A DNA stretch of 64,000 nucleotides from Bdellovibrionota bacterium (GCA_050950765.1 JBMNIF010000001.1:448001-512000); one strand, 5' to 3'. Counted from the stretch's first letter, positions 1-64,000 are shown. Program-made: numbers and translations. Notes: generated from the letters alone by a model not told the origin.

Positions 1-52
1 TATTGAAAGGTCTACCAGACTTTCTAAAAAATTCCCCTTAGCAACTAAATCT

Positions 53-721
53 ATGTTAGATGTTGTTAAGGCGTTGGGAAGTGTTTTGTATGATGCCAAG
101 CCTGTCGATAGACGCTCTTCAATATTAGTTCCTCAGGGTCTCCCTAAAAAAAGAATTATTTTGAGATCAGGAGATCTTATTTTTATTATTGATGATCAGG
201 AGAGACTCGTTTTTTGCTATGAAGTCAAAGGGGCTAATCTATTTTGCTTTTTAAGAGATGAGCTGAATGAGGCAACAAAGCGTAAAATTTTTAATATCGG
301 CTCACTGGAGATCTCCTCACAAAATCGAAAATATTGTGCTTCCTTGAAGATAAAAGGAAGACGCTACTTTATGTCATTAAATACTGTGCGGGATTTTGCA
401 GAGTATTGTACCATCTCTCAGGTGCCATATATTAAGGTTGAACCTGCTTATACGATTATTGATTGTTTTAGAGCCCTTTCTGTAATTTGTGAACATTCAG
501 AAGATATCGAAAAGAAGTTGATTGAACGGCATGTTTCGATGCTTAGAGCCACCATGTCTCGTTTTATGACTTTTGAGAAGTGGATAATTGCGATAACTGC
601 AGATAATTGTATTGCCCATTGTATAGAAAAAGGTGCTATAACAGCAACAGGTGGCAGGTGGAGATCCTCACAGTTCGGTCGTAATGCAGGGAGAAGGCAT
701 TCTCATAATAGACATCGATAG
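53..721 (+). CDS. hypothetical protein
   Basis: 222 aa ORF co-oriented 38 bp upstream of ppk1; no recognised motif. Confidence 0.55.
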   Translation: MLDVVKALGSVLYDAKPVDRRSSILVPQGLPKKRIILRSGDLIFIIDDQERLVFCYEVKGANLFCFLRDELNEATKRKIFNIGSLEISSQNRKYCASLKIKGRRYFMSLNTVRDFAEYCTISQVPYIKVEPAYTIIDCFRALSVICEHSEDIEKKLIERHVSMLRATMSRFMTFEKWIIAITADNCIAHCIEKGAITATGGRWRSSQFGRNAGRRHSHNRHR

Positions 722-759
722 CTGTTCTATCTGCTTCTGTTTGAAATAAATAAATTCAG

Positions 760-2850
760 GTGGAAATGAACTCCTCCATTTTTAAAATCGATTCGTCGAA
801 AATATCTACAAGGGAGTTGCTTAATCGGGAAACTGCTTGGGTGCAATTTAATGCCAGAGTTTTAGAACAAGCTGCTGACTATCGCCTTCCACTTCTTGAA
901 AGGGTCAGGTTCCTCAGTATCTTTACTACTAATCTTGATGAGTTCGTCATGAAAAGATTGGGAGGTTTGAAAAGAAAGGAATCAGATTATAAAAATAATA
1001 CTGTTGCCGATGAATGTACAGTATCTGATCAGATTGCGGCTATTAGAGAAACGTTGTTGCCACTTTTAAAAAGACAATCTGAAATTTATCAAGAACAGAT
1101 TTTACCTGAGCTTAGAGAGAATAAGATAGATCTGTTCTCTTATGCCGATCTTTCAAATGAAGAACAACAGTGGGCTGACAACTATTTTTTTGAAACGATC
1201 TATCCCCTCCTAAAACCTTTTATTGTTGATGAAGCACATCAATTTCCTTTTATTACAAACCTTTCCCTCTCTCTCGGTGTAACTCTACTTGCAGAGAACG
1301 GTGAAAAGCAATTTGCAAGAATAAAGTTGAATGGGAAGATACCATACCTGATACAGGTGCCGATAAAGCTAGCTTGCGGCAGATATAGGTTTATCACAAT
1401 CGCTGAGATCGTTCGTCAGCATCTTGATTTTATTTTTGCAGGTAAAAAAATTATTGATGTAATGCTTTTTAGAATAACTCGCAATGCCGGATCGGAGTTG
1501 CAAGCAGAGGAAGAGTCTGAAGACTTACTTGAGTTTATTGAGAGGGAGTTGAAGCGCCGTCGTTTCGCGTACGCCGTTAGGTTGGAATATAATCAAAGTT
1601 CAGATGTGTGGATTCGTGATTTCATAATCAAAGCTTTAGATTTAAAAGATATAGATGTTTATGAAGTAAAAGCAGAACTTGATTATTCTGTTTTGGATCA
1701 GATCGTGAACCTACCCCTTCCAGCTCTGAAGTTCCCTCCATTTTCAGCAAAAATCCCGAAAAATATAACGCTTAGTGATAATATTTTTACAGTTATTCGC
1801 AATAACGATCTTTTAGTGCATCATCCCTATCAAAGTTTTTCTGAAACTGTGGAGCGTTTCGTTAAGGAAGCCGCTGATGATAAAGCGGTGCGATCAATAA
1901 AAATGACGGTTTATAGGGTGGGGGATGAAACTCCCTTGTTGCCATTATTGATTCGGGCAGCAGCGAATGGGAAACATGTTGTGTGCTTAGTTGAATTAAT
2001 GGCGCGCTTTGATGAAGAGAGAAATTTACAATTTGCACAAACATTGGGTGATTATGGAGTTAATATAGTTTATGGCGTTCCTGGTTTAAAGATCCATGCA
2101 AAAACCCTCTTAGTTGAGAGAGATGAGTGGGATTGTTTAAGGTGTTATGCCCATATTGGAACTGGTAATTATAACAATAAAACAGCAACACTTTATACGG
2201 ATTTAGGTTTGTTTACAGCAAATCCTACCTACACTCAGGATGCTATGGATCTCTTTAATTTTTTGACAGGACGCATTAAGAAAACGAACTATCACAAATT
2301 ACTCGTTGCACCGTTTAACATAGAATCTCGTCTTATTGAATTGATTGATACAGAGATAAAAAATGCTAAGGCAGGTTGTGTGGCGCGGATTATCTTAAAG
2401 ATGAATGCGCTTGATGATATTCATATAATTGAAAAGTTATATGAAGCTTCCTGTGCTGGAGTTGAAATAGACTTGATTGTGCGAGGAGTGTGTTGCCTAC
2501 GACCTGCTGTAAAAGGGTTGAGTGAAAACATTAGAGTTAGATCTATCATCGGACGTTTTTTAGAGCATTCTCGAATCTATTACTTTGCACACGGTTCGAC
2601 AAACCCTACGGATGGAGTGATTTTTATCAGCTCTGCTGATTGCATGAATCGTAATTTTCATCGGCGTATAGAGATCGCCGTTCCGATAGAAAGTGCAGAG
2701 GCAAAAAAAATATGTTGGCATATTTTAGAGGTGATGCTCTCAGATGATGTCTTGTCTTGGCAGATGCTTAATGATGGTACTTACCGACGTTGTGCTGATA
2801 TCGGAGTGGGTACTATTAACACCCATGAAATGTTACTTTCAGGAGCGTAA
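760..2850 (+). CDS. ppk1: polyphosphate kinase 1
   Basis: NRETAWVQFNARVL, NLDEF, HHPY, ARFDEE, KIHAK, HIGTGNYN and GRFLEHSR motifs; 696 aa. Confidence 0.97.
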   Translation: MEMNSSIFKIDSSKISTRELLNRETAWVQFNARVLEQAADYRLPLLERVRFLSIFTTNLDEFVMKRLGGLKRKESDYKNNTVADECTVSDQIAAIRETLLPLLKRQSEIYQEQILPELRENKIDLFSYADLSNEEQQWADNYFFETIYPLLKPFIVDEAHQFPFITNLSLSLGVTLLAENGEKQFARIKLNGKIPYLIQVPIKLACGRYRFITIAEIVRQHLDFIFAGKKIIDVMLFRITRNAGSELQAEEESEDLLEFIERELKRRRFAYAVRLEYNQSSDVWIRDFIIKALDLKDIDVYEVKAELDYSVLDQIVNLPLPALKFPPFSAKIPKNITLSDNIFTVIRNNDLLVHHPYQSFSETVERFVKEAADDKAVRSIKMTVYRVGDETPLLPLLIRAAANGKHVVCLVELMARFDEERNLQFAQTLGDYGVNIVYGVPGLKIHAKTLLVERDEWDCLRCYAHIGTGNYNNKTATLYTDLGLFTANPTYTQDAMDLFNFLTGRIKKTNYHKLLVAPFNIESRLIELIDTEIKNAKAGCVARIILKMNALDDIHIIEKLYEASCAGVEIDLIVRGVCCLRPAVKGLSENIRVRSIIGRFLEHSRIYYFAHGSTNPTDGVIFISSADCMNRNFHRRIEIAVPIESAEAKKICWHILEVMLSDDVLSWQMLNDGTYRRCADIGVGTINTHEMLLSGA

Positions 2851-3246
2851 TTTCGGAGTCTGTTTCAACGGATTGTAACTTTCCGTTATACGAAGATAAA
2901 AACCGAAGGGGTCAACAATGCGGAAGTCTCTTTTGCCCCACGGCTTTAATTGTAACGTTGAAACTATCTCAATCTTATTTTGGATTGCTTGATAAAGCGT
3001 TTCGATATGTTTCGTAAAGATAACAACTTCAACACCGTAGCCGCGAGGGGTGTCTTTGGGGAATTGCTTAAAGTGGGAGTGTTGAAAAATCTTTTCTGAA
3101 TTGCCGTAAAAAGCGAGAATATTATCTTCAAATTGCAGTACTAAATAGTCAGCTTCGCTCCAGACTTTTTTGAATCCTAAGAGTGAATAAAATTTCAGGG
3201 CTTTATCAAAGTCCGGTATATGCAATTCAATCAAGGTCTTGTTCAT
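2839..3246 (-). CDS. VOC/glyoxalase (bleomycin-resistance) family protein
   Basis: IELHIPDFDKALKFYSLLGF start and PWGKRDFRIVDPFGFYLR motif. Confidence 0.85.
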   Translation of the reverse strand: MNKTLIELHIPDFDKALKFYSLLGFKKVWSEADYLVLQFEDNILAFYGNSEKIFQHSHFKQFPKDTPRGYGVEVVIFTKHIETLYQAIQNKIEIVSTLQLKPWGKRDFRIVDPFGFYLRITESYNPLKQTPKLRS

Positions 3247-3620
3247 TAGCGATGAATAGTTGTTTGTGCTGCTGTAAAAGCAACATCTGGAATAATAAAT
3301 TTCTTAACTTTTACAGTAACTGCTTGCGCTTGTTTTGAAAAAAGTTGCAGCGTTTCTCTACCGACTGCAGAAGCTACGTGTTCAATCAATTCCCAAGCTT
3401 TTGCTTTTAGTAAAGTTTGAACGGTATCACAAACGATCTGATAGTTAACGGTATCTTGTAGTTGAATCGTTTCTCCTGTTTGGTTTTCTGGAAGATCTGA
3501 AAGATAAAAAATAAGTGAAATTGATAGGTGTTGAGGGTGTTGTCTCTCTTCCTCCGTACAACCGATGGCGGCTGATACTTTTAGATCTTCAATAATTATC
3601 TGGCGATTACTTTCACGCAT
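3246..3620 (-). CDS. folB: dihydroneopterin aldolase
   Basis: IGCTEEERQHPQ, DTVNY and LIEHVA motifs; 124 aa. Confidence 0.9.
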   Translation of the reverse strand: MRESNRQIIIEDLKVSAAIGCTEEERQHPQHLSISLIFYLSDLPENQTGETIQLQDTVNYQIVCDTVQTLLKAKAWELIEHVASAVGRETLQLFSKQAQAVTVKVKKFIIPDVAFTAAQTTIHR

Positions 3621-3666
3621 CTTTAGAAGTAGTGCTTTAAAATATCTATTTTTTATGAATGATATG

Positions 3667-3707
3667 GGGAGAGTGGTGCAAAAAATATTTTACACCACCC
3701 TCTTTTT
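3667..3707. terminator. hairpin downstream of ahcY, probable terminator
   Basis: imperfect inverted repeat agagtggtgcaaaa / ttttacaccaccctct, 10 bp past the ahcY stop. Confidence 0.5.
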
Positions 3708-3716
3708 AAATGGGTC

Positions 3717-5009
3717 TTAGTACCTGTAATGTTCAGGTTTGTAAGGACCGTCTTTCGGCACACCGATATATTCGCACTGCTCAGGTGTTAACTCAGTTAG
3801 ATGGACGTTTAGTTTCTTTAAGTGTAAACGCGCAACTTTTTCATCTAAAGTTTTAGGTAACATATAAACGCCGATCTTATATTTCTCCGGATTTGTGAAG
3901 AGTTCAATCTGCGCCATAACCTGATTGCAGAATGAGTTGGACATGACAAAACTCGGATGCCCTGTGGCACAACCGAGATTAACCAATCTGCCACGTGCTA
4001 AGACGATCAATTCTTTTCCATTAGGGAAGATAAATTTATCAACTTGTGGCTTGATATTAACTTCCTTGATCTCTTTATTGTCTGTTAACCAAGCCATATC
4101 AATTTCGTGATCAAAGTGTCCGATGTTGCAGAGAATAGCTTGGTCTTTCATAGCTTGCATATGCTTGCCTGTTACGACCTTCATATTGCCTGTTGCTGTT
4201 ACGATAATATCAGCAATAGGTGCTGCCTCATCCATCGTTACAACTTGATACCCCTCCATAGCAGCTTGTAAGGCACAGATGGGGTCAATTTCGGTGACAA
4301 GCACCCTTGCCCCAAAGTTGCGTAGTGATTGTGCAGAGCCTTTTCCGACTTCGCCGAATCCGCAAACGACAGCCACCTTACCAGCGATCATAACGTCCGT
4401 AGCACGTTTTATCCCATCTGTTAAAGATTCTCTGCATCCATAAAGGTTATCAAACTTTGATTTTGTAACGGAGTCGTTAACATTGATGGCAGGGATCTTT
4501 AATTCACCTTTTTCATACATCTGGTATAAACGGTGCACCCCTGTTGTTGTTTCTTCTGAAACGCCTTGTATCTCTGCCAATAACTCAGGATGCCTTTGGT
4601 GAACTATAAGGGTAAGGTCTCCGCCATCATCAAGGAGCATATTGGGGCCTTTATCTCCGAACTTTAAAGTTTGTTCGATACACCAGTCATACTCTTCCTC
4701 TGTCTCTCCTTTCCATGCAAAAACAGGGATACCACGTGCTGCAATAGCTGCTGCCGCATAATCTTGTGTGGAAAATATATTACAACTGGACCAACGGACT
4801 TCAGCTCCGAGCTCTACTAAGGTTTCAATTAAAACTGCTGTTTCAACTGTCATATGAATACAACCGGCGATACGTGCACCTTTAAGAGGTTTTGATTTTG
4901 AGAATTCTTCACGTACAGCCATTAAGCCTGGCATCTCTTTTTCTGCCAACTGGATAGTTTTTCTACCGAGATCGGCAAGGTTTAAATCTGCTACTTTATA
5001 GTCACTCAT
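3717..5009 (-). CDS. ahcY: S-adenosylhomocysteine hydrolase
   Basis: [49 protein letters not shown] and C-terminal KPEHYRY. Confidence 0.98.
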
Positions 5010-5206
5010 CGTTAAATATCCTTAATATTTAAAAGCCCACCACTTTTGTCGACTTTTTACAAAACCGCCACTTAGTGAAAACGGTGGTATGGGCACAAAA
5101 ACAGGTAATTACTCATGGTGTTTTATGAGTATATAAAACTACCAAAAACGGCGTCTTGATTATCATATTGGTGCTTTTATGTCTATCAAATGAGAAGCTA
5201 AGTAGG

Positions 5207-5980
5207 TTAAGCGTTCTCCGCTGAAGTTGGAAAATATGCCGCAAAAGTGGCTTTAGTAGCGGATAAAACACTGTCTAAAAGTGGCAAGGCACCTTCAGGA
5301 TTATCAAACTTAACACGGTGCGTGTTCTCTATGAAGCGGGATAAGACCTTAACTTTTTCAAGGTGTGAGATAAGGCTTAACTCGTATTTCAGTTCCGACC
5401 CGACATCTTCGGAGCTTTTTGCTTCAAAGCGGATCTCGCCGTAAGGGGTGATAAAATAGAGTGCTACAAAGCTGGTGGTGTTGTATTTTTTTAAAAACGT
5501 ACTCGGATCTTCCCAAAAGCCATCTTCAAGATCTGAAAAGGGGATCATTAAGTCTGTTTCTTGAGAGCTTTGGACTATTTTTAGACCAGTTGTTTCGCAC
5601 GGTGTTAATTCTTCTGAGGCTTCGCTCTCCTTTGAGAGATCAATAGCTTTAAGTGTTAAGATCAGCTCATGGATCTCCTCTACGATTTCAGCAAAAGATA
5701 GATCTGTCTGCCAAGATACCCTATAATGATCGCTGAAGATCTTGCCTGAAAAAACTTGATATTCATAAGTTTCGGCAGTTGCTGAAAAGCAAACGCAATT
5801 TAGCCCTGAAAGCTCGTCTGTGGCAGGGTATTTATCAATAAAGAAATCGCGTACATAGATTACTCCGTGTGAACTCTGCCCGATGTCATTTATCTCTAAA
5901 ACTATGGGAGCGGCACTCTCTAGTGCCATGATAGGGTTTCCGTCTTCATCCATTTGAGGGGGGTACTCCAAAACTCTCAC
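5207..5980 (-). CDS. hypothetical protein (acidic)
   Basis: 257 aa ORF with AAGGA upstream of the GTG start; no recognised motif. Confidence 0.6.
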   Translation of the reverse strand: MRVLEYPPQMDEDGNPIMALESAAPIVLEINDIGQSSHGVIYVRDFFIDKYPATDELSGLNCVCFSATAETYEYQVFSGKIFSDHYRVSWQTDLSFAEIVEEIHELILTLKAIDLSKESEASEELTPCETTGLKIVQSSQETDLMIPFSDLEDGFWEDPSTFLKKYNTTSFVALYFITPYGEIRFEAKSSEDVGSELKYELSLISHLEKVKVLSRFIENTHRVKFDNPEGALPLLDSVLSATKATFAAYFPTSAENA

Positions 5981-6233
5981 TTTCCTTGATCTTAACAGGG
6001 TGTGCTTACGGTGTAAACCGTATTTTTAGATCGTTTGCGTTAGGGGTTTTTTCTAATAGTTTTTCGTACTTATAACACTTTTATGATGTAAAAATTCTTA
6101 TTTCTTGATGGATCAAAGTTTTGTTATATGAAGATTTACTATAAAACTAAGGAGTGAGACGATTTTTATTGGCGTAGTTTAATTTAATAAAAGAATACCC
6201 ACTAGAGAGAAATTACAAAGGGAACGAGGAAAA

Positions 6234-6721
6234 GATTTATAAAGAAAGTTTAAGGGTGGGTTTAGGTTGTTTTAATTTTGTTATTTGTAGAACGGTAGAA
6301 ACAGGGTGTTTGGATTTATAAAGAAAGTTTAGAGGTGGGTTTAGGTTGTTTTAATTTTGTTGTGTGTGGAACGGCAGGAACAGGGTGTTTGGATTTATAA
6401 AGAAAGTTTAGAGGTGGGTTTAGGTTGTTTTAATTTTGTTGTGTGTGGAACGGCAGGAACAGGGTGTTTGGATTTATAAAGAAAGTTTAAGGGTGGATTT
6501 AGGTTGTTTTAATTTTGTTGTGTGTGGAACGGCAGGAACAGGGTGTTTGGATTTATAAAGAAAGTTTAAGGGTGGATTTAGGTTGTTTTAATTTTGTTAT
6601 TTGTAGAACGGTAGAAACAGGGCGTTTGGATTTATAAAGAAAGTTTAAGGGTGGATTTAGGTTGTTTTAATTTTGTTATTTGTAGAACGGTAGAAAAAAG
6701 ATGTTTGGATTTATAAAGAAA
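6234..6721. repeat. 79-bp tandem repeat, 6 full units plus a partial unit overlapping the start of the next CDS
   Basis: gatttataaagaaa recurs at 6234, 6313, 6392, 6471, 6550, 6629 and 6708. Confidence 0.97.
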
Positions 6722-7378
6722 ATTTTTGGTCTGAACCGTTCTGAGACGGAGGTAAGCTTTGAGGACAGTAGGTTCTTAGAGAATAAGAAGTTGTGGAAAA
6801 AGTTGGTGGATAGTGATTTCAAGGAGGAGTATCTGCATGAATTTGCCATGCAGGTGCGAGCGCAAGATCTGCCACCTGAGGTTTTTTCGATCGTTATTTC
6901 TGCTGGTAGTAAAGATGTTGTGAGCTATTTTTTTGAAGTGGATCCCGCTAGGGGAGATGTTTTAAGTGAGCAAAATGTAGGTGATATATTAGATATCGGT
7001 GGGCTAAAGTTTGTTAAAGGTGAAGGCTTCGCAGAGATTAAAAGTAGAGAGATGAGAGCGTTGAGAGTTTTAACGGGGTACGCCGCACTTCAACCCGCAG
7101 CTTTAGCACGTCTGATGGTCTCAAATCATTGTGTGTTAGTAGCGTTAGCTCTATGGCGGAATCTCATTATGAAAAATGAGAAGTTACTGCAGATAGTGGC
7201 TTCAATTGGTGGCTATCAGAGTAGAGATTTAAAGGGGTATTGTAGAAGCCCTAAGCAGTATGTAATTGATGAAATGACCACCTTAAGGGAAGCGGATATT
7301 ATCCTCATAGAAACGATTCGAAAATATCCAGATAAAGTTTTTGATATCCTTTTTACGCAAGATCAAGAAGTCGCCTAG
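6701..7378 (+). CDS. hypothetical protein
   Basis: 225 aa ORF, mostly helical-looking; no recognised motif. Confidence 0.65.
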   Translation: MFGFIKKIFGLNRSETEVSFEDSRFLENKKLWKKLVDSDFKEEYLHEFAMQVRAQDLPPEVFSIVISAGSKDVVSYFFEVDPARGDVLSEQNVGDILDIGGLKFVKGEGFAEIKSREMRALRVLTGYAALQPAALARLMVSNHCVLVALALWRNLIMKNEKLLQIVASIGGYQSRDLKGYCRSPKQYVIDEMTTLREADIILIETIRKYPDKVFDILFTQDQEVA

Positions 7379-7533
7379 CGCTAAAAATTAGGGCGGAATC
7401 TCTTTTTTTTAATTTATCTTTTGCTATGCTTTGTAATATTTCCCCTGTATTTTTTGGCTTTATAATTAAGGCGCTTTATTCTATCCTGCGGGGGTGATTA
7501 AGATCTGTTCTTATTGATGAGGCTTTTCCCCTT

Positions 7534-8178
7534 ATGGTTGAAAATAGTGCTGATGCTAAAAACGGTACGCCGTCTAAAAAAAGTTATAATCTCCGCAATC
7601 TCTTCTGGTATCTTATCCCATTTTTGATAGTAGGGGTGATCGGGGGTGGGATCTATCTTTTTAAGGGAGAAGACGGCGAGAGTTATGATTTTATTAAGCG
7701 GAGTGAGCCCGTTCTTGTAGGGAAGAATTATTATGTAACTGTTACCTTGATAGAGGTTACTCAAAAAATGGGGGAAGATGGTAAGGACTGGGATCCTATG
7801 GGAGGGCTTCCGGATCTATACTTTCAGATCTTATGGCGAGGGGATGAGGTTTATGAGAGCGCAGTCAAAAAAAACACCTATATCGCCAAGTGGTCTAATG
7901 CTGAGATCGATCTGAGACATTTGGCTCTGACGGGCCGTAAAGTTTCCCTTGATGATGTGGTGCAGGCTGCTAGGATCAATATTGCAGAAGATGAAGAGAT
8001 CACGATCCGTGTTTATGATAGAGATTTTATGAGGTCTGATGATTTAGCAGGAGAGTTTGTTTTGAAAACAACACAGTTAAGGATTGGAGATACTGAGTAT
8101 CTGATTGAAAAGGATAGTTTGAAGAAAATTGTTGTGCGGGTGGCTGATATAGAAAAAGGGCTTGATATCTTAAAGTAG
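7534..8178 (+). CDS. membrane-anchored C2-domain-like protein
   Basis: N-terminal TM helix; DWDPMGGLPDLY...KKNT...W and IRVYDRDFMRSDDLAG resemble C2 Ca2+-binding loops. Confidence 0.65.
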   Translation: MVENSADAKNGTPSKKSYNLRNLFWYLIPFLIVGVIGGGIYLFKGEDGESYDFIKRSEPVLVGKNYYVTVTLIEVTQKMGEDGKDWDPMGGLPDLYFQILWRGDEVYESAVKKNTYIAKWSNAEIDLRHLALTGRKVSLDDVVQAARINIAEDEEITIRVYDRDFMRSDDLAGEFVLKTTQLRIGDTEYLIEKDSLKKIVVRVADIEKGLDILK

Positions 8179-8239
8179 CGTTTATACAAAGATAGTAATT
8201 TTTTTTACGTTCTCTTTTTAAGCTATAAGTATTTTCGTT

Positions 8240-8761
8240 ATGCATATACAAAACAGAAAAAACTATGGCACTTTGGCTATTGTGGTAGTAGTGCTTAGCA
8301 ATATTTTACTTGGGATAGGATTATTTGCACCGGCGATGGTGATAAAACCGGCTTATGGTCAACTTTCCGGTGTTGTTGAAGCTATTCAACCTACATATCT
8401 CGCACCCTCTTCTTATTCGATAGTCTCTGCACTTTATGAACTTTTTATGAGTGGAAGTTGGTTTATCGCTTCTGTTGTTTTAATTTTTTCTGTTTTATTT
8501 CCGCTTTGGAAGTTAGGAGTGTTGTGGAGTTGTTTAGGAAGTTTGAAAGATAGAAGAGAGATTAAGCGGCAGCTACGTTTAATAGAGTCGTTAGGGAAGT
8601 TTTCAATGTTGGATATCTTTGTAATGGCGTTGATTGTACTTTCAATAAAGGGGCTCCCTGGAGGAACTGAAGTGCAACTTAAATGGGGAGTTCCAACCTT
8701 TGCGATCTCAGTTGTATTGGCTATGCTTGCGCCTCAAATTTTAATCCGCAGCAGAGAATAG
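8240..8761 (+). CDS. paraquat-inducible protein A (PqiA) family membrane protein
   Basis: 4 TM segments; FSVLFP and GKFSMLDIFVMAL motifs. Confidence 0.85.
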   Translation: MHIQNRKNYGTLAIVVVVLSNILLGIGLFAPAMVIKPAYGQLSGVVEAIQPTYLAPSSYSIVSALYELFMSGSWFIASVVLIFSVLFPLWKLGVLWSCLGSLKDRREIKRQLRLIESLGKFSMLDIFVMALIVLSIKGLPGGTEVQLKWGVPTFAISVVLAMLAPQILIRSRE

Positions 8762-8777
8762 AGCTTTATAAAAAATA

Positions 8778-9050
8778 TTATTCATCATCCTGCAAAAGGG
8801 CTAAGATCCTACTTTCATCGAGATCTCCTTGTGCTGAAAGAAGTGTCGCAGGTGAGTCTTGTAATTTTGAGACGATATCGGCAGTTAATGAGAGGGCTTC
8901 TTCTGGTGTTGTAAGTTCAGGTTTAACGTCAGTAATGACGGAATCTTGATTCGGAGTTTTCTTTGCAGTGATGTTCAGATCTTCTTTCTTTGGGGTGTAT
9001 TGAGTAAGTTCTTTTAATCGTTGATTTGAATATGGTGTTATCTTTGACAT
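8778..9050 (-). CDS. small protein with a flagellin C-terminal-like tail
   Basis: GAGG RBS; tail LLSAQGDLDESRILALL resembles the flagellin AQAN..P..VL.LL end. Confidence 0.6.
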   Translation of the reverse strand: MSKITPYSNQRLKELTQYTPKKEDLNITAKKTPNQDSVITDVKPELTTPEEALSLTADIVSKLQDSPATLLSAQGDLDESRILALLQDDE

Positions 9051-9206
9051 ACAACCTCTATTATATAAACCTCCCTCACCTTATCTTATTAAAGTTTTGA
9101 TAAACGTTCAGGATGACTTAGTAGGTTAGATGCAAAAAAGATCTAGCTAGATTCAATGTGCAGTTATGCTTGAAATATCGAACCGTTATAGAGGTAATTA
9201 TTGAGG

Positions 9207-9600
9207 GGTGCAGCCGACGGGGGTAGGGGGGTAAGACATTAGCTAGAAGTTAATTTTTTTATCTACTGGGCGCTAGGTAAATTGAGAGGAGCAGCAGAGT
9301 TAAGGGGGGTAGGGGGGTAAGATATTAGCTAGAAGTTAATTTTTTTATCTACTGGGCGCTAGGTAAATTGAGAGGGGCGGTGCAGCTAAGGGGGGTAGGG
9401 GGGTAAGAGACTAGCTAGAAGCCAAGTTTTTTTATTTACTGGGCGCTAGGTAAATTGAGAGGAGCAGCAGAGTTAAGGGGGGTAGGGGGGTAAGATATTA
9501 GCTAGAAGTTAAGTTTTTTATTTACTGGGCGCTAGGTAAATTGAGAGGAGCGGTGCAGCCGACGGGGGTTAAAACATCAGCTGGAAGCCAAGCTTTTATT
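9207..9600. repeat. 86-87 bp G-rich tandem repeat derived from the 3' end of CDS 9522-10295
   Basis: tactgggcgctaggtaaattgagagg at 9264, 9350, 9437 and 9523, plus a partial unit from ~9207. Confidence 0.95.
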
Positions 9601-10295
9601 CCGCGTGATTCTACCATATACCAGTTTCCGCGTTGAAGTTTTACGGGGAGTACAGTTCCGATTGATAGAGCAAAGATGCGTCCACTTTCTCTAGATGGTG
9701 CGCTTCGTAAGACAGCCGGACTTTTTACAACCGATACTACGGCTGGAGTTTTAGCAGAAGGGTTTTTTAAAACAGTTCTGATGGTATGGAGAGTGTCGCT
9801 TATTGAAGGATCTTCTGTTGTGTAAGAATTAAAATTATAATCTCTATTTTTTTCTCTTAAAGCGCGAAGCTCTGCGTGCAGCGCTTTTATCTCTGCTGTA
9901 AGCTCTGCATTTTTATTGTACATGTAAACATTATCAGGGTGTGTTGAAACTTTTGTTATACGGGGAGTGACCTTTGAATGTGAAGGGGTAGGGGAAGTTT
10001 TTAGAGATGGTTTTGGAGGGAGTTCTTTTTTATTTTTGGAACTTTTATCTAAGCTCTTATCAGAATTTCTGTTTAAGTTTTCAGCGGGCTTTTCGTCAGC
10101 AGGTCCTCTATTTAATGAGCCTAAAATTTCATCTTCAAGTTGGATCAATTTATTATTCTGCTCTTCTAAGCTAAGAGAACCATCATCTTCTAAGCCGAGC
10201 ATCTCTAAGAGGTCATCAGCAATAACGGTGTTTGGGATAGAGAAAACCCCTATTTCGAGAAAAATTAAGGCAAAAATGAATTTTATTAGTGACAT
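9522..10295 (-). CDS. exported coiled-coil protein with C-terminal bacterial SH3 domain
   Basis: signal peptide, K/P/S-rich linker, coiled coil, then LRSAPS...GNWYMV...AWLPA (SH3b). Confidence 0.8.
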   Translation of the reverse strand: MSLIKFIFALIFLEIGVFSIPNTVIADDLLEMLGLEDDGSLSLEEQNNKLIQLEDEILGSLNRGPADEKPAENLNRNSDKSLDKSSKNKKELPPKPSLKTSPTPSHSKVTPRITKVSTHPDNVYMYNKNAELTAEIKALHAELRALREKNRDYNFNSYTTEDPSISDTLHTIRTVLKNPSAKTPAVVSVVKSPAVLRSAPSRESGRIFALSIGTVLPVKLQRGNWYMVESRGIKAWLPADVLTPVGCTAPLNLPSAQ

Positions 10296-10635
10296 AGCTA
10301 TCGAATCCTATTTTATAACTGCTAGATTTTACTAGCTATAAAGCCATTAATTTGGAGTATCAGGGGTAAAGTTTAGCACGTTGTTAGATTTTAGTAAAAA
10401 CAGGGGAGTGATTTTTTAATAATTAGAGGGTGCTTTAATGGTAGATCTTCTGCTAATAGAGCTTACTAGCTGTTTTTAGTTGTTTCTATGCTAATATAGT
10501 TATAACTATATATTATCAATAAAAGTTTTGTAAAAAATTGGGTAAATAATAAAAAAGTGTTAACCTCTCGGCTAAAGTTGAAGCAGCTTGCTCTTGTGAC
10601 GAGTTAGTTTTATGAGTTGTTTTGTTGTTTAGAAA

Positions 10636-11049
10636 ATGAGTAACCCTGCAAAAGATAGCGCGCTAAAGTTAGATCCAGTAGCCGATCTAAATAATTTAAG
10701 AAGTAGTTTTTTTGTAGCTTTGGAATCTCTTCAAGATCCGCACTTGGAAGATGCACATTTTTCAGTGACACCGCAGGCGCGATCGCAAGACTTAAATCTT
10801 TCAGTAAGACCTGCTGCGCACTTGGAAGGTTTAAGGTTTCCTGAACCCACATTGATTTATGATAAAGAATTTTATCAATTGGGAGAAGTTGCTAAGGAGG
10901 TTTCAATAAGTGTAGCTGGGGAGACCTGTGTTGCTTTTGAAAAACCTATGAGAGGTGGGGCGGGACGTTTTACAGTTTACGCTTTAAATGGTCATGATTC
11001 TGGATTAAATCCTAAAGTAAAAAATTCCTCCCGAGCGCTTTCGGCTTAA
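10636..11049 (+). CDS. hypothetical protein
   Basis: 137 aa ATG-start ORF after an AT-rich intergenic region. Confidence 0.5.
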   Translation: MSNPAKDSALKLDPVADLNNLRSSFFVALESLQDPHLEDAHFSVTPQARSQDLNLSVRPAAHLEGLRFPEPTLIYDKEFYQLGEVAKEVSISVAGETCVAFEKPMRGGAGRFTVYALNGHDSGLNPKVKNSSRALSA

Positions 11050-11110
11050 ACTTTAAATAGGTATTCTGGATCGGTTTTAATCAGTAGGTTGTGCGTTAAT
11101 AATTATAAAA

Positions 11111-11461
11111 ATGTTGGAGATAATTATGAGTGCACCGCAATTGATTGAAGAGATGTTTTTCGATGATGAGATTTCAACTTTCACAATCAGTCACGACGGT
11201 TCTCTGATCGCTATTGCTATCTTGGGATTGGTTGGCGTTTATCAACTTGAGAAAAATAATGGATCAAAACGGCTTATCCATCTAACGTCTTATGTTCTTC
11301 CTGAAAATCTTTTGGCTAAAACTGCATTTTTTTCTTCTGACGGCGAAGTTTTAACGATTATTACTAATGATAAAGTACGTCGTGATCTTGCAGTTTTTGA
11401 TAGAGAAAACGGTTTAATGAAAGAGCTCTTTATGAGTAATGTCTCATTAACTGCAGCTTGA
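11111..11461 (+). CDS. hypothetical protein with WD40/propeller-blade-like motifs
   Basis: FTISHDGSLIAIA and FFSSDGEVL resemble propeller blades; start probably the second Met (GGAG RBS). Confidence 0.55.
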   Translation: MLEIIMSAPQLIEEMFFDDEISTFTISHDGSLIAIAILGLVGVYQLEKNNGSKRLIHLTSYVLPENLLAKTAFFSSDGEVLTIITNDKVRRDLAVFDRENGLMKELFMSNVSLTAA

Positions 11462-11607
11462 ACAATTCGCTAAAAAATATATTTTTTAGTATGTTCCGAA
11501 TAGAGTACTTCCTTATATGATATTACGGTTAGGTGTCGGCTTTTTTCTTAAAAGCGATTTCGGCTTGCTTATACTGTAATAATTAAATCCATATATAAAT
11601 TGTAAAA

Positions 11608-14370
11608 GTGGCACAAGAAAAACAAACAATAGGGAATGTATATTTAAGCGGAGATGAGCTGCAGCTTTCGTTTCGTTTCTGTAAACGTAGGTTTGCTGCT
11701 ATCAAAAGTATGAAGGGTGCTACATATAACAAAGATCTTAAGAGGTGGTGCTTACCCGTTACCGCCTTAGATAACCTCCTCTCTTCAAAATTATTTTCTG
11801 AAAATTTTATGCGCTACGCCTTCGATCAAGATCTTGCTAGGCAAAATGCCGCCGCTGTTACGAGTGTGATGCAGGAAGCAAATATTGCGATCGATCAAAA
11901 TCCGTTTGAGGTAGAGGAGGATTGCATCGCTAAAGCAGATCTAGATTGCGTAATTAGATCTGCCACAGGTGGCGGCTTAAGGGTTTTTATAAAGAAGAGA
12001 AGTAAAGCAAAAAAAATAATTGAAGAGGTAAGAGGTGCTCACTATATAAAAGCGGAAGGTGCCTATTTTTTACCGACTTTAGCGATAAAAAAGTTTTTAT
12101 GTACATTAAGAGATCAGAAGCTACGTTTCGCCGTAGCTAAAGAAACTGCTCTTAAGTTAAAAGTAGGGGCGGAAATTCGTAATACAATTTCCTCTAGCGC
12201 ACGTGTTCTTACTGCAAGAGAACTGAAGGACGGTATGTTATATCCGTACTTTGCCGCAGATTTTTCAGCGCAACGTTTTGTCCTGCATGGATCTACACAG
12301 GAACAGTTGGCTGCAATATTTCCACACCTACGTGGTGCTTTAAGTAGAGAACGCGCAGCAGCAGCGCTGACCTTAGATAAGGTAGCTTTTCTAGTTACTA
12401 ATCTGGAAAAGATGCAGGTTAAGATCTGGTTTTCTAGTGAAGTTCTAGAGTGTTTGAATGAGAGTCTAGCCTATTTCAGTGAAGAGCTGCAATTTTTGCC
12501 ACAATTACTGGCTTTGCTTGGAGATAAAAGAGAGGCTGTTTGGATCTGTGATTATCAAGGTGCAGGGCTACTTTTCCAAGATGATGAAATTCTACTTAAT
12601 ACAGATGCCTTTTCATATAGCAAACATGTGCAGTTTCCGAACTACAAATATATCAGACCAGCAGAGGAAAGGCTGCCTCAATTTTTTAAAGAGGTGCAGG
12701 ATAAAAACGGTTCTTTAAAAAAGAGCCCTGCTTTTGAGATATACTATCAAGACTTACTTGAAAGGTTGAGATTAAGAGAACGGTGTAGAAAATTTAACAC
12801 GATGCGTGAGAGTGAGATAACGTTGAGTGATACCGAATTGCAAAAAAGCCTTTTCCCGCATCAACGGGTGGCAGTGGAGTGGTTGCTTGAAACTGAACAA
12901 GCTTTTCTCGGAGATGATATGGGTCTTGGGAAGACGCTCTCTATTTTAGCTGCTTTTCAAGAGTTGCACCATTCTGCAGATGTTTCGTTTCTATTAGTTG
13001 TGGCGCCGAACTCCCTTGTTTTAAATTGGTATCGTGAAGCTAAACGGTGGACTCCGAAGTTAAGGTTTGCAGTATTGCCAGATTCCCCTCAAAAGAAAAA
13101 ACTCTTTTTAAGAGATTTGAAAAAATGGAACTATTATCACGGACTGATCGTAAATTATGAGAAGATACGGCTGGATTACGTTTATCCAGCGATAGCTGAC
13201 GCTTGTAAAAGTATGGATGTTATGTTGTGTTTGGATGAATCGCAGCGTGTAAAAAATCCTACTTCAATGATCTGTAAGGCATTAAAAAATATTGCACCGC
13301 TATGTAAAAGGCGAGTCTTATTAAGTGGTACTCCGACCCCACGAGATTTAGCCGACATCTGGTCGCAGATGTTGCTGCTGGATGGTGGAAAACGTTTTGG
13401 TGTAAATTATTATACTTGGTTAACTTCAGTAGCAGAGGTTGGGAATCAATGGAGTGATTACGCTGTAAAACGGTTTATTCCGGAGAAGGTGAATGCAACT
13501 ATTGCGCGAGTACAGGAGCTACTTTTAAGACGGAAAAAAAGTGATGTGATAGATCTGCCGGAAAAATTATTTAGCGTTAGAGACCTAGAGATGTCGGGAG
13601 ATCAGGAGCGTCGGTACGAAGAGGTACGTAAAGATCTCTTATTACAGGTAAGTGCTATGGATGGCACTACTTCTGTTAAGCAGATTGAATCAATTTTAGA
13701 GGAGTATCTACGTGCTGTGCAGATCGCATCGAATCCGAGAATTGTCGATGAAAATTGGAGTGGGGATCCTGTAAAGTTTGTGGAGCTTGATGAGATCGTA
13801 GCTGAAGTTGTGGAAGGGCAGGGTGGGAAGATCGTGATCTGGACGAACTTTAAAGTTAATGTGCATGAACTGGTTAAACGTTATGCAAAATATTCCGCCA
13901 AACCTTTTATGGGTGAAGTTTCCGTTAAAGAGAGGGATAAAACGGTTAAAGAGTTTCAAGACCCTACTAGTAAGGTGAAAATTTTAGTAGCTATCCCAGC
14001 TGCTGGAGGTGTTGGCATCACCTTAACGGCGGCACAAACGGCAGTATACCTTGAAAAAACGTGGAATGCAGAACATTGGCAGCAATCGATAGATAGAATT
14101 CACCGTATTGGACAATGCGGAACCGTAACAATTATCTCACTGCAGGCTTGTCCTGTTGATGGATTGATCGCCGCTAACTTAGCAAAAAAAATGCGTGCTC
14201 AAGCAAGGCTCTTGGGTGATACTAAAAACAGATCTCAACTTCTAGATAATGATTCACTTTTACCAAGTAGGGCAGAGCTGTTAGCAGCTGTGACTAAGGT
14301 CAGAAAAAAAGTGGATCTAGTCGGAGGGGCTGAAGACGAAGAGATTACCACTAGCGCTACTGTAAACTAA
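11608..14370 (+). CDS. SNF2-family helicase/ATPase with HARP-like N-terminal segments
   Basis: LFPHQ, GDDMGLGKT (Walker A), LDESQRVKN, LSGTP, GGVGITLTAA and QSIDRIHRIGQ motifs. Confidence 0.9.
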   Translation: MAQEKQTIGNVYLSGDELQLSFRFCKRRFAAIKSMKGATYNKDLKRWCLPVTALDNLLSSKLFSENFMRYAFDQDLARQNAAAVTSVMQEANIAIDQNPFEVEEDCIAKADLDCVIRSATGGGLRVFIKKRSKAKKIIEEVRGAHYIKAEGAYFLPTLAIKKFLCTLRDQKLRFAVAKETALKLKVGAEIRNTISSSARVLTARELKDGMLYPYFAADFSAQRFVLHGSTQEQLAAIFPHLRGALSRERAAAALTLDKVAFLVTNLEKMQVKIWFSSEVLECLNESLAYFSEELQFLPQLLALLGDKREAVWICDYQGAGLLFQDDEILLNTDAFSYSKHVQFPNYKYIRPAEERLPQFFKEVQDKNGSLKKSPAFEIYYQDLLERLRLRERCRKFNTMRESEITLSDTELQKSLFPHQRVAVEWLLETEQAFLGDDMGLGKTLSILAAFQELHHSADVSFLLVVAPNSLVLNWYREAKRWTPKLRFAVLPDSPQKKKLFLRDLKKWNYYHGLIVNYEKIRLDYVYPAIADACKSMDVMLCLDESQRVKNPTSMICKALKNIAPLCKRRVLLSGTPTPRDLADIWSQMLLLDGGKRFGVNYYTWLTSVAEVGNQWSDYAVKRFIPEKVNATIARVQELLLRRKKSDVIDLPEKLFSVRDLEMSGDQERRYEEVRKDLLLQVSAMDGTTSVKQIESILEEYLRAVQIASNPRIVDENWSGDPVKFVELDEIVAEVVEGQGGKIVIWTNFKVNVHELVKRYAKYSAKPFMGEVSVKERDKTVKEFQDPTSKVKILVAIPAAGGVGITLTAAQTAVYLEKTWNAEHWQQSIDRIHRIGQCGTVTIISLQACPVDGLIAANLAKKMRAQARLLGDTKNRSQLLDNDSLLPSRAELLAAVTKVRKKVDLVGGAEDEEITTSATVN

Positions 14371-15009
14371 CTTTTCTTTTCTAGAAGTTCCTTTTTTGCA
14401 ATAACCATCCAGATAAATTTTACCCTTTAAGAAACCTTTATTGATAAGACGTTCCAATAGATAAGCTGCCAAAAGAACTTGATGCCTGTCAGTCCCAACG
14501 CGGTGCTCTATATACACATCAAGCGCTATTTTTTTATCACCGCCTACCTCTTGCTCTATCGCTTCAGCGATATGCTCTTCAGAGATATAACGGAGCTGCT
14601 CTTTGACAAGATTGATCATCTCTTCAACGATAATATCTTCTGATAGATCTTTAACATTTCCATCAGAGAGGTTGGTATAACGTATCATCAGATCTGTGTA
14701 GACCGAATCTAAAAAAACGTAACGATCGTCGACGACTAAAGCTTCTTGCGGCGTTGCTCCCAGATAGACACCTCCATTAATCTTGGAATGTTCACCGATA
14801 ATGTGACGTTTGCGAAATGTGCCGTAAGGTTCGTCGGGGTTTTTTGATGGCTTGTAGTGCTTGTTGTTTTTTATGCGCTCTGACATTATAAAAAAACGGT
14901 TAGCCTCTTCCTGATTAAGAGACGGTTCCTCGAGATCTTTTAATTGGGATCTTTTAATTGAAGTGTCGTCATCTTTTGGAGGTTCTGTTAAACTTCGTTT
15001 TTTAGCCAT
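14317..15009 (-). CDS. hypothetical protein, EDR1/transglutaminase-like fold with the catalytic Cys apparently replaced
   Basis: VGTDRHQVLLAAYLLE resembles the GxCRH(R/Q)ALL motif. Confidence 0.55.
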   Translation of the reverse strand: MAKKRSLTEPPKDDDTSIKRSQLKDLEEPSLNQEEANRFFIMSERIKNNKHYKPSKNPDEPYGTFRKRHIIGEHSKINGGVYLGATPQEALVVDDRYVFLDSVYTDLMIRYTNLSDGNVKDLSEDIIVEEMINLVKEQLRYISEEHIAEAIEQEVGGDKKIALDVYIEHRVGTDRHQVLLAAYLLERLINKGFLKGKIYLDGYCKKGTSRKEKLVYSSASGNLFVFSPSD

Positions 15010-15244
15010 CTTCTTATCCGCATGCTGATTAATAATCTTCCCCTGTATAGGTTATCGGCAAGAAGAGGAGAAAACGTTCACCCTTTATTTAATTAGTATT
15101 AAAATGTAGGAGTTTTATTAGAATCAATTAGTAAATCTTTGAACTTATTGATTTTATTTATTGTTTTAGTAAATTAAACTTTAGGGTCTGCCTGAAGAGG
15201 TCAAGCCCTTATAAATTAACGAGATATATTATTGAGAAGATATT

Positions 15245-16054
15245 ATGAAAGAGCAGCTTTTTAAAGCTTTCTGTCTTGGAATCCTTGAAGGGCTTACAGA
15301 GTTTATCCCTGTTTCAAGTACGGGGCATATGGTGCTGTTAGGCAATGCTTTAGAGTTTACAGGAGATAAAGCTAAGGTTTTTGAAATCTTTATTCAGTTA
15401 GGTGCTATTTTAGCAGTGCTTCTTCTGTATTGGAGGTATTTTATTGTTCTGATCTGCCCTAAGTTTAAGACACCAGAGACGCTCGCTTTCGTAGGGTGGA
15501 AAGGGATCTTAAAATTAATCTTAGTGACTACACCGGCTGCTATTTTAGGGCTACTGTTTCATGGACAGATTAAGATGTTGTTAGAGCCCCTTCCCGTTGC
15601 TATCGCTTTAATAGTTGGTGGATTGCTACTGATCGGTGTTGAAAAACGGAATAAGGCGGTACGAGTTAACGCCGTGCAAGATATCACTTACTTGGATTCT
15701 CTACTGGTCGGATGTTTTCAATGCCTTGCTTTATGGCCAGGGATGTCCCGTTCCGGCAGCACTATTATAGGTTCAAGGCTACTCGGTTTTAGGAGAGATG
15801 TAGCAGCTCAATTCTCTTTTATTATTGCTGTACCGATTATGTTTGCCGCTGTTGGGTATGATCTCTGGAAAAACCGCAATATCCTTGAAGTTTCGGACCT
15901 TCCTGTTTTCGCAGTAGGTTTTGTTGTCTCTTTTATTACCGCTATTTTTGCTATTAAGTTTTTTTTGAAGATATTACAACGTTATACCTTGTGTAGCTTC
16001 GGTTGGTATCGAATCGTATTAGGAATTTTTGTAATAGGGCTCCACTTATTGTAA
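15245..16054 (+). CDS. uppP: undecaprenyl-diphosphate phosphatase (BacA/UppP)
   Basis: GILEGLTEFIPVSSTGH, IQLGAILAV and PGMSRSGSTI motifs. Confidence 0.97.
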   Translation: MKEQLFKAFCLGILEGLTEFIPVSSTGHMVLLGNALEFTGDKAKVFEIFIQLGAILAVLLLYWRYFIVLICPKFKTPETLAFVGWKGILKLILVTTPAAILGLLFHGQIKMLLEPLPVAIALIVGGLLLIGVEKRNKAVRVNAVQDITYLDSLLVGCFQCLALWPGMSRSGSTIIGSRLLGFRRDVAAQFSFIIAVPIMFAAVGYDLWKNRNILEVSDLPVFAVGFVVSFITAIFAIKFFLKILQRYTLCSFGWYRIVLGIFVIGLHLL

Positions 16055-16066
16055 TGACCTGTCTTT

Positions 16067-16492
16067 TTAGGGTTGTATATTTAAATCGTTAAAGAACGTT
16101 CCAATTAGGGATCGGAGGGCAAAGGCGCTTACGGCAACGACTAATAGCCCTAAGGCGGCTTTATAGTTACCGACTGCGGCGCTTAAGATCGCCATAATAC
16201 CGGCAGCGACCATAACCATAGCACCGAAGGAGCCTTCGATATAGGTTAAAATAGCATTTGTTGCATCAGCTAAACGTTCGTCATTATAGTTAATTGATAC
16301 AGTACCACCCATATAGCCATCAGCAACGACATTGAGAGAGAGTCCTACTATTAATAAGGTCACACCGCAGGCTAATAATATAAATTGTATCTGCAACTTT
16401 GTCGGTGCAACACAAGCAGAGGTGATTTTTTGGCAGATGTGAAGATATTTTTCTGCAATCTGTTTCTTAATAGTCATAATCAAACTCATCAA
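16067..16492 (-). CDS. TrbC/VirB2-like conjugative-type pilin
   Basis: long leader then two Gly/Ala-rich hydrophobic helices split by GNYK; lies at the end of a T4SS cluster. Confidence 0.65.
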   Translation of the reverse strand: MMSLIMTIKKQIAEKYLHICQKITSACVAPTKLQIQFILLACGVTLLIVGLSLNVVADGYMGGTVSINYNDERLADATNAILTYIEGSFGAMVMVAAGIMAILSAAVGNYKAALGLLVVAVSAFALRSLIGTFFNDLNIQP

Positions 16493-16650
16493 AAAGTGCT
16501 TCTTAAAGATCTTTTAAGGAGCGACTGATATTATAAGTTATAGCATAAAGGCATTATTTTCAATACCAATAGAGTGATACCAAGTGAGAGGTGCTAATAG
16601 GAATAGAAAACAACGCAATAAATTACAGATTATTTGGAATAAATTCTAAA

Positions 16651-17163
16651 TTATCCTTGAGCTTTTGATGTCAGTCCAGGGATGAGTTTGAGCGGATCTA
16701 GAGGCTTGCCGTTACGGCGAATTTCAAAGTGGAGGTGTGGTCCTGTGGATTGACCACTATTTCCTAATGTAGCTATGATCTGACCAGCAGCAACCTCTTC
16801 TCCGATTGATATCTTTATCTTATCAAGGTGTCCGTAGTGGCTAGTCATGCCTGAATTGTGGAGGATTACAACTAAATTTCCGTAACCTGCATAGGGATCA
16901 GCGAATACAACCTTACCCCTTCCTATCGCTCTAACGGGAGCTCCTAGTGGTGCTGCTAAATCGATACCGCTATGGTTACGTGTAACTTTAAAGATAGGGT
17001 GTCTTCTTGAGCCGAACTTACTGGAAAGGCGCGGACGTACTACGGGATAAACGAATGAAGGATCTGTTGTGGCTAAGATCTGAGGAGTGGGGAAGGCGTG
17101 ACTGTATTGTGGGATAAGTAGTATGACGAACAATGTAAGTATTGTTGTGAAGTACCCCCTCAT
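16651..17163 (-). CDS. M23 family peptidoglycan endopeptidase
   Basis: HSGID (HxxxD), YGHL and GQSTGPHLHFE motifs; signal peptide. Confidence 0.95.
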   Translation of the reverse strand: MRGYFTTILTLFVILLIPQYSHAFPTPQILATTDPSFVYPVVRPRLSSKFGSRRHPIFKVTRNHSGIDLAAPLGAPVRAIGRGKVVFADPYAGYGNLVVILHNSGMTSHYGHLDKIKISIGEEVAAGQIIATLGNSGQSTGPHLHFEIRRNGKPLDPLKLIPGLTSKAQG

Positions 17164-17179
17164 CTTATCACCACAATAG

Positions 17180-18136
17180 TTAACGTTGTCTGATTAAGTC
17201 CATAGCAGCTTCTTCTACGGTACTACCAGCACTTCTTACTTGAACGGTACGTGATGGAACTGAACGGGGATCCCTACCAAAAGCTACGATATCTTTTGAA
17301 ATCCACGCTCTCTCTCCTGTGGGAGCAACAACTCTAAACCAGTCTCCAGACCTCGTCTCTATCGCTAAACGTGTGCCCTTCGCAATGGACATCATCGGAG
17401 AGTGATTCATGCCTGGACCTGCTCTAAGGTTGGCTTTATCAACAACCACCGTTGCGATAGGCATCTCTTCTGTTGTTTTGCGTGATTGTACGGGAGTTAA
17501 TAAAGATTCTCTTTCTTGATTAACTTGATTAACTCGGTTTCTGTTAGAACTTCTGTTGTATACCTGTTTAAGGGGTGGATTGATGCTCTTCCCAGAGCCC
17601 TGAATAATATCGCTCAACCTTTCGACCTCAGTTTCCGCAACCATTAATTTATTGCGTAACTCTATCACCTTATTTGATAGTAACTTTACTTGACGTTCGC
17701 TTTCTGCCAGCTGTTTTTCTAGTCGAGAATTTTTATTTTGGATCTCCGCCGATGATTTTTTTTGGAGATTGACCTCATCTTTTAAAGTGGAATTTTCACC
17801 ACGTAATTTTTTTATTTTATTATTAATCTGATTTAAAATTTCGTTAGAAGGTAGTCCGTCTTTCTCAAGGGCATTTTCTTTTTTAAGCTCTGTTTCCTGC
17901 GGCAATGCTTTTTGAACCAGATCGGATTTTGTATTACTTTTTAAGGATATTGTTGCTTTAGCTAAAGCTTGAGGAGCTTCCCAATTTGTTTCACTCAATA
18001 ATTTTTCTTCTTCGGCGAGAAGGGCAGCTTCTGCTTGATAAGGATCTAGGTTATCTACTTCAGCATATGCGGAGTTGCTGAAAAGTATAATTCCGAGAAA
18101 AAAACCTCTGCTAATGTATTTATTTAAATTAATCAC
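17180..18136 (-). CDS. exported coiled-coil protein with SH3b domain
   Basis: signal peptide (AYA), long coiled coil, ANLRAGPG...GDWFRV...AWI. Confidence 0.85.
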   Translation of the reverse strand: MINLNKYISRGFFLGIILFSNSAYAEVDNLDPYQAEAALLAEEEKLLSETNWEAPQALAKATISLKSNTKSDLVQKALPQETELKKENALEKDGLPSNEILNQINNKIKKLRGENSTLKDEVNLQKKSSAEIQNKNSRLEKQLAESERQVKLLSNKVIELRNKLMVAETEVERLSDIIQGSGKSINPPLKQVYNRSSNRNRVNQVNQERESLLTPVQSRKTTEEMPIATVVVDKANLRAGPGMNHSPMMSIAKGTRLAIETRSGDWFRVVAPTGERAWISKDIVAFGRDPRSVPSRTVQVRSAGSTVEEAAMDLIRQR

Positions 18137-18181
18137 GTTAACTACCCCTCGTTATGTATATACGGTGTGTCGAAACGTTCT

Positions 18182-18736
18182 CTATTGTTCATCCGAACTT
18201 TCTTGTTCCTGTTCGTCTAAAACTTTTTGTACCGTTTCTAAGGCAGCTTTATGACGCGCATCACGCTCTCTCTGGAGCATATCCTGCACTTCCTTAGGAG
18301 CGGCTATCCCCTTCATGACAATCTCTATGCCTGAAGTTCCGGAAGTTCCGACTAATACAGTTCCAACGTTCAGAGCTCTCTCTATAAGGGACTGCTCAGT
18401 CTCTACACTCCTAATATCTTCATATCTGATGCGAGTGATCCTCTGTTGAAGTGAAATTCTTCCAATTAAAGACTCTATTCCTTTAGGATCTACCACATAA
18501 CGAACATCGTAAATCCTCCAAGCTAGAACAACGAGGGTTATAAACGGAAAGAGCCATAAAAGGGGGAGTTTTAAGGTAACTGTATACGAAGTAGTGCTGA
18601 ATAACTCTCCGATTATGATTGAATTTGGAAGCTTTTTTGATAGCCAAACAGTACAGATAGCGGATAGGAAAAACAATATTATTCCCCATAATTCAGAACG
18701 CCAAGCCTTTGGTATTACAAGAGTACCTTTAATCAT
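18182..18736 (-). CDS. membrane protein with bacterial PH domain (bPH_2/YdbS-like)
   Basis: 2 TM helices then IRYEDIRSVETEQSLIERALNVGTVLVGTSG. Confidence 0.8.
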   Translation of the reverse strand: MIKGTLVIPKAWRSELWGIILFFLSAICTVWLSKKLPNSIIIGELFSTTSYTVTLKLPLLWLFPFITLVVLAWRIYDVRYVVDPKGIESLIGRISLQQRITRIRYEDIRSVETEQSLIERALNVGTVLVGTSGTSGIEIVMKGIAAPKEVQDMLQRERDARHKAALETVQKVLDEQEQESSDEQ

Positions 18737-18758
18737 TTCAAATAGTTCCGGAGTACGA

Positions 18759-19130
18759 TTAAAGAGAATTTAAGATATCTTCAAGTGAAGAAGGATCTGT
18801 TGAACCTTCTTGCGGACGTGCCTGTTTAGGTTGAACTTCTCTCTTTTTGGCACCGTCACTCTCCCCAAAAGGTAACAGTTTAAAAGGTTTTGAAGTATCT
18901 ATATCTCCAGCTGGTTGAAGGTTTCTTTCTTGTTGAGCTTGTTGTTGAACCGCAACTCTGTGTGTAACACCCTCATTTTGCTTAGGAATTACATTAGTAT
19001 TTGAGCTAACCTCAACTTTTCCGCCGCTTAACCTAAAAACGGAAAAGAGCACTGCCACCAATATGATAATTACTAAATGAAACTTATTGGTTAGTGGTGC
19101 AAGTAAATTTTTAGTACTTATAAATGCCAT
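18759..19130 (-). CDS. hypothetical single-TM protein
   Basis: N-terminal hydrophobic helix and low-complexity tail; lies within the operon. Confidence 0.7.
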   Translation of the reverse strand: MAFISTKNLLAPLTNKFHLVIIILVAVLFSVFRLSGGKVEVSSNTNVIPKQNEGVTHRVAVQQQAQQERNLQPAGDIDTSKPFKLLPFGESDGAKKREVQPKQARPQEGSTDPSSLEDILNSL

Positions 19131-19226
19131 CGATCACGATCTCCAATCCCTCTCCATACCTCCCACTCAATACCACAACTCAGACATTTATAGCAGATTG
19201 TGATACGGCTCTACCATAGAGATTAT

Positions 19227-19514
19227 TTATTTGTTGTTTGGATCTTTGTAATACCTCCAACGCCCCTGTCGTACCTCAACCACAGCTTGGTGCGCCGGTC
19301 TGTAATAAGTACCCTCAGGGTCGTAACCTGGCGGAATGTCAATAACATCAACCATTGGCGGTTCATATACAAACTCGACAGCCCCTGGATCAGGAACTAC
19401 GGTAACCTGTTCTTTAACGATCGGCCCACTTACTATTTCCTGCCTAGAAGAGCAGCCTATTACAGAAAATAGTGCTAGTATGGCGATAATATTGAGTATT
19501 TTTATCTTCTTCAC
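19227..19514 (-). CDS. small lipoprotein in T4SS cluster
   Basis: lipobox VIGC; 4-bp overlap with the traC stop. Confidence 0.75.
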   Translation of the reverse strand: MKKIKILNIIAILALFSVIGCSSRQEIVSGPIVKEQVTVVPDPGAVEFVYEPPMVDVIDIPPGYDPEGTYYRPAHQAVVEVRQGRWRYYKDPNNK

Positions 19515-22246
19515 AGTACATCCTCCATTATATCTGAAACAGCCTCTGCACTACTTGGTGCTTGCATGGTATCGTCAACAAATCTTTGCGGAACACTTTG
19601 GAATACTCGCATAGCTTTGGCACCATTAGGAGCTAATCTAATAGCCTCAGTAAATGCAGATAAAAATTCATTATCATACTTCTCTAACAGTTCGGCAAAG
19701 AGTTGGTTATCGTCTCCGTTATTCGTACTTGCCCAATAAAAAGCCGGTTCTATCGGAAGAACCAAAGCTCCTTCTCCGATATCGGACAAAAAGTAGAACT
19801 GACTTTCTAACCCGATTACAGTTCTCAAACGGAGGATAACGTTAGCTTGTTGCTCTGTAAGGTTAAAGGCTTCCGCTGTGTAGTGGAATTTACTGGGATC
19901 TTGCCGGAGGAAGATCTTATGTGCGCTGTTTTGAACGATAGCTTGTCCACCTGCGCCAACGTAAAAATCTTCGCCGGATTGTGATGCCGCAATAACGATA
20001 CCTTTCCTTTTACGATACAACCTAAAAGCAGTTTCAATCGTATTACCCGCTGTTTTTCCGATTAAATCATGAGCTTCATCAAATACCAATACTTTACGGG
20101 TATCAATTTCATTAACATCGTTCATGACGCTATCAGCCCAAAGCATAGCGATCTTTAGGAAAACACGTTGCAGATCGGGGTTGCGACTAAGGGCTTTTAA
20201 GTCAAAAACTATAAAGCGCTCCTTTAGGCTTAAAGATCCCGGCCTATCGAAGAATCGAGCATAAGTGCCTTCTCCGTAATAGTCTCCGACCAGAACTGCG
20301 ATTTTCTGTCTGCGTAAAGCATCGGGTTCATTTTCATTAACCTTTTTAGGAGCACGTAAAACGGCAACGATATCACTTAAGATAAACTCTCGACGCATCG
20401 GACCACTTCGGTAAATTCTATGAGCTTCAACCACAGAATCCATTACGGCAGCTCTATCAAGTCGATCTAACGCTGTATGCGCATCTGCCGCCATATCCAT
20501 AATAACATCTGCTGACATATCGATTAGATCTTTATAATCTTCGTTAGTAGTATCAGGTGGTGTTTCTCCCAAGCGTGCTAAAAAGTTCATAGCAGGAGCA
20601 CGTGACGGTGTTGCTTCATAAACTCGACCGCCGAACAATTTAGCAACTTTGTCAAATCCGCAAGGATGTCCTGGCATACCTTTATCAAAGACGAAGGTAA
20701 TCGGTGGTCTCTCTAAGATCCTGCCATCAGATCGGGTAGCGTAATGTCCACGCATCATAGTGATGATTAAGAAACAGAGTAGGTACGATTTTCCAGAACC
20801 GGAAACTCCACTAATTAAAAGGTTGGGAGCAAGGTTAGAGTCGTAAAGGTCGAAGCCGACAAGTTCTCTGTTCCACAAACTTGGTAGTACGATTAAAGGT
20901 GAAGGGCTCCCTTGCCAGTTACCCCAGACTGGGAAAAGTCTGACTGCTCGTGAAGAACGCATCGTTGTAGTCCAGCCTGAACCATCTGTGGTCGGATCAT
21001 AACAACCTGGAAGGCTGTTAATGATGACGGCTAGATCGGAGATTTTGTGTTCCATACCGCGCGCACCGTGCAGTTGCGGAAACGTTGCGATCGCTTCGGA
21101 GGCAGCACGAATAGCTTCCTCTCTAGTTTGGCAGATGAAAGTTTGATGTACCCCGACACGCACTATCTGCGAGGTGTTGTTGTAAAGTTCGTTACGAGCC
21201 GCTCTGATAGCACCGATCTGATGTTGAACTTTCTGATCGGATCTTCCGAAAAAGTTCATTTCACGTAGACCCAAAAGGGAATCAAGCCCATCAAGTCTCT
21301 GAATCTGCTTCTCTTGCGTATCTTTGGAATAAGTTACACTAAGAATATTCTCGTAGGCAGAAGATTGTAACGGCGTGATCATTAATGGCAAGCACTGTTT
21401 CGGAGGTTTTACCATTGAAACAGATCGAAAGTATCTACCATCTTTTTTAATGATGCCGTTTTCTGGATGCTCAGCGTGTGTCTCCGAAAGTTGGTTTGAA
21501 AGGTATTCATCTGGATCAAAAACAGGCACGGGGATGCTGGAAGTTCTACCACGTTTAAACTTTCCTGATTTCGTACTTCTACGATTTAATAACGGATAAA
21601 GAAGGTTGATTAGCCCTTGCCCATCAACGCGTGTCGGTGAAAATCCGATATCCCTTAATTTGATAGCGCTACCTTCAACTATTCCTCTGAACTTGTTAGC
21701 GTATTCAAGGTATTCAGAACGTCTTTCTGCAGCGGAGATACCGACCTTACCAGTGAAAAAAATCTTTAGAGTTTGAGTCATAGATGACAAGAAGCCAACA
21801 TCTTTCCAAGGTGGATCGTATCTAAAGCAGACTATTAAACGCATGGAGCGGGGGCGGCGTGCAAAGTTAGCACTGGTTGAGGTGCGGCGAATTGATCGGA
21901 TCCAACGTCTCGCCATCCAACCAGCGGCTCCACTTGTTGGAAAACGGTTCATGGAGTCACGCAAAACATTTCCGACATCAAAGGTGGTGACCCAAACCCA
22001 CTGTGCGCTGATGGTGTGATCTAAAGAATCCATCATCTCTTGAATGTTTTCACAGATCTGAAACGCTTCAACGTCAGAGATGGTACAGATCCATTTCGGC
22101 TGAAGTTCCCAAATAGACCAGATTGACGCATCCGCATGGACAAAAAGCTGCTGTTCTACATCCCATTTAGCAAAAGGTAGTAGAGAGTTGAAGAGCTTTT
22201 CATCCTTAAATAACCTCTCTCTTTGTAAGCGATTTATACCGCCCAT
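19511..22246 (-). CDS. traC: TraC/VirB4 family T4SS ATPase
   Basis: 911 aa; Walker A GVSGSGKS, Walker B VFDEAH, and RLYRKRKG..IAASQS..DF...G.AI..NS..K..LRQ typical of TraC. Confidence 0.88.
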   Translation of the reverse strand: MGGINRLQRERLFKDEKLFNSLLPFAKWDVEQQLFVHADASIWSIWELQPKWICTISDVEAFQICENIQEMMDSLDHTISAQWVWVTTFDVGNVLRDSMNRFPTSGAAGWMARRWIRSIRRTSTSANFARRPRSMRLIVCFRYDPPWKDVGFLSSMTQTLKIFFTGKVGISAAERRSEYLEYANKFRGIVEGSAIKLRDIGFSPTRVDGQGLINLLYPLLNRRSTKSGKFKRGRTSSIPVPVFDPDEYLSNQLSETHAEHPENGIIKKDGRYFRSVSMVKPPKQCLPLMITPLQSSAYENILSVTYSKDTQEKQIQRLDGLDSLLGLREMNFFGRSDQKVQHQIGAIRAARNELYNNTSQIVRVGVHQTFICQTREEAIRAASEAIATFPQLHGARGMEHKISDLAVIINSLPGCYDPTTDGSGWTTTMRSSRAVRLFPVWGNWQGSPSPLIVLPSLWNRELVGFDLYDSNLAPNLLISGVSGSGKSYLLCFLIITMMRGHYATRSDGRILERPPITFVFDKGMPGHPCGFDKVAKLFGGRVYEATPSRAPAMNFLARLGETPPDTTNEDYKDLIDMSADVIMDMAADAHTALDRLDRAAVMDSVVEAHRIYRSGPMRREFILSDIVAVLRAPKKVNENEPDALRRQKIAVLVGDYYGEGTYARFFDRPGSLSLKERFIVFDLKALSRNPDLQRVFLKIAMLWADSVMNDVNEIDTRKVLVFDEAHDLIGKTAGNTIETAFRLYRKRKGIVIAASQSGEDFYVGAGGQAIVQNSAHKIFLRQDPSKFHYTAEAFNLTEQQANVILRLRTVIGLESQFYFLSDIGEGALVLPIEPAFYWASTNNGDDNQLFAELLEKYDNEFLSAFTEAIRLAPNGAKAMRVFQSVPQRFVDDTMQAPSSAEAVSDIMEDVL

Positions 22247-22294
22247 GTTTTAATCTCCTCTGCAACCTGCAATAACCATAAGTTTCCTTTGCGG

Positions 22295-22798
22295 TTATTG
22301 CTTTATAACCTCATTAAGACTCGGCTCGACATCCCGTTTTGGTAAAAACCTTATCTCTTTATTTTGATGATCTAGCGCCACCTTTATATCGGCACTTTTT
22401 TCAATAGCAGTTGCTATCTCTGTAATAGTTCCGATAGTGGTCAGTGTAAGCTTTTTATCTGCTACAATACTTGAGCAGTAGGTGCGATACCGTGCCGTAG
22501 CTCCTAAAACCAATATAGCTTCACTTAAAGGAGCGTCCTTTACACTAAAATCTAAGATCGGCACAACCAGATCTGCCTTTGATGATTCAATACGACGATC
22601 TGGAGTCATTTCAGGTGGACGAACCCAACGTGTTGCACCGTAAACAGGTTGTGGCGGAAGTTGTCGTGTCGCCATTTTATAGGTGCGAGGCTTCTTTTTT
22701 GTATCCCACTGTGGACCTTCACGACTAGAGCAACCTGAAAATATCAGTGGCACAAGAAGTAAAGAGCTGAAGATGTATGAGTTCCGTATTAGTTTCAT
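22295..22798 (-). CDS. lipoprotein with a possible secretin N0/STN-like domain
   Basis: lipobox FSGC; FSVKDAPLSEAILVL...TITEIATAIEKSADIKV pattern. Confidence 0.6.
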   Translation of the reverse strand: MKLIRNSYIFSSLLLVPLIFSGCSSREGPQWDTKKKPRTYKMATRQLPPQPVYGATRWVRPPEMTPDRRIESSKADLVVPILDFSVKDAPLSEAILVLGATARYRTYCSSIVADKKLTLTTIGTITEIATAIEKSADIKVALDHQNKEIRFLPKRDVEPSLNEVIKQ

Positions 22799-22805
22799 TT
22801 ATATC

Positions 22806-23261
22806 CTATTTCTTAATATCCCCATCAAAAACGTAAGGAATATTACTTCCTCCTCCACCTCTCTTTAGTTGATTCTCAAGTTCAAAAGCATCCGTTACTG
22901 CCCATCTATCTTTTAAAACTTTTAAGTAATAATAGTGTGACGGGACTAAGTCACCGTGCTTATTTAGATGATCCGGAATCCACATTAAACGTACCACCGC
23001 TGGTTGGATGACGGGCTTGTCAGGACTGGGGGAGTTGGCACGTTGATAACTTGACATCTGCTCTAAGGCTTGTCTGGCGCTATCTTCCTTCATCCCACTA
23101 CCATTTAAGGCGTGATCATTAGCTTCGCCTTGTAGTGCAATTTTTGATGGTTCTTCATAAAACGGGTTTACTACCTTCCCCATGAATCCGCATCCACTAA
23201 GCGCTAACATTGCAAAAACTATTATACTTAAATTAATCTTGTTCATTGTTGTCAGCTCCAT
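22806..23261 (-). CDS. traV: TraV-like T4SS lipoprotein
   Basis: lipobox LSGC; VRLMWIPDHLNKHGDLVPSHYYY matches the TraV R.WI.P..D..GDL motif; follows traB. Confidence 0.78.
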   Translation of the reverse strand: MELTTMNKINLSIIVFAMLALSGCGFMGKVVNPFYEEPSKIALQGEANDHALNGSGMKEDSARQALEQMSSYQRANSPSPDKPVIQPAVVRLMWIPDHLNKHGDLVPSHYYYLKVLKDRWAVTDAFELENQLKRGGGGSNIPYVFDGDIKK

Positions 23262-23293
23262 ATAAAAACTATCAAATTGCTAAGCGACCTTAA

Positions 23294-24451
23294 TTAATCA
23301 AGGGAAACAAATACAGCCTCCTCTTCTCCTTCAGTTAAAGCATCATACAGTCCGTCTATGGTCTTGCTTGAAGAAAAAACTGCTGTTGCTGTACGACCGG
23401 AAAGCACTCTTACGTGCGGTACCATCATATCAGCGCGCTCTTCAATAAAATCAGCCCATTTTTCACCTGCTTTTTCAACACCTTTACCTGCACCGTATTC
23501 CCACAACTCACCCTCAACAATTCTGCTAACTCCGTAAGCGCTGGAATAGGTATTAACCTGCGACTCTGATAACCCTTCGCCAACACCCTCGACCGTGCCA
23601 GCCAAGAGAGAGCCAGCCATAGCTCGTCCGATAGGATCAATTAAGATCCCCTCCATTCCGGATAAACCATCTTCGCCAACAACCCAACCATCAACAGGAA
23701 CTATTTTGCGCGCACCGTTAGGTAGGCTTATATTAAGGGTGTGTAAACGGAAAAGTGCTCTTTGATCGGTGAGAGAACCTTGAGCGGCGGCTAGTAGACG
23801 TGCATTCCCAAGGGGAAGTGTTGTTCCATCAGGTCCAATCACATCATCAATCAACTCCATAACGACGGGGTAGGGGGTGCCATCAACAGGGGCATGCACA
23901 CCAGCTAGTAACTTGACTTTAACAGAATCTCCTGTGCCGATGACTGCTAAGCGTTGCTCTTTCGGGGGAGCGGGGATCTCAACTTCTGAGTTTTCAAGCT
24001 CTCCAAAAGATTCTAACCCCTCTGGAACTTGTTCAATAATCTCTTCACCTTCAATATCAACAGGTTGCTCCTGTTTTATGCTGGCGTTAGTAACGGTGTT
24101 TTCAAGATCTGCCATTTTTTCAAGCATCCGCTTCATAATCGCAGCAGTTTGCTCTTCATTTCTCGCTATCTTTTCACTCATCTCTTGGAGATTTTGAGCG
24201 TTCTTTTGCGCTTCGCTCTGTGCCTTATCTATCTTCTGACCGTAAGCGATCATAAAGTCGTTACGAGTTTCTTCATTGGCAGTAGCACCTGTGTCAACTA
24301 TGATATCAGGCTCTACGTGAATCCTCTGTTTTTTTGCATCACCAAAGATGCCCCAAACTAAGAAAATTACGATTACACACGCTATAACTTGTGTTTTTCG
24401 ATCTTCTCTTAGTTTTAAAATTAGATCATCGATACTTTGTCTAAGAGCCAT
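23294..24451 (-). CDS. traB: TraB/VirB10-like T4SS core protein
   Basis: TM, coiled coil, then KLLAGVHAP, AQGSLTDQRALFRL and VDGWVVGEDGLSGMEG motifs. Confidence 0.82.
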   Translation of the reverse strand: MALRQSIDDLILKLREDRKTQVIACVIVIFLVWGIFGDAKKQRIHVEPDIIVDTGATANEETRNDFMIAYGQKIDKAQSEAQKNAQNLQEMSEKIARNEEQTAAIMKRMLEKMADLENTVTNASIKQEQPVDIEGEEIIEQVPEGLESFGELENSEVEIPAPPKEQRLAVIGTGDSVKVKLLAGVHAPVDGTPYPVVMELIDDVIGPDGTTLPLGNARLLAAAQGSLTDQRALFRLHTLNISLPNGARKIVPVDGWVVGEDGLSGMEGILIDPIGRAMAGSLLAGTVEGVGEGLSESQVNTYSSAYGVSRIVEGELWEYGAGKGVEKAGEKWADFIEERADMMVPHVRVLSGRTATAVFSSSKTIDGLYDALTEGEEEAVFVSLD

Positions 24452-24471
24452 TTTACAACCTCCTACCTTGA

Positions 24472-25314
24472 TTACCTGTAACTTTTTGCTTTTGTGACCA
24501 CATAAACTTTAGTCTTATCTTTTCTGGCGACCTCTTGTTCTATCGTTAGTGGTCGTGGGGCTAGTTCCCACTTCTCAGCAGAGATGGCACGAGTTCCATC
24601 AAGTCTGAAAGTAGCGGGATTAAGTTTCTGACTCTGATCCAATAAATTTTCAGCATCGATAACGTAACCCCATAAATTAGGCCCAATAAAGATCTTGTCG
24701 ACAGTCGCTCTTATGGCACCATCGTGTAGAACCGATTCTCCTTTAAATCTGTTGCTGACTCTGTAACCAGGGATCCCCTTTTTCCCAAACTCAGCAACGA
24801 GGATCATCTCTCTAACAAAACCGCTCACTGTTGAAGAAGGAGCGTATTCAAATTTCCCCTCTTCGTAGTCTTTTAACTCTTCCTCTTCATTGATGGTATT
24901 ATCACGACGATCTTCAATCTTTATTACATCATCACGGGGGTTTTCTTGGTTTGCTAAACGTACCCTAATAGAATAAGAACGCCCATCGTCGAGTCTAACG
25001 ATGATGGCCTCTCCTTTTACGTTAAGACCTTCTGTGGCAAAAACTATTAAATCTGTATCTTTTCTATCGAGGTGCAGATTTGAAAGCTGCTTCTTATAGC
25101 CACCTTTGATAATGCCAGGGAATTGAATCTGCGTCGGCTCTCCAGGGGTAACGTTAATCGTTACCTCAGAATCACTATATTCTACGTCACGTGCTGAAGC
25201 TGTATTGACCAGCAAAAAGGCTCCAACTATACCGATTAAAAAGCCACTGGTTATTGTTGAATATTTCATTGTCATCTCCACACTTTTATAATTATTCAGG
25301 TGACCCTGTTTCAA
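24472..25314 (-). CDS. traK: TraK/VirB9-like T4SS secretin-type protein
   Basis: signal peptide (true start probably MTMKYS), PTQIQFP and DDGRSYSIR; lies between traE and traB. Confidence 0.7.
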   Translation of the reverse strand: MKQGHLNNYKSVEMTMKYSTITSGFLIGIVGAFLLVNTASARDVEYSDSEVTINVTPGEPTQIQFPGIIKGGYKKQLSNLHLDRKDTDLIVFATEGLNVKGEAIIVRLDDGRSYSIRVRLANQENPRDDVIKIEDRRDNTINEEEELKDYEEGKFEYAPSSTVSGFVREMILVAEFGKKGIPGYRVSNRFKGESVLHDGAIRATVDKIFIGPNLWGYVIDAENLLDQSQKLNPATFRLDGTRAISAEKWELAPRPLTIEQEVARKDKTKVYVVTKAKSYR

Positions 25315-25924
25315 TGTTTACAATCATAATTCCATAATCGTTATACTTAACGTTTCTAGGGAATGTTTTCATTGTGATGTAATATTGCATAGTATCTGGG
25401 GGTAGTGGTTCTCCACCTATCGTTTTATGACGTTCCCCAACCGTCCTCATCTTTACAAGACCACTTTTTTCTTCTCTAGTAATGGTAGTTTTAGTCGGGT
25501 CTATATAATAAACTTGAGTTCTGCTAGTCTGTTTAATGGCTTCAAGATCTTTTCCTAAAACTTCCTCTTCAAACATACTTAATACAGGGGGCTCAAGCAT
25601 TTCAGCTGCGGCTAAAAACTGTTTTTCAGCTACGTAAGGTTGATAAGTGGCTACTAAATTGATGAATTGCTCTCCAACTGTTAAAAACTCACTATCTTGT
25701 ATTTCATCAGCAGAATAATGCCCAGGAAGTGGTCTAGCCGGTACATTTAAGTTTATTACTCTATTTGACCACATCGTGATGGCGAAGATTAGAGCGATAA
25801 CTGTGGCAGGGATCTGAAGGAGTGCCATAGCACGCCAAAGTAAAGCTTGCTCCCTATAATTTTCCCACAACCTAAGGGTGTCGTTATCTTTTTTTGATTC
25901 GCGAAATCGCGAATCATTGATCAA
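25292..25924 (-). CDS. traE: TraE/VirB8-like protein (5' end possibly frameshifted)
   Basis: single TM then a periplasmic domain with FINLVATYQP; lies between traL and traK. Confidence 0.65.
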   Translation of the reverse strand: MINDSRFRESKKDNDTLRLWENYREQALLWRAMALLQIPATVIALIFAITMWSNRVINLNVPARPLPGHYSADEIQDSEFLTVGEQFINLVATYQPYVAEKQFLAAAEMLEPPVLSMFEEEVLGKDLEAIKQTSRTQVYYIDPTKTTITREEKSGLVKMRTVGERHKTIGGEPLPPDTMQYYITMKTFPRNVKYNDYGIMIVNIETGSPE

Positions 25925-26023
25925 CCTTTTTTGCCGCTTCTGTTATAGGTTTTTTGTCATTCATCTAAAATCCTTATCTAAATCCTAATTATTACAAAAC
26001 ATCTTCCTGTTCCGTTACGCTCC

Positions 26024-26449
26024 TCAAAAGTAATACTTCTCCGCTTCACTGAACCTTGATTCATTGACAAAAACTTTATCCAATTGCAGTTGTAAATATT
26101 TGCAATCTTTTTTCACATCTTCCAGCTCTTGATAAGGAGCGCCGCTCCAAACCGGTTGCAACTTAGCTGGTGGTGGTATATCAACTGGTGTAAAGCCAAG
26201 AATCGACATCACATGATTTCTAAGACCACGTTCTTGGTCGGGATATATCTGGCGCAGTCTGGCTAATGTAATGGGAAATCCAACCAGAACTATAATGATA
26301 AGAGGCATATAACGTCCCCAATTATTTTTCGGAAGGAATAATTCAACAAATAACATTGCAAATATTAATCCTGAAGCCCACTCCATCGGTTTTGCACCGA
26401 AGAAGGTCCAATCTTCATTTAGTCTTGGAATAACCTGTCCATCATCCAT
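26024..26449 (-). CDS. traL: TraL/VirB3-like membrane protein
   Basis: IPRLNEDWTFFGAKPMEW start, 2 TM helices and RG..NH motif; heads the L-E-K-B order. Confidence 0.65.
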   Translation of the reverse strand: MDDGQVIPRLNEDWTFFGAKPMEWASGLIFAMLFVELFLPKNNWGRYMPLIIIVLVGFPITLARLRQIYPDQERGLRNHVMSILGFTPVDIPPPAKLQPVWSGAPYQELEDVKKDCKYLQLQLDKVFVNESRFSEAEKYYF

Positions 26450-26499
26450 ATCTAAGCTACGCCTAAAAAATAATTACCCTAAACAGTTATCTACAAACG

Positions 26500-27171
26500 T
26501 TATCTGATTGCTCCATTCAAAAGACGGGAATCAGGAGTATAGGTGGTTCCTGTTTCACTTTCTCTCGGTTTAGGAGCTAGAATTCTATTTAAGTCTTCTG
26601 CACGGTCTAAAATGCTGTTGCGCCAAGCACTTATATCCACAAGGATTTGAGGGTTGGCGAGACGAACACCTAAATCAAACTCTCTAACTGCTGTAAGTAG
26701 TAGATTCCTCGCCTGTGCATAATGTTTTATCCCGACCTTTAAGGTTTTCCCTTTTACCTCAGTGATGGGAGCGCCGATCTTTGTTAACTCTTTCGGCTTT
26801 AGGTATTCTTCATTGATAAAGCGTGGTGCTGCCACAAAATCAACTCCTTGTTGATTGGCTTGTGGTTGTGGATCTAAGATCCTTTCCAGATCTTCTGCAC
26901 GATCTAGTAAAGTGTTGCGCCATTGCTGAATATCTAAAAGTAGTTGTGGATCTACGAATTTCACGCCGAGATCAAACTCTTGGACGGCCTTTATAATAAA
27001 ATGTCTGGTACGTGCATAATGTCCGGAAGCAGCTGCCAATGACCTGACATCCGCACCTTCTTCCGAAACTTCTATAGGCTGGTTTTCTTCTTGAGCATTA
27101 ACAGGAAGAGAAAAAAAAGGTACGAATAAAAATGTAACGGCAACAACAACGCTCGATTTTAAAAAAACCAT
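26500..27171 (-). CDS. exported protein with two copies of a ~70 aa domain
   Basis: signal peptide; HYA..R....AV.EFDLGV....PQ.L.DI..WRN..LDRAEDL.RIL.P.P occurs twice. Confidence 0.8.
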   Translation of the reverse strand: MVFLKSSVVVAVTFLFVPFFSLPVNAQEENQPIEVSEEGADVRSLAAASGHYARTRHFIIKAVQEFDLGVKFVDPQLLLDIQQWRNTLLDRAEDLERILDPQPQANQQGVDFVAAPRFINEEYLKPKELTKIGAPITEVKGKTLKVGIKHYAQARNLLLTAVREFDLGVRLANPQILVDISAWRNSILDRAEDLNRILAPKPRESETGTTYTPDSRLLNGAIR

Positions 27172-27439
27172 TTTTATACCCTTAAACGAATTTAAAATTG
27201 TTACAACTAGCGGCTATTATTTATAATAACTGAGCGAATAAATTAACTTTTTACGGAAATAAAAAGAAATACCCCCAGTTTCACCATAATATCCGAGCCA
27301 TCTCTTATCTTGATCCACTTTTAAGGATCTATAATGCTAAATAAAACTATCTGCATAGACAGCTATCGACAGATTTAAGGTGAGAACTTTATGCTTTCTA
27401 TCGATAATTTGTTAGTTTTTGAAAAAGTAGAGGTTTTTC

Positions 27440-29165
27440 CTAGCCTTCCAATTAGGACACCCACTTTTAACCTCCGTGCAGATCTAACTAGTCCTGTCTT
27501 CAGTTGCAGCCCGTTCTGCTGTCCCTAGTGGGTGGTGGTAAATTCCCCCCGTCTAGATCTAGCTGACTCGTTTTGTAGCATCAGCCCGTTCGATCGTCCT
27601 TAGAGGGTGCTGCCTTTTACCTCCGTAAAAACCTAGCCAGTTCGTTTTGCAGTATAGCCTCCAATTAGGACACCCACTTTTACTGGTGGGTGGCACCAAA
27701 TTCCAAACCTTAAGATTTTTGCTAACATCCTGATATCATTGGTAGCCCTGAAGGGTGGCACCAAATTTTTAACCTTCGTCCAGATCTAACCTCCAATTAG
27801 GACACCCACCTTTTACCTCCGTCCAGATCTAGCCTTCCAATTAGGACACCCACCCTTAGCTGAAGGGTGGCACCAGATTTTTCCGTGCAGATCTAACTAG
27901 TCCTGTCTTCAGTTGCAGCCCGTTCTGCTGTCCCTAGTGGGTGGTGGTAAATTCCCCCCGTCTAGATCTAGCTGACTCGTTTTGTAGCATCAGCCCGTTC
28001 GATCGTCCTTAGAGGGTGCTGCCTTTTACCTCCGTAAAAACCTAGCCAGTTCGTTTTGCAGTATAGCCTCCAATTAGGACACCCACTTTTACTGGTGGGT
28101 GGCACCAAATTCCAAACCTTAAGATTTTTGCTAACATCCTGATATCATTGGTAGCCCTGAAGGGTGGCACCAAATTTTTAACGCCTTAAGATTTTTGCTA
28201 ACATCCTGATATCATTGGTAGCCCTGAAGGGTGGCACCAGATTTTTAACCTACGTCCAGATCTAGCCTTCCAATTAGGACACCCACCCTTAGCTGGTGGG
28301 TGGCACCAAAACTGCCAATCCAAATGCTAGCCAAACGAGCTGCAAATCTGAAGGGTGGCACCAAAACTGCCAATTCTGGGCTTTTGCTAACATCTTGATA
28401 TTGTTAGCTATTGTAGTTTTAGAGTTTGGGTGTCCTATTTGTGAAGCGTCCTTGCCTGCTGTCCGTTACTGAAGGGTGGCACCAGTGACAGCCCCAAACA
28501 AAGAAGGGTGGCACCAGATTTTTAACCGTGCAGATCTAACTAGTCCTGTCTTCAGTTGCAGCCCGTTCTGCTGTCCCTAGTGGGTGGTGGTAAATTCCCC
28601 CCGTCTAGATCTAGCTGACTCGTTTTGTAGCATCAGCCCGTTCGATCGTCCTTAGAGGGTGCTGCCTTTTACCTCCGTAAAAACCTAGCCAGTTCGTTTT
28701 GCAGTATAGCCTCCAATTAGGACACCCACTTTTACTGGTGGGTGGCACCAAATTCCAAACCTTAAGATTTTTGCTAACATCCTGATATCATTGGTAGCCC
28801 TGAAGGGTGGCACCAAATTTTTAACCTTCGTCCAGATCTAACCTCCAATTAGGACACCCACCCTTAGCTGAAGGGTGGCACCAGATTTTTAACCTCCTGC
28901 TGTCCGTTACTGGTGGGTGGCACCAAAACTGCCAATTCTGGGTTTTTGCTAACATCTTGATATTGTTAGCTATTGTAGTTTTAGAGTTTGGGTGTCCTAT
29001 TTGTGAAGCGTCCTTGCCTGCTGTCCGTTACTGAAGGGTGGCACCAGTGACAGCCCCAAACAAAGAAGGGTGGCACCAAATTTTTAACCTCCGTAGAAAC
29101 CTAACCGATCCGCTCTGCAGTTGCAGCCCGTTCTGCCGTCCCTGAAGGGTGGCACCAGATTTTGG
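27440..29165. repeat. hierarchical non-coding repeat array
   Basis: 300-bp block at 27474, 27883 and 28526; ~170-bp block at 28353 and 28915; gggtggcacca x17; caattaggacacccac x8. Confidence 0.97.
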
Positions 29166-29295
29166 GGAATCGCAAGGGTTTTTATAGAACGATGTTTTCT
29201 TTGTGGTGTTGTAGGTAGAGTTGCAGCCAAAGAGGCATCCTGCAAGAAAAGACCTTGCAAGACCTCCTTCTATGATATTTTTATATAAAAAACAG

Positions 29296-29703
29296 TTACT
29301 TAAGAAGTCGAATAGCTTCGCGGCACAGTTGTTCAAAGCGGATCGGCTTGTTAATAAAGGCATCGGCCTTTATCCAGCGCCGCTCTTCGATAGTTGAGGC
29401 ATCAAAGTGAAGAGCTGTTTTGTTATTAACATCGGAAACTATAATGATAGGGAGATCTGGTGCCTGTTTTTTAATAGTATAGCAGAGTGTAAACCCTTTA
29501 TCCTCAGTCTCTAACATCACCTCCGTTACAACTAAATCCGGTTTAGCACCATTAAAGGCTTTTTCTGCCTCCGCAGCACTAGAAGCGGTTATGACGTGAG
29601 CTCCAACTTTTTCAAAAGCTTCTTTTCCAGAGGCTACAAATTGAGTGTCTTTATCAACAAGTAAGATGTTTTTCCCTGATAATTTAGAACATGCGCAGCT
29701 CAT
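29296..29703 (-). CDS. single-domain response regulator-like (atypical receiver)
   Basis: ILLVDKD, KPDLVVTEVML, LPIIIVS and ADAFINKP; Glu at the phospho-acceptor position. Confidence 0.88.
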   Translation of the reverse strand: MSCACSKLSGKNILLVDKDTQFVASGKEAFEKVGAHVITASSAAEAEKAFNGAKPDLVVTEVMLETEDKGFTLCYTIKKQAPDLPIIIVSDVNNKTALHFDASTIEERRWIKADAFINKPIRFEQLCREAIRLLK

Positions 29704-29747
29704 AATATCTCCTAAAACTAAAAAACGTATCCGAAAAGCTAAATTAA

Positions 29748-29923
29748 AAAGTTAAAAAGCCCTTTTTTCCCCTCAATAATTTAAAATCAATCAACTTCGT
29801 TAACACACCACCATAAGTTTCAATTCCGAGAAAGTTAAAAAGCCCTTTTTCCCCTCAATAATTTAAAATCAATTAACTTCGTTAACACACCCATAAGTTT
29901 CAATACCGAGAAAGTTTAAAAGC
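29748..29923. repeat. 80-83 bp tandem repeat, ~2.2 copies
   Basis: aaagttaaaaagccc...ccataagtttcaat unit starts at 29748 and 29831, partial at 29911. Confidence 0.9.
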
Positions 29924-29947
29924 TTTAATCAATCCTCTTAATTCAAA

Positions 29948-29980
29948 GTAGGGGAGGTGACTTTATCTCATCTCCCCTAC
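29948..29980 (-). terminator. probable intrinsic terminator after hydA
   Basis: stem gtaggggag(g)tga / tcatctcccctac, 13 bp after the stop, followed by TTT on the minus strand. Confidence 0.7.
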
Positions 29981-29993
29981 AAAGGGGCTTTTA

Positions 29994-31751
29994 TTAACGA
30001 GCTTTATAATGGGTGTGTAGTAAGTGATGACTTTTTTCACCCAAAGGCTCTCCTAAGAACTCAGCATAAAGTTTCTTAATCGATTCATTGCTATGACTGG
30101 TTCGAACACTCCCCTCACTATCTAACTTATACAACCCCTGCATACGACTTTTGATCTTTACTAGGTCTGTTCCTAACGGTTGTCCGCCACCGCCGACGCA
30201 ACCTCCAGGGCAGGTCATGACCTCAATAAAGTGTAGGTCAGGACGCTTGCCGTCTTTTACATCAGCTATGACCTGTTTAACATTACCGATACCACTAACA
30301 ACAGCAACTCCGACCTTTAGTCCGTTAATGTCGAGATGTGCTTCCTTTACGCCATCAAGTCCACGAACCGCTTCAATCTTAAGGTCTGCAAGCTCACTTC
30401 CTGTAATCAAGTGATAAGCAGTACGGACAGCAGCTTCCATTACACCACCCGTTGCTCCGAACAATTTACCAGCAGTGGTACGCTCACCGAATGGGAGGTC
30501 AGCTTCACTCGGCTCTAAGTTCTTTAAGTCTATTCCAAACTTGTGAATTAAACGTGCCAATTCTCTTGTTGTTAGAACTGCATCCACATCGGGCGTGACA
30601 GAGTCGCCTAACATTTCAGGTCTGGCACATTCGAACTTCTTGGCTGTACACGGCATTATACTGACAGAGAATATTTTAGACGGATCGAGCCCTTCCTTCT
30701 CTGCAAAGTAACTCTTTATAACAGCACCCAACATCTGTTGCGGGCTTTTACAGGTCGAAAGATTAGGAAGCATCTCCGGATAGAACTGCTCCATGTACTT
30801 AATCCAACCAGGTGAACAACTGGTGAACATCGGAAGCACGCCACCTGTTGTGATACGTTTGACGAGCTCACTCGCTTCCTCCATGATCGTTAAGTCTGCT
30901 GAGAAGCTGGTGTCAAAGACCTTGTTAAAACCGATCTGACGCAAAGCTGCCACCATCTTACCAGCAACATCAGCACCCCCTTCAACACCGAAATCCTCAC
31001 CAATCGTAACGGAGACAGCAGGTGCATGTTGTACAACAACCGTTAGATCTGGATTGTTGATAGCATCCATAACCTGTTTGACATAACTTCTTTCACGTAG
31101 AGCACCTGTGGGACAGACAGTTATACACTGACCACAATTGATGCAGGTACTTTTATTTAAGCCTTCGTTGAAAGCCGTTCCAACGATGGTCTTACTACCT
31201 CGTCCGATATAATCGATAGCTGAAACACCGATCACCTCTTCACATACCCTGACACACCGTCCGCACAAAATGCACTTATCAGGGTCTCTAACAAGTGATG
31301 GGCTGGAGAGATCTATTTCATGATGAGACCTTTCACCTTCGAACCTCTTTTCACGAACTCCTAATTCACCAGCTAGAGATTGTAATTTACAATTGCCGTT
31401 ACGTGTGCAGTACAAACAATCATCAGGATGATTCGCCAATAATAGCTCAATAATCGTCTTTCTAGCCTGCAGAACTCGGGGTGAGTGGGTTTTTATCTTC
31501 ATCCCTGGATGAACAGGATAAGCGCAACTAGGGATAAGCGCTGGTCGTCCCTCCATTTCAACTACGCACATACGACAAGCTCCGCTCGGGAAGAAATTTT
31601 CCATATGACAGAGCGTCGGAATAGAAATTCCAGCGCGTTTTAAAACATCAAGGAGGATCTCTCCCTGCTCAGCTTCTATCGTGCGGTTATTTACTTCGAT
31701 TGTAATCATAACGTTTAACCCTAATGACAGACCTTTATTTATTACATACAA
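29994..31751 (-). CDS. hydA: [FeFe]-hydrogenase catalytic subunit (HydA/HndD type)
   Basis: H-cluster motifs FTSCSPGW, MPCTAKKFE and EVMTCPGGCVGGGGQP; N-terminal 2Fe-2S and 4Fe-4S domains; true start probably MITIEV (~31709). Confidence 0.96.
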   Translation of the reverse strand: MYVINKGLSLGLNVMITIEVNNRTIEAEQGEILLDVLKRAGISIPTLCHMENFFPSGACRMCVVEMEGRPALIPSCAYPVHPGMKIKTHSPRVLQARKTIIELLLANHPDDCLYCTRNGNCKLQSLAGELGVREKRFEGERSHHEIDLSSPSLVRDPDKCILCGRCVRVCEEVIGVSAIDYIGRGSKTIVGTAFNEGLNKSTCINCGQCITVCPTGALRERSYVKQVMDAINNPDLTVVVQHAPAVSVTIGEDFGVEGGADVAGKMVAALRQIGFNKVFDTSFSADLTIMEEASELVKRITTGGVLPMFTSCSPGWIKYMEQFYPEMLPNLSTCKSPQQMLGAVIKSYFAEKEGLDPSKIFSVSIMPCTAKKFECARPEMLGDSVTPDVDAVLTTRELARLIHKFGIDLKNLEPSEADLPFGERTTAGKLFGATGGVMEAAVRTAYHLITGSELADLKIEAVRGLDGVKEAHLDINGLKVGVAVVSGIGNVKQVIADVKDGKRPDLHFIEVMTCPGGCVGGGGQPLGTDLVKIKSRMQGLYKLDSEGSVRTSHSNESIKKLYAEFLGEPLGEKSHHLLHTHYKAR

Positions 31752-33687
31752 TGGCGTTAAATTTGCATTTTTCTATGCAGGCGCCACATGCGATACACTT
31801 GTCTTGATCGATTGTGTGAGGTTGCTTAACGGTTCCCGTAATTGCAACGACAGGACAACTCCTTGCACACGCCGTACACCCCGTACATTTATCTGCAAGT
31901 ATTTCAAACTTACGCAAACTCTTACACTCACCGGCAGGACAGCGACGCTCAAAGACGTGAGCTTCATATTCATCACGGAAGAACTTAAGGGTACTAAGAA
32001 CGGGATTCGGTGCCGTTTGACCTAAACCACACAAGCTGGAATCCTTCACTACATTTGCTAAACGTTCTAAAGATACAACACTAAGCATCCTTTTTAACTC
32101 AGTGTGATCACCTTTTTCACCGCCGTGCCCAGTCGAAGTGATGCTCTCTAAAGTTTCAAGAAGTCTTCTCGTACCTTCACGACACGGTACACACTTGCCG
32201 CAACTTTCACGTTGGATAAACTCCATAAAGAACTTAGCAACATCAACCATACAGGTATCTTCATCCATCACAACTAAACCACCGGAACCCATCATGGCAC
32301 CGACTGTTTTTAGCGATTCATAATCAACCTCAATTCCGATATGTTGCTGCGGGATACAACCGCCGGAAGGTCCACCAATCTGAACTGATTTATAAGCTTT
32401 GCCGTTTGGAATACCACCTCCGATACCAAATACGATATCTTCTACTTTGGTTCCCATCGCAACCTCAACAAGTCCGGTGCGATTGACCTTTCCTGAAAGG
32501 GCAAAAACTTTCGTTCCCTTACTGGTAGGTGTTCCGATACTACTAAACCAAGCAGAACCATTTCTTAAGATACCGGGGATATTGGCGAGTGTTTCAACGT
32601 TATTGATAACTGTCGGTTTGCCAAAAAGCCCTTTAACCGCCGGAAAGGGAGGTCTAGGACGTGGCATACCACGCTTCCCTTCAATGCTGTGCAATAGCGC
32701 TGTTTCTTCACCACAAACGAAAGCACCAGCACCCATCTTGATAATTATTTCAAGACTGAAATTAGTTCCGAGTATATTTTCCCCTAACAAACCATAAGCG
32801 GTAGCATCAGCTATGGCCTCTTTTAAGCGTGCAATTGCTAACGGATATTCGGCACGGATATAAACGTAAGCTTTAGAAGCTCCAATACCGAACGCCGCTA
32901 TCGCCATACCTTCAAGCAACTGATGCGGGTTACCTTCAATCACGGCACGATCCATAAATGCACCTGGATCGCCTTCATCAGCGTTACAAACTATATACTT
33001 CTGTTCATTCTGCTCCTGTAAGGCGAACTTCCATTTTTTACCGGTAGAGAAGCCACCGCCGCCACGTCCGCGCAAGCCACTTTTCTCAACTTCATCACAG
33101 ACACTCGCCGCATCCATCGTTTTAATAACCTTGCTTAGCGCTTTGTATCCATCGTTTGCGATGTACTCTTCGATGCTGCGTGGATTCGTCTTACCACATT
33201 GAGAAAGCACCCAACGGGTTTGTGGTTTAAAAAATGGATGATCATTAATATTCGGCACACCATCCCAAGCTTTTAATCGTGGCGATGTGAATTGACCGAG
33301 AACGTGGTCCGCAGGGATCTTATCTGCAAAAACATCTTTCAATAAGTTTTTTACCACGTTGTGAGTAACCTCTTGAAAGGAAACTCTGGTGCGTCCAGGT
33401 AATTGAATATCAACCAAAGGCTCTGCGGAGCAGAGACCGATACAGCCGACCTCAATTATCTCAACATCAAGCCCGTTTTCGGCAACGTATTCTTTAATAG
33501 CATCTAAAGTTTTTCCAGCACCTGCGCCTAATCCGCACGTTCCAGCACCGACAAATATTACAGGACGCTCAACATCCTCTCTGCGTAGAGTGGCGCAGTA
33601 GTTATTGACCCGTTCTAAAGCATCTCCTTCAAGAGTGCCGCTGAAATAATTAATTAAATCTTGACACGGTTTCTTTGTCTCTTGCAT
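31735..33687 (-). CDS. hydB: NuoF-like diaphorase subunit (HydB/HndC) with N-terminal thioredoxin-like 2Fe-2S and C-terminal 2x[4Fe-4S]
   Basis: GLRGRGGGGF, CNADEGDPGAFMDR, GAGAFVCGEETAL, ESCGKCVPCREG and CTGCTACARSC motifs. Confidence 0.95.
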   Translation of the reverse strand: MQETKKPCQDLINYFSGTLEGDALERVNNYCATLRREDVERPVIFVGAGTCGLGAGAGKTLDAIKEYVAENGLDVEIIEVGCIGLCSAEPLVDIQLPGRTRVSFQEVTHNVVKNLLKDVFADKIPADHVLGQFTSPRLKAWDGVPNINDHPFFKPQTRWVLSQCGKTNPRSIEEYIANDGYKALSKVIKTMDAASVCDEVEKSGLRGRGGGGFSTGKKWKFALQEQNEQKYIVCNADEGDPGAFMDRAVIEGNPHQLLEGMAIAAFGIGASKAYVYIRAEYPLAIARLKEAIADATAYGLLGENILGTNFSLEIIIKMGAGAFVCGEETALLHSIEGKRGMPRPRPPFPAVKGLFGKPTVINNVETLANIPGILRNGSAWFSSIGTPTSKGTKVFALSGKVNRTGLVEVAMGTKVEDIVFGIGGGIPNGKAYKSVQIGGPSGGCIPQQHIGIEVDYESLKTVGAMMGSGGLVVMDEDTCMVDVAKFFMEFIQRESCGKCVPCREGTRRLLETLESITSTGHGGEKGDHTELKRMLSVVSLERLANVVKDSSLCGLGQTAPNPVLSTLKFFRDEYEAHVFERRCPAGECKSLRKFEILADKCTGCTACARSCPVVAITGTVKQPHTIDQDKCIACGACIEKCKFNAIVCNK

Positions 33688-33697
33688 GGTTCATCCT

Positions 33698-34159
33698 TTA
33701 TTTCTGTTTACAAGTCTCTATAATCTCGTGAATACGTTCTGGTGTTAACTTGGCAAAGAACTCTCCGTTAACTGTTATGACAGGAGCAAGCCCGCAAGCA
33801 CCAATACAAGCAACAACCTCAATACTAAATAAGCCATCTGGCGTTGTTTCTCCAGCCTTAATGCCCAACTCTTCTTGTAATGTTTCAAGGATACGTAACG
33901 ATCCCTTAACGTGACACGCCGTTCCACGACAACATTGGATATGATACTTTCCGATCGATTGAAAGCGAAACTGATTATAGAACGTTGCTACACCGTAAAT
34001 TTTACTAAGTGGAATATCTAACAACTCCCCAATTGTTTCTATTGATTCACGCGATAAATACCCTTCAGTATCCTGAATCTCCTGCAAAATAGGGATCAGG
34101 GAGTCACGTCCAGGATTTTGATAATGGCTAAGGATCTCCTGTATTTTATTCGTTGTCAT
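33698..34159 (-). CDS. hydC: NuoE-like 2Fe-2S subunit (HydC/HndA)
   Basis: LIPILQEIQ, GVATFYNQF, CRGTACHVKG and CIGACGLAP motifs. Confidence 0.95.
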   Translation of the reverse strand: MTTNKIQEILSHYQNPGRDSLIPILQEIQDTEGYLSRESIETIGELLDIPLSKIYGVATFYNQFRFQSIGKYHIQCCRGTACHVKGSLRILETLQEELGIKAGETTPDGLFSIEVVACIGACGLAPVITVNGEFFAKLTPERIHEIIETCKQK

Positions 34160-34322
34160 GCGAACCCCATAATGATGTTACAAAGCCCTTCCAGTGTAAG
34201 AAACACACGCATCAATCCCAGCACCGTCAGAGGGCGTGTTACTTCTGTATCTTCCTTATTAGTAAAGTTTACCAACTTGTAGATTATGCTGAAATATTAG
34301 CCGAAATGTACGGTGCAAAATA

Positions 34323-34347
34323 GATAAAATCTGCACCAGATTTTATC
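34323..34347. promoter_or_regulatory. perfect 11-3-11 inverted repeat upstream of the hydrogenase operon
   Basis: GATAAAATCTG-cac-CAGATTTTATC. Confidence 0.45.
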
Positions 34348-34481
34348 AAGCATTGCAACTAATTTTACACTGTTACGACTGAGCGGAGCTTAATAGTAGA
34401 GGTTGTGAAACGTCAAGGGGGGAAAGCTTTTTCTTGCCTTATTTTACATCTAAAATCATTCCTAAAAAGGGAGATAAGGAG

Positions 34482-35303
34482 TTATTCACCTTTCTCCGTT
34501 CTAACCTTCACGTCACTTTTATGATAAACTGATGAATTTGGTGGTACGCTACCTGTTAACCAAACATTACCTCCGATAACGGTGTTTGCACCGATCACTG
34601 TATTGCCGCCGAGAATCGTGGCGTTAGCGTAAATAACGACGTTATCTTCAATCGTGGGGTGCCTCTTCTGTTGCGCTAACTGTTTTGTAACGCTTAAAGC
34701 CCCTAGTGTTACACCTTGATAAAGCTTTACATTCTTCCCGATAACGGTAGTTTCTCCAATGACAACACCCGTTGCATGATCGATACAAAAACTCTCGGCG
34801 ATTTCAGCTCCAGGGTGAATATCAACTCCCGTCCGTTGATGAGCGTATTCGCTTAACATACGGGGTAGGGTGGGGATCTTTAAGGTGTGCAGGGCGTGTG
34901 CTATGCGATGAATAGCGACGGCTAAAAAACCAGGATACGCCAAGATAACTTCATCTATACTCGTTGCGGCGGGGTCTCCTTGAAGCATAGCCTCTGCATC
35001 AAGGAGTAAGAGGTCATAAATTTGTGGAAGCTTATCAAAAAAAGCTGTGCTTAGTTCGTGAGGTTCTTGCTCTAAATGTTGTTGTAGTGGTGTCAGGATC
35101 GTTGTTAGTTGAACTTTTAAAAGGTCTAATTCATTCTTTATATCTGCTTTACTTCTGATGGAGCACTTCCCGAAGTGGGGGAACATCACCCCTAAAATAT
35201 TAAGTAGCAACTCTTTCGCCTGTTTATAATCAGGTAGTAATTTTGATTCAGTACTTTGAGCAAGGCGTGTAATAAAATCATCACTGGTCATAAAATAAAA
35301 CAC
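34482..35303 (-). CDS. cysE: serine O-acetyltransferase (EpsC/CysE type)
   Basis: GDPAA, YPG, HRIAH, GVDIHPGA, IDHATGVVIGET, YQGVTLG and KRHPT motifs. Confidence 0.95.
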   Translation of the reverse strand: MFYFMTSDDFITRLAQSTESKLLPDYKQAKELLLNILGVMFPHFGKCSIRSKADIKNELDLLKVQLTTILTPLQQHLEQEPHELSTAFFDKLPQIYDLLLLDAEAMLQGDPAATSIDEVILAYPGFLAVAIHRIAHALHTLKIPTLPRMLSEYAHQRTGVDIHPGAEIAESFCIDHATGVVIGETTVIGKNVKLYQGVTLGALSVTKQLAQQKRHPTIEDNVVIYANATILGGNTVIGANTVIGGNVWLTGSVPPNSSVYHKSDVKVRTEKGE

Positions 35304-35437
35304 TCCGCGAGATAAAAAACAGCAATATGAAAAGATGTTCTTAAGGTGCAGAAAGATTCAACTAACTAATATGATGGATAAAAACGTAACAAAAGGGGAG
35401 GGAAAAAGGAATTGGTAAGGGAAAGGAAGTGGTGAGA

Positions 35438-35548
35438 GAATAAGAAGTATATAGAGGAAAAAAGGGAGTTTGAGTCAGGGATGTCTTTAAAATATATTTT
35501 GCTGTTTGGCTTAAGGAAGGAATAGGAAGTATATAGAGGAAAAAAGGG
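35438..35548. repeat. 29-bp direct repeat, copies 82 bp apart
   Basis: gaata(a/g)gaagtatatagaggaaaaaaggg at 35438 and 35520. Confidence 0.85.
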
Positions 35549-35760
35549 CGGTCACGGTCGAGAACCAATCAATTCGGCTTGATTTGCAGAGGGGGTAAAT
35601 CATTTTGACGCCGAGTCAAGATGGTTTGAGCCGAATCTATGTATTTTCAACTGAGACCGCCTAAGGGGCTACATAAAAAGCTCAATGCAGGGCTGTTAAA
35701 CAGAAGGAGTCCTGTATTGAAGCTTAGACTATTTAAGGTTGAAGAGTTTTCCAACCTTTA
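35546..35760 (+). ncRNA. candidate structured RNA of unknown family
   Basis: 117-nt rod hairpin plus two further hairpins; several mismatches become G-U pairs only on the + strand. Confidence 0.4.
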
Positions 35761-36123
35761 GTGTATATTATGGTTAGTTAAGAAAAAGTGTTACTTAAGT
35801 ACCGTTTTTTATGATAAAATATTGATAAGCCTAATAATTTTAGGTAGTTACACTATTTTTAAGCGCTCACTAGGAGTAGCCTTAAGGAAAATTGCAAAAG
35901 ATACCGATAGGATACTGTGAATTGAGTATTCTAATTGTGTAGGATACTCGTTTCGGTTTTAATTCTTTGCTTGGAAATATGACAAAAATATACTAGCATG
36001 CGCCGTATTCTGGATGTTGATGTTATTTTTACTCTTGCGGTATTGGCATTAATTATTTACAGGGTGTGCAGCTTGTTGTTTTATTTTATTTTAGCAAGAG
36101 CTGGATTTTTTAAGGTATAGGTT

Positions 36124-36615
36124 ATGTACGTAGGTGGACTAACGTTTTCGATTAATAAGTCGTTTGGTAATTTGCAGTTAGTTCCTGAAAAAACAGGATT
36201 GCGCTTATGTTATTCGCCAATTCTTGAGGGTGAAGAAGCTGCTGCTAATACGGAGAATACTGGATATTTAGATCTTTTGTTGCCGCTTGAAGCTGTTGGT
36301 GGCTTATGGGCTACGGCACGTGCTTTTCTGTACGCTGTGGAGTCCCTTGATGAAAATGTCATCATTCAAGGTGCTGGAAATGACGAGGAACAGTCTGATA
36401 TTCTCGTTAAATTGTATCGTGATAAGCCGCGAGGACAGCACGGCAAACTTTCCGGTGAGGAGGTCTGTTGGTTGCGTTTAGTAACGGGGCGTTCTGAAGA
36501 AGAGCGTAGACGTATTAAATTAGGACCACGCGATCTGCTCTGTATCGAACTTGCTTGCAATGCAGTGTTGGTACTTGCTGGCTCGCAAGGGACACACAAT
36601 CCCGTAAAGATTTAA
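36124..36615 (+). CDS. hypothetical protein
   Basis: 163 aa ATG-start ORF with plausible composition. Confidence 0.65.
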   Translation: MYVGGLTFSINKSFGNLQLVPEKTGLRLCYSPILEGEEAAANTENTGYLDLLLPLEAVGGLWATARAFLYAVESLDENVIIQGAGNDEEQSDILVKLYRDKPRGQHGKLSGEEVCWLRLVTGRSEEERRRIKLGPRDLLCIELACNAVLVLAGSQGTHNPVKI

Positions 36616-36658
36616 CGTTTTAACGGCTCTTTAATTTAATTTACTAATTTGCTTAATC

Positions 36659-36913
36659 TTGAGCCTCGGTGTAGTATCTGTAGGTATGGGTCGGGTATTA
36701 TCAATCTTAGTAATATTACTTTCTCTTACAGCTTGTGAAAGCTATCACCTTTTTTGTGCTTCGCAGTCACTTGGGCCTGAACAGACGTATCACTTTCAGG
36801 CGTTAAACTCTTCCACTACTGAACGCTCCAAAGATCAAGCAGGGATTTTGATCTGCGAATCTTTCCCTCAAGGCATGGGCGGATTTAGTCTATCTTGCCG
36901 TCGTGCTGGATAA
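36659..36913 (+). CDS. possible small lipoprotein
   Basis: hydrophobic stretch and lipobox LTAC; start probably MGRVL. Confidence 0.45.
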   Translation: MSLGVVSVGMGRVLSILVILLSLTACESYHLFCASQSLGPEQTYHFQALNSSTTERSKDQAGILICESFPQGMGGFSLSCRRAG

Positions 36914-36919
36914 GCTTCC

Positions 36920-37120
36920 TTCCCAAAGATTTTTTCCCTATCCCTAATCTGCTTTTAACATCAACTGCCAAAGATTTTTTTCCTACCTCCATCTACATTT
37001 TGCTATCAACTGCCAAAGATCTTTTTTTAATTAGCCACATCTTTATTAACCAAAATTTTTTTTCCTACCTCTATCTGCTTTTAACATCAGTTCCCAAAAA
37101 TATTTTTTAAATTAGCCATG
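36920..37120. repeat. degenerate tandem repeat (45/45/37/44 bp sub-units) overlapping the ffh 3' end
   Basis: ccaaa(g/a)(a)tttt-like core at 36923, 36968, 37013, 37050 and 37094. Confidence 0.75.
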
Positions 37121-38454
37121 CCCTTTCCGCCCAACATCTTCGCCATACCACCTATGCCCATCTTTGAAAGTTTGTTCATAACTTTTTTCATCTCTGTAAA
37201 CTGTTTTAAAAGATCGTTTACATCTTGAACACGAGTGCCGGAACCGTTGGCGATCCGTTTTCTACGGCTACCGTCAATAATGGAATTACGGCGCCTTTCT
37301 AGCGGAGTCATGGAGAGGATAATAGCTTCTACCTTCTTCATCTCTTTTTCAGCTTGTCCTTCATCAAGGTGCTTCGTCATCTTACTCATGCCAGGGATCA
37401 TACCCATTAAGGAACCGATACTCCCCATCTTCTTTATTGTGCGCATCTGATCGAGAAAATCATCTAAGGTAAATTCGTTCTTCTTCATCTTTTCATGAAG
37501 CTTGAGAGATTCCTCCATATCAAATTGCTTAGTGGCTTTCTCTATCAAGCTCATAACATCACCCATGCCGAGGATACGAGATGCCATTCGATCTGGATGA
37601 AAGATCTCGAGCGCATCACTCTTTTCGCCGATACCGATAAACTTAATCGGACACCCTGTAACAGCACGCATTGATAAGGCAGCACCACCCCGCGCATCGC
37701 CGTCGAGTTTAGTTAAAATTAAACCGTCGATATCTAGTGCAGCGTGGAAACCACTCGCTACATTGACCGCTTCCTGTCCTGTCATAGCATCAGCAACTAA
37801 AAGGATCTCTTGTGGTTGTAGCGCCATAGCGATCTGCTTTAACTCATCCATCATCTGTTGATCGATCTGCAAGCGTCCAGCAGTGTCGATAATAATAACG
37901 TCAAAGCCGTGATTTTTACCGTATTCATGGGCATTTTTAGCAATATCAAGTGGCTTCTGATCGGGGCTTGAATCAAAAACAGAGATCTGTAACTGCTGTC
38001 CCAAAGTTTTTAACTGTTCTATGGCAGCTGGTCTGTAAACATCGGCAGACACAAGTAGCGGCTTGCGTTTACGTTCATCGCGTAGGAGACGCGCCAACTT
38101 AGCAGCTGTGGTGGTTTTTCCAGCACCTTGCAATCCGACCAACATAAAAACAACGGGTGGCGCTGCATTAAGGTTAATATCAGCGGCACCATCACCCATA
38201 ATAGCTGACAACTGTTCATGAACGATCTTTATAATCTGTTGATCGGGGGTGAGGCTTTTTTGCACCTTCTCACCAAGTGATTCTTCTGCAACTTTTGCGC
38301 AAAATTCTTTGGCAACTTTAAAATTAACATCTGCCTCCAGAAGTGCCATGCGCACCTCTTTCATCACGAGATCAAGATCTTTCTGTCCGACGACTGCTTT
38401 CCCGCGGATGTGTTTAAAAGCGCTATCTAATTTGCTCTGTAATGAATCAAACAT
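37087..38454 (-). CDS. ffh: signal recognition particle protein
   Basis: LLEADV, GLQGAGKTTT, DTAGR, TKLDGDARGG and Met-rich M domain. Confidence 0.98.
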   Translation of the reverse strand: MFDSLQSKLDSAFKHIRGKAVVGQKDLDLVMKEVRMALLEADVNFKVAKEFCAKVAEESLGEKVQKSLTPDQQIIKIVHEQLSAIMGDGAADINLNAAPPVVFMLVGLQGAGKTTTAAKLARLLRDERKRKPLLVSADVYRPAAIEQLKTLGQQLQISVFDSSPDQKPLDIAKNAHEYGKNHGFDVIIIDTAGRLQIDQQMMDELKQIAMALQPQEILLVADAMTGQEAVNVASGFHAALDIDGLILTKLDGDARGGAALSMRAVTGCPIKFIGIGEKSDALEIFHPDRMASRILGMGDVMSLIEKATKQFDMEESLKLHEKMKKNEFTLDDFLDQMRTIKKMGSIGSLMGMIPGMSKMTKHLDEGQAEKEMKKVEAIILSMTPLERRRNSIIDGSRRKRIANGSGTRVQDVNDLLKQFTEMKKVMNKLSKMGIGGMAKMLGGKGMANLKNIFGN

Positions 38455-38840
38455 ACTTTTCTTCCGTTTCTGTTAATGGAGTGTGTAAAAAACTCTCCTT
38501 TAGCAGCCTTAATACTAAGAGCGTTTTTTACATCTGTTGTGAGTAAATAAAATTAGGAGTTCCGCCCCTTGTTATAGTATTGAAAGGTGTGCTGATAATT
38601 ATTACCGATAATAATGGCATATTGAGGGTAAAAAAAACATACGTCAAATATCTTAGAAAAAATACAATTTTGAAGGGTATAATTTAGAACAATATAATTT
38701 AGGAATGTAACTTTTAAGTGCAGCACTCAGGAGGAATAGGGTAAATTAAATCCATCCCTCCTAAGTGTTCTCAGGACACCTTTAGGCAGTATCGTCAGCT
38801 CCGCTTGTATTGCGGCGGTAGCGCAGCAACGTCGTTTCTC

Positions 38841-39656
38841 TTAGGTATTCTCCACATCTATCAACGTGGTGATGGATGTGGACTCAAGAGATCCTGCCGA
38901 TTGCAACGCTTCTAACGGAGAGTGACTGATTCGACTCCCTGTTTCCAGCGCTAAATTAAGAGCATCATCAAGCTCCCTGATTGAAACTTGAGAGGCTTCT
39001 GAATTTTGAGCTGCTACATCATGCGCATCTATAATCTCTTTGACCTGACTTGCCGCTTCTGTAACCGTTTTTTGCAGAGTTTCAATCCTTTGCTGCGCTC
39101 TGGCGACAGAGGTTCGAACATTTACGATATTCTCTCTCATGTCGAGTTTTATCTCGCCGATATCAAAGGTTGAACCGTCTTCAGCGGGGATAATATCATC
39201 CAATGTTCTACCTAATTTCTCTTCAATTTCAGCCCTGATCTCATCAGCCGGTAGGGGACGGATCGATTTTGAAGAATCTTGAGCTTTGCGTTTTATCTCA
39301 GCTGCAAGATCGTTAGCCTCTGCTTCTAAAATCTCTCGTCTCTCTTGAGAGACATCACCACTTTCAACCTGTTCAGCTATGCCATCAATACTCTTTACCA
39401 AGCGTCCGATCTCGGCAGTCGCTTCTTGAACAAGATTGATAGTACTGATGATGGAGTTTGCTTTGTTGCGCGCGTCGTTGGTTTTCTTAGTACGAGAATT
39501 GCCGTCTACATCCAGCTTAACAGCTTCAGGAGTTCGGCAGGCTATGGAATTGGTAAGGCTACCGATACGACGTTGCCGAGTCAAAGATGTCTCCCTTATC
39601 TCAGGACCGGCGGATCGATTAGAGAACTCTATTTCCTTGAATTCTTTTACATCCAT
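38841..39656 (-). CDS. divergent flagellin-like protein
   Basis: NKANSIISTINLVQEATAEI...ERREILEAEANDLAAEIKR and QNSEASQVSIRELD resemble flagellin D1/D0 helices; sigma28 promoter upstream. Confidence 0.6.
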   Translation of the reverse strand: MDVKEFKEIEFSNRSAGPEIRETSLTRQRRIGSLTNSIACRTPEAVKLDVDGNSRTKKTNDARNKANSIISTINLVQEATAEIGRLVKSIDGIAEQVESGDVSQERREILEAEANDLAAEIKRKAQDSSKSIRPLPADEIRAEIEEKLGRTLDDIIPAEDGSTFDIGEIKLDMRENIVNVRTSVARAQQRIETLQKTVTEAASQVKEIIDAHDVAAQNSEASQVSIRELDDALNLALETGSRISHSPLEALQSAGSLESTSITTLIDVENT

Positions 39657-39784
39657 TTTCTTTTACTATCCCTCTACCCAATCAATACAGATCGGAAAGG
39701 ATAGCCTCCTTTAAAAGATCTTCGTGGCGTTATTATGAAAATCATTTTCATAAATTACTGAAGATCATTTTCCACACGATGTTA

Positions 39785-39811
39785 TTATCGGCACTTTAGG
39801 CGTAGTCTTTA
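39785..39811 (-). promoter_or_regulatory. sigma28 (FliA)-type promoter
   Basis: minus strand TAAA-N15-GCCGATAA, an exact consensus match, ~130 bp upstream of the flagellin-like CDS. Confidence 0.75.
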
Positions 39812-40100
39812 GGGTTCTTTACTGATTTTCTAATAAAAAGTTATTTTTTTTATTGCGAGATAATTTTTTTGCACCTTTATCAGGAGGTAAAATAGAGGTG
39901 TAGTAGGTAAAATAAGGAAAAAGATAGGAACATAACTGCACAAGAACTATTGCTTTTCAAGGCTTAAGTGTCTAAAAGAGTCTTTGAAATTAAAAAATAT
40001 CGTAACTATAACAAACGGTTATTCTTAAAAGTCTTAATTTTAATACTGAAAAGATAAGGAACGGTTACAACGTTGCGCTAATTAAAGTTAAAAGGAAGTT

Positions 40101-41897
40101 ATGGATATAAAGCATAAAAAATTGCAGGAGTGGGTTTCTGAGATATCTGATCTGTGTGCTCCAGACCAGATCTATTACTGTGACGGCTCAAAAGAAGAGT
40201 ATAACGAGATGTTGGCTTTGATGGAAAAAACGGGAACTGCCCTCCGTCTTAGTCAAGAGAAACGCCCCAACTCGATCTATGTTCGTTCCGATCCTGCTGA
40301 TGTAGCTCGTGTGGAAGATAGAACTTTTATCTGTAGCGCTACGAAAGAAGAGGCGGGTCCTAATAACAACTGGGCAGATCCAGCAGAGATGAAGAGAACT
40401 CTATTAAGTCTTTTTAAAGGTTCAATGCGGGGGCGTACTATGTACGTTATTCCGTTTTCAATGGGACCTGTTGGATCACCTATTGCACAGATCGGAGTTG
40501 AAATTACAGACTCTCCTTACGTTGTAGCTAATATGCATATTATGACACGTGTCGGCACAGCAGTCTTGGAGTGTTTAGGATCTGATGGTGCTTTTGTAAA
40601 GTGTTTACACTCTGTAGGGTATCCGTTGGTGCTTGCTGATGGCTTAAGAAGAGACGATCTGGCTTGGCCGTGTAATGCAGATAATAAATATATCGCTCAT
40701 TTTCCTGAAACAAAGGAGATCTGGTCGTACGGATCAGGATACGGTGGTAACGCTCTACTCGGTAAGAAGTGTTTCGCTTTAAGGATCGCTTCTGTTATGG
40801 CGCGGGAACAGGGCTGGTTGGCCGAGCATATGTTGATAATGAAGGTAAGCAGCCCCGATGGTAAAGTAACGTATATTGCAGGTGCTTTCCCGTCTGCTTG
40901 TGGAAAAACAAACCTCGCCATGTTGAACCCCACCTTAAAAGGTTGGAAGGTAGAGACTATCGGTGATGATATCGCATGGATGAAGTTCGGATCTGATGGT
41001 CGTCTCTACGCTATCAATCCCGAAGCTGGTTTCTTTGGAGTAGCACCAGGGACAAACGATTGGAGCAATCCGAATGCGATGGCGACGATGCAGAAAAATA
41101 GCATCTTTACCAATACAGCTATGACTGATGATAACGATGTCTGGTGGGAAGATATGACAGAAGATCTCCCCGAACACTTAAAAAACTGGACGGGTGGAGA
41201 TTGGACCCCTGATTCAGATCTCCCTGCTGCACACCCGAATGCACGTTTTACGACACCGGCAGGGCAGTGCCCTGTAATTGCGAAAGAGTGGGAAGATCCG
41301 CGTGGAGTGCCTATTAGTGCGATCCTTTTCGGAGGGAGACGCGCCACAACGATCCCACTTGTTTCAGAGGCTTTCTCGTGGCAGCACGGAACATTTTTAG
41401 GTTCTATTATGAGTAGTGAAAAAACCGCTGCAGCAACGGGAAAGGTTGGGATGTTGCGAAGAGATCCGATGGCGATGTTGCCGTTCTGCGGTTACAATAT
41501 GGCTGATTATTGGGCGCATTGGTTAAAAATGGGGGAGAAAGGTGGCGCTAAGATGCCCAAGATCTTTTATGTTAATTGGTTTCGCAAGGATGCTGCTGGC
41601 AGGTTCTTATGGCCAGGCTTCGGCGATAATATACGTGTTATTAAATGGATTATAGAGCGTTGTAACGGCGAGGGGGAAGCTAAAGAGACACCACTCGGTT
41701 TTGTTCCAACTAAGGACGCTTTAGACCTGACAGGATTACACCTATCCGAGAGTAGCTTAGAAACGTTGCTTGATGTCGATGTCGATGATCTTTCAGATGA
41801 GATTGAAGATATCAATAAACACTATGCACAGTTCGGAGATAAAATTCCTGAAGTGTTGAAGGAAGAGTTTCAAAACTTAAAGAAGCAATGTCTATAA
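40101..41897 (+). CDS. pckG: phosphoenolpyruvate carboxykinase (GTP)
   Basis: [42 protein letters not shown] and HPNARF motifs. Confidence 0.98.
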
Positions 41898-41979
41898 ACC
41901 GTTGGTGTGAGCGGTTTTTATTGAGTTGTTTTTATAATGCGCGCTACTATCTTGTTTGTTTAATAAAAAAATTAACCTA

Positions 41980-42807
41980 CTAAGATAAGATAGGGGTAAG
42001 CCCCTGCTTTTGCCCGTGCGGAGTGATAAACTCTTTAACAGTATCGGTGTAAGCTACAATAATCCTTGTCGGAGAGTCTTCTAAAGCAAAGAGACCACAC
42101 CCCGTCACACCAGGGAGGGTTAAGACTTCGCTATTAAAGTCCTGCGGGATTTCATCTTTAAACCTAACATCGATTATAAACTCACCCTCTCTGGAAAAGA
42201 GCGCACCGTAACACCCCGCTTTACCAGCTGTTACAGAAACAGGAAGTGTTAAATCTTTAGCTACTGCGGCACCACGTATGGAGGTTGTTGCGTTGAACTT
42301 TTTTTGAATCATGGCGCTAACAATCAATCTTGCCTCTGGCCTGACGTGTACAGGAACACCATAAACGAAAACCTTTCCCAGTTGATCTGACAACTTACTT
42401 TCATCAACAATAACTATAAACTCTCCACCGTTTCTTAGAGCTGCCCGTGCAGCATCTTTTTCAGCCAGCGCAGCTGCTCCACCACCTTTTATAACGGCAC
42501 CACTTTTAAGATTCACTTCATCTGCACCATCTACCACTACGCGTAAGCCGCAAGTTGGGATAGCAGGTAATACAGAGAGTTCCAATTCTTGACAGAGATC
42601 CGCTGTCGGAATCGATGTAACACAAACGGGACGGCTGGGGATTTCAGATCTTTTAAATGCTTCCGCCAGAAACTTGGTAAAGGGGTCTGCTGTGGAACCC
42701 GTACCCAATCCGATAATATCACTCGCTTTGGGTGCAAGTTTGATCACAATCTCAAGAGCTGCTTTTGCAGCCCGTTCTTTAGGGGATAGTATTGAATCTG
42801 AAGACAT
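41980..42807 (-). CDS. rpiA: ribose-5-phosphate isomerase A (divergent)
   Basis: GLGTGST, DGADEV and IKGGGAA..EK motifs. Confidence 0.92.
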   Translation of the reverse strand: MSSDSILSPKERAAKAALEIVIKLAPKASDIIGLGTGSTADPFTKFLAEAFKRSEIPSRPVCVTSIPTADLCQELELSVLPAIPTCGLRVVVDGADEVNLKSGAVIKGGGAAALAEKDAARAALRNGGEFIVIVDESKLSDQLGKVFVYGVPVHVRPEARLIVSAMIQKKFNATTSIRGAAVAKDLTLPVSVTAGKAGCYGALFSREGEFIIDVRFKDEIPQDFNSEVLTLPGVTGCGLFALEDSPTRIIVAYTDTVKEFITPHGQKQGLTPILS

Positions 42808-43166
42808 ATCTTTAAAATTTCTATAACTTTTGGAGGTTTTTTTTGCGTTTAATAAAAAGCACTACATCCTATAACTACAACCCATTACGATAAAATATTC
42901 AAGAATTTTTGAAGAGAGTTTTTGCCTGTATCGTTATATTTTATTAGGAGTCTCCCTATTAGAAGTGCGACGAGCGTTAGTGAGTATAAAAACCCATCTT
43001 AACTTATTATTAACATTAGATATCTTTACATTTTAGCGATATCGGTGCATACTTAAGCAGTTTTTATGCTGCAAGGAGTGAACCGGCGCACACGTAAGTT
43101 GTACCTGTTTATGCTGCAAAAAAATATAAGTGTAAACGGTTATCACAAAATAGGGGTGAATAGGTA

Positions 43167-43553
43167 ATGGCTAGAATTACAGTTGAAGATTGTCTTCGTA
43201 AAGAAAATAACAGATTTGCTTTGGTGGTTTTGGCGTCTAAACGTACAAAACAGTTGTTGAATGGTGCTAAGAGTTTGCTGCCTGAAGTGAAAAATAAACA
43301 GATCGTAACTTCTCTAAGAGAGATTGCAGCTGGTGTGGTGCGTTTTATGACTCAAGAAGAGTTGGAAGAAGCGAGAGCAGCAGAAAATAAAAAATTTATG
43401 GAACGCTCCGAACAGGTCACCTCTGCTGCGGTTGCTGCCGCTGATGAACTCTTTCTTACAGGTCAGAAGGATGATTTCTCTGATTTAGAGGCGGAGCTAG
43501 ACGCTATTGATCTTGAAGGTAGTGATGAGTTTGAAGAAGAAGATGATGCTTAA
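43167..43553 (+). CDS. rpoZ: RNA polymerase omega subunit with acidic tail
   Basis: [22 protein letters not shown] and LREIA. Confidence 0.96.
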
Positions 43554-43857
43554 GTTAAACATCAGTCATTGCTGAAAAGTTTTTAACTTATTTTGTTATC
43601 TCTGATCTCACAGTTTTTGATACCTGTTTCTTTTAAAGGAGTTGATTTTTAGCTGTTTTGTTTTTATCACGCTTATGTTGTTAGTGAATAATTAAACTAA
43701 TATTACCGAAGAGGTATTAGGTGTGTGGTGTTAAAGGTTAGAGCACGTAAGCAGGTGCAACTCTGTGTTACGCTTGTGTTAAAGCGGGAGTTCGAGCATC
43801 CTGTTTAGTGCTTTTTTTGTTTCTAGTCGAGCGTGTTTTTAAGGGGTCTTATTCGGT

Positions 43858-46035
43858 ATGCAGTTTGATGATATTATTACATCAATAAAATCTTATTATC
43901 CGAATCCGGATGTCGACCTTATCAGGAAGGCTTACGATTACGCTGAAAGTGTACATCGCGGGCAAGTTCGTGCCAGTGGGGAGCCTTATTTTATTCACTT
44001 AGTAGAAACAGCATATATCGTTACGCAGTTAAAACTTGATATCCCGTCAGTGATCGCAGCTTTACTACACGATACCATTGAAGACTGCGATGTTAGTAAA
44101 GAGTATATCTGCAAAGAATTTGGGCAAGATGTTGCGGATATTGTAGAGGGTGTAACGAACTTAACCCGTTTACAGTTCGGTTCTGTCGAAGAGAAACAGG
44201 CTGAAAGCTTTCGTAAAATGTTATTAGCAATGTCAAAAGATATTCGCGTAATCTTGGTGAAGATCTGTGACAGATTGCACAATATGCGGACGTTGCAACA
44301 CCTTTCTGAAGAAAAACAACGCCGCAAATCTCTTGAGACAAAAGAGATCTACGCTCCATTGGCAAATCGCTTAGGTTTGCACTGGATAAAGTCAGAGTTA
44401 GAGGATTATTGCCTCCTTTATCTTAGACCCGAACTTTTTTATGAAATAAAAAACACCTTAGATAAAACAGAACGTGAACGTGATGAGTATGCCAGAAAAA
44501 CTTCAGAGGAGATATCTAAGGTTTTAGAAGATGCTGGCATTACTGCAAAGGTTAAAGGGAGAGCCAAGCATTACTATTCAATTTGGCAGAAGATGGAGAA
44601 GCAAAACCTCTCCATCGAAGAGATCCATGATCTCTTAGGGTTTAGAATTATCGTTTCGACGGTGCGCATCTGTTATGAAACTTTAGGGGTGATCCATGCT
44701 GCGTGGAAGCCTGTGCCAGGACGCTTTAAAGACTACATCGCCATGCCGAAGCCGAATATGTATCAATCCCTGCATACCGTTGTGATAGGCCCTGAAGGAC
44801 AACGAATTGAAATTCAGGTGCGTACACATGAAATGGATCAGGTGGCAGAGGAGGGTATCGCAGCGCATTGGAGGTATAAAGAGGGGAACTCTGCTTCTGC
44901 TTTTAATCTGCACTGGGTTAAGGATTTAGTTGAGTCACAGCAGTATCTCAAAAATCCTGATGAATTTATGCAGTCAGTGAAAGGGGAGCTTTTTCCTGAA
45001 GAAGTTTTCGTCTTTACCCCTAAAGGCGATCTGATACGGTTACCATATAAATCAACGCCAGTTGATTTTGCTTATGCTGTGCACACTGATATCGGGCATA
45101 CTACTATCGGTGCACGAGTTAACGGATCTATCGTGCCGTTGAACTATATTTTACGTCACGGCGATACAATAGAGATTATAACTTCTAAAAATCAGGTGCC
45201 GAATAAAGATTGGTTGGGGTTTGTTAGCTCCAGCAAGGCACGTCAAAGGATCCGTTCATTCTTGAAATCTCAAGAGCATGCTAAGTCGATGGCGATCGGG
45301 ATGGAGATCTTGGCGAAAGATCTACGAAAAGTTAAGTACGGTTTGAAAAAACTTGAGAAATCTGGAGAGCTGCAAAGTATCGCAGAGACTTTTGGATTAA
45401 AATCGGAGGGTGATCTTTATGCCGAGATCGGTTATGGAAAGATCTCATCATCAAGGGTTGTTGGAAAACTCCTGCCAGAAGGGGTTGATGTTGAGGAAAA
45501 ACTAAATGCTCCCCCCAGTCCTTTACAAAGGATATTTCAGAAAGCTGTTGATGCTTCCCGTGATAAAGTTGGAGTTAAGGTTAGTGGTGCTGATGATATC
45601 TTAGTCAGATTTGCAAAGTGTTGTGAACCTCTCCCAGGTGATCGTATCGTTGGCTTTATAACACGTGGCAGAGGGGTGACGATCCATAATGTTAATTGTT
45701 CGCAAGTCTTAGGGTGTGATCCGCAAAGGTGTGTGGAAGTCAGATGGGATACAGAAGCTAAAGCTCCCAGACGCGTTAAGTTAGCAGTGCACTCTTTAGA
45801 TCAAAAGGGAATTTTGGCGAGTATAACAAAAACTATTAATGATAATGGAGGGGATATCAAAAGTGCGCAGATCAGGACTACCGAGTTCGGTAAAGCTGTG
45901 ATCGCCTTAGAGCTTGCTATTGAAAATGCAAGACAGTTGAATAAAATCAGGCGTGCTATTGAGATGATCTCCGGTGTTATTCGGGTGGAGAGGATTCACC
46001 ATTTTGATATGAACATGGATCATCTAAGTAGATGA
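43858..46035 (+). CDS. rel: bifunctional (p)ppGpp synthetase/hydrolase (RelA/SpoT)
   Basis: intact LHD hydrolase motif, RFKDYI, YQSLHT, TGS, CC (AKCCEP) and ACT domains. Confidence 0.97.
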   Translation: MQFDDIITSIKSYYPNPDVDLIRKAYDYAESVHRGQVRASGEPYFIHLVETAYIVTQLKLDIPSVIAALLHDTIEDCDVSKEYICKEFGQDVADIVEGVTNLTRLQFGSVEEKQAESFRKMLLAMSKDIRVILVKICDRLHNMRTLQHLSEEKQRRKSLETKEIYAPLANRLGLHWIKSELEDYCLLYLRPELFYEIKNTLDKTERERDEYARKTSEEISKVLEDAGITAKVKGRAKHYYSIWQKMEKQNLSIEEIHDLLGFRIIVSTVRICYETLGVIHAAWKPVPGRFKDYIAMPKPNMYQSLHTVVIGPEGQRIEIQVRTHEMDQVAEEGIAAHWRYKEGNSASAFNLHWVKDLVESQQYLKNPDEFMQSVKGELFPEEVFVFTPKGDLIRLPYKSTPVDFAYAVHTDIGHTTIGARVNGSIVPLNYILRHGDTIEIITSKNQVPNKDWLGFVSSSKARQRIRSFLKSQEHAKSMAIGMEILAKDLRKVKYGLKKLEKSGELQSIAETFGLKSEGDLYAEIGYGKISSSRVVGKLLPEGVDVEEKLNAPPSPLQRIFQKAVDASRDKVGVKVSGADDILVRFAKCCEPLPGDRIVGFITRGRGVTIHNVNCSQVLGCDPQRCVEVRWDTEAKAPRRVKLAVHSLDQKGILASITKTINDNGGDIKSAQIRTTEFGKAVIALELAIENARQLNKIRRAIEMISGVIRVERIHHFDMNMDHLSR

Positions 46036-46061
46036 GTACCGGCTTTATTATAGAGAGTTGA

Positions 46062-47153
46062 TTGATTATGCGAGTTTTATCTTTTTTTGTTGGGATCGTG
46101 CTAGCAATTCTTATTGGAGCTCTGTTAGGAGAATACGTTTCTCCTGATGCTGATTCACAAGTGGCGAGACGTTCAGTTGAAGAACAGTTGACGATAGATA
46201 TTTATAAATCAACCAACGAAGCGGTAGTGTTTATCTCAACTGTTACCTTAACTGTAGATCCTTTTGATTGGTTTTCCGAGATCCGTCCTAATCAAGGTGC
46301 AGGAACGGGAACGATCGTTGATGCTAAAAAAGGGATCGTTGTTACCAACTTACACGTTATTCAAAATGCACACGCCATTGAGATCTTACTAGGAGATGGT
46401 CAAGCTTATAAAGCAAAACTTCTCGGTTATGACAGGCAATATGATATTGCGGTGTTACAGATAAAAAATCCTCCCAAGCATTTAAAAAGCATCCCGTTCG
46501 GAGATTCTACAAAGTTGCAGATCGGGCAACGTGTTTTAGCTATCGGCAATCCGTTCGGATTGAATAGAACTCTTACAACCGGTATCGTCTCCAGCCTTGA
46601 TCGAACGGTAAAAACTCCAGCAGGTGCTTTAATGAAAGGCTTGATTCAAACTGATGCTGCGATAAATCCAGGTAACTCTGGAGGACCTCTGATCGATATG
46701 GATGGCAATTTAGTTGGTGTAAACTCTGCTATCTTAAGTCAATCGGGAGATTCAGCGGGGATCGGATTCGCTGTTCCGATGCATCAGATTCGTCGCATCT
46801 TACCGGAACTGATCGCAACAGGTAAGGTTTTACGACCTGATTTAGGCTGGGTGCTGGTCGATACCAATCAAGGTCCGATGGTGCGACGTGTAGTCGAGGG
46901 TGGTTCAGCGGCGTTAGCAGGGGTGATGCCTTTAGAGAGACCTGTCTCTAATGCCTTTGTTAAAGGTTATCTTAGAGATTTTGAAAAAGCAGACCTGATT
47001 TATAAAGTAAATGGAGTGCGTGTTTATTCTCGTAATGATGTTGAAGAGATTATCTCTCAAACAGAGGCAGGTTCTGAGATAACATTTACGTTGCGACGTG
47101 GTAGTGTGCGTGGATTCGAGCGAGAGCTTAAGATTAAGCCAAACTTATCATAG
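46062..47153 (+). CDS. HtrA/DegP-like S1C serine protease with PDZ domain
   Basis: TNLHVI, DIAVL, IGNPFG and QTDAAINPGNSGGPL motifs. Confidence 0.95.
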   Translation: MIMRVLSFFVGIVLAILIGALLGEYVSPDADSQVARRSVEEQLTIDIYKSTNEAVVFISTVTLTVDPFDWFSEIRPNQGAGTGTIVDAKKGIVVTNLHVIQNAHAIEILLGDGQAYKAKLLGYDRQYDIAVLQIKNPPKHLKSIPFGDSTKLQIGQRVLAIGNPFGLNRTLTTGIVSSLDRTVKTPAGALMKGLIQTDAAINPGNSGGPLIDMDGNLVGVNSAILSQSGDSAGIGFAVPMHQIRRILPELIATGKVLRPDLGWVLVDTNQGPMVRRVVEGGSAALAGVMPLERPVSNAFVKGYLRDFEKADLIYKVNGVRVYSRNDVEEIISQTEAGSEITFTLRRGSVRGFERELKIKPNLS

Positions 47154-47179
47154 CTTAAAGGTAGGTGTGTTTATTGTAG

Positions 47180-48967
47180 ATGAAGATTAATTTATTAGAC
47201 GATACCGTTATCAATCAGATCGCAGCAGGTGAAGTTGTCGAGCGACCTGCTTCTGTGGTGCGAGAATTGGTTGATAACAGTGTCGATGCTAAATCCACAC
47301 TTATAACGATATCTTTAGAAGATGGTGGCAAGCGTTTAATCAGAGTTGTAGATAACGGCTGTGGGATGTCGCGTGATGATGCTCGACTCGCTTGTGAGCG
47401 GCACGCTACATCTAAGATATTAAAAGCTGATGAATTAAGCACCATTCATACCTTAGGGTTTAGGGGAGAGGCGCTCTCATCTATCGCTGCAGTTTCGCGC
47501 TTAAAACTTATCACTAGAACGGCGGAAGATGATGCAGCAACAGAGATCTCGATAGATGGGGGGGTGTTGCGTTCTGTTAATATCGTAGCTGCTCCTGTGG
47601 GTACAGATCTACAAGTTGCAAACCTTTTTTTTAATACACCAGCGCGCAAAAAGTTTTTAAAACAAGCAGCAACTGAGACACAACGGGTTAAACAGTGGTT
47701 ACTACAATCTGCAATTTCACATCCGCAGATCCATTATCGTTTGGAAGTTGATGGAAAGAATACCTTAAACCTATCCCCGCAGCCCTCAATGATCGATCGT
47801 GCTAAGGGGATCTTTAAAGGGAGCTCCGTAACTTTTAATGAAGAGTTTGGTCCATTAAAGATATGTGGCTTGTTATGCCATCCTGCTATGGCGCAGGTGG
47901 ATACTAAAGCCCTAGTTGTTTTAATTAATCACCGTTTGGTTTTTGATAAGATTGTACTTAAAGCAGCGCGCGAAGGTTTCTCCTCAACATTAAAGGGTGC
48001 CGAATATCCTCTCGGTTTTATCAGTATTGAGATGCCTACAAGCGAAGTTGATGTCAATGTTCATCCGCAAAAAAGTGAAGTTAGATTTAGATCGGGTGGG
48101 GATGTTTTTATTGCAGTGCGCGAAGTGGTTCGACGTAGTGTGCAAGGATTTAGTGGCCCTGTGATTACTAATCAGAAAGGTTATGCTTTAGGCGCTACCT
48201 TTGAGGGAGGGGGGGGAGTGCAATCACCATATACGACGCCTCCTTTAACGGTTGCTACGAGCCCTACAATAAGTAGTGCGACTGAAACTTTCTCTAAAAG
48301 TCGTCAGCTACCCTTTATAGTTCAGAGCGAAGAGTTTGCACACTCTCTTTCTACCTTAGATCAAGAGGAAGATCTGCCGGAGTTATCTTTTAGTAAGTTA
48401 CGCTACATCGGTCAGACCTTATCGTGTTATCTGTTGTGTGATCTTGATGATGTTTTTTATGTTATTGATATGCACGCCGCACATGAGCGGTGTAACTATA
48501 ACAAGATTAGAAAAGCCTTTACTGATAGAGATGTGGAGAGTCAGTTAATGCTTATCCCGCAAAGTGTTGAGCTAACAGAAGTTGGTCTTGAGCAGTGTCT
48601 TAGTAGGAAAGAGGTCTTACGGCAGTTTGGTTTCGAAATAGAGAGGTTTGGTAATACCACACTCTTAATCCGCGCAGTTCCTCTAATGATCTCGGGTGCT
48701 AATCTGGATATACTTTTTAAAGAGATCGCTGCTTTAGAAGATGAGATGGGGTTAGGGGCTATTGATCGCTTGATAGATCATATCGCTGCTAGGATAGCGT
48801 GTCATGCCAGTCTCCGTTCAGGTGATAAGGTAACGCGAGAGGAAGTTTATGCTCTTTTTGCAGACCTTGATAATGAGCAATTTAATTCTGCCTGCCCGCA
48901 CGGCCGTCCTGTTATAACATCATTTAAGAAAGGTGAGATTGAAAGATGGTTTGGAAGAGATAGGTAG
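47180..48967 (+). CDS. mutL: DNA mismatch repair endonuclease MutL
   Basis: IAAGEVVERP, GFRGEAL, DVNVHP, DMHAAHE and CPHGRP motifs. Confidence 0.98.
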   Translation: MKINLLDDTVINQIAAGEVVERPASVVRELVDNSVDAKSTLITISLEDGGKRLIRVVDNGCGMSRDDARLACERHATSKILKADELSTIHTLGFRGEALSSIAAVSRLKLITRTAEDDAATEISIDGGVLRSVNIVAAPVGTDLQVANLFFNTPARKKFLKQAATETQRVKQWLLQSAISHPQIHYRLEVDGKNTLNLSPQPSMIDRAKGIFKGSSVTFNEEFGPLKICGLLCHPAMAQVDTKALVVLINHRLVFDKIVLKAAREGFSSTLKGAEYPLGFISIEMPTSEVDVNVHPQKSEVRFRSGGDVFIAVREVVRRSVQGFSGPVITNQKGYALGATFEGGGGVQSPYTTPPLTVATSPTISSATETFSKSRQLPFIVQSEEFAHSLSTLDQEEDLPELSFSKLRYIGQTLSCYLLCDLDDVFYVIDMHAAHERCNYNKIRKAFTDRDVESQLMLIPQSVELTEVGLEQCLSRKEVLRQFGFEIERFGNTTLLIRAVPLMISGANLDILFKEIAALEDEMGLGAIDRLIDHIAARIACHASLRSGDKVTREEVYALFADLDNEQFNSACPHGRPVITSFKKGEIERWFGRDR

Positions 48968-48972
48968 TAATA

Positions 48973-50019
48973 GTGATGAAAGATGCTCCTATTATAATCG
49001 TTTCAGGACCTACCGCTGCAGGGAAAACGGTTCTAGCATTACGCCTTGCTGAATATTTTGACGGTGAGATTATAAATGTAGATTCAGTTCAGATGTATAA
49101 AGAGTGCAATATCGGTTCTGCCAAACCAACTCTTTCGGAGATGCGAAATATTAAGCATCACCTCTTTGATCTCTGTACCCCTTCTGAAAAAAACAGCGCT
49201 GCTTCCTTTTTAAGGTCTGCAGATGTGGCTATCTCTGATATTGAAAAACGGGGGAAGGTTGTGATTGCTTGTGGTGGCACAACCCTCTATCTAAAGGCGT
49301 TGTTGTACGGTTTAGCTGATCTTCCTAAGGGAGATTCCGATCTTAGAAGTAATCTTGAAGAGCTTTCTAATGAAGATCTCTTTAAGGTTTTGCAAGAAAG
49401 GGATCCGTTATCTGCTGCAAAGCTACACCCAAACGATCGTAAACGTGTTATCCGTGCTCTTGAAGTTCAAACCTTGTACGGAGTTACTGCTTCAAAGCTG
49501 CAAGCGGAGCACGCCTTTTTGGAGTTACAACGTAGCGCCTTTACTATAATACCTTGCTATTCAAGAGAGGAGCTTTATAACCGTATTGATAAACGTACTC
49601 AAACTATGCTTGATAACGGTTTATTAGCTGAGGTGCAGGCGCTAATCCTTAAATATGGTGAAGATGCTCCTGTTCTTAATACAGTCGGATATGCAGAAGC
49701 GAAGGCTTATCTTTTAGGGGAGCTAAAGAAGGAAGAGCTAGCGCCTGCCATTGCTCAAGCAACTAGACGCTTGGCTAAAAGGCAACTAACCTTTTGGCGA
49801 AATGAACCGCAAAAAAGGGGGTGGTCAATTTTTATGAAAGAAGGTTCTCAAGGTTTAGTATCAACTAATAGTACGCCGCAAAGTAAAAGGGGTGTTCAGA
49901 AGGACTTTATCCCGCATCAGATATCTTTTTCAAACCTCTGCCGAGCGATCACTGATTTTAAAAATAAAAATGGAGACTACACTGTGCAGATTATTTTTTG
50001 TGCAGCAGATTATTTATAG
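48973..50019 (+). CDS. miaA: tRNA dimethylallyltransferase
   Basis: GPTAAGKT, DSVQMY, IGSAKP, GGTTLY and AKRQLT motifs; follows mutL. Confidence 0.96.
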   Translation: MMKDAPIIIVSGPTAAGKTVLALRLAEYFDGEIINVDSVQMYKECNIGSAKPTLSEMRNIKHHLFDLCTPSEKNSAASFLRSADVAISDIEKRGKVVIACGGTTLYLKALLYGLADLPKGDSDLRSNLEELSNEDLFKVLQERDPLSAAKLHPNDRKRVIRALEVQTLYGVTASKLQAEHAFLELQRSAFTIIPCYSREELYNRIDKRTQTMLDNGLLAEVQALILKYGEDAPVLNTVGYAEAKAYLLGELKKEELAPAIAQATRRLAKRQLTFWRNEPQKRGWSIFMKEGSQGLVSTNSTPQSKRGVQKDFIPHQISFSNLCRAITDFKNKNGDYTVQIIFCAADYL

Positions 50020-50065
50020 AAGCCTCCTTTATATAAAAACTACTGCACTCTCTTTCTCTATGTTG

Positions 50066-51637
50066 TTATAATAATTGTTCTTGAAACCCTAATTCATTTA
50101 TAATCCTATGAAATGGTTTAAGGTCTACACCATACTTTTCAGCAAATAAACGTATCTCTTTAGCTGTGTCATCAGTCATTTCGCGGTTTCCGCAGATTTC
50201 ACAGATGTCAGTACCTTCTTCTTTGCAAGAGGTGAGATATGAACCTATTGCTTTTTGTAATTTAGCTTCTTCCACGTCTCCTAATTTATGCTCTTTTATA
50301 AAAGACAAAATGGTATCGGCATCTTTAATATATCCTTTCATTAAAAACATTAATGAGTTATTCTCTAGGTCATTTATTAAATTATTTCTTTTAATTCCAT
50401 CTATTAATGCGCTCGCCGTCCCTAGTTTTTGCATCAGTGAGATATTTTCAGGGTTTGTACAATAGAGTTTATGTCTGTCAAATGATCTGTTATATAATTC
50501 TAGGAATTCTTTATTATCGGAAAAATCCAGTGCTGGCACCCCTTGCTTTTCTAGAAAAGAACTCACTATTGTAAGATAGAGCAACTCGAAGTTAACTTCT
50601 GGGGTATTAGAGATGCAAAGTTTAGTCAACTTCTCGCGCCACGCATCACTTCTAAGTATCTCTTGTGCTTTTTTATTTAGGTCTTTTAAATCATTTTCCT
50701 TTGCAATTGATAATAGTATCGCTGCATTTGGGAAATCAAATTCATTCAATGCGTTAGTAAGACAATCATCAAATGCTTTTTTGACATCATCTCTTTCAAG
50801 GAGCTTCTTTGCTATTTCATCACAACCAAATTTTTTTATCCCAACAAAAAGGTTATTAACAGGAAATCTTATTTTCCCATACTCAAAATAGAAGCCTGTG
50901 TACAAAGGCATATCTTTAAAAGATTTTTCGTCTGATTTTGAAAAGGCGAGATAAAGAACTCCTTTGTGTAATAGGATACACAATTCTTCTGCTAAAGCAT
51001 ATTGTGTCTCTTCTGTCCCCAATTTCTTTTGAATTAAGGTTTCTAATTCTGTTAAATTATTTTCATCTATTAGTTCTGCAGAAAGGTTAAATTTTTTAAA
51101 ATAGGTTAGCGCTACTTCTTTTAAGGTTTCTTGTCTATCTTGAAATATCTTTTCTGCAACTTCTCCACATCCATTTTTATGCAATAATGATGAAATATCT
51201 CTCAATTGTTCAAGGAAATATTCTTCTAAACATATATCTACCCCTTCACCAATGGCAGATATTATCTCACTATCTTTAAGGATTCCTTGCCTTCTAACTT
51301 CTTCCATTGTATTCAAAGCACCTTTTGCAAGGTCCAAATAGGTTTTCCCGTTATAGTAATCAAAAGGGTCTTCAAAAAGCTTAGATAAGTTGCTTATTAT
51401 AGCTTCATCAGGAAGACTTTCTAAAAACTCTTTAGCCCTAGTCCTATCTTCTGTAATTCCCCTTATAAAATCCTTAAATGTTATTTCTGTGGGATTTGTA
51501 ATTTCTGCGGTTGAAAGATCGCCGTTAAAAACTTTATTTGTCCCTTGTGGTGGTGTCTGTGGTCCAGTTATACTTGCTCCATTTATCCTTTGTGGTGGTG
51601 TCTGTGCTCCATTTGTCCCTCGTGCAATTTCTGCCAT
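50066..51637 (-). CDS. hypothetical helical protein, visibly AT-rich
   Basis: 523 aa ORF; duplicated QTPPQ in the N-terminus; no recognised domain. Confidence 0.75.
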   Translation of the reverse strand: MAEIARGTNGAQTPPQRINGASITGPQTPPQGTNKVFNGDLSTAEITNPTEITFKDFIRGITEDRTRAKEFLESLPDEAIISNLSKLFEDPFDYYNGKTYLDLAKGALNTMEEVRRQGILKDSEIISAIGEGVDICLEEYFLEQLRDISSLLHKNGCGEVAEKIFQDRQETLKEVALTYFKKFNLSAELIDENNLTELETLIQKKLGTEETQYALAEELCILLHKGVLYLAFSKSDEKSFKDMPLYTGFYFEYGKIRFPVNNLFVGIKKFGCDEIAKKLLERDDVKKAFDDCLTNALNEFDFPNAAILLSIAKENDLKDLNKKAQEILRSDAWREKLTKLCISNTPEVNFELLYLTIVSSFLEKQGVPALDFSDNKEFLELYNRSFDRHKLYCTNPENISLMQKLGTASALIDGIKRNNLINDLENNSLMFLMKGYIKDADTILSFIKEHKLGDVEEAKLQKAIGSYLTSCKEEGTDICEICGNREMTDDTAKEIRLFAEKYGVDLKPFHRIINELGFQEQLL

Positions 51638-52078
51638 TATTCTTCCTATTAAACTTCTAAAATAAACTTTAAGCTATAAAGTGTATAAGCCACGTACTTA
51701 AATGATTCTATAAAGAATAGAATTCTTAATCAAAAAAATTTTTAAAAAACTATTTCTAAAGTAAGGCACTGATTATTTTATTTAAATTAAAGAATCTTTA
51801 ACCTCCTTAACCTTTTTAAGCGTTAGAATTTTATCACCAAATTAAAATCCAGCCATAGCCCAACCATAGAGAGTCTTAATTTATCTCCCCTTAGATATAA
51901 AAAAAGTGAGCATCTTTCCCTAGCTTTAGAAGTGATCCCGCTTTTAAGGAGAGCTCTTAGAAACAAGCACTAAAAACACCCCTACTAAAAACTTTGTAAT
52001 TTGCAAAAGTAAAAATGTAAGAAAAGTAAAAATAAAGTTAACTAAGAGACTAAGAGAAAAGAGGTTAAAATAGAATAA

Positions 52079-53098
52079 CTAGATCCATTTCTTCTTTCTA
52101 AAGAAAAACAACATTATAATAGCTATTAGTAGCATGATAGAGGTGATAATCCAGAATCCGTTCCGATTATCTAAGAGTGGAATAACCCCGAAATTCATGC
52201 CATACATCCCTGTCACTAAATTTAAGGGGACTGCTACCGTTGTGATTACAGCTAAGATACGCATAATATCACCCAGCTGCACATTAACCATAGCAAAATA
52301 GACATCACGAATACCTACCAAAGAATCTATCTGCGTATCTATGGTTTTACTAATAGCCATAGCGTGATCTTCAATATCACGGAAATAACGGCGCAGATGC
52401 CTTTCTCTGATTAGAGTGGCTTCATGAGCTAATCGAGAGATAACAACACGTTGATCACGCATAACTTGACGAAGGAAAGCGAGGCGACGCTTAATTTGAA
52501 TAATCTCTGTCACATCAAAGCTATCTGGATCTTCAATAATCAGATCTTCTAACTCATCAATAGAGTTTTCAAAATAATTTAACCCTCGAGAAAAACGATC
52601 AATTAGAACGTCCACAATAGCGTGCGTTAAGGTGTCGGTGCCATTAGCTACCGTGCGTTCAGGGATCTGCTTTGAGCGACGAATTAAAGCATCTAACCAA
52701 GGGATCTCCCGTAAGCGGTGTGTAATAACGAACTTTTCAGAGAGGTAGATAGCAAGCGCTTGAGTGTATTCTTCCTCCGTTGCTTTATGTGGCTCCTCCC
52801 TATTTTTTCCCTCTGCAGCATCTTCTTGGAAAAAAGGCTCGGTACTAAAACTGCGAAAAATCATAAAAAGATATTTGCCGTAATCATCCAACTTCGGAGA
52901 GTGGTCGGGATCAAGACAGTCTTCAATAGTTAATTCATGGAGTCCGAAGTGTGTAGCAACCCTCTGCAGATCTCCTGTTGATTCTTCATCAATGTCGATC
53001 CAGATCGTATGCTTTTCGTTAAGAGTATCCAAAACATCAAGTGATTCATGACACTGCAAATTACCTTCTTGATCGTATACCATTACATTGACTGTCAT
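52079..53098 (-). CDS. corA: CorA family Mg2+/Co2+ transporter
   Basis: WID, FGLHELTIED, GMYGMNF (GMN) and C-terminal KKKWI. Confidence 0.95.
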   Translation of the reverse strand: MTVNVMVYDQEGNLQCHESLDVLDTLNEKHTIWIDIDEESTGDLQRVATHFGLHELTIEDCLDPDHSPKLDDYGKYLFMIFRSFSTEPFFQEDAAEGKNREEPHKATEEEYTQALAIYLSEKFVITHRLREIPWLDALIRRSKQIPERTVANGTDTLTHAIVDVLIDRFSRGLNYFENSIDELEDLIIEDPDSFDVTEIIQIKRRLAFLRQVMRDQRVVISRLAHEATLIRERHLRRYFRDIEDHAMAISKTIDTQIDSLVGIRDVYFAMVNVQLGDIMRILAVITTVAVPLNLVTGMYGMNFGVIPLLDNRNGFWIITSIMLLIAIIMLFFFRKKKWI

Positions 53099-53215
53099 GA
53101 TCTTTATTACCTTGTTGATGGAGCTATCGGCACTCTCTTTCTCTTTTTTGTTGTAGAAAACAGAGAAAGATCACCTAACACCGTTTTTCTTTAAATATTA
53201 CATCGGTCTTATTAC

Positions 53216-54244
53216 TCAAAATATACCAAATGCTCTTAACCTATATTCTAAAATCTTTTCAGATGCCACGAACGACTTTACATCTCTAAGACCTAAGCCT
53301 GCAATTGCTGCTGTAAAATTATCCGTATCTTCTACACCACCGTTTTTATAATATTTTTCACCTTCTAGCAAAGCCCTTAATGGGATTAACCCTATAATTT
53401 CCGAACCGGTGACGGTGCAATCTAAAGACTTCGCTAATTTTGCGGCAGCTTCATAGATAATATGGAGTGGCGGATCACCGATCTGCCGAAGGTTTGTTGA
53501 GATCTGAGCCCGTTTAAAATCTTCTATATACCAACCGATCGCTTCACAATTAGGAAACATTCCCGCCTCTCTAAGGGGCGTGCCAGAAGCGTCTTTAATA
53601 ACCTTGCCTGCGGGGTCTCGCTTTAAAGAGCCAGATCCACGTAACTTCGCTGCAATCACTTTTGCCGCTTCTACATTATCGTTAGCAAGGTTGATGTTGT
53701 ACGCCAACATCGGTAAACGTGCTCCGATAATCGTTCCGCCAGCGGATCCCACCTCGCTAGGTCCAAAATCGGGTGTGATCTCCTTATCTTTGATGCGTTT
53801 AAGTAAACCTTGATAACCACCCCGTCTGATGTTTGAAAGTTTAGTTTTTGTTGCGCCTGAAGGTGTTACGCCGTATAAAAAAGTCGGTATCTTTAAATTA
53901 TTCCCCACCTCTTTTGCAACCTCTTCAGCCAGTAGTGCGCAATCTTGTAAGGTGCTCTCTCCTAATGACACAAAAGGACAAACATCTGCTGCGCCGATGC
54001 AGGGGTGTACCCCTTGATGTTTACGCATATCAATTAAGGTTGTAGCACTTTTTATAAATGCTACGGCGGCACCTTTCATCAATTCCAGTGGGGCTGCAAA
54101 GGTGATAACAGATCGACCCGCACTGCGACCACTATCAATGTCAAGAATTAAGGCGCCGTTATCTTTCGCCGCATTAGCAACTTCTTGAATAACGGAGGTA
54201 TCACTTCCTTCACTTATATTTGCAACACACTCTATTAGTTTCAT
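53216..54244 (-). CDS. ftcD: glutamate formiminotransferase
   Basis: LIECVANISEG, IDMRKHQGVHP..GA.DVCPF, AYNINL and GSEIIGLIP motifs. Confidence 0.92.
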   Translation of the reverse strand: MKLIECVANISEGSDTSVIQEVANAAKDNGALILDIDSGRSAGRSVITFAAPLELMKGAAVAFIKSATTLIDMRKHQGVHPCIGAADVCPFVSLGESTLQDCALLAEEVAKEVGNNLKIPTFLYGVTPSGATKTKLSNIRRGGYQGLLKRIKDKEITPDFGPSEVGSAGGTIIGARLPMLAYNINLANDNVEAAKVIAAKLRGSGSLKRDPAGKVIKDASGTPLREAGMFPNCEAIGWYIEDFKRAQISTNLRQIGDPPLHIIYEAAAKLAKSLDCTVTGSEIIGLIPLRALLEGEKYYKNGGVEDTDNFTAAIAGLGLRDVKSFVASEKILEYRLRAFGIF

Positions 54245-54373
54245 AAGATACCTCTTATAACCTTAAACGATCTTAAAGACAGTATTTTATCAGTTTTTTT
54301 CTGAAAAAAATCATATTTGTGGTTTCAACACCTTGCAAAGTTTTGTAGAATACTGCAAAGTTTGGCAGGTTAT

Positions 54374-54447
54374 GGCGACGTAGCTCAGCTGGTTAGAGCA
54401 CAGAACTCATAATTCTGGGGTCGGTGGTTCGTGTCCACCCGTCGCTA
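54374..54447 (+). tRNA. tRNA-Met (CAT), elongator type; CCA not encoded
   Basis: cloverleaf: GGCGACG/CGTCGCT acceptor, CAGAA-CTCATAA-TTCTG anticodon arm, GGTGG/CCACC T stem. Confidence 0.92.
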
Positions 54448-54525
54448 CTATCTTTTTTCTATTGTCCGACTTCTTCTTTGTAAACTCTACTTCTTTGATA
54501 TCATTTTGTATGATTTTCTCTATTC

Positions 54526-55803
54526 ATGGGGAGTTATATGTCATTTTATCAAGTAACGTCAAAGTGCGAAGGTTCAGATCTTGTTCGTGATCTTGTCAGG
54601 AAATATCACTCTCCGTTATACGTTTTTGAAGAAGATATCATCCGCTATCGGTGTCAGGAGTTAAAAAACGCTGTCACCTATAAAAACACCGTAATACGTT
54701 ACGCTTGCAAGGCGTTAACCTTACGATCTGTTTTGCAGATTATACGAGGAGAAGGGATCTGGATCGATGCCTCTTCTTTAAATGAGGTAAAAAGAGCCTT
54801 GTTGGCGGGTTATACGCCATCGGAAATTTTGTATACCGGTGAGAACTGTTCGGAATTAGTATTTAAGGAATTGCTTGATCTTGGAGTATCTATCAATTGC
54901 AGCTCATTAGATCAGTTGCACTTACTGGGAAGATTAGCTGAAGGATCTAAAGTCTCCGTCCGTTTTAATCCAGGGGAGGGGCATGGGGCTAATAATAAAA
55001 TAAATACCGGCGGTCCCTCCAGTAAGCACGGTGTGTACTTTGATCAGGTAGATCAAGTAAAGAAAATATTGCGACAATACTCCTTAAAAATAAACGGCAT
55101 TCATACCCATATCGGATCGGGCACAGATCTTGCGCATTGGCTCCGCATAAAAAACTTAACGTTTGAGATCGCTAAAGACTTCTCTGATCTTGATTGGATT
55201 GACTTAGGTGGTGGGATACCTGTTGTTTATAATCCAGAGGAGGATAAGCCGTTACCCCTGAAAGAGTGGGGCTCTCAAATGACGGCGGAGTTTGAAAAGT
55301 TTTGTGCCGAATACGGGAAAGAGTTGCAACTCCAAATTGAGCCAGGTAGGTTCCTTGTGGCAGAGTGCGGTTCTTTACTGGCTGAAGTGCAAAACTTGAA
55401 GAGAACTCCCGCCTATAATTTCGTTATACTTAATACTGGGTTTAATCATAATCCACGTCCTGCTATGTACGGTTCTTTTCATCCGATATCTTTTGTTGCA
55501 GGCGATGGCAGAGCTATGCAGGGTGAGGTTGAATATGTTGTGGCAGGTTACCTCTGTGAATCAGGCGATGTTTTTACAGTCAAAAGTGATGGAACTTTAG
55601 CCCCGAGAAAATTTCCGCAACTGCAACTTGGCGACATTATGGTCATGAGAAATGTCGGAGCTTATTCACACTCAATGAAGAGCAATTACAATTCAATGAA
55701 CTATCCACCCTCTCTCTTATTACAAAGTGACGGGTCAGTGCGAGTTATTGAAAGGAGAGGAACTCTTGAAGATATTATACGTCGAGAAGTTGAATCGTAT
55801 TAA
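54526..55803 (+). CDS. lysA: diaminopimelate decarboxylase
   Basis: YACKA (PLP Lys), HTHIGS, DLGGG, EPGRFLV, GYLCESGD, GAY and SNYN motifs. Confidence 0.95.
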   Translation: MGSYMSFYQVTSKCEGSDLVRDLVRKYHSPLYVFEEDIIRYRCQELKNAVTYKNTVIRYACKALTLRSVLQIIRGEGIWIDASSLNEVKRALLAGYTPSEILYTGENCSELVFKELLDLGVSINCSSLDQLHLLGRLAEGSKVSVRFNPGEGHGANNKINTGGPSSKHGVYFDQVDQVKKILRQYSLKINGIHTHIGSGTDLAHWLRIKNLTFEIAKDFSDLDWIDLGGGIPVVYNPEEDKPLPLKEWGSQMTAEFEKFCAEYGKELQLQIEPGRFLVAECGSLLAEVQNLKRTPAYNFVILNTGFNHNPRPAMYGSFHPISFVAGDGRAMQGEVEYVVAGYLCESGDVFTVKSDGTLAPRKFPQLQLGDIMVMRNVGAYSHSMKSNYNSMNYPPSLLLQSDGSVRVIERRGTLEDIIRREVESY

Positions 55804-56173
55804 GTAGTTTTTTACCACGATCTTGTGATGTTGTCCCTATCACGACCGAGATCTTTAACGAAACTAAAGCCTCTTTTATCAGATAGATCATAGTGTGGTA
55901 TTGATGAAGAGATAATCATAAAGCCTAAAGAGGTAGCAGGTAACGTTTAGTAGTTTTTTTTCGGCAAAGCTTGGAGACCTCTTTTATCTCTTTATCCTTA
56001 AAGAAGGTAAAAACATCTTTATAGTAAAGAGAGACTTAAGGAAAGAGCTTTTTAGTGTGACGTTTTACTATTTAAAATCTCTATTCAATCTGAATAATAA
56101 CCTTGAATTATGCGCAAAGGGTGGTTATCTCATCTTATAGCTTTAAAGTCTTAAATAAGGAGAGAGCGTAGAG

Positions 56174-57151
56174 GTGCAATATAAGGATTATTACGAGATA
56201 CTGGGGGTAAAACGAGAAGCTTCGCAAGATGAAATTCAGAAAGCTTTTAGGAAACTTGCACGTAAATACCATCCTGATGTTAATAAAGAGAAGGGCGCAG
56301 AAGAGCGTTTTAAAGAGCTTAATGAGGCTTATGAGGTGCTAAAAGACCCTGAAAAACGCTCCAGATATGATGCTTTAGGTTCCAACTGGCGTGACGGTCA
56401 AAATTTTCAACCCCCTCCAGGTTTTGAAAATATCTTTGCTAATTTCGGTTCTAAGCAAGGTACTAGAACTTATAGGACAACCTCCTCGATGGGTGGGGGT
56501 GCTGGTGGTTTTAGTAGCTTCTTTGATGCTTTGTTTGGTGGCGCTGGATTCTCTCAAGGGTTCTCTATGGGGGAAGGTGATTATTCAGATATATTCGGTC
56601 AAAAACCACAAGCGAAGCAACACCAGACGATTAGTGGAGAGCTTTCTATCTCATTACAGGAAGCCTATGCCGGAACCTCTAAGATGTTGACCTTAAAACA
56701 GGGAGATGGTTCTGAAAAAACTATTAATGTGCGGATAAAAGCGGGTGCTAAAGAAGGCTCTGTTATCCGTTTAAAGGGTCAAGGTGGTTTGAATCCTGCT
56801 ACGGGACAAAAGGAAGACCTCCTTTTAAAGATACACGTCATGCCGGATAGTAAATTCCGTTTGGAGGGTGACAGTGTTGTGACTACGGTTGTGATCTCTC
56901 CGTGGGAAGCGATTCTGGGAGTTAAGCTTGATGTGCCAACTTTATCAGGTTCTGTAAAGCTCTCTATTCCGGCGGGGGTGCAAGCAGGAACTCGCTTGCG
57001 CTTAAAGGAGAAGGGTATGCCGCAGAGAGGGGGTACTTTTGGAGATATGTTTGTAGAAGTTCGAGTTGTTATACCTAAAAAGATAACGGAAAAAGAGAAG
57101 GAGCTGGTGAAAAAATTATCAGAACTTTCAAGTTTTAACCCGCGTGGTTAA
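56174..57151 (+). CDS. cbpA: DnaJ-class chaperone without Zn finger (CbpA-like)
   Basis: J domain with HPD, G/F region, C-terminal domain with ISPWEA; no CxxCxGxG repeats. Confidence 0.9.
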
Positions 57152-57221
57152 TCAGATAAAGAGAGGCTCTTAAAAAGTTATTGAGTCTGTATTGTTCTGC
57201 ACGGTGTTTTTTTAAAGAGGG

Positions 57222-59849
57222 GTGTTGATCATGGATTTTAATCGTTTTACACAAAAAAGTCAGGAAGGTATTTTAGCGGCGCAAGAGTTAGCTATTCGCA
57301 TGAATCATACGGAGGCTGATGTTGAACATCTCTTGAGTGCGCTTGTGGAGCAGGATAACGGTTTAGTGCCGCGACTTCTTGAAAAAATGGGGATCTCTGT
57401 TAGTGCCGTAGAACTCGCTCTTAAAGAGGAGCTCGCCAAGAAACCAGCTTTAAAAAATTCAGCTGGAACTAAACAGGGTGAGATCTATATTAGTCAAGCT
57501 TTAAATAAAGTTTTAATAGCAGCGCAAGATGAGGCAAAACGGCTAAAAGATGAATACACCTCTGTTGAGCATATATTTTTAGCCGCTGTTTCTGATGTAA
57601 AAAATGAAAGGCTGAAAAGTATATTTCAATCTTTTGCCTTAACACGATCGAATGTCTTAGCAGCGTTGACCGCTATCAGAGGGAATCAACGTGTTGTAAG
57701 TGCTAATCCTGAAGAGACTTATGAAGCTTTGCAGAAGTACGGTAGAGACTTAGTTGAAGCTGCTAGGAGAAATGAAGGGGATCCTGTTATCGGGAGAGAT
57801 GCGGAGATTCGTCGTGTTATAAGAATTCTTTCAAGGAAAACTAAAAACAATCCTGTTTTAATAGGTGAGCCAGGTGTCGGTAAAACAGCTATTGTTGAAG
57901 GCTTGGCGCAACGGATCGTTAGAGGCGATGTTCCTGAAGGCTTAAAAGATAAAAAGATCTTTGCGCTTGATATGGGATCTTTGGTAGCAGGTGCTAAGTA
58001 CCGCGGAGAATTTGAAGAGAGGTTAAAAGCAGTTCTACAAGAGATCGTTAAGTCACAAGGAGAGATCATCCTTTTTATCGATGAGCTGCACTTAATCGTT
58101 GGTGCTGGAAAAACTGATGGTGCAATGGATGCTGGGAACTTACTAAAGCCTATGTTGGCAAGGGGAGAGTTGCACTGCATCGGGGCTACAACACTTGATG
58201 AATACAGACAATACATAGAAAAAGATAAAGCCTTAGAGCGTCGTTTTCAAACGGTAGTGGTTGATCAACCTTCAGTGGAAGATACGATATCTATTTTAAG
58301 GGGTATTAAGGAACGTTTTGAGGTGCATCACGGCGTAAAGATTCAGGATAGCGCTGTTGTGGCCGCTGCAGTTTTATCTCAACGTTACATTACCGATCGA
58401 TTTTTACCTGATAAGGCGATAGATCTGATCGATGAAGCTTGTGCATCTATCAGAACTGAGATCGATTCCATGCCTGCTGAGCTTGATGAGGTAACGCGTC
58501 GTATTATGCAGCTTGAAATTGAAGAGGCAGCACTTAAGAAAGAGAAAGATAAAGGTAGTAAAGATCGTTTAAAAATTTTGCAGAAAGACTTAGCTGACTT
58601 GAAAGAGAAAGCTGCAGTTATGCGTGCTCAATGGGAAGGTGAAAAAGATGCTATTGGAAAGGTGCAGACCCTACGAGGTAATATTGAAAAAGTTAAACGT
58701 GAAATCGAACAGGCGGAGCGTTCATACGATCTTAATAAGGCAGCTGAGTTAAAGCACGGTACCTTACCCCGTCTTGAAAAAGAGCTACTGGAAAATGAGA
58801 AATTGATGGATAGCTCTGATAAACCGAAGTTGTTACACGAAGTAGTAACTGAAGAGCAGATCGCCGAGATCGTTGCGCACTGGACGGGCATCCCCGTAAC
58901 CCGTTTAATGGAGGGTGAACGTGAAAAGTTATTGCGCCTTGAAGAGATTCTACATAAGCGTGTAGTTGGTCAAGATGAAGCTGTACAGTTAGTCGCTAAT
59001 GCTGTGATTAGAGCCCGTGCTGGTATTAAAGATCCGAAACGTCCGATAGGATCCTTTATCTTTCTTGGACCGACAGGAGTTGGTAAAACAGAGTTGGCTA
59101 AAGCTCTAGCTGAAACCCTCTTTGATACAGAAGAAAGTATCGTTCGTATCGATATGAGCGAATATATGGAGAAGTTTTCAGTCTCGAGATTGATCGGTGC
59201 TCCTCCAGGGTATGTAGGGTATGAAGAGGGTGGACAACTGACAGAAGCTGTACGTAGAAAGCCGTATTCAGTAATCTTGTTGGATGAGATAGAAAAAGCG
59301 CATCCGGAAGTTTTTAATGTTTTATTACAGGTTCTGGATGATGGGCGTATTACAGACTCTCAAGGAAGAACTGTCGACTTTAAAAATACCGTAGTTATTA
59401 TGACTTCAAATATCGGCTCCTTAGAGCTTTTAGAGGGGTGTGATAAGAATGGTAATATCTCTGATAAAGTCAGTGAGAGTGTTATGAAAGAGCTTAGGCT
59501 CCATTTCCGTCCTGAATTTTTAAATAGGGTTGACGATATTATCTTGTTTAAGCCGTTACGCCTTGATCAGATCGTAAAGATCGTTGATTTACAACTTGAT
59601 AACTTGGGTAAACGTTTAGCTCTTCATGATATTAAGTTAGAGTGCTCTGATGAAGCTAAACGGTGGATAGCTAAAGAGGCGTATGACCCTGCTTTCGGAG
59701 CTCGTCCGATAAAAAGATACATTCAACACAACCTTGAAACAAAGATCGGACGTACCTTAATTGAACGCTCAATAGGTGAAGGGGCTACGGTTTCTATAAC
59801 GCTTAGTGACGGAAAATTGTCGGTAGAGGTAAAGACAGTAGGTGTATAA
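57222..59849 (+). CDS. clpB: chaperone ClpB
   Basis: two AAA+ modules ([16 protein letters not shown]), coiled-coil M domain, GAPPGYVGY. Confidence 0.98.
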
Positions 59850-59913
59850 TGAAGGTGAAACTCCTCGATCTTCCCTCTTGCTATAATAGAAAGCATTTTT
59901 CACAATACTGTAC

Positions 59914-61146
59914 ATGAGGGAGTTTAATATACCGAAGCAATATAGATCATCAGCGATCGCAACTTTAAAGTATGCAAGGCAAAAACTTGATCCGAAAAAG
60001 AGAGATCTGACTCCATCTGTGCTTGATTGTGGAGAGATCTCTTTTAAGATCGCTCGTCATTTCGGTTTCTGTTTTGGTGTGCAAAATGCGATTGAAAAGG
60101 CGTACCGTGCGGTGGAGGAGAATCAAGGTCGCCGTGTGTTCCTTATTAGCGAGATGATACACAATCGGATTGTTAATGAGGATCTGAAGTCTAAGGGTGT
60201 GCACTTCCTTTCTGAGTTAAGTCCTAAGATAGAAGATGCTTTAGAACTCTTAAAGTCTGATGACGTTGTAATTATCCCAGCTTTCGGTGCCACCCTTGAA
60301 TTACTTGAAAAATTGAAGAGGCGTGGAATCTCTTCTGAGTTTTATGATACGACCTGTCCATTTGTTGAACGAGTTTGGCGTAAGGTGCAAACGTTGGGTA
60401 AAAGCGGCTTTAGTGTTGTTATTCACGGCAAACATAAACATGAGGAGGTGCAAGCTACCTTCTCACACGCTTCTAAATATGCACCTAGTATTGTCATTAA
60501 AGATCAGGAAGAAGCGCGCCTACTGGCGGAATTTATTACGGACGAGAGACCTCTTTCTGAATTTGAAGCTACCTTTAGTGGTGTTGTATCAGAAGGATTT
60601 GATGCGAGTAGTGACCTTGATAAAATTGGAGTTGTTAATCAAACAACCATGTTGGCTGAGGAAACTCACGCTATCTGTGAGATAATAAAAAACGCTCTTT
60701 TACGCCGTTTTGATACGACGGAGATCGGAGATCGTTTTGCCGAGACAGAAGATACCTTGTGTTATGCCACAACAGAGAATCAGGAGTCTGTCAAGGCGCT
60801 ATTATCTGACGGTGGAGATCTGGCTTTAGTTGTCGGTGGTTATAATTCATCGAATACTTCACACCTTGTGGAGTTGTTGCAGTGGAAAATTCCGACCTAT
60901 TATATAGAGAGCGCAACTGAAATTTTAAATCGTGATCAAATTCAACACTATGTTCTAAGTGCTAAGGATGTTAAAGTATCTTCGAATTGGCTACCGCAAA
61001 AGAGAAAGCCTGTAATTTTATTAACTGCGGGAGCGAGTTGTCCGGATGTTGCTGTAGATGATGTGTTGACACGTGTCGCAGAATGTCTTGAACTTAATAT
61101 AGATTTTGATGCGGTCGTAAATACATATATAAAAGGTCTCCAATAA
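59914..61146 (+). CDS. ispH: 4-hydroxy-3-methylbut-2-enyl diphosphate reductase
   Basis: GFCFGV, IHN, DTTCP, QTT, DTLCYAT, SSNT and TAGAS motifs. Confidence 0.95.
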   Translation: MREFNIPKQYRSSAIATLKYARQKLDPKKRDLTPSVLDCGEISFKIARHFGFCFGVQNAIEKAYRAVEENQGRRVFLISEMIHNRIVNEDLKSKGVHFLSELSPKIEDALELLKSDDVVIIPAFGATLELLEKLKRRGISSEFYDTTCPFVERVWRKVQTLGKSGFSVVIHGKHKHEEVQATFSHASKYAPSIVIKDQEEARLLAEFITDERPLSEFEATFSGVVSEGFDASSDLDKIGVVNQTTMLAEETHAICEIIKNALLRRFDTTEIGDRFAETEDTLCYATTENQESVKALLSDGGDLALVVGGYNSSNTSHLVELLQWKIPTYYIESATEILNRDQIQHYVLSAKDVKVSSNWLPQKRKPVILLTAGASCPDVAVDDVLTRVAECLELNIDFDAVVNTYIKGLQ

Positions 61147-61607
61147 TGAATAGAAATATCCCTACTAATGAACGTGCTTTTACATTAATAGAGCTCCTAA
61201 TGGTTTCTTTAATTCTCGGATTGTTGCTGTTGATGAGCTCAACTGTTTTTTCAGCTTTGCGTTCTTCTGCCAATTACGCCGTTGTAGCACAAGGCATGGG
61301 TGATGCTAGAAAGGCATTTGTAGCAGGACTTGGTGCGCATGATAAAATAATGAACGCCTTAGAGCTATCTCAAAAGACGGCAGGGGAGCTTAAAGATAGT
61401 ACTGCTAGAGAGCTGCTACCAGCTTTTAGATTATCTAAAAAGGTTGCTCTAGATCTGACTTACGATCCGACCTGTGAAGATCTCGGTTGTGAAGAGCTCT
61501 ATATTCAGTTGCGACACTGTCAAGGAAAAGAGTTTCAACGTTTAGTGCGCTTTGGAAATGGAATTGAGGTGTTGCAAGAGAATATTCAAGGAGAGGGGTG
61601 CCCGTAA
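61146..61607 (+). CDS. type IV pilin/pseudopilin-like protein
   Basis: prepilin N-terminus AFTLIELL followed by a hydrophobic helix; C-terminal Cys residues. Confidence 0.85.
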   Translation: MNRNIPTNERAFTLIELLMVSLILGLLLLMSSTVFSALRSSANYAVVAQGMGDARKAFVAGLGAHDKIMNALELSQKTAGELKDSTARELLPAFRLSKKVALDLTYDPTCEDLGCEELYIQLRHCQGKEFQRLVRFGNGIEVLQENIQGEGCP

Positions 61608-61645
61608 TTTTGAAGTTAAAAACTTCTTGTGAAGGTATAAACGCC

Positions 61646-61675
61646 TTGACAATGTCTCTTGATATGAGTAAAACT
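61646..61675 (+). promoter_or_regulatory. sigma70-type promoter of the pyr operon
   Basis: TTGACA-N17-TAAAAC upstream of the PyrR leader. Confidence 0.55.
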
Positions 61676-61703
61676 CGACAAGTTTAAAAGGTTGTTGTTT
61701 TTG

Positions 61704-61736
61704 CCCTTTAACAGCGAATCTGAGAGTTCGCCAAGG
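61704..61736 (+). promoter_or_regulatory. PyrR-binding RNA element
   Basis: CCUUUAA..GCGAAU-CUGAGA-GUUCGC..AAGG matches the CUUUAA / CNGNGA loop / AAGG architecture; lies upstream of pyrR. Confidence 0.75.
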
Positions 61737-61962
61737 AAAGCATGACGGTGTTCAAAAAGTCAATTCCCGTATTGTATCATTCATTGTGCGCTGCATTTTC
61801 TAAGCGGTGTCTAGCGTGTTTTTTTCTTCAACTAAGATATCTTTTAAAAAGTTTTTTAATTATCTTAAAGATTTGTGCAAGGCGTAGAGTCGCAAGGTTA
61901 CTACCTTTTTCTGTAACGTCCTTTGTCACTACCTTTAGGATCTTGTTTTTTAAGGAGTTATT

Positions 61963-62550
61963 ATGAGCGATGCGGCGGTAAAGGAGATCCCGAGTGATTG
62001 GAAACTCCTCGTTAATTCAGAAACAATAGCGCGTTGTGTAACACGGATCAGTTATGAAATCGTTGAGAAAAATAGGGATCTTTCACATCTGGCGATTGTC
62101 GGTATTAGAAGCGCAGGTGAATTCTTAGGGCAACGTATTCATGATAAGATTGAAGAGATTGAAAAGCGTAAGATATCATTCGGAGTTATTGATATTACCT
62201 TATACCGAGATGATTTAGCGCAGACTTTGGCGCAACCGATCTTAAAGGGTTCTCATCTGCCATTTTCAATAGATGGGGCACGCATAGTTTTGGTTGATGA
62301 TATTCTTTACACGGGTCGAACGGTACGTTCTGCCTTAGATTGTGTGGTTGATTTTGGTCGTCCTGCTTGTGTGGAGTTCGCTGTCTTAATTGATAGAGGA
62401 CACCGTGAGCTTCCGATCAGAGCTGATTATGTTGGTAAAAACTTACCGACACGACGTGATGATAAAGTTAGAGTAAAACTTACGGATCAAGGTTTTGCAG
62501 ATGATGGGGTTTATTTAGTGAAAGCGGGTGCCGCTAAAGAAGATTTATAA
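61963..62550 (+). CDS. pyrR: pyrimidine operon regulator / UPRTase
   Basis: DITLYRDD, LVDDILYTGRT and DRGHRELPIRADYVGKN motifs. Confidence 0.97.
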   Translation: MSDAAVKEIPSDWKLLVNSETIARCVTRISYEIVEKNRDLSHLAIVGIRSAGEFLGQRIHDKIEEIEKRKISFGVIDITLYRDDLAQTLAQPILKGSHLPFSIDGARIVLVDDILYTGRTVRSALDCVVDFGRPACVEFAVLIDRGHRELPIRADYVGKNLPTRRDDKVRVKLTDQGFADDGVYLVKAGAAKEDL

Positions 62551-62586
62551 AAATAAAAATGGTGATGTTCTATTTAGGAGAGATAG

Positions 62587-63543
62587 ATGCCCAAACACTT
62601 ACTTGGTATTCAACACTTGTCGCTTGAGGAGTTGTACGTTTTCCTTAATAATGCGCAGAACTTTGTTGAAGTTTCCGAACGGGATATTAAGAAAGTCCCG
62701 ACCTTACGGGGAAAGACCATAGTTAATATGTTTCTTGAGCCTAGTACAAGGACTCGAACGAGTTTTGAGATCGCAGGAAAGAGGCTTTCTGGTGATGTTG
62801 TAAATGTTAGTGCAAGTGGTAGCTCTCTTACTAAGGGAGAGAGCCTTTTAGATATGGGGCGTGCCATTCAGGCTATGTCTCCCGATATCTTGGTCGTGCG
62901 TCATAAAGCGACGGGTGCGCCACATTTTTTTGCGCACTATCTTAAATCTGTTTCAGTTGTTAATGCTGGGGATGGCATGAATGAACATCCTACGCAGGCC
63001 TTACTTGATCTTTTGAGTTTGAGGCAACGCTTTCAAGGACGAAAACACGGCATTGAAAAATTACGAATTGCTATCGTCGGTGATGTCAGGCATTCACGTG
63101 TGGCGAGAAGTAATGTCTGGGCGCATAAATTATTAGGTAATGAAGTTAATCTTGTAGGTCCAAATACATTAGTACCGAGAGAATTGGGAGAGCCGAGTTG
63201 TTTCGGAGAGGGAACTGTTAAACTTTATTCAAATTTAGTTGAAGGGATCGAAGGAGCAGATGTCGTAATGTGTTTGAGGATGCAGTTGGAGCGTATGCAA
63301 AATAATTTTGTTCCGACCCTAGAAGAGTATTCTAACGAATTCTTTATAACGGAAAAGCTACTTTCTAAATATGCGCCGACTGCGGTTGTTATGCACCCAG
63401 GTCCAATCAATCGTGGTGTTGAGGTGGAGACAGACCTGATTGATGGTGAGCGTTCTTTGGTTGAACAGCAGGTAAGAAACGGTGTGGCGGTTAGAATGGC
63501 GGTGTTATTTGCTTTGGCAACTGGTGTGAAGGAGATAAAATAA
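62587..63543 (+). CDS. pyrB: aspartate carbamoyltransferase catalytic subunit
   Basis: [31 protein letters not shown] and MHPGPINRG motifs. Confidence 0.98.
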
Positions 63544-64000
63544 TGATCTTAATTAAGAATGGAAAGGTAATAGATCCTGCAACCGCAAAAGAAGGCGAGT
63601 TTGATGTTCTGATTGAAGGAGATAAGATTAAGGATCTTCAAAAAAGAGGCGTTATCCCTGATACCTCTGCTGAAAAGATAATTGATGCAAAAGGTAAATT
63701 AGTAGTGCCAGGATTGATAGATCTGCACGTGCACCTTAGAGAGCCAGGCTTTGAGTGGAAAGAGACGGTAGCAACAGGTGCTAGAGCAGCTGTTGCAGGT
63801 GGCTTTACCTCTATCTGCTGTATGCCTAATACCTCTCCGACTAACGATTGTGCTGAAGTAACAAAAGCTATCCTTGAAAAAGCAGAGCTAGCTAAGGCAG
63901 CTAAAGTGCTTCCGCTTGGTGCTGTTTCAATAGCAAGAAAAGGGGAGAAGATGGCACCTTTTTCGGAGCTCTTTAAAGCAGGTTGCGTGGCGTTTTCTGA
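63543..64000 (+). CDS. pyrC: dihydroorotase (partial, runs off the window end)
   Basis: ATG overlaps the pyrB stop; manual translation [12 protein letters not shown]...[14 protein letters not shown]...[12 protein letters not shown]; not in the supplied ORF track. Confidence 0.95.

Follow-up and report, generated by a model that had tools for sequence, protein, structure and literature searches.

The tra-like gene cluster

Fourteen close-packed genes, all on the minus strand and separated by gaps of -23 to 158 bp, occupy positions 16067-27171 of the window, that is, of the whole 64-kb stretch of DNA that was analysed (Table 1). In the direction of transcription they encode a secreted repeat protein, a TraL-position protein, TraE, TraK, TraB, TraV, a DotD-like lipoprotein, TraC, five envelope proteins and a VirB2-like pilin. 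The genes named by an earlier sequence-only reading, traL-traE-traK-traB-traV-(lipoprotein)-traC followed by five envelope genes and the pilin gene, are all present and co-oriented, traL by position only, and all 14 reading frames are intact. The cluster lacks a VirB11-type gene. Its GC content of 0.40-0.45, compared with 0.40-0.415 for the contigs, agrees with the host-like composition that had been judged by eye. The remainder of the window is occupied by housekeeping genes, among them ppk, ahcY, ffh, pckG, relA/spoT, mutL, miaA, clpB, ispH and pyrB. No integrase, relaxase, type IV coupling protein (T4CP) or replication gene was found among the 33 + 22 ORFs scanned in the 64-kb window, and its sole tRNA, at 54374, does not flank the cluster, which bears out the absences noted earlier. 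The same reading had named a relaxase, TraD and the remaining tra genes with ICE boundaries nearby as evidence against a resident system; a T4CP of this genome lies on another contig.

Table 1. Genes of the cluster; positions are counted from the first nucleotide of the window.
Product	Position	Strand	Basis
Secreted protein, 223 aa, two ~75-aa helical repeats, signal peptide; first cluster gene	26500..27171	-	Sequence reading
TraL/VirB3-position membrane protein, 141 aa	26024..26449	-	Solely position and two hydrophobic helices
TraE/VirB8-like bitopic protein, 210 aa	25292..25924	-	TIGR02761 0.018
TraK/VirB9-like outer-membrane core protein, 280 aa	24472..25314	-	TraK_C 1.3e-4, below cut-off
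TraB/VirB10-like protein, 385 aa	23294..24451	-	Pfam TrbI 2.8e-11, above cut-off
TraV-like lipoprotein, 151 aa	22806..23261	-	Lipobox LSGC; Pfam TraV 0.0025, below cut-off
DotD-like lipoprotein, 167 aa, C-terminal secretin-N0/STN-fold domain	22295..22798	-	Lipobox FSGC
TraC/VirB4 ATPase, 911 aa	19511..22246	-	Pfam P-loop_TraG and TraC_F_IV, both above cut-off
Small lipoprotein, 95 aa	19227..19514	-	Lipobox; no family match
123-aa protein, N-terminal membrane helix, disordered tail	18759..19130	-	N-terminus weakly conserved, 5/12 loci
bPH_2 (bacterial PH) membrane protein, 184 aa	18182..18736	-	Pfam 1.2e-8; in 8/12 loci
Secreted coiled-coil protein, C-terminal SH3b, 318 aa	17180..18136	-	Pfam SH3_3 5e-9; in 9/12 loci
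Secreted M23 (LytM-type) peptidoglycan endopeptidase, 170 aa	16651..17163	-	Pfam 5e-36; NCBIfam MepM/ShyA-like
VirB2/TrbC-like pilin candidate, 141 aa as listed, true start uncertain	16067..16492	-	Leader ending A-x-A, two conserved hydrophobic helices

The ATPase TraC matches P-loop_TraG at 2e-11 (43.7 bits, cut-off 25.8) and TraC_F_IV at 3e-7 (30.2 bits, cut-off 28.1). Its best NCBIfam model is that of F-type TraC, TIGR02746 (1.6e-53), with a score of 182 bits that is far below the 567-bit equivalog cut-off; by sequence, the protein is F-like and not an equivalog of F-type TraC. Both of its Walker motifs, A (GSGKS) and B (DEAH-type), are intact. TraB matches the F-type TraB model NF010289 (4e-9) and gave 99.8% against F-type TraB in hhalign. 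The AlphaFold (AF2) model of TraK (pLDDT 80) has as its top PDB folds chains of the F-plasmid/pED208 core complexes, 7spb_C1 (6e-12) and 7oko_3 (5e-11), followed by VirB9, DotH and CagX. For TraE, hhalign against F TraE gave 47% (E 2e-4, 163 columns), and three of seven orthologues match Pfam TraE, one of them above the cut-off; three of 12 relatives carry a tandem duplication of the gene. The hhalign values for TraV, 53.7% and 84.6% (E 6.8e-6), fall on a conserved C-terminal motif.

The DotD-like lipoprotein, present in 11/12 loci, is closest in its Atlas features to the DotD/TraH lipoprotein (0.95). Residues 80-155 of its AF2 model reach a pLDDT of ~97. The top Foldseek match is an anti-sigma STN domain; further matches are to secretin N0 domains and to DotD chains in Dot/Icm core structures (7mud, 7muc, 6x62, 3ady). 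The TraL-position protein matches no known family (0.2% with F TraL in hhalign), and is conserved in 11/12 loci at 36-49% identity. The pilin candidate matches Pfam TrbC/VirB2 weakly (0.006-0.008) in two of six orthologues, and F pilins at 3.6% in hhalign. These two assignments, together with that of the u560 protein described below, are made by position and topology, with no significant matches.

Among the remaining genes, the first belongs to no Pfam or NCBIfam family; its orthologues, of 97-371 aa with one or two repeats, hold the same position in 11/12 relatives' loci. The gene of the 95-aa lipoprotein overlaps traC by 4 nt and is kept in 12/12 loci, with two tandem copies in 7/12 relatives. 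The M23 gene was found in 5/12 loci, within the stretch fetched for each, and also in locus L040. Its product carries HxxxD and HxH, the motifs of M23 peptidases, and is probably a stand-in for the VirB1 cell-wall hydrolase.

Components at other loci and conjugation functions not found

The apparatus had been described as stripped-down and lacking DNA-transfer genes, which is not supported for the organism as a whole. A coupling protein of the TraD/VirD4 class, of 786 aa, is encoded on another contig (G000:C3:505498-507858), and an operon of a TraF-like gene, a gene of 560 aa (u560) and a TraG_N(VirB6)-like gene lies on a third. The T4CP, whose Walker motifs are also intact, contains PF02534 (2.9e-42), PF10412 (TrwB_AAD_bind) and PF12696 (TraG-D_C); its best family match is NF045973, conjugative VirD4-like (2e-59). 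Of the phylum's 96 genomes, 90 gave a match to it at E <= 0.001, two of these weak, and full-length matches are 58-70% identical. The TraG_N-like protein, of 1060 aa (G000:C2:945693-948875), is present in 87/96 genomes at 1e-10, its TraG_N matches being weak and all below the cut-off (3.7e-4 in this genome; 8/13 orthologues). VirB6-family proteins of the lineage are enlarged, at 700-1190 aa, and form five tandem paralogues in its other orders. The TraF-like thioredoxin-fold gene upstream in the operon gave weak Pfam Thioredoxin_8/2 matches in 9/12 orthologues and 71.6% against TraF in hhalign, with no match to Pfam TraF in this genome. For u560, encoded before the TraG-like gene, Atlas gave a lead to TraH, and hhalign 0.1%.

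In some relatives these parts are linked: the TraG-like operon adjoins the cluster in G002 and the T4CP gene in G008, and in G049 the T4CP gene is 5 kb away from the cluster. Since the T4CP and the TraF/TraG-like operon are kept, and joined to the cluster in such genomes, the best reading is that of a complete, substrate-coupled machine spread over three loci. Such a machine would speak for translocation, and against a surface organelle or uptake machine without outward transfer, be it an adhesive pilus (Bartonella Trw) or a DNA-uptake channel (Helicobacter ComB). The latter explanation could accommodate the pilin-like gene conserved at the cluster end, the envelope-active genes (M23, SH3b, bPH) as conserved parts and the T4CP outside the cluster in this genome, but the wide retention of the T4CP and its placement next to loci of the system in G008 and G049 speak against it; neither Trw nor ComB is known to have a T4CP. 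We regard it as quite unlikely. Among the functions put forward in the sequence-only reading translocation is therefore favoured, and those of a pilus only or of uptake are disfavoured.

All absences are to be read against the 94% completeness of this genome. No match was found in it for TraU, TraW, TraN or TraH (PF06834, PF12477, PF06986, PF06122), nor for the relaxase families PF08751 (TrwC), PF03432 (Relaxase), PF03389 (MobA_MobL) and PF07514 (TraI_2), for which the controls were positive; the relaxase search covered these four Pfam families, which represent MOBF, MOBP, MOBQ and MOBH. At the level of the genome, the list of missing F-type parts drawn up earlier for the window stands for TraU, TraH, TraN, TraW and four relaxase families, but not for the T4CP nor, probably, for TraG and TraF. 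A host-owned machine for DNA transfer or release, which would exchange chromosomal genes or, like the gonococcal genetic island, secrete DNA, would have to pair the conserved T4CP with an unrecognised relaxase or DNA-processing enzyme. The F-like conjugation descent of the entire machine, the conjugative VirD4/TraD/TraG proteins as the families closest to the T4CP and the span of four families in the relaxase search all leave room for it. It is nevertheless unlikely, given that neither a relaxase of those four families nor TraN, TraU and TraW, which serve to assemble and stabilise mating pairs, were found, and that the T4CP has no conserved neighbour in this genome and seven other loci compared, the recurrent one, in three of them, being a flagellin.

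Distribution and descent

The phylum survey comprised 96 genomes of at least 85% completeness, and TraC was present in 95 of them, including all 73 of high quality, and in 54/54 genera; 39 of 41 relatives carry it in a single copy. In the genome collection the lineage forms a small phylum, probably the uncultured UBA2361 or 'Bdellovibrionota_B' branch. No description of its F-like system was found in the literature searched. TraC identity follows rank: members of the same family share 82%, those of the same order about 64-77% and those of other orders 56-63%. A tree built from 22 TraC sequences unites each of the three same-family pairs and places all seven genomes of other orders in a single clade; G002, one of the 22, falls outside its order. 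TraC lies on a long isolated branch, and not among plasmid or ICE sequences; neither such nesting nor a patchy distribution, both of which had been proposed as signs of a mobile origin, was thus observed. In the suggested comparison of synteny in relatives, the core from TraE to TraC is syntenic in 12/12 distant loci, which also agrees with a resident cluster; the flanking genes are not common to these loci.

Among 1.84 billion representatives the family forms one full-length cluster at 50% identity (1472 bits), and the next full-length match scores 192 bits at 29% identity. None of 72,556 plasmids covers at least 80% of TraC; 4354 plasmid records match it, all at less than 60% identity, and at 25-28% among the 15 matches listed. 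These comparisons, with no relaxase of the four tested families found, support the earlier proposal of a vertically inherited, non-mobile apparatus of F-type descent. On the best reading it derives from an F-like (MPF_F-like) conjugation machine and has been inherited since the ancestor of the lineage. The machine of which this is the main gene cluster is related to the mating apparatus of the F plasmid but has diverged very far from it; now a permanent chromosomal system of the whole lineage, it probably works for the cell and not for the spread of a plasmid. Its conjugative gene ancestry and the variation of its flanking genes between genomes could also be expected of a decaying or cryptic ICE or plasmid remnant sitting in this chromosome. 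That explanation is highly improbable in view of the near-universal single-copy distribution with identity tracking taxonomy, the intact reading frames, the huge gap to every plasmid or ICE TraC, the lack of integrase, relaxase and flanking tRNA in the window, and the host-like composition.

Proposed function and relation to known systems

The observations made here, on which genes are present and conserved, how far they stand from plasmid systems and how the motifs of the ATPase and the peptidase are kept intact, are best explained by a domesticated, complete, chromosome-owned T4SS of F-like descent, which would most likely act as a contact-dependent protein translocator; we give this reading a probability of about 50%. 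As four tested relaxase families are absent and the system is not mobile, its substrates are most likely proteins. What was found here, a host-owned channel with a T4CP and no relaxase of the four families, is one hallmark of effector-translocating T4SSs, the other being substrates whose translocation depends on the T4CP. By analogy with homologues, from which assembly, substrate class and target cell are deduced, TraK, TraV, TraB and the DotD-like lipoprotein would build the outer-membrane core, and TraE, the TraL-position protein, TraC and the TraG_N/VirB6-like protein encoded elsewhere the inner-membrane platform. The M23 peptidase, replacing VirB1, would open the cell wall, and the VirB2-like pilin might form a short pilus or conduit. 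Protein substrates delivered by the conserved coupling ATPase encoded elsewhere would then pass on contact into other cells, either prey bacteria or those of a eukaryotic host. More tentatively, an F-type conjugation machine may have been exapted into a lineage-defining injection organ, with an origin independent of the VirB-type and Dot/Icm-type effector systems. If so, such an organ has been kept throughout an uncultured, Bdellovibrio-allied lineage of phylum level, found for example in anaerobic digesters, and its substrates would be key to an undescribed predatory or parasitic lifestyle.

With F-type (MPF_F) systems, those of F, pED208, pDCB1 of Diaphorobacter, pI of Denitratisoma and pR997, the cluster shares the order traL-traE-traK-traB-traV...traC, the lack of a VirB11-type gene and, putatively, a separate traF-traH-traG-like block. 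F-type models are the best family matches for TraC, TraB, TraK, TraE and TraV, and the TraK fold is closest to F/pED208 TraK. On the other hand, TraC is only 25-29% identical to its nearest outside relatives (the plasmid TraC listed and the full-length representatives), and TraU, TraH, TraN, TraW and the four relaxase families were not found. The DotD-like lipoprotein, two small lipoproteins, the bPH protein and the SH3b protein are extra, an M23 peptidase takes the place of the lytic transglycosylase, and the pilin gene closes the cluster instead of opening it; the system is chromosomal, vertically inherited and divided among three loci. The gonococcal genetic island of Neisseria is a chromosomal F-like T4SS with a non-conjugative output; it was horizontally acquired, has a relaxase and TraD, and secretes ssDNA. 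In contrast, the system described here is inherited vertically, and the search for four relaxase families gave no match.

The rvh T4SS of the Rickettsiales has VirB11 and duplicated VirB4, VirB8 and VirB9. The rvh system (PMC2653234) resembles the present one in being host-owned and conserved by vertical descent, in having its genes dispersed among several loci, in keeping a T4CP and in its enlarged or multiplied VirB6-family genes, but it is of the VirB/P type and not F-like, and the sequence relationship is at the superfamily level only. Dot/Icm (type IVB) of Legionella is likewise a lineage-wide, host-owned T4SS with a T4CP, and as in Dot/Icm a lipoprotein, here one predicted to have a DotD-N0-like fold, stands beside a VirB9/DotH-like core protein. 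The present ATPase and its TraE/K/B/V partners are nonetheless F-like and not I-type, and the DotD likeness is one of fold and context only, the N0 fold being widespread (also in secretin N0 and STN domains).

Effectors of the X-T4SS of Xanthomonadales bear a recognisable C-terminal domain, whereas the system reported here is known from its machine genes alone. The X-T4SS (PMC6536674) is likewise chromosomal, with VirD4, no role for a relaxase and use on other cells by contact, and is VirB-type, while the present system is F-like. By analogy, the bacteria-killing X-T4SS is a plausible functional counterpart for a predator-allied lineage.

The F-like cluster and its parts

The cluster consists of 14 intact, close-packed genes with intergenic gaps of -23 to 158 bp, and its gene-by-gene description in the sequence-only reading proved correct. 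As that reading had stated, the cluster abuts uppP, which is convergent with it and lies 12 bp from its end, and no tRNA flanks it, the sole tRNA of the window being located 27 kb away. The window also lacks, as claimed, an integrase, a relaxase, a coupling protein and a replication gene; its remaining genes are housekeeping ones. A scan for promoters and terminators gave counts no different from chance.

Location and properties of the cluster genes, listed 5' to 3', and of associated features (G000, the genome containing the window; C1-C3, contigs; G047 and G050, related genomes; L numbers, extracted loci)
Feature	Location	Strand	Size	Remarks
Whole cluster	window 16067-27171	-		
Gene 1, secreted protein		-	223 aa	two helical repeats
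Gene 2, TraL-position membrane protein		-	141 aa	two helices; named from position and topology
Genes 3-6, TraE-, TraK-, TraB- and TraV-like		-		
Gene 7, lipoprotein		-	167 aa	between TraV and TraC
Gene 8, TraC		-	911 aa	
Gene 9, lipoprotein		-	95 aa	
Gene 10, membrane protein		-	123 aa	
Gene 11, bPH_2 membrane protein		-		
Gene 12, coiled-coil SH3b protein		-		
Gene 13, M23 peptidase		-		
Gene 14, pilin-like protein		-		named from position, topology and weak Pfam TrbC matches in 2/6 orthologues
Coupling protein (T4CP)	G000:C3:505498-507858		786 aa	adjoins mutS
Three-gene operon	G000:C2:942683-948875			
Operon gene 1			435 aa	C-terminal thioredoxin-like domain, weak in 9/12 orthologues
Operon gene 2 (u560)			560 aa	fast-evolving; TraH an Atlas lead only
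Operon gene 3			1060 aa	polytopic; weak TraG_N (VirB6-class) match
LRR-fused P-loop ATPase	G000:C2:69009-71690 (L017:13010-15691)		893 aa	
LRR-fused P-loop ATPase	G000:C2:72425-74713 (L017:16426-18714)		762 aa	
Histone-H1-like protein	L015:14786-15406 (on G000:C3)	-	206 aa	lysine-rich, low-complexity; near T4CP
Five-paralogue TraG_N/VirB6-like array, L042	G050:C2:312000-331999			
Five-paralogue TraG_N/VirB6-like array, L043	G047:C1:2770000-2789999			
Repeat array	window 27171-29028			non-coding
[FeFe]-hydrogenase trio	window 29994-34159	-		HydA/HydB/HydC-like, with NuoF- and NuoE-like subunits
Type IV pilin-like gene	window 61146-61607			

TraC and TraB scored above the Pfam cut-offs, and their best NCBIfam matches were F-type models, far under the equivalog cut-offs. 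TraK scored below its Pfam cut-off; its AlphaFold model (pLDDT 80) matches first of all TraK from the outer-membrane core complexes of F and pED208 (6e-12 and 5e-11), the next-ranking folds being VirB9, DotH and CagX. TraV contains a lipobox and reached 84.6% in hhalign, while the TraE matches are weak yet colinear. PDB profile searches with the TraK, TraE, TraV and pilin alignments returned nothing relevant, and in hhalign comparisons with single pR997 proteins TraV alone matched. Against F-type references of two to four sequences, no support was obtained for TraL, the pilin, TraK or the equation of u560 with TraH. The right label for the cluster is 'F-like', not 'F-type member'.

Several of its parts are unusual. 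The 167-aa lipoprotein has a confidently modelled domain of the secretin-N0/STN fold, with DotD from the Dot/Icm core complex among its structural matches; we know of no F-type system with a DotD-like N0-fold lipoprotein. In place of a lytic transglycosylase, the cluster encodes as its cell-wall enzyme an M23 endopeptidase in which the catalytic motifs are present. Among 12 relatives, the TraE/VirB8-like genes are tandemly duplicated in three (L031, L033 and L036), and the small lipoprotein gene following traC is present in tandem copies in seven of the 12 loci.

Components encoded at other loci

The DNA-transfer genes described as lacking in the sequence-only reading are indeed missing from the window, but not all of them from the genome, which carries a coupling protein gene on contig C3 and a TraF/TraG-like operon on contig C2. 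The former product has the domains T4SS-DNA_transf (2.9e-42), TrwB_AAD_bind and TraG-D_C as well as membrane helices at its N-terminus, and its Walker A motif is intact; judged by its sequence, it is a bona fide coupling protein. The operon mirrors the traF-traH-traG order of annotated F-type plasmids. Its first product matched F-type TraF best among six references (hhalign 71.6%), and a homologue search with u560 returned u560 itself only. The third gene, single in G000, is represented in other orders of the lineage by five tandem paralogues encoding 614-1156 aa, a multiplication that parallels the VirB6 proliferation in the rickettsial rvh system. Operon synteny is kept in 12 of 13 loci. Since the operon lies directly upstream of the cluster in one related genome (G002) and abuts the T4CP gene in another (G008), and only 5 kb separate the T4CP gene from the cluster in a third (G049), the three loci belong together.

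A search of the 94%-complete genome for four relaxase families, TrwC, Relaxase, MobA_MobL and TraI_2, found none of them, and neither were TraU, TraH, TraN, TraW or TraF (by its own Pfam model) found. The known roles of F-type machines are conjugation and, in the case of one island, the release of DNA; export or exchange of DNA by the present machine, by means of an unrecognised relaxase, is considered unlikely.

Residues ~670-780 of the T4CP, its C-terminal extension, also match separate ORFs in at least 10 other genomes of the lineage, mostly small (100-400 aa) with one of 832 aa; G000 contains no second copy of this domain. These ORFs could encode adaptors or substrates with a common docking domain. 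Two neighbours of the T4CP gene were rejected as conserved partners: a 424-aa AAA+ protein in G049 resembles ClpB, and nothing in G000 other than ClpB is orthologous to it, while the neighbour in three relatives is flagellin. Contig C2 also encodes, close to each other, two P-loop ATPases of T4CP/HerA-like type, both with leucine-rich repeats fused at the C-terminus; they could be part of the secretion system or of a defence system. Weak T4CP matches in seven other lineage genomes are ORFs of ~745-763 aa.

Distribution and inheritance

TraC is present in 95 of the 96 phylum genomes of at least 85% completeness, in all 73 high-quality genomes and in all 54 genera, the phylum being taken as delimited by the genome collection; the single genome without a match is 89% complete. 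A section of PMC13200544 on GTDB R226 has the classes UBA2361 and Oligoflexia moved to 'Bdellovibrionota_B'. The window probably comes from this branch, which is uncultured. T4CP was detected in 90 of the 96 genomes (weakly in two of these) and the TraG-like protein in 87 (threshold 1e-10). In 39 of 41 relatives from 21 families TraC is single-copy, and its identity drops with taxonomic rank, from 82% within the family to about 64-77% within the order and 56-63% in other orders. In a tree of 22 TraC sequences same-family pairs group together and seven genomes of other orders form one clade; G002 is placed outside its own order, and the stem between the family and four outgroups is very long. 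The TraE-to-TraC core is syntenic in all 12 distant loci, with variable flanks, and the downstream module adjoins it in most loci, G019 and G023 being the exceptions.

Among 1.84 billion representatives a single 50% cluster (1472 bits) takes in every full-length member of the TraC family; the full-length protein ranking next scored 192 bits with 29% identity, and the outgroups closest to the family are TraC proteins from MAGs unrelated to it. A weak TraC match was found in 4354 of 72,556 plasmids, none covering 80%, and the best 15 of these 4354 matches are 25-28% identical to TraC. The proposal of a vertically inherited, non-mobile apparatus thus held: TraC is isolated from plasmid and ICE systems, the check for an ICE context came out negative, and a patchy, plasmid-nested distribution was not seen. 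The reading as an ICE remnant was rejected because of the distribution.

Proposed function and neighbouring features

We regard the cluster and its companion loci as a functional, vertically inherited, non-mobile T4SS, with a probability of roughly 0.85. The envelope channel, the pilin and the coupling ATPase would together form a translocator owned by the host; this is argued by the completeness of the channel, the pilin and the conservation of the ATPase, by the negative searches for four relaxase families, by the absence of mobility, and by strong purifying selection throughout the lineage's history. That the machine serves merely as a pilus or for uptake, which the pilin would suit and against which the conserved coupling ATPase speaks, seems quite improbable. 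Within the T4SS reading, contact-dependent protein delivery, for which we infer both substrate and target, is given about even odds. To our knowledge, all host-owned protein-injecting T4SSs derive from VirB-type or Dot/Icm-type machines, and full-text literature searches turned up no description of the present system.

A complete, lineage-wide, relaxase-less F-like machine would represent one more case in which conjugation was domesticated independently, and its marker gene set would offer a handle on the biology of a phylum-level lineage without a cultured member. The T4CP could serve as bait for substrates, and the surface structure as a target for cryo-tomography. The odd parts list (a DotD-like lipoprotein, an M23 peptidase replacing VirB1 and multiplied giant VirB6 proteins, without TraU, TraW and TraN) would show which F-type parts a working channel can spare.

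Between the cluster and a response-regulator gene lies an array whose repeat units measure ~65-85 nt and all terminate in ...GGGTGGCACCA; it includes three blocks of 300 nt that are identical. The array matched no Rfam family or tRNA, and the same repeat type is present directly downstream of the T4CP gene. The hydrogenase trio beside the cluster suggests, from gene content, an anaerobic, fermentative metabolism; its presence fits the habitats in which near-identical DNA was encountered, namely anaerobic digesters, bioreactors, wastewater and landfill (14 further runs, belonging to 10 named studies). Two metatranscriptome runs, and two others probably consisting of DNA, yielded short, scattered contigs or none. 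Flagellin-like loci, of which at least five are full-length and two others weaker or split, are distributed over contigs C1, C2 and C3, and the organism is probably motile.
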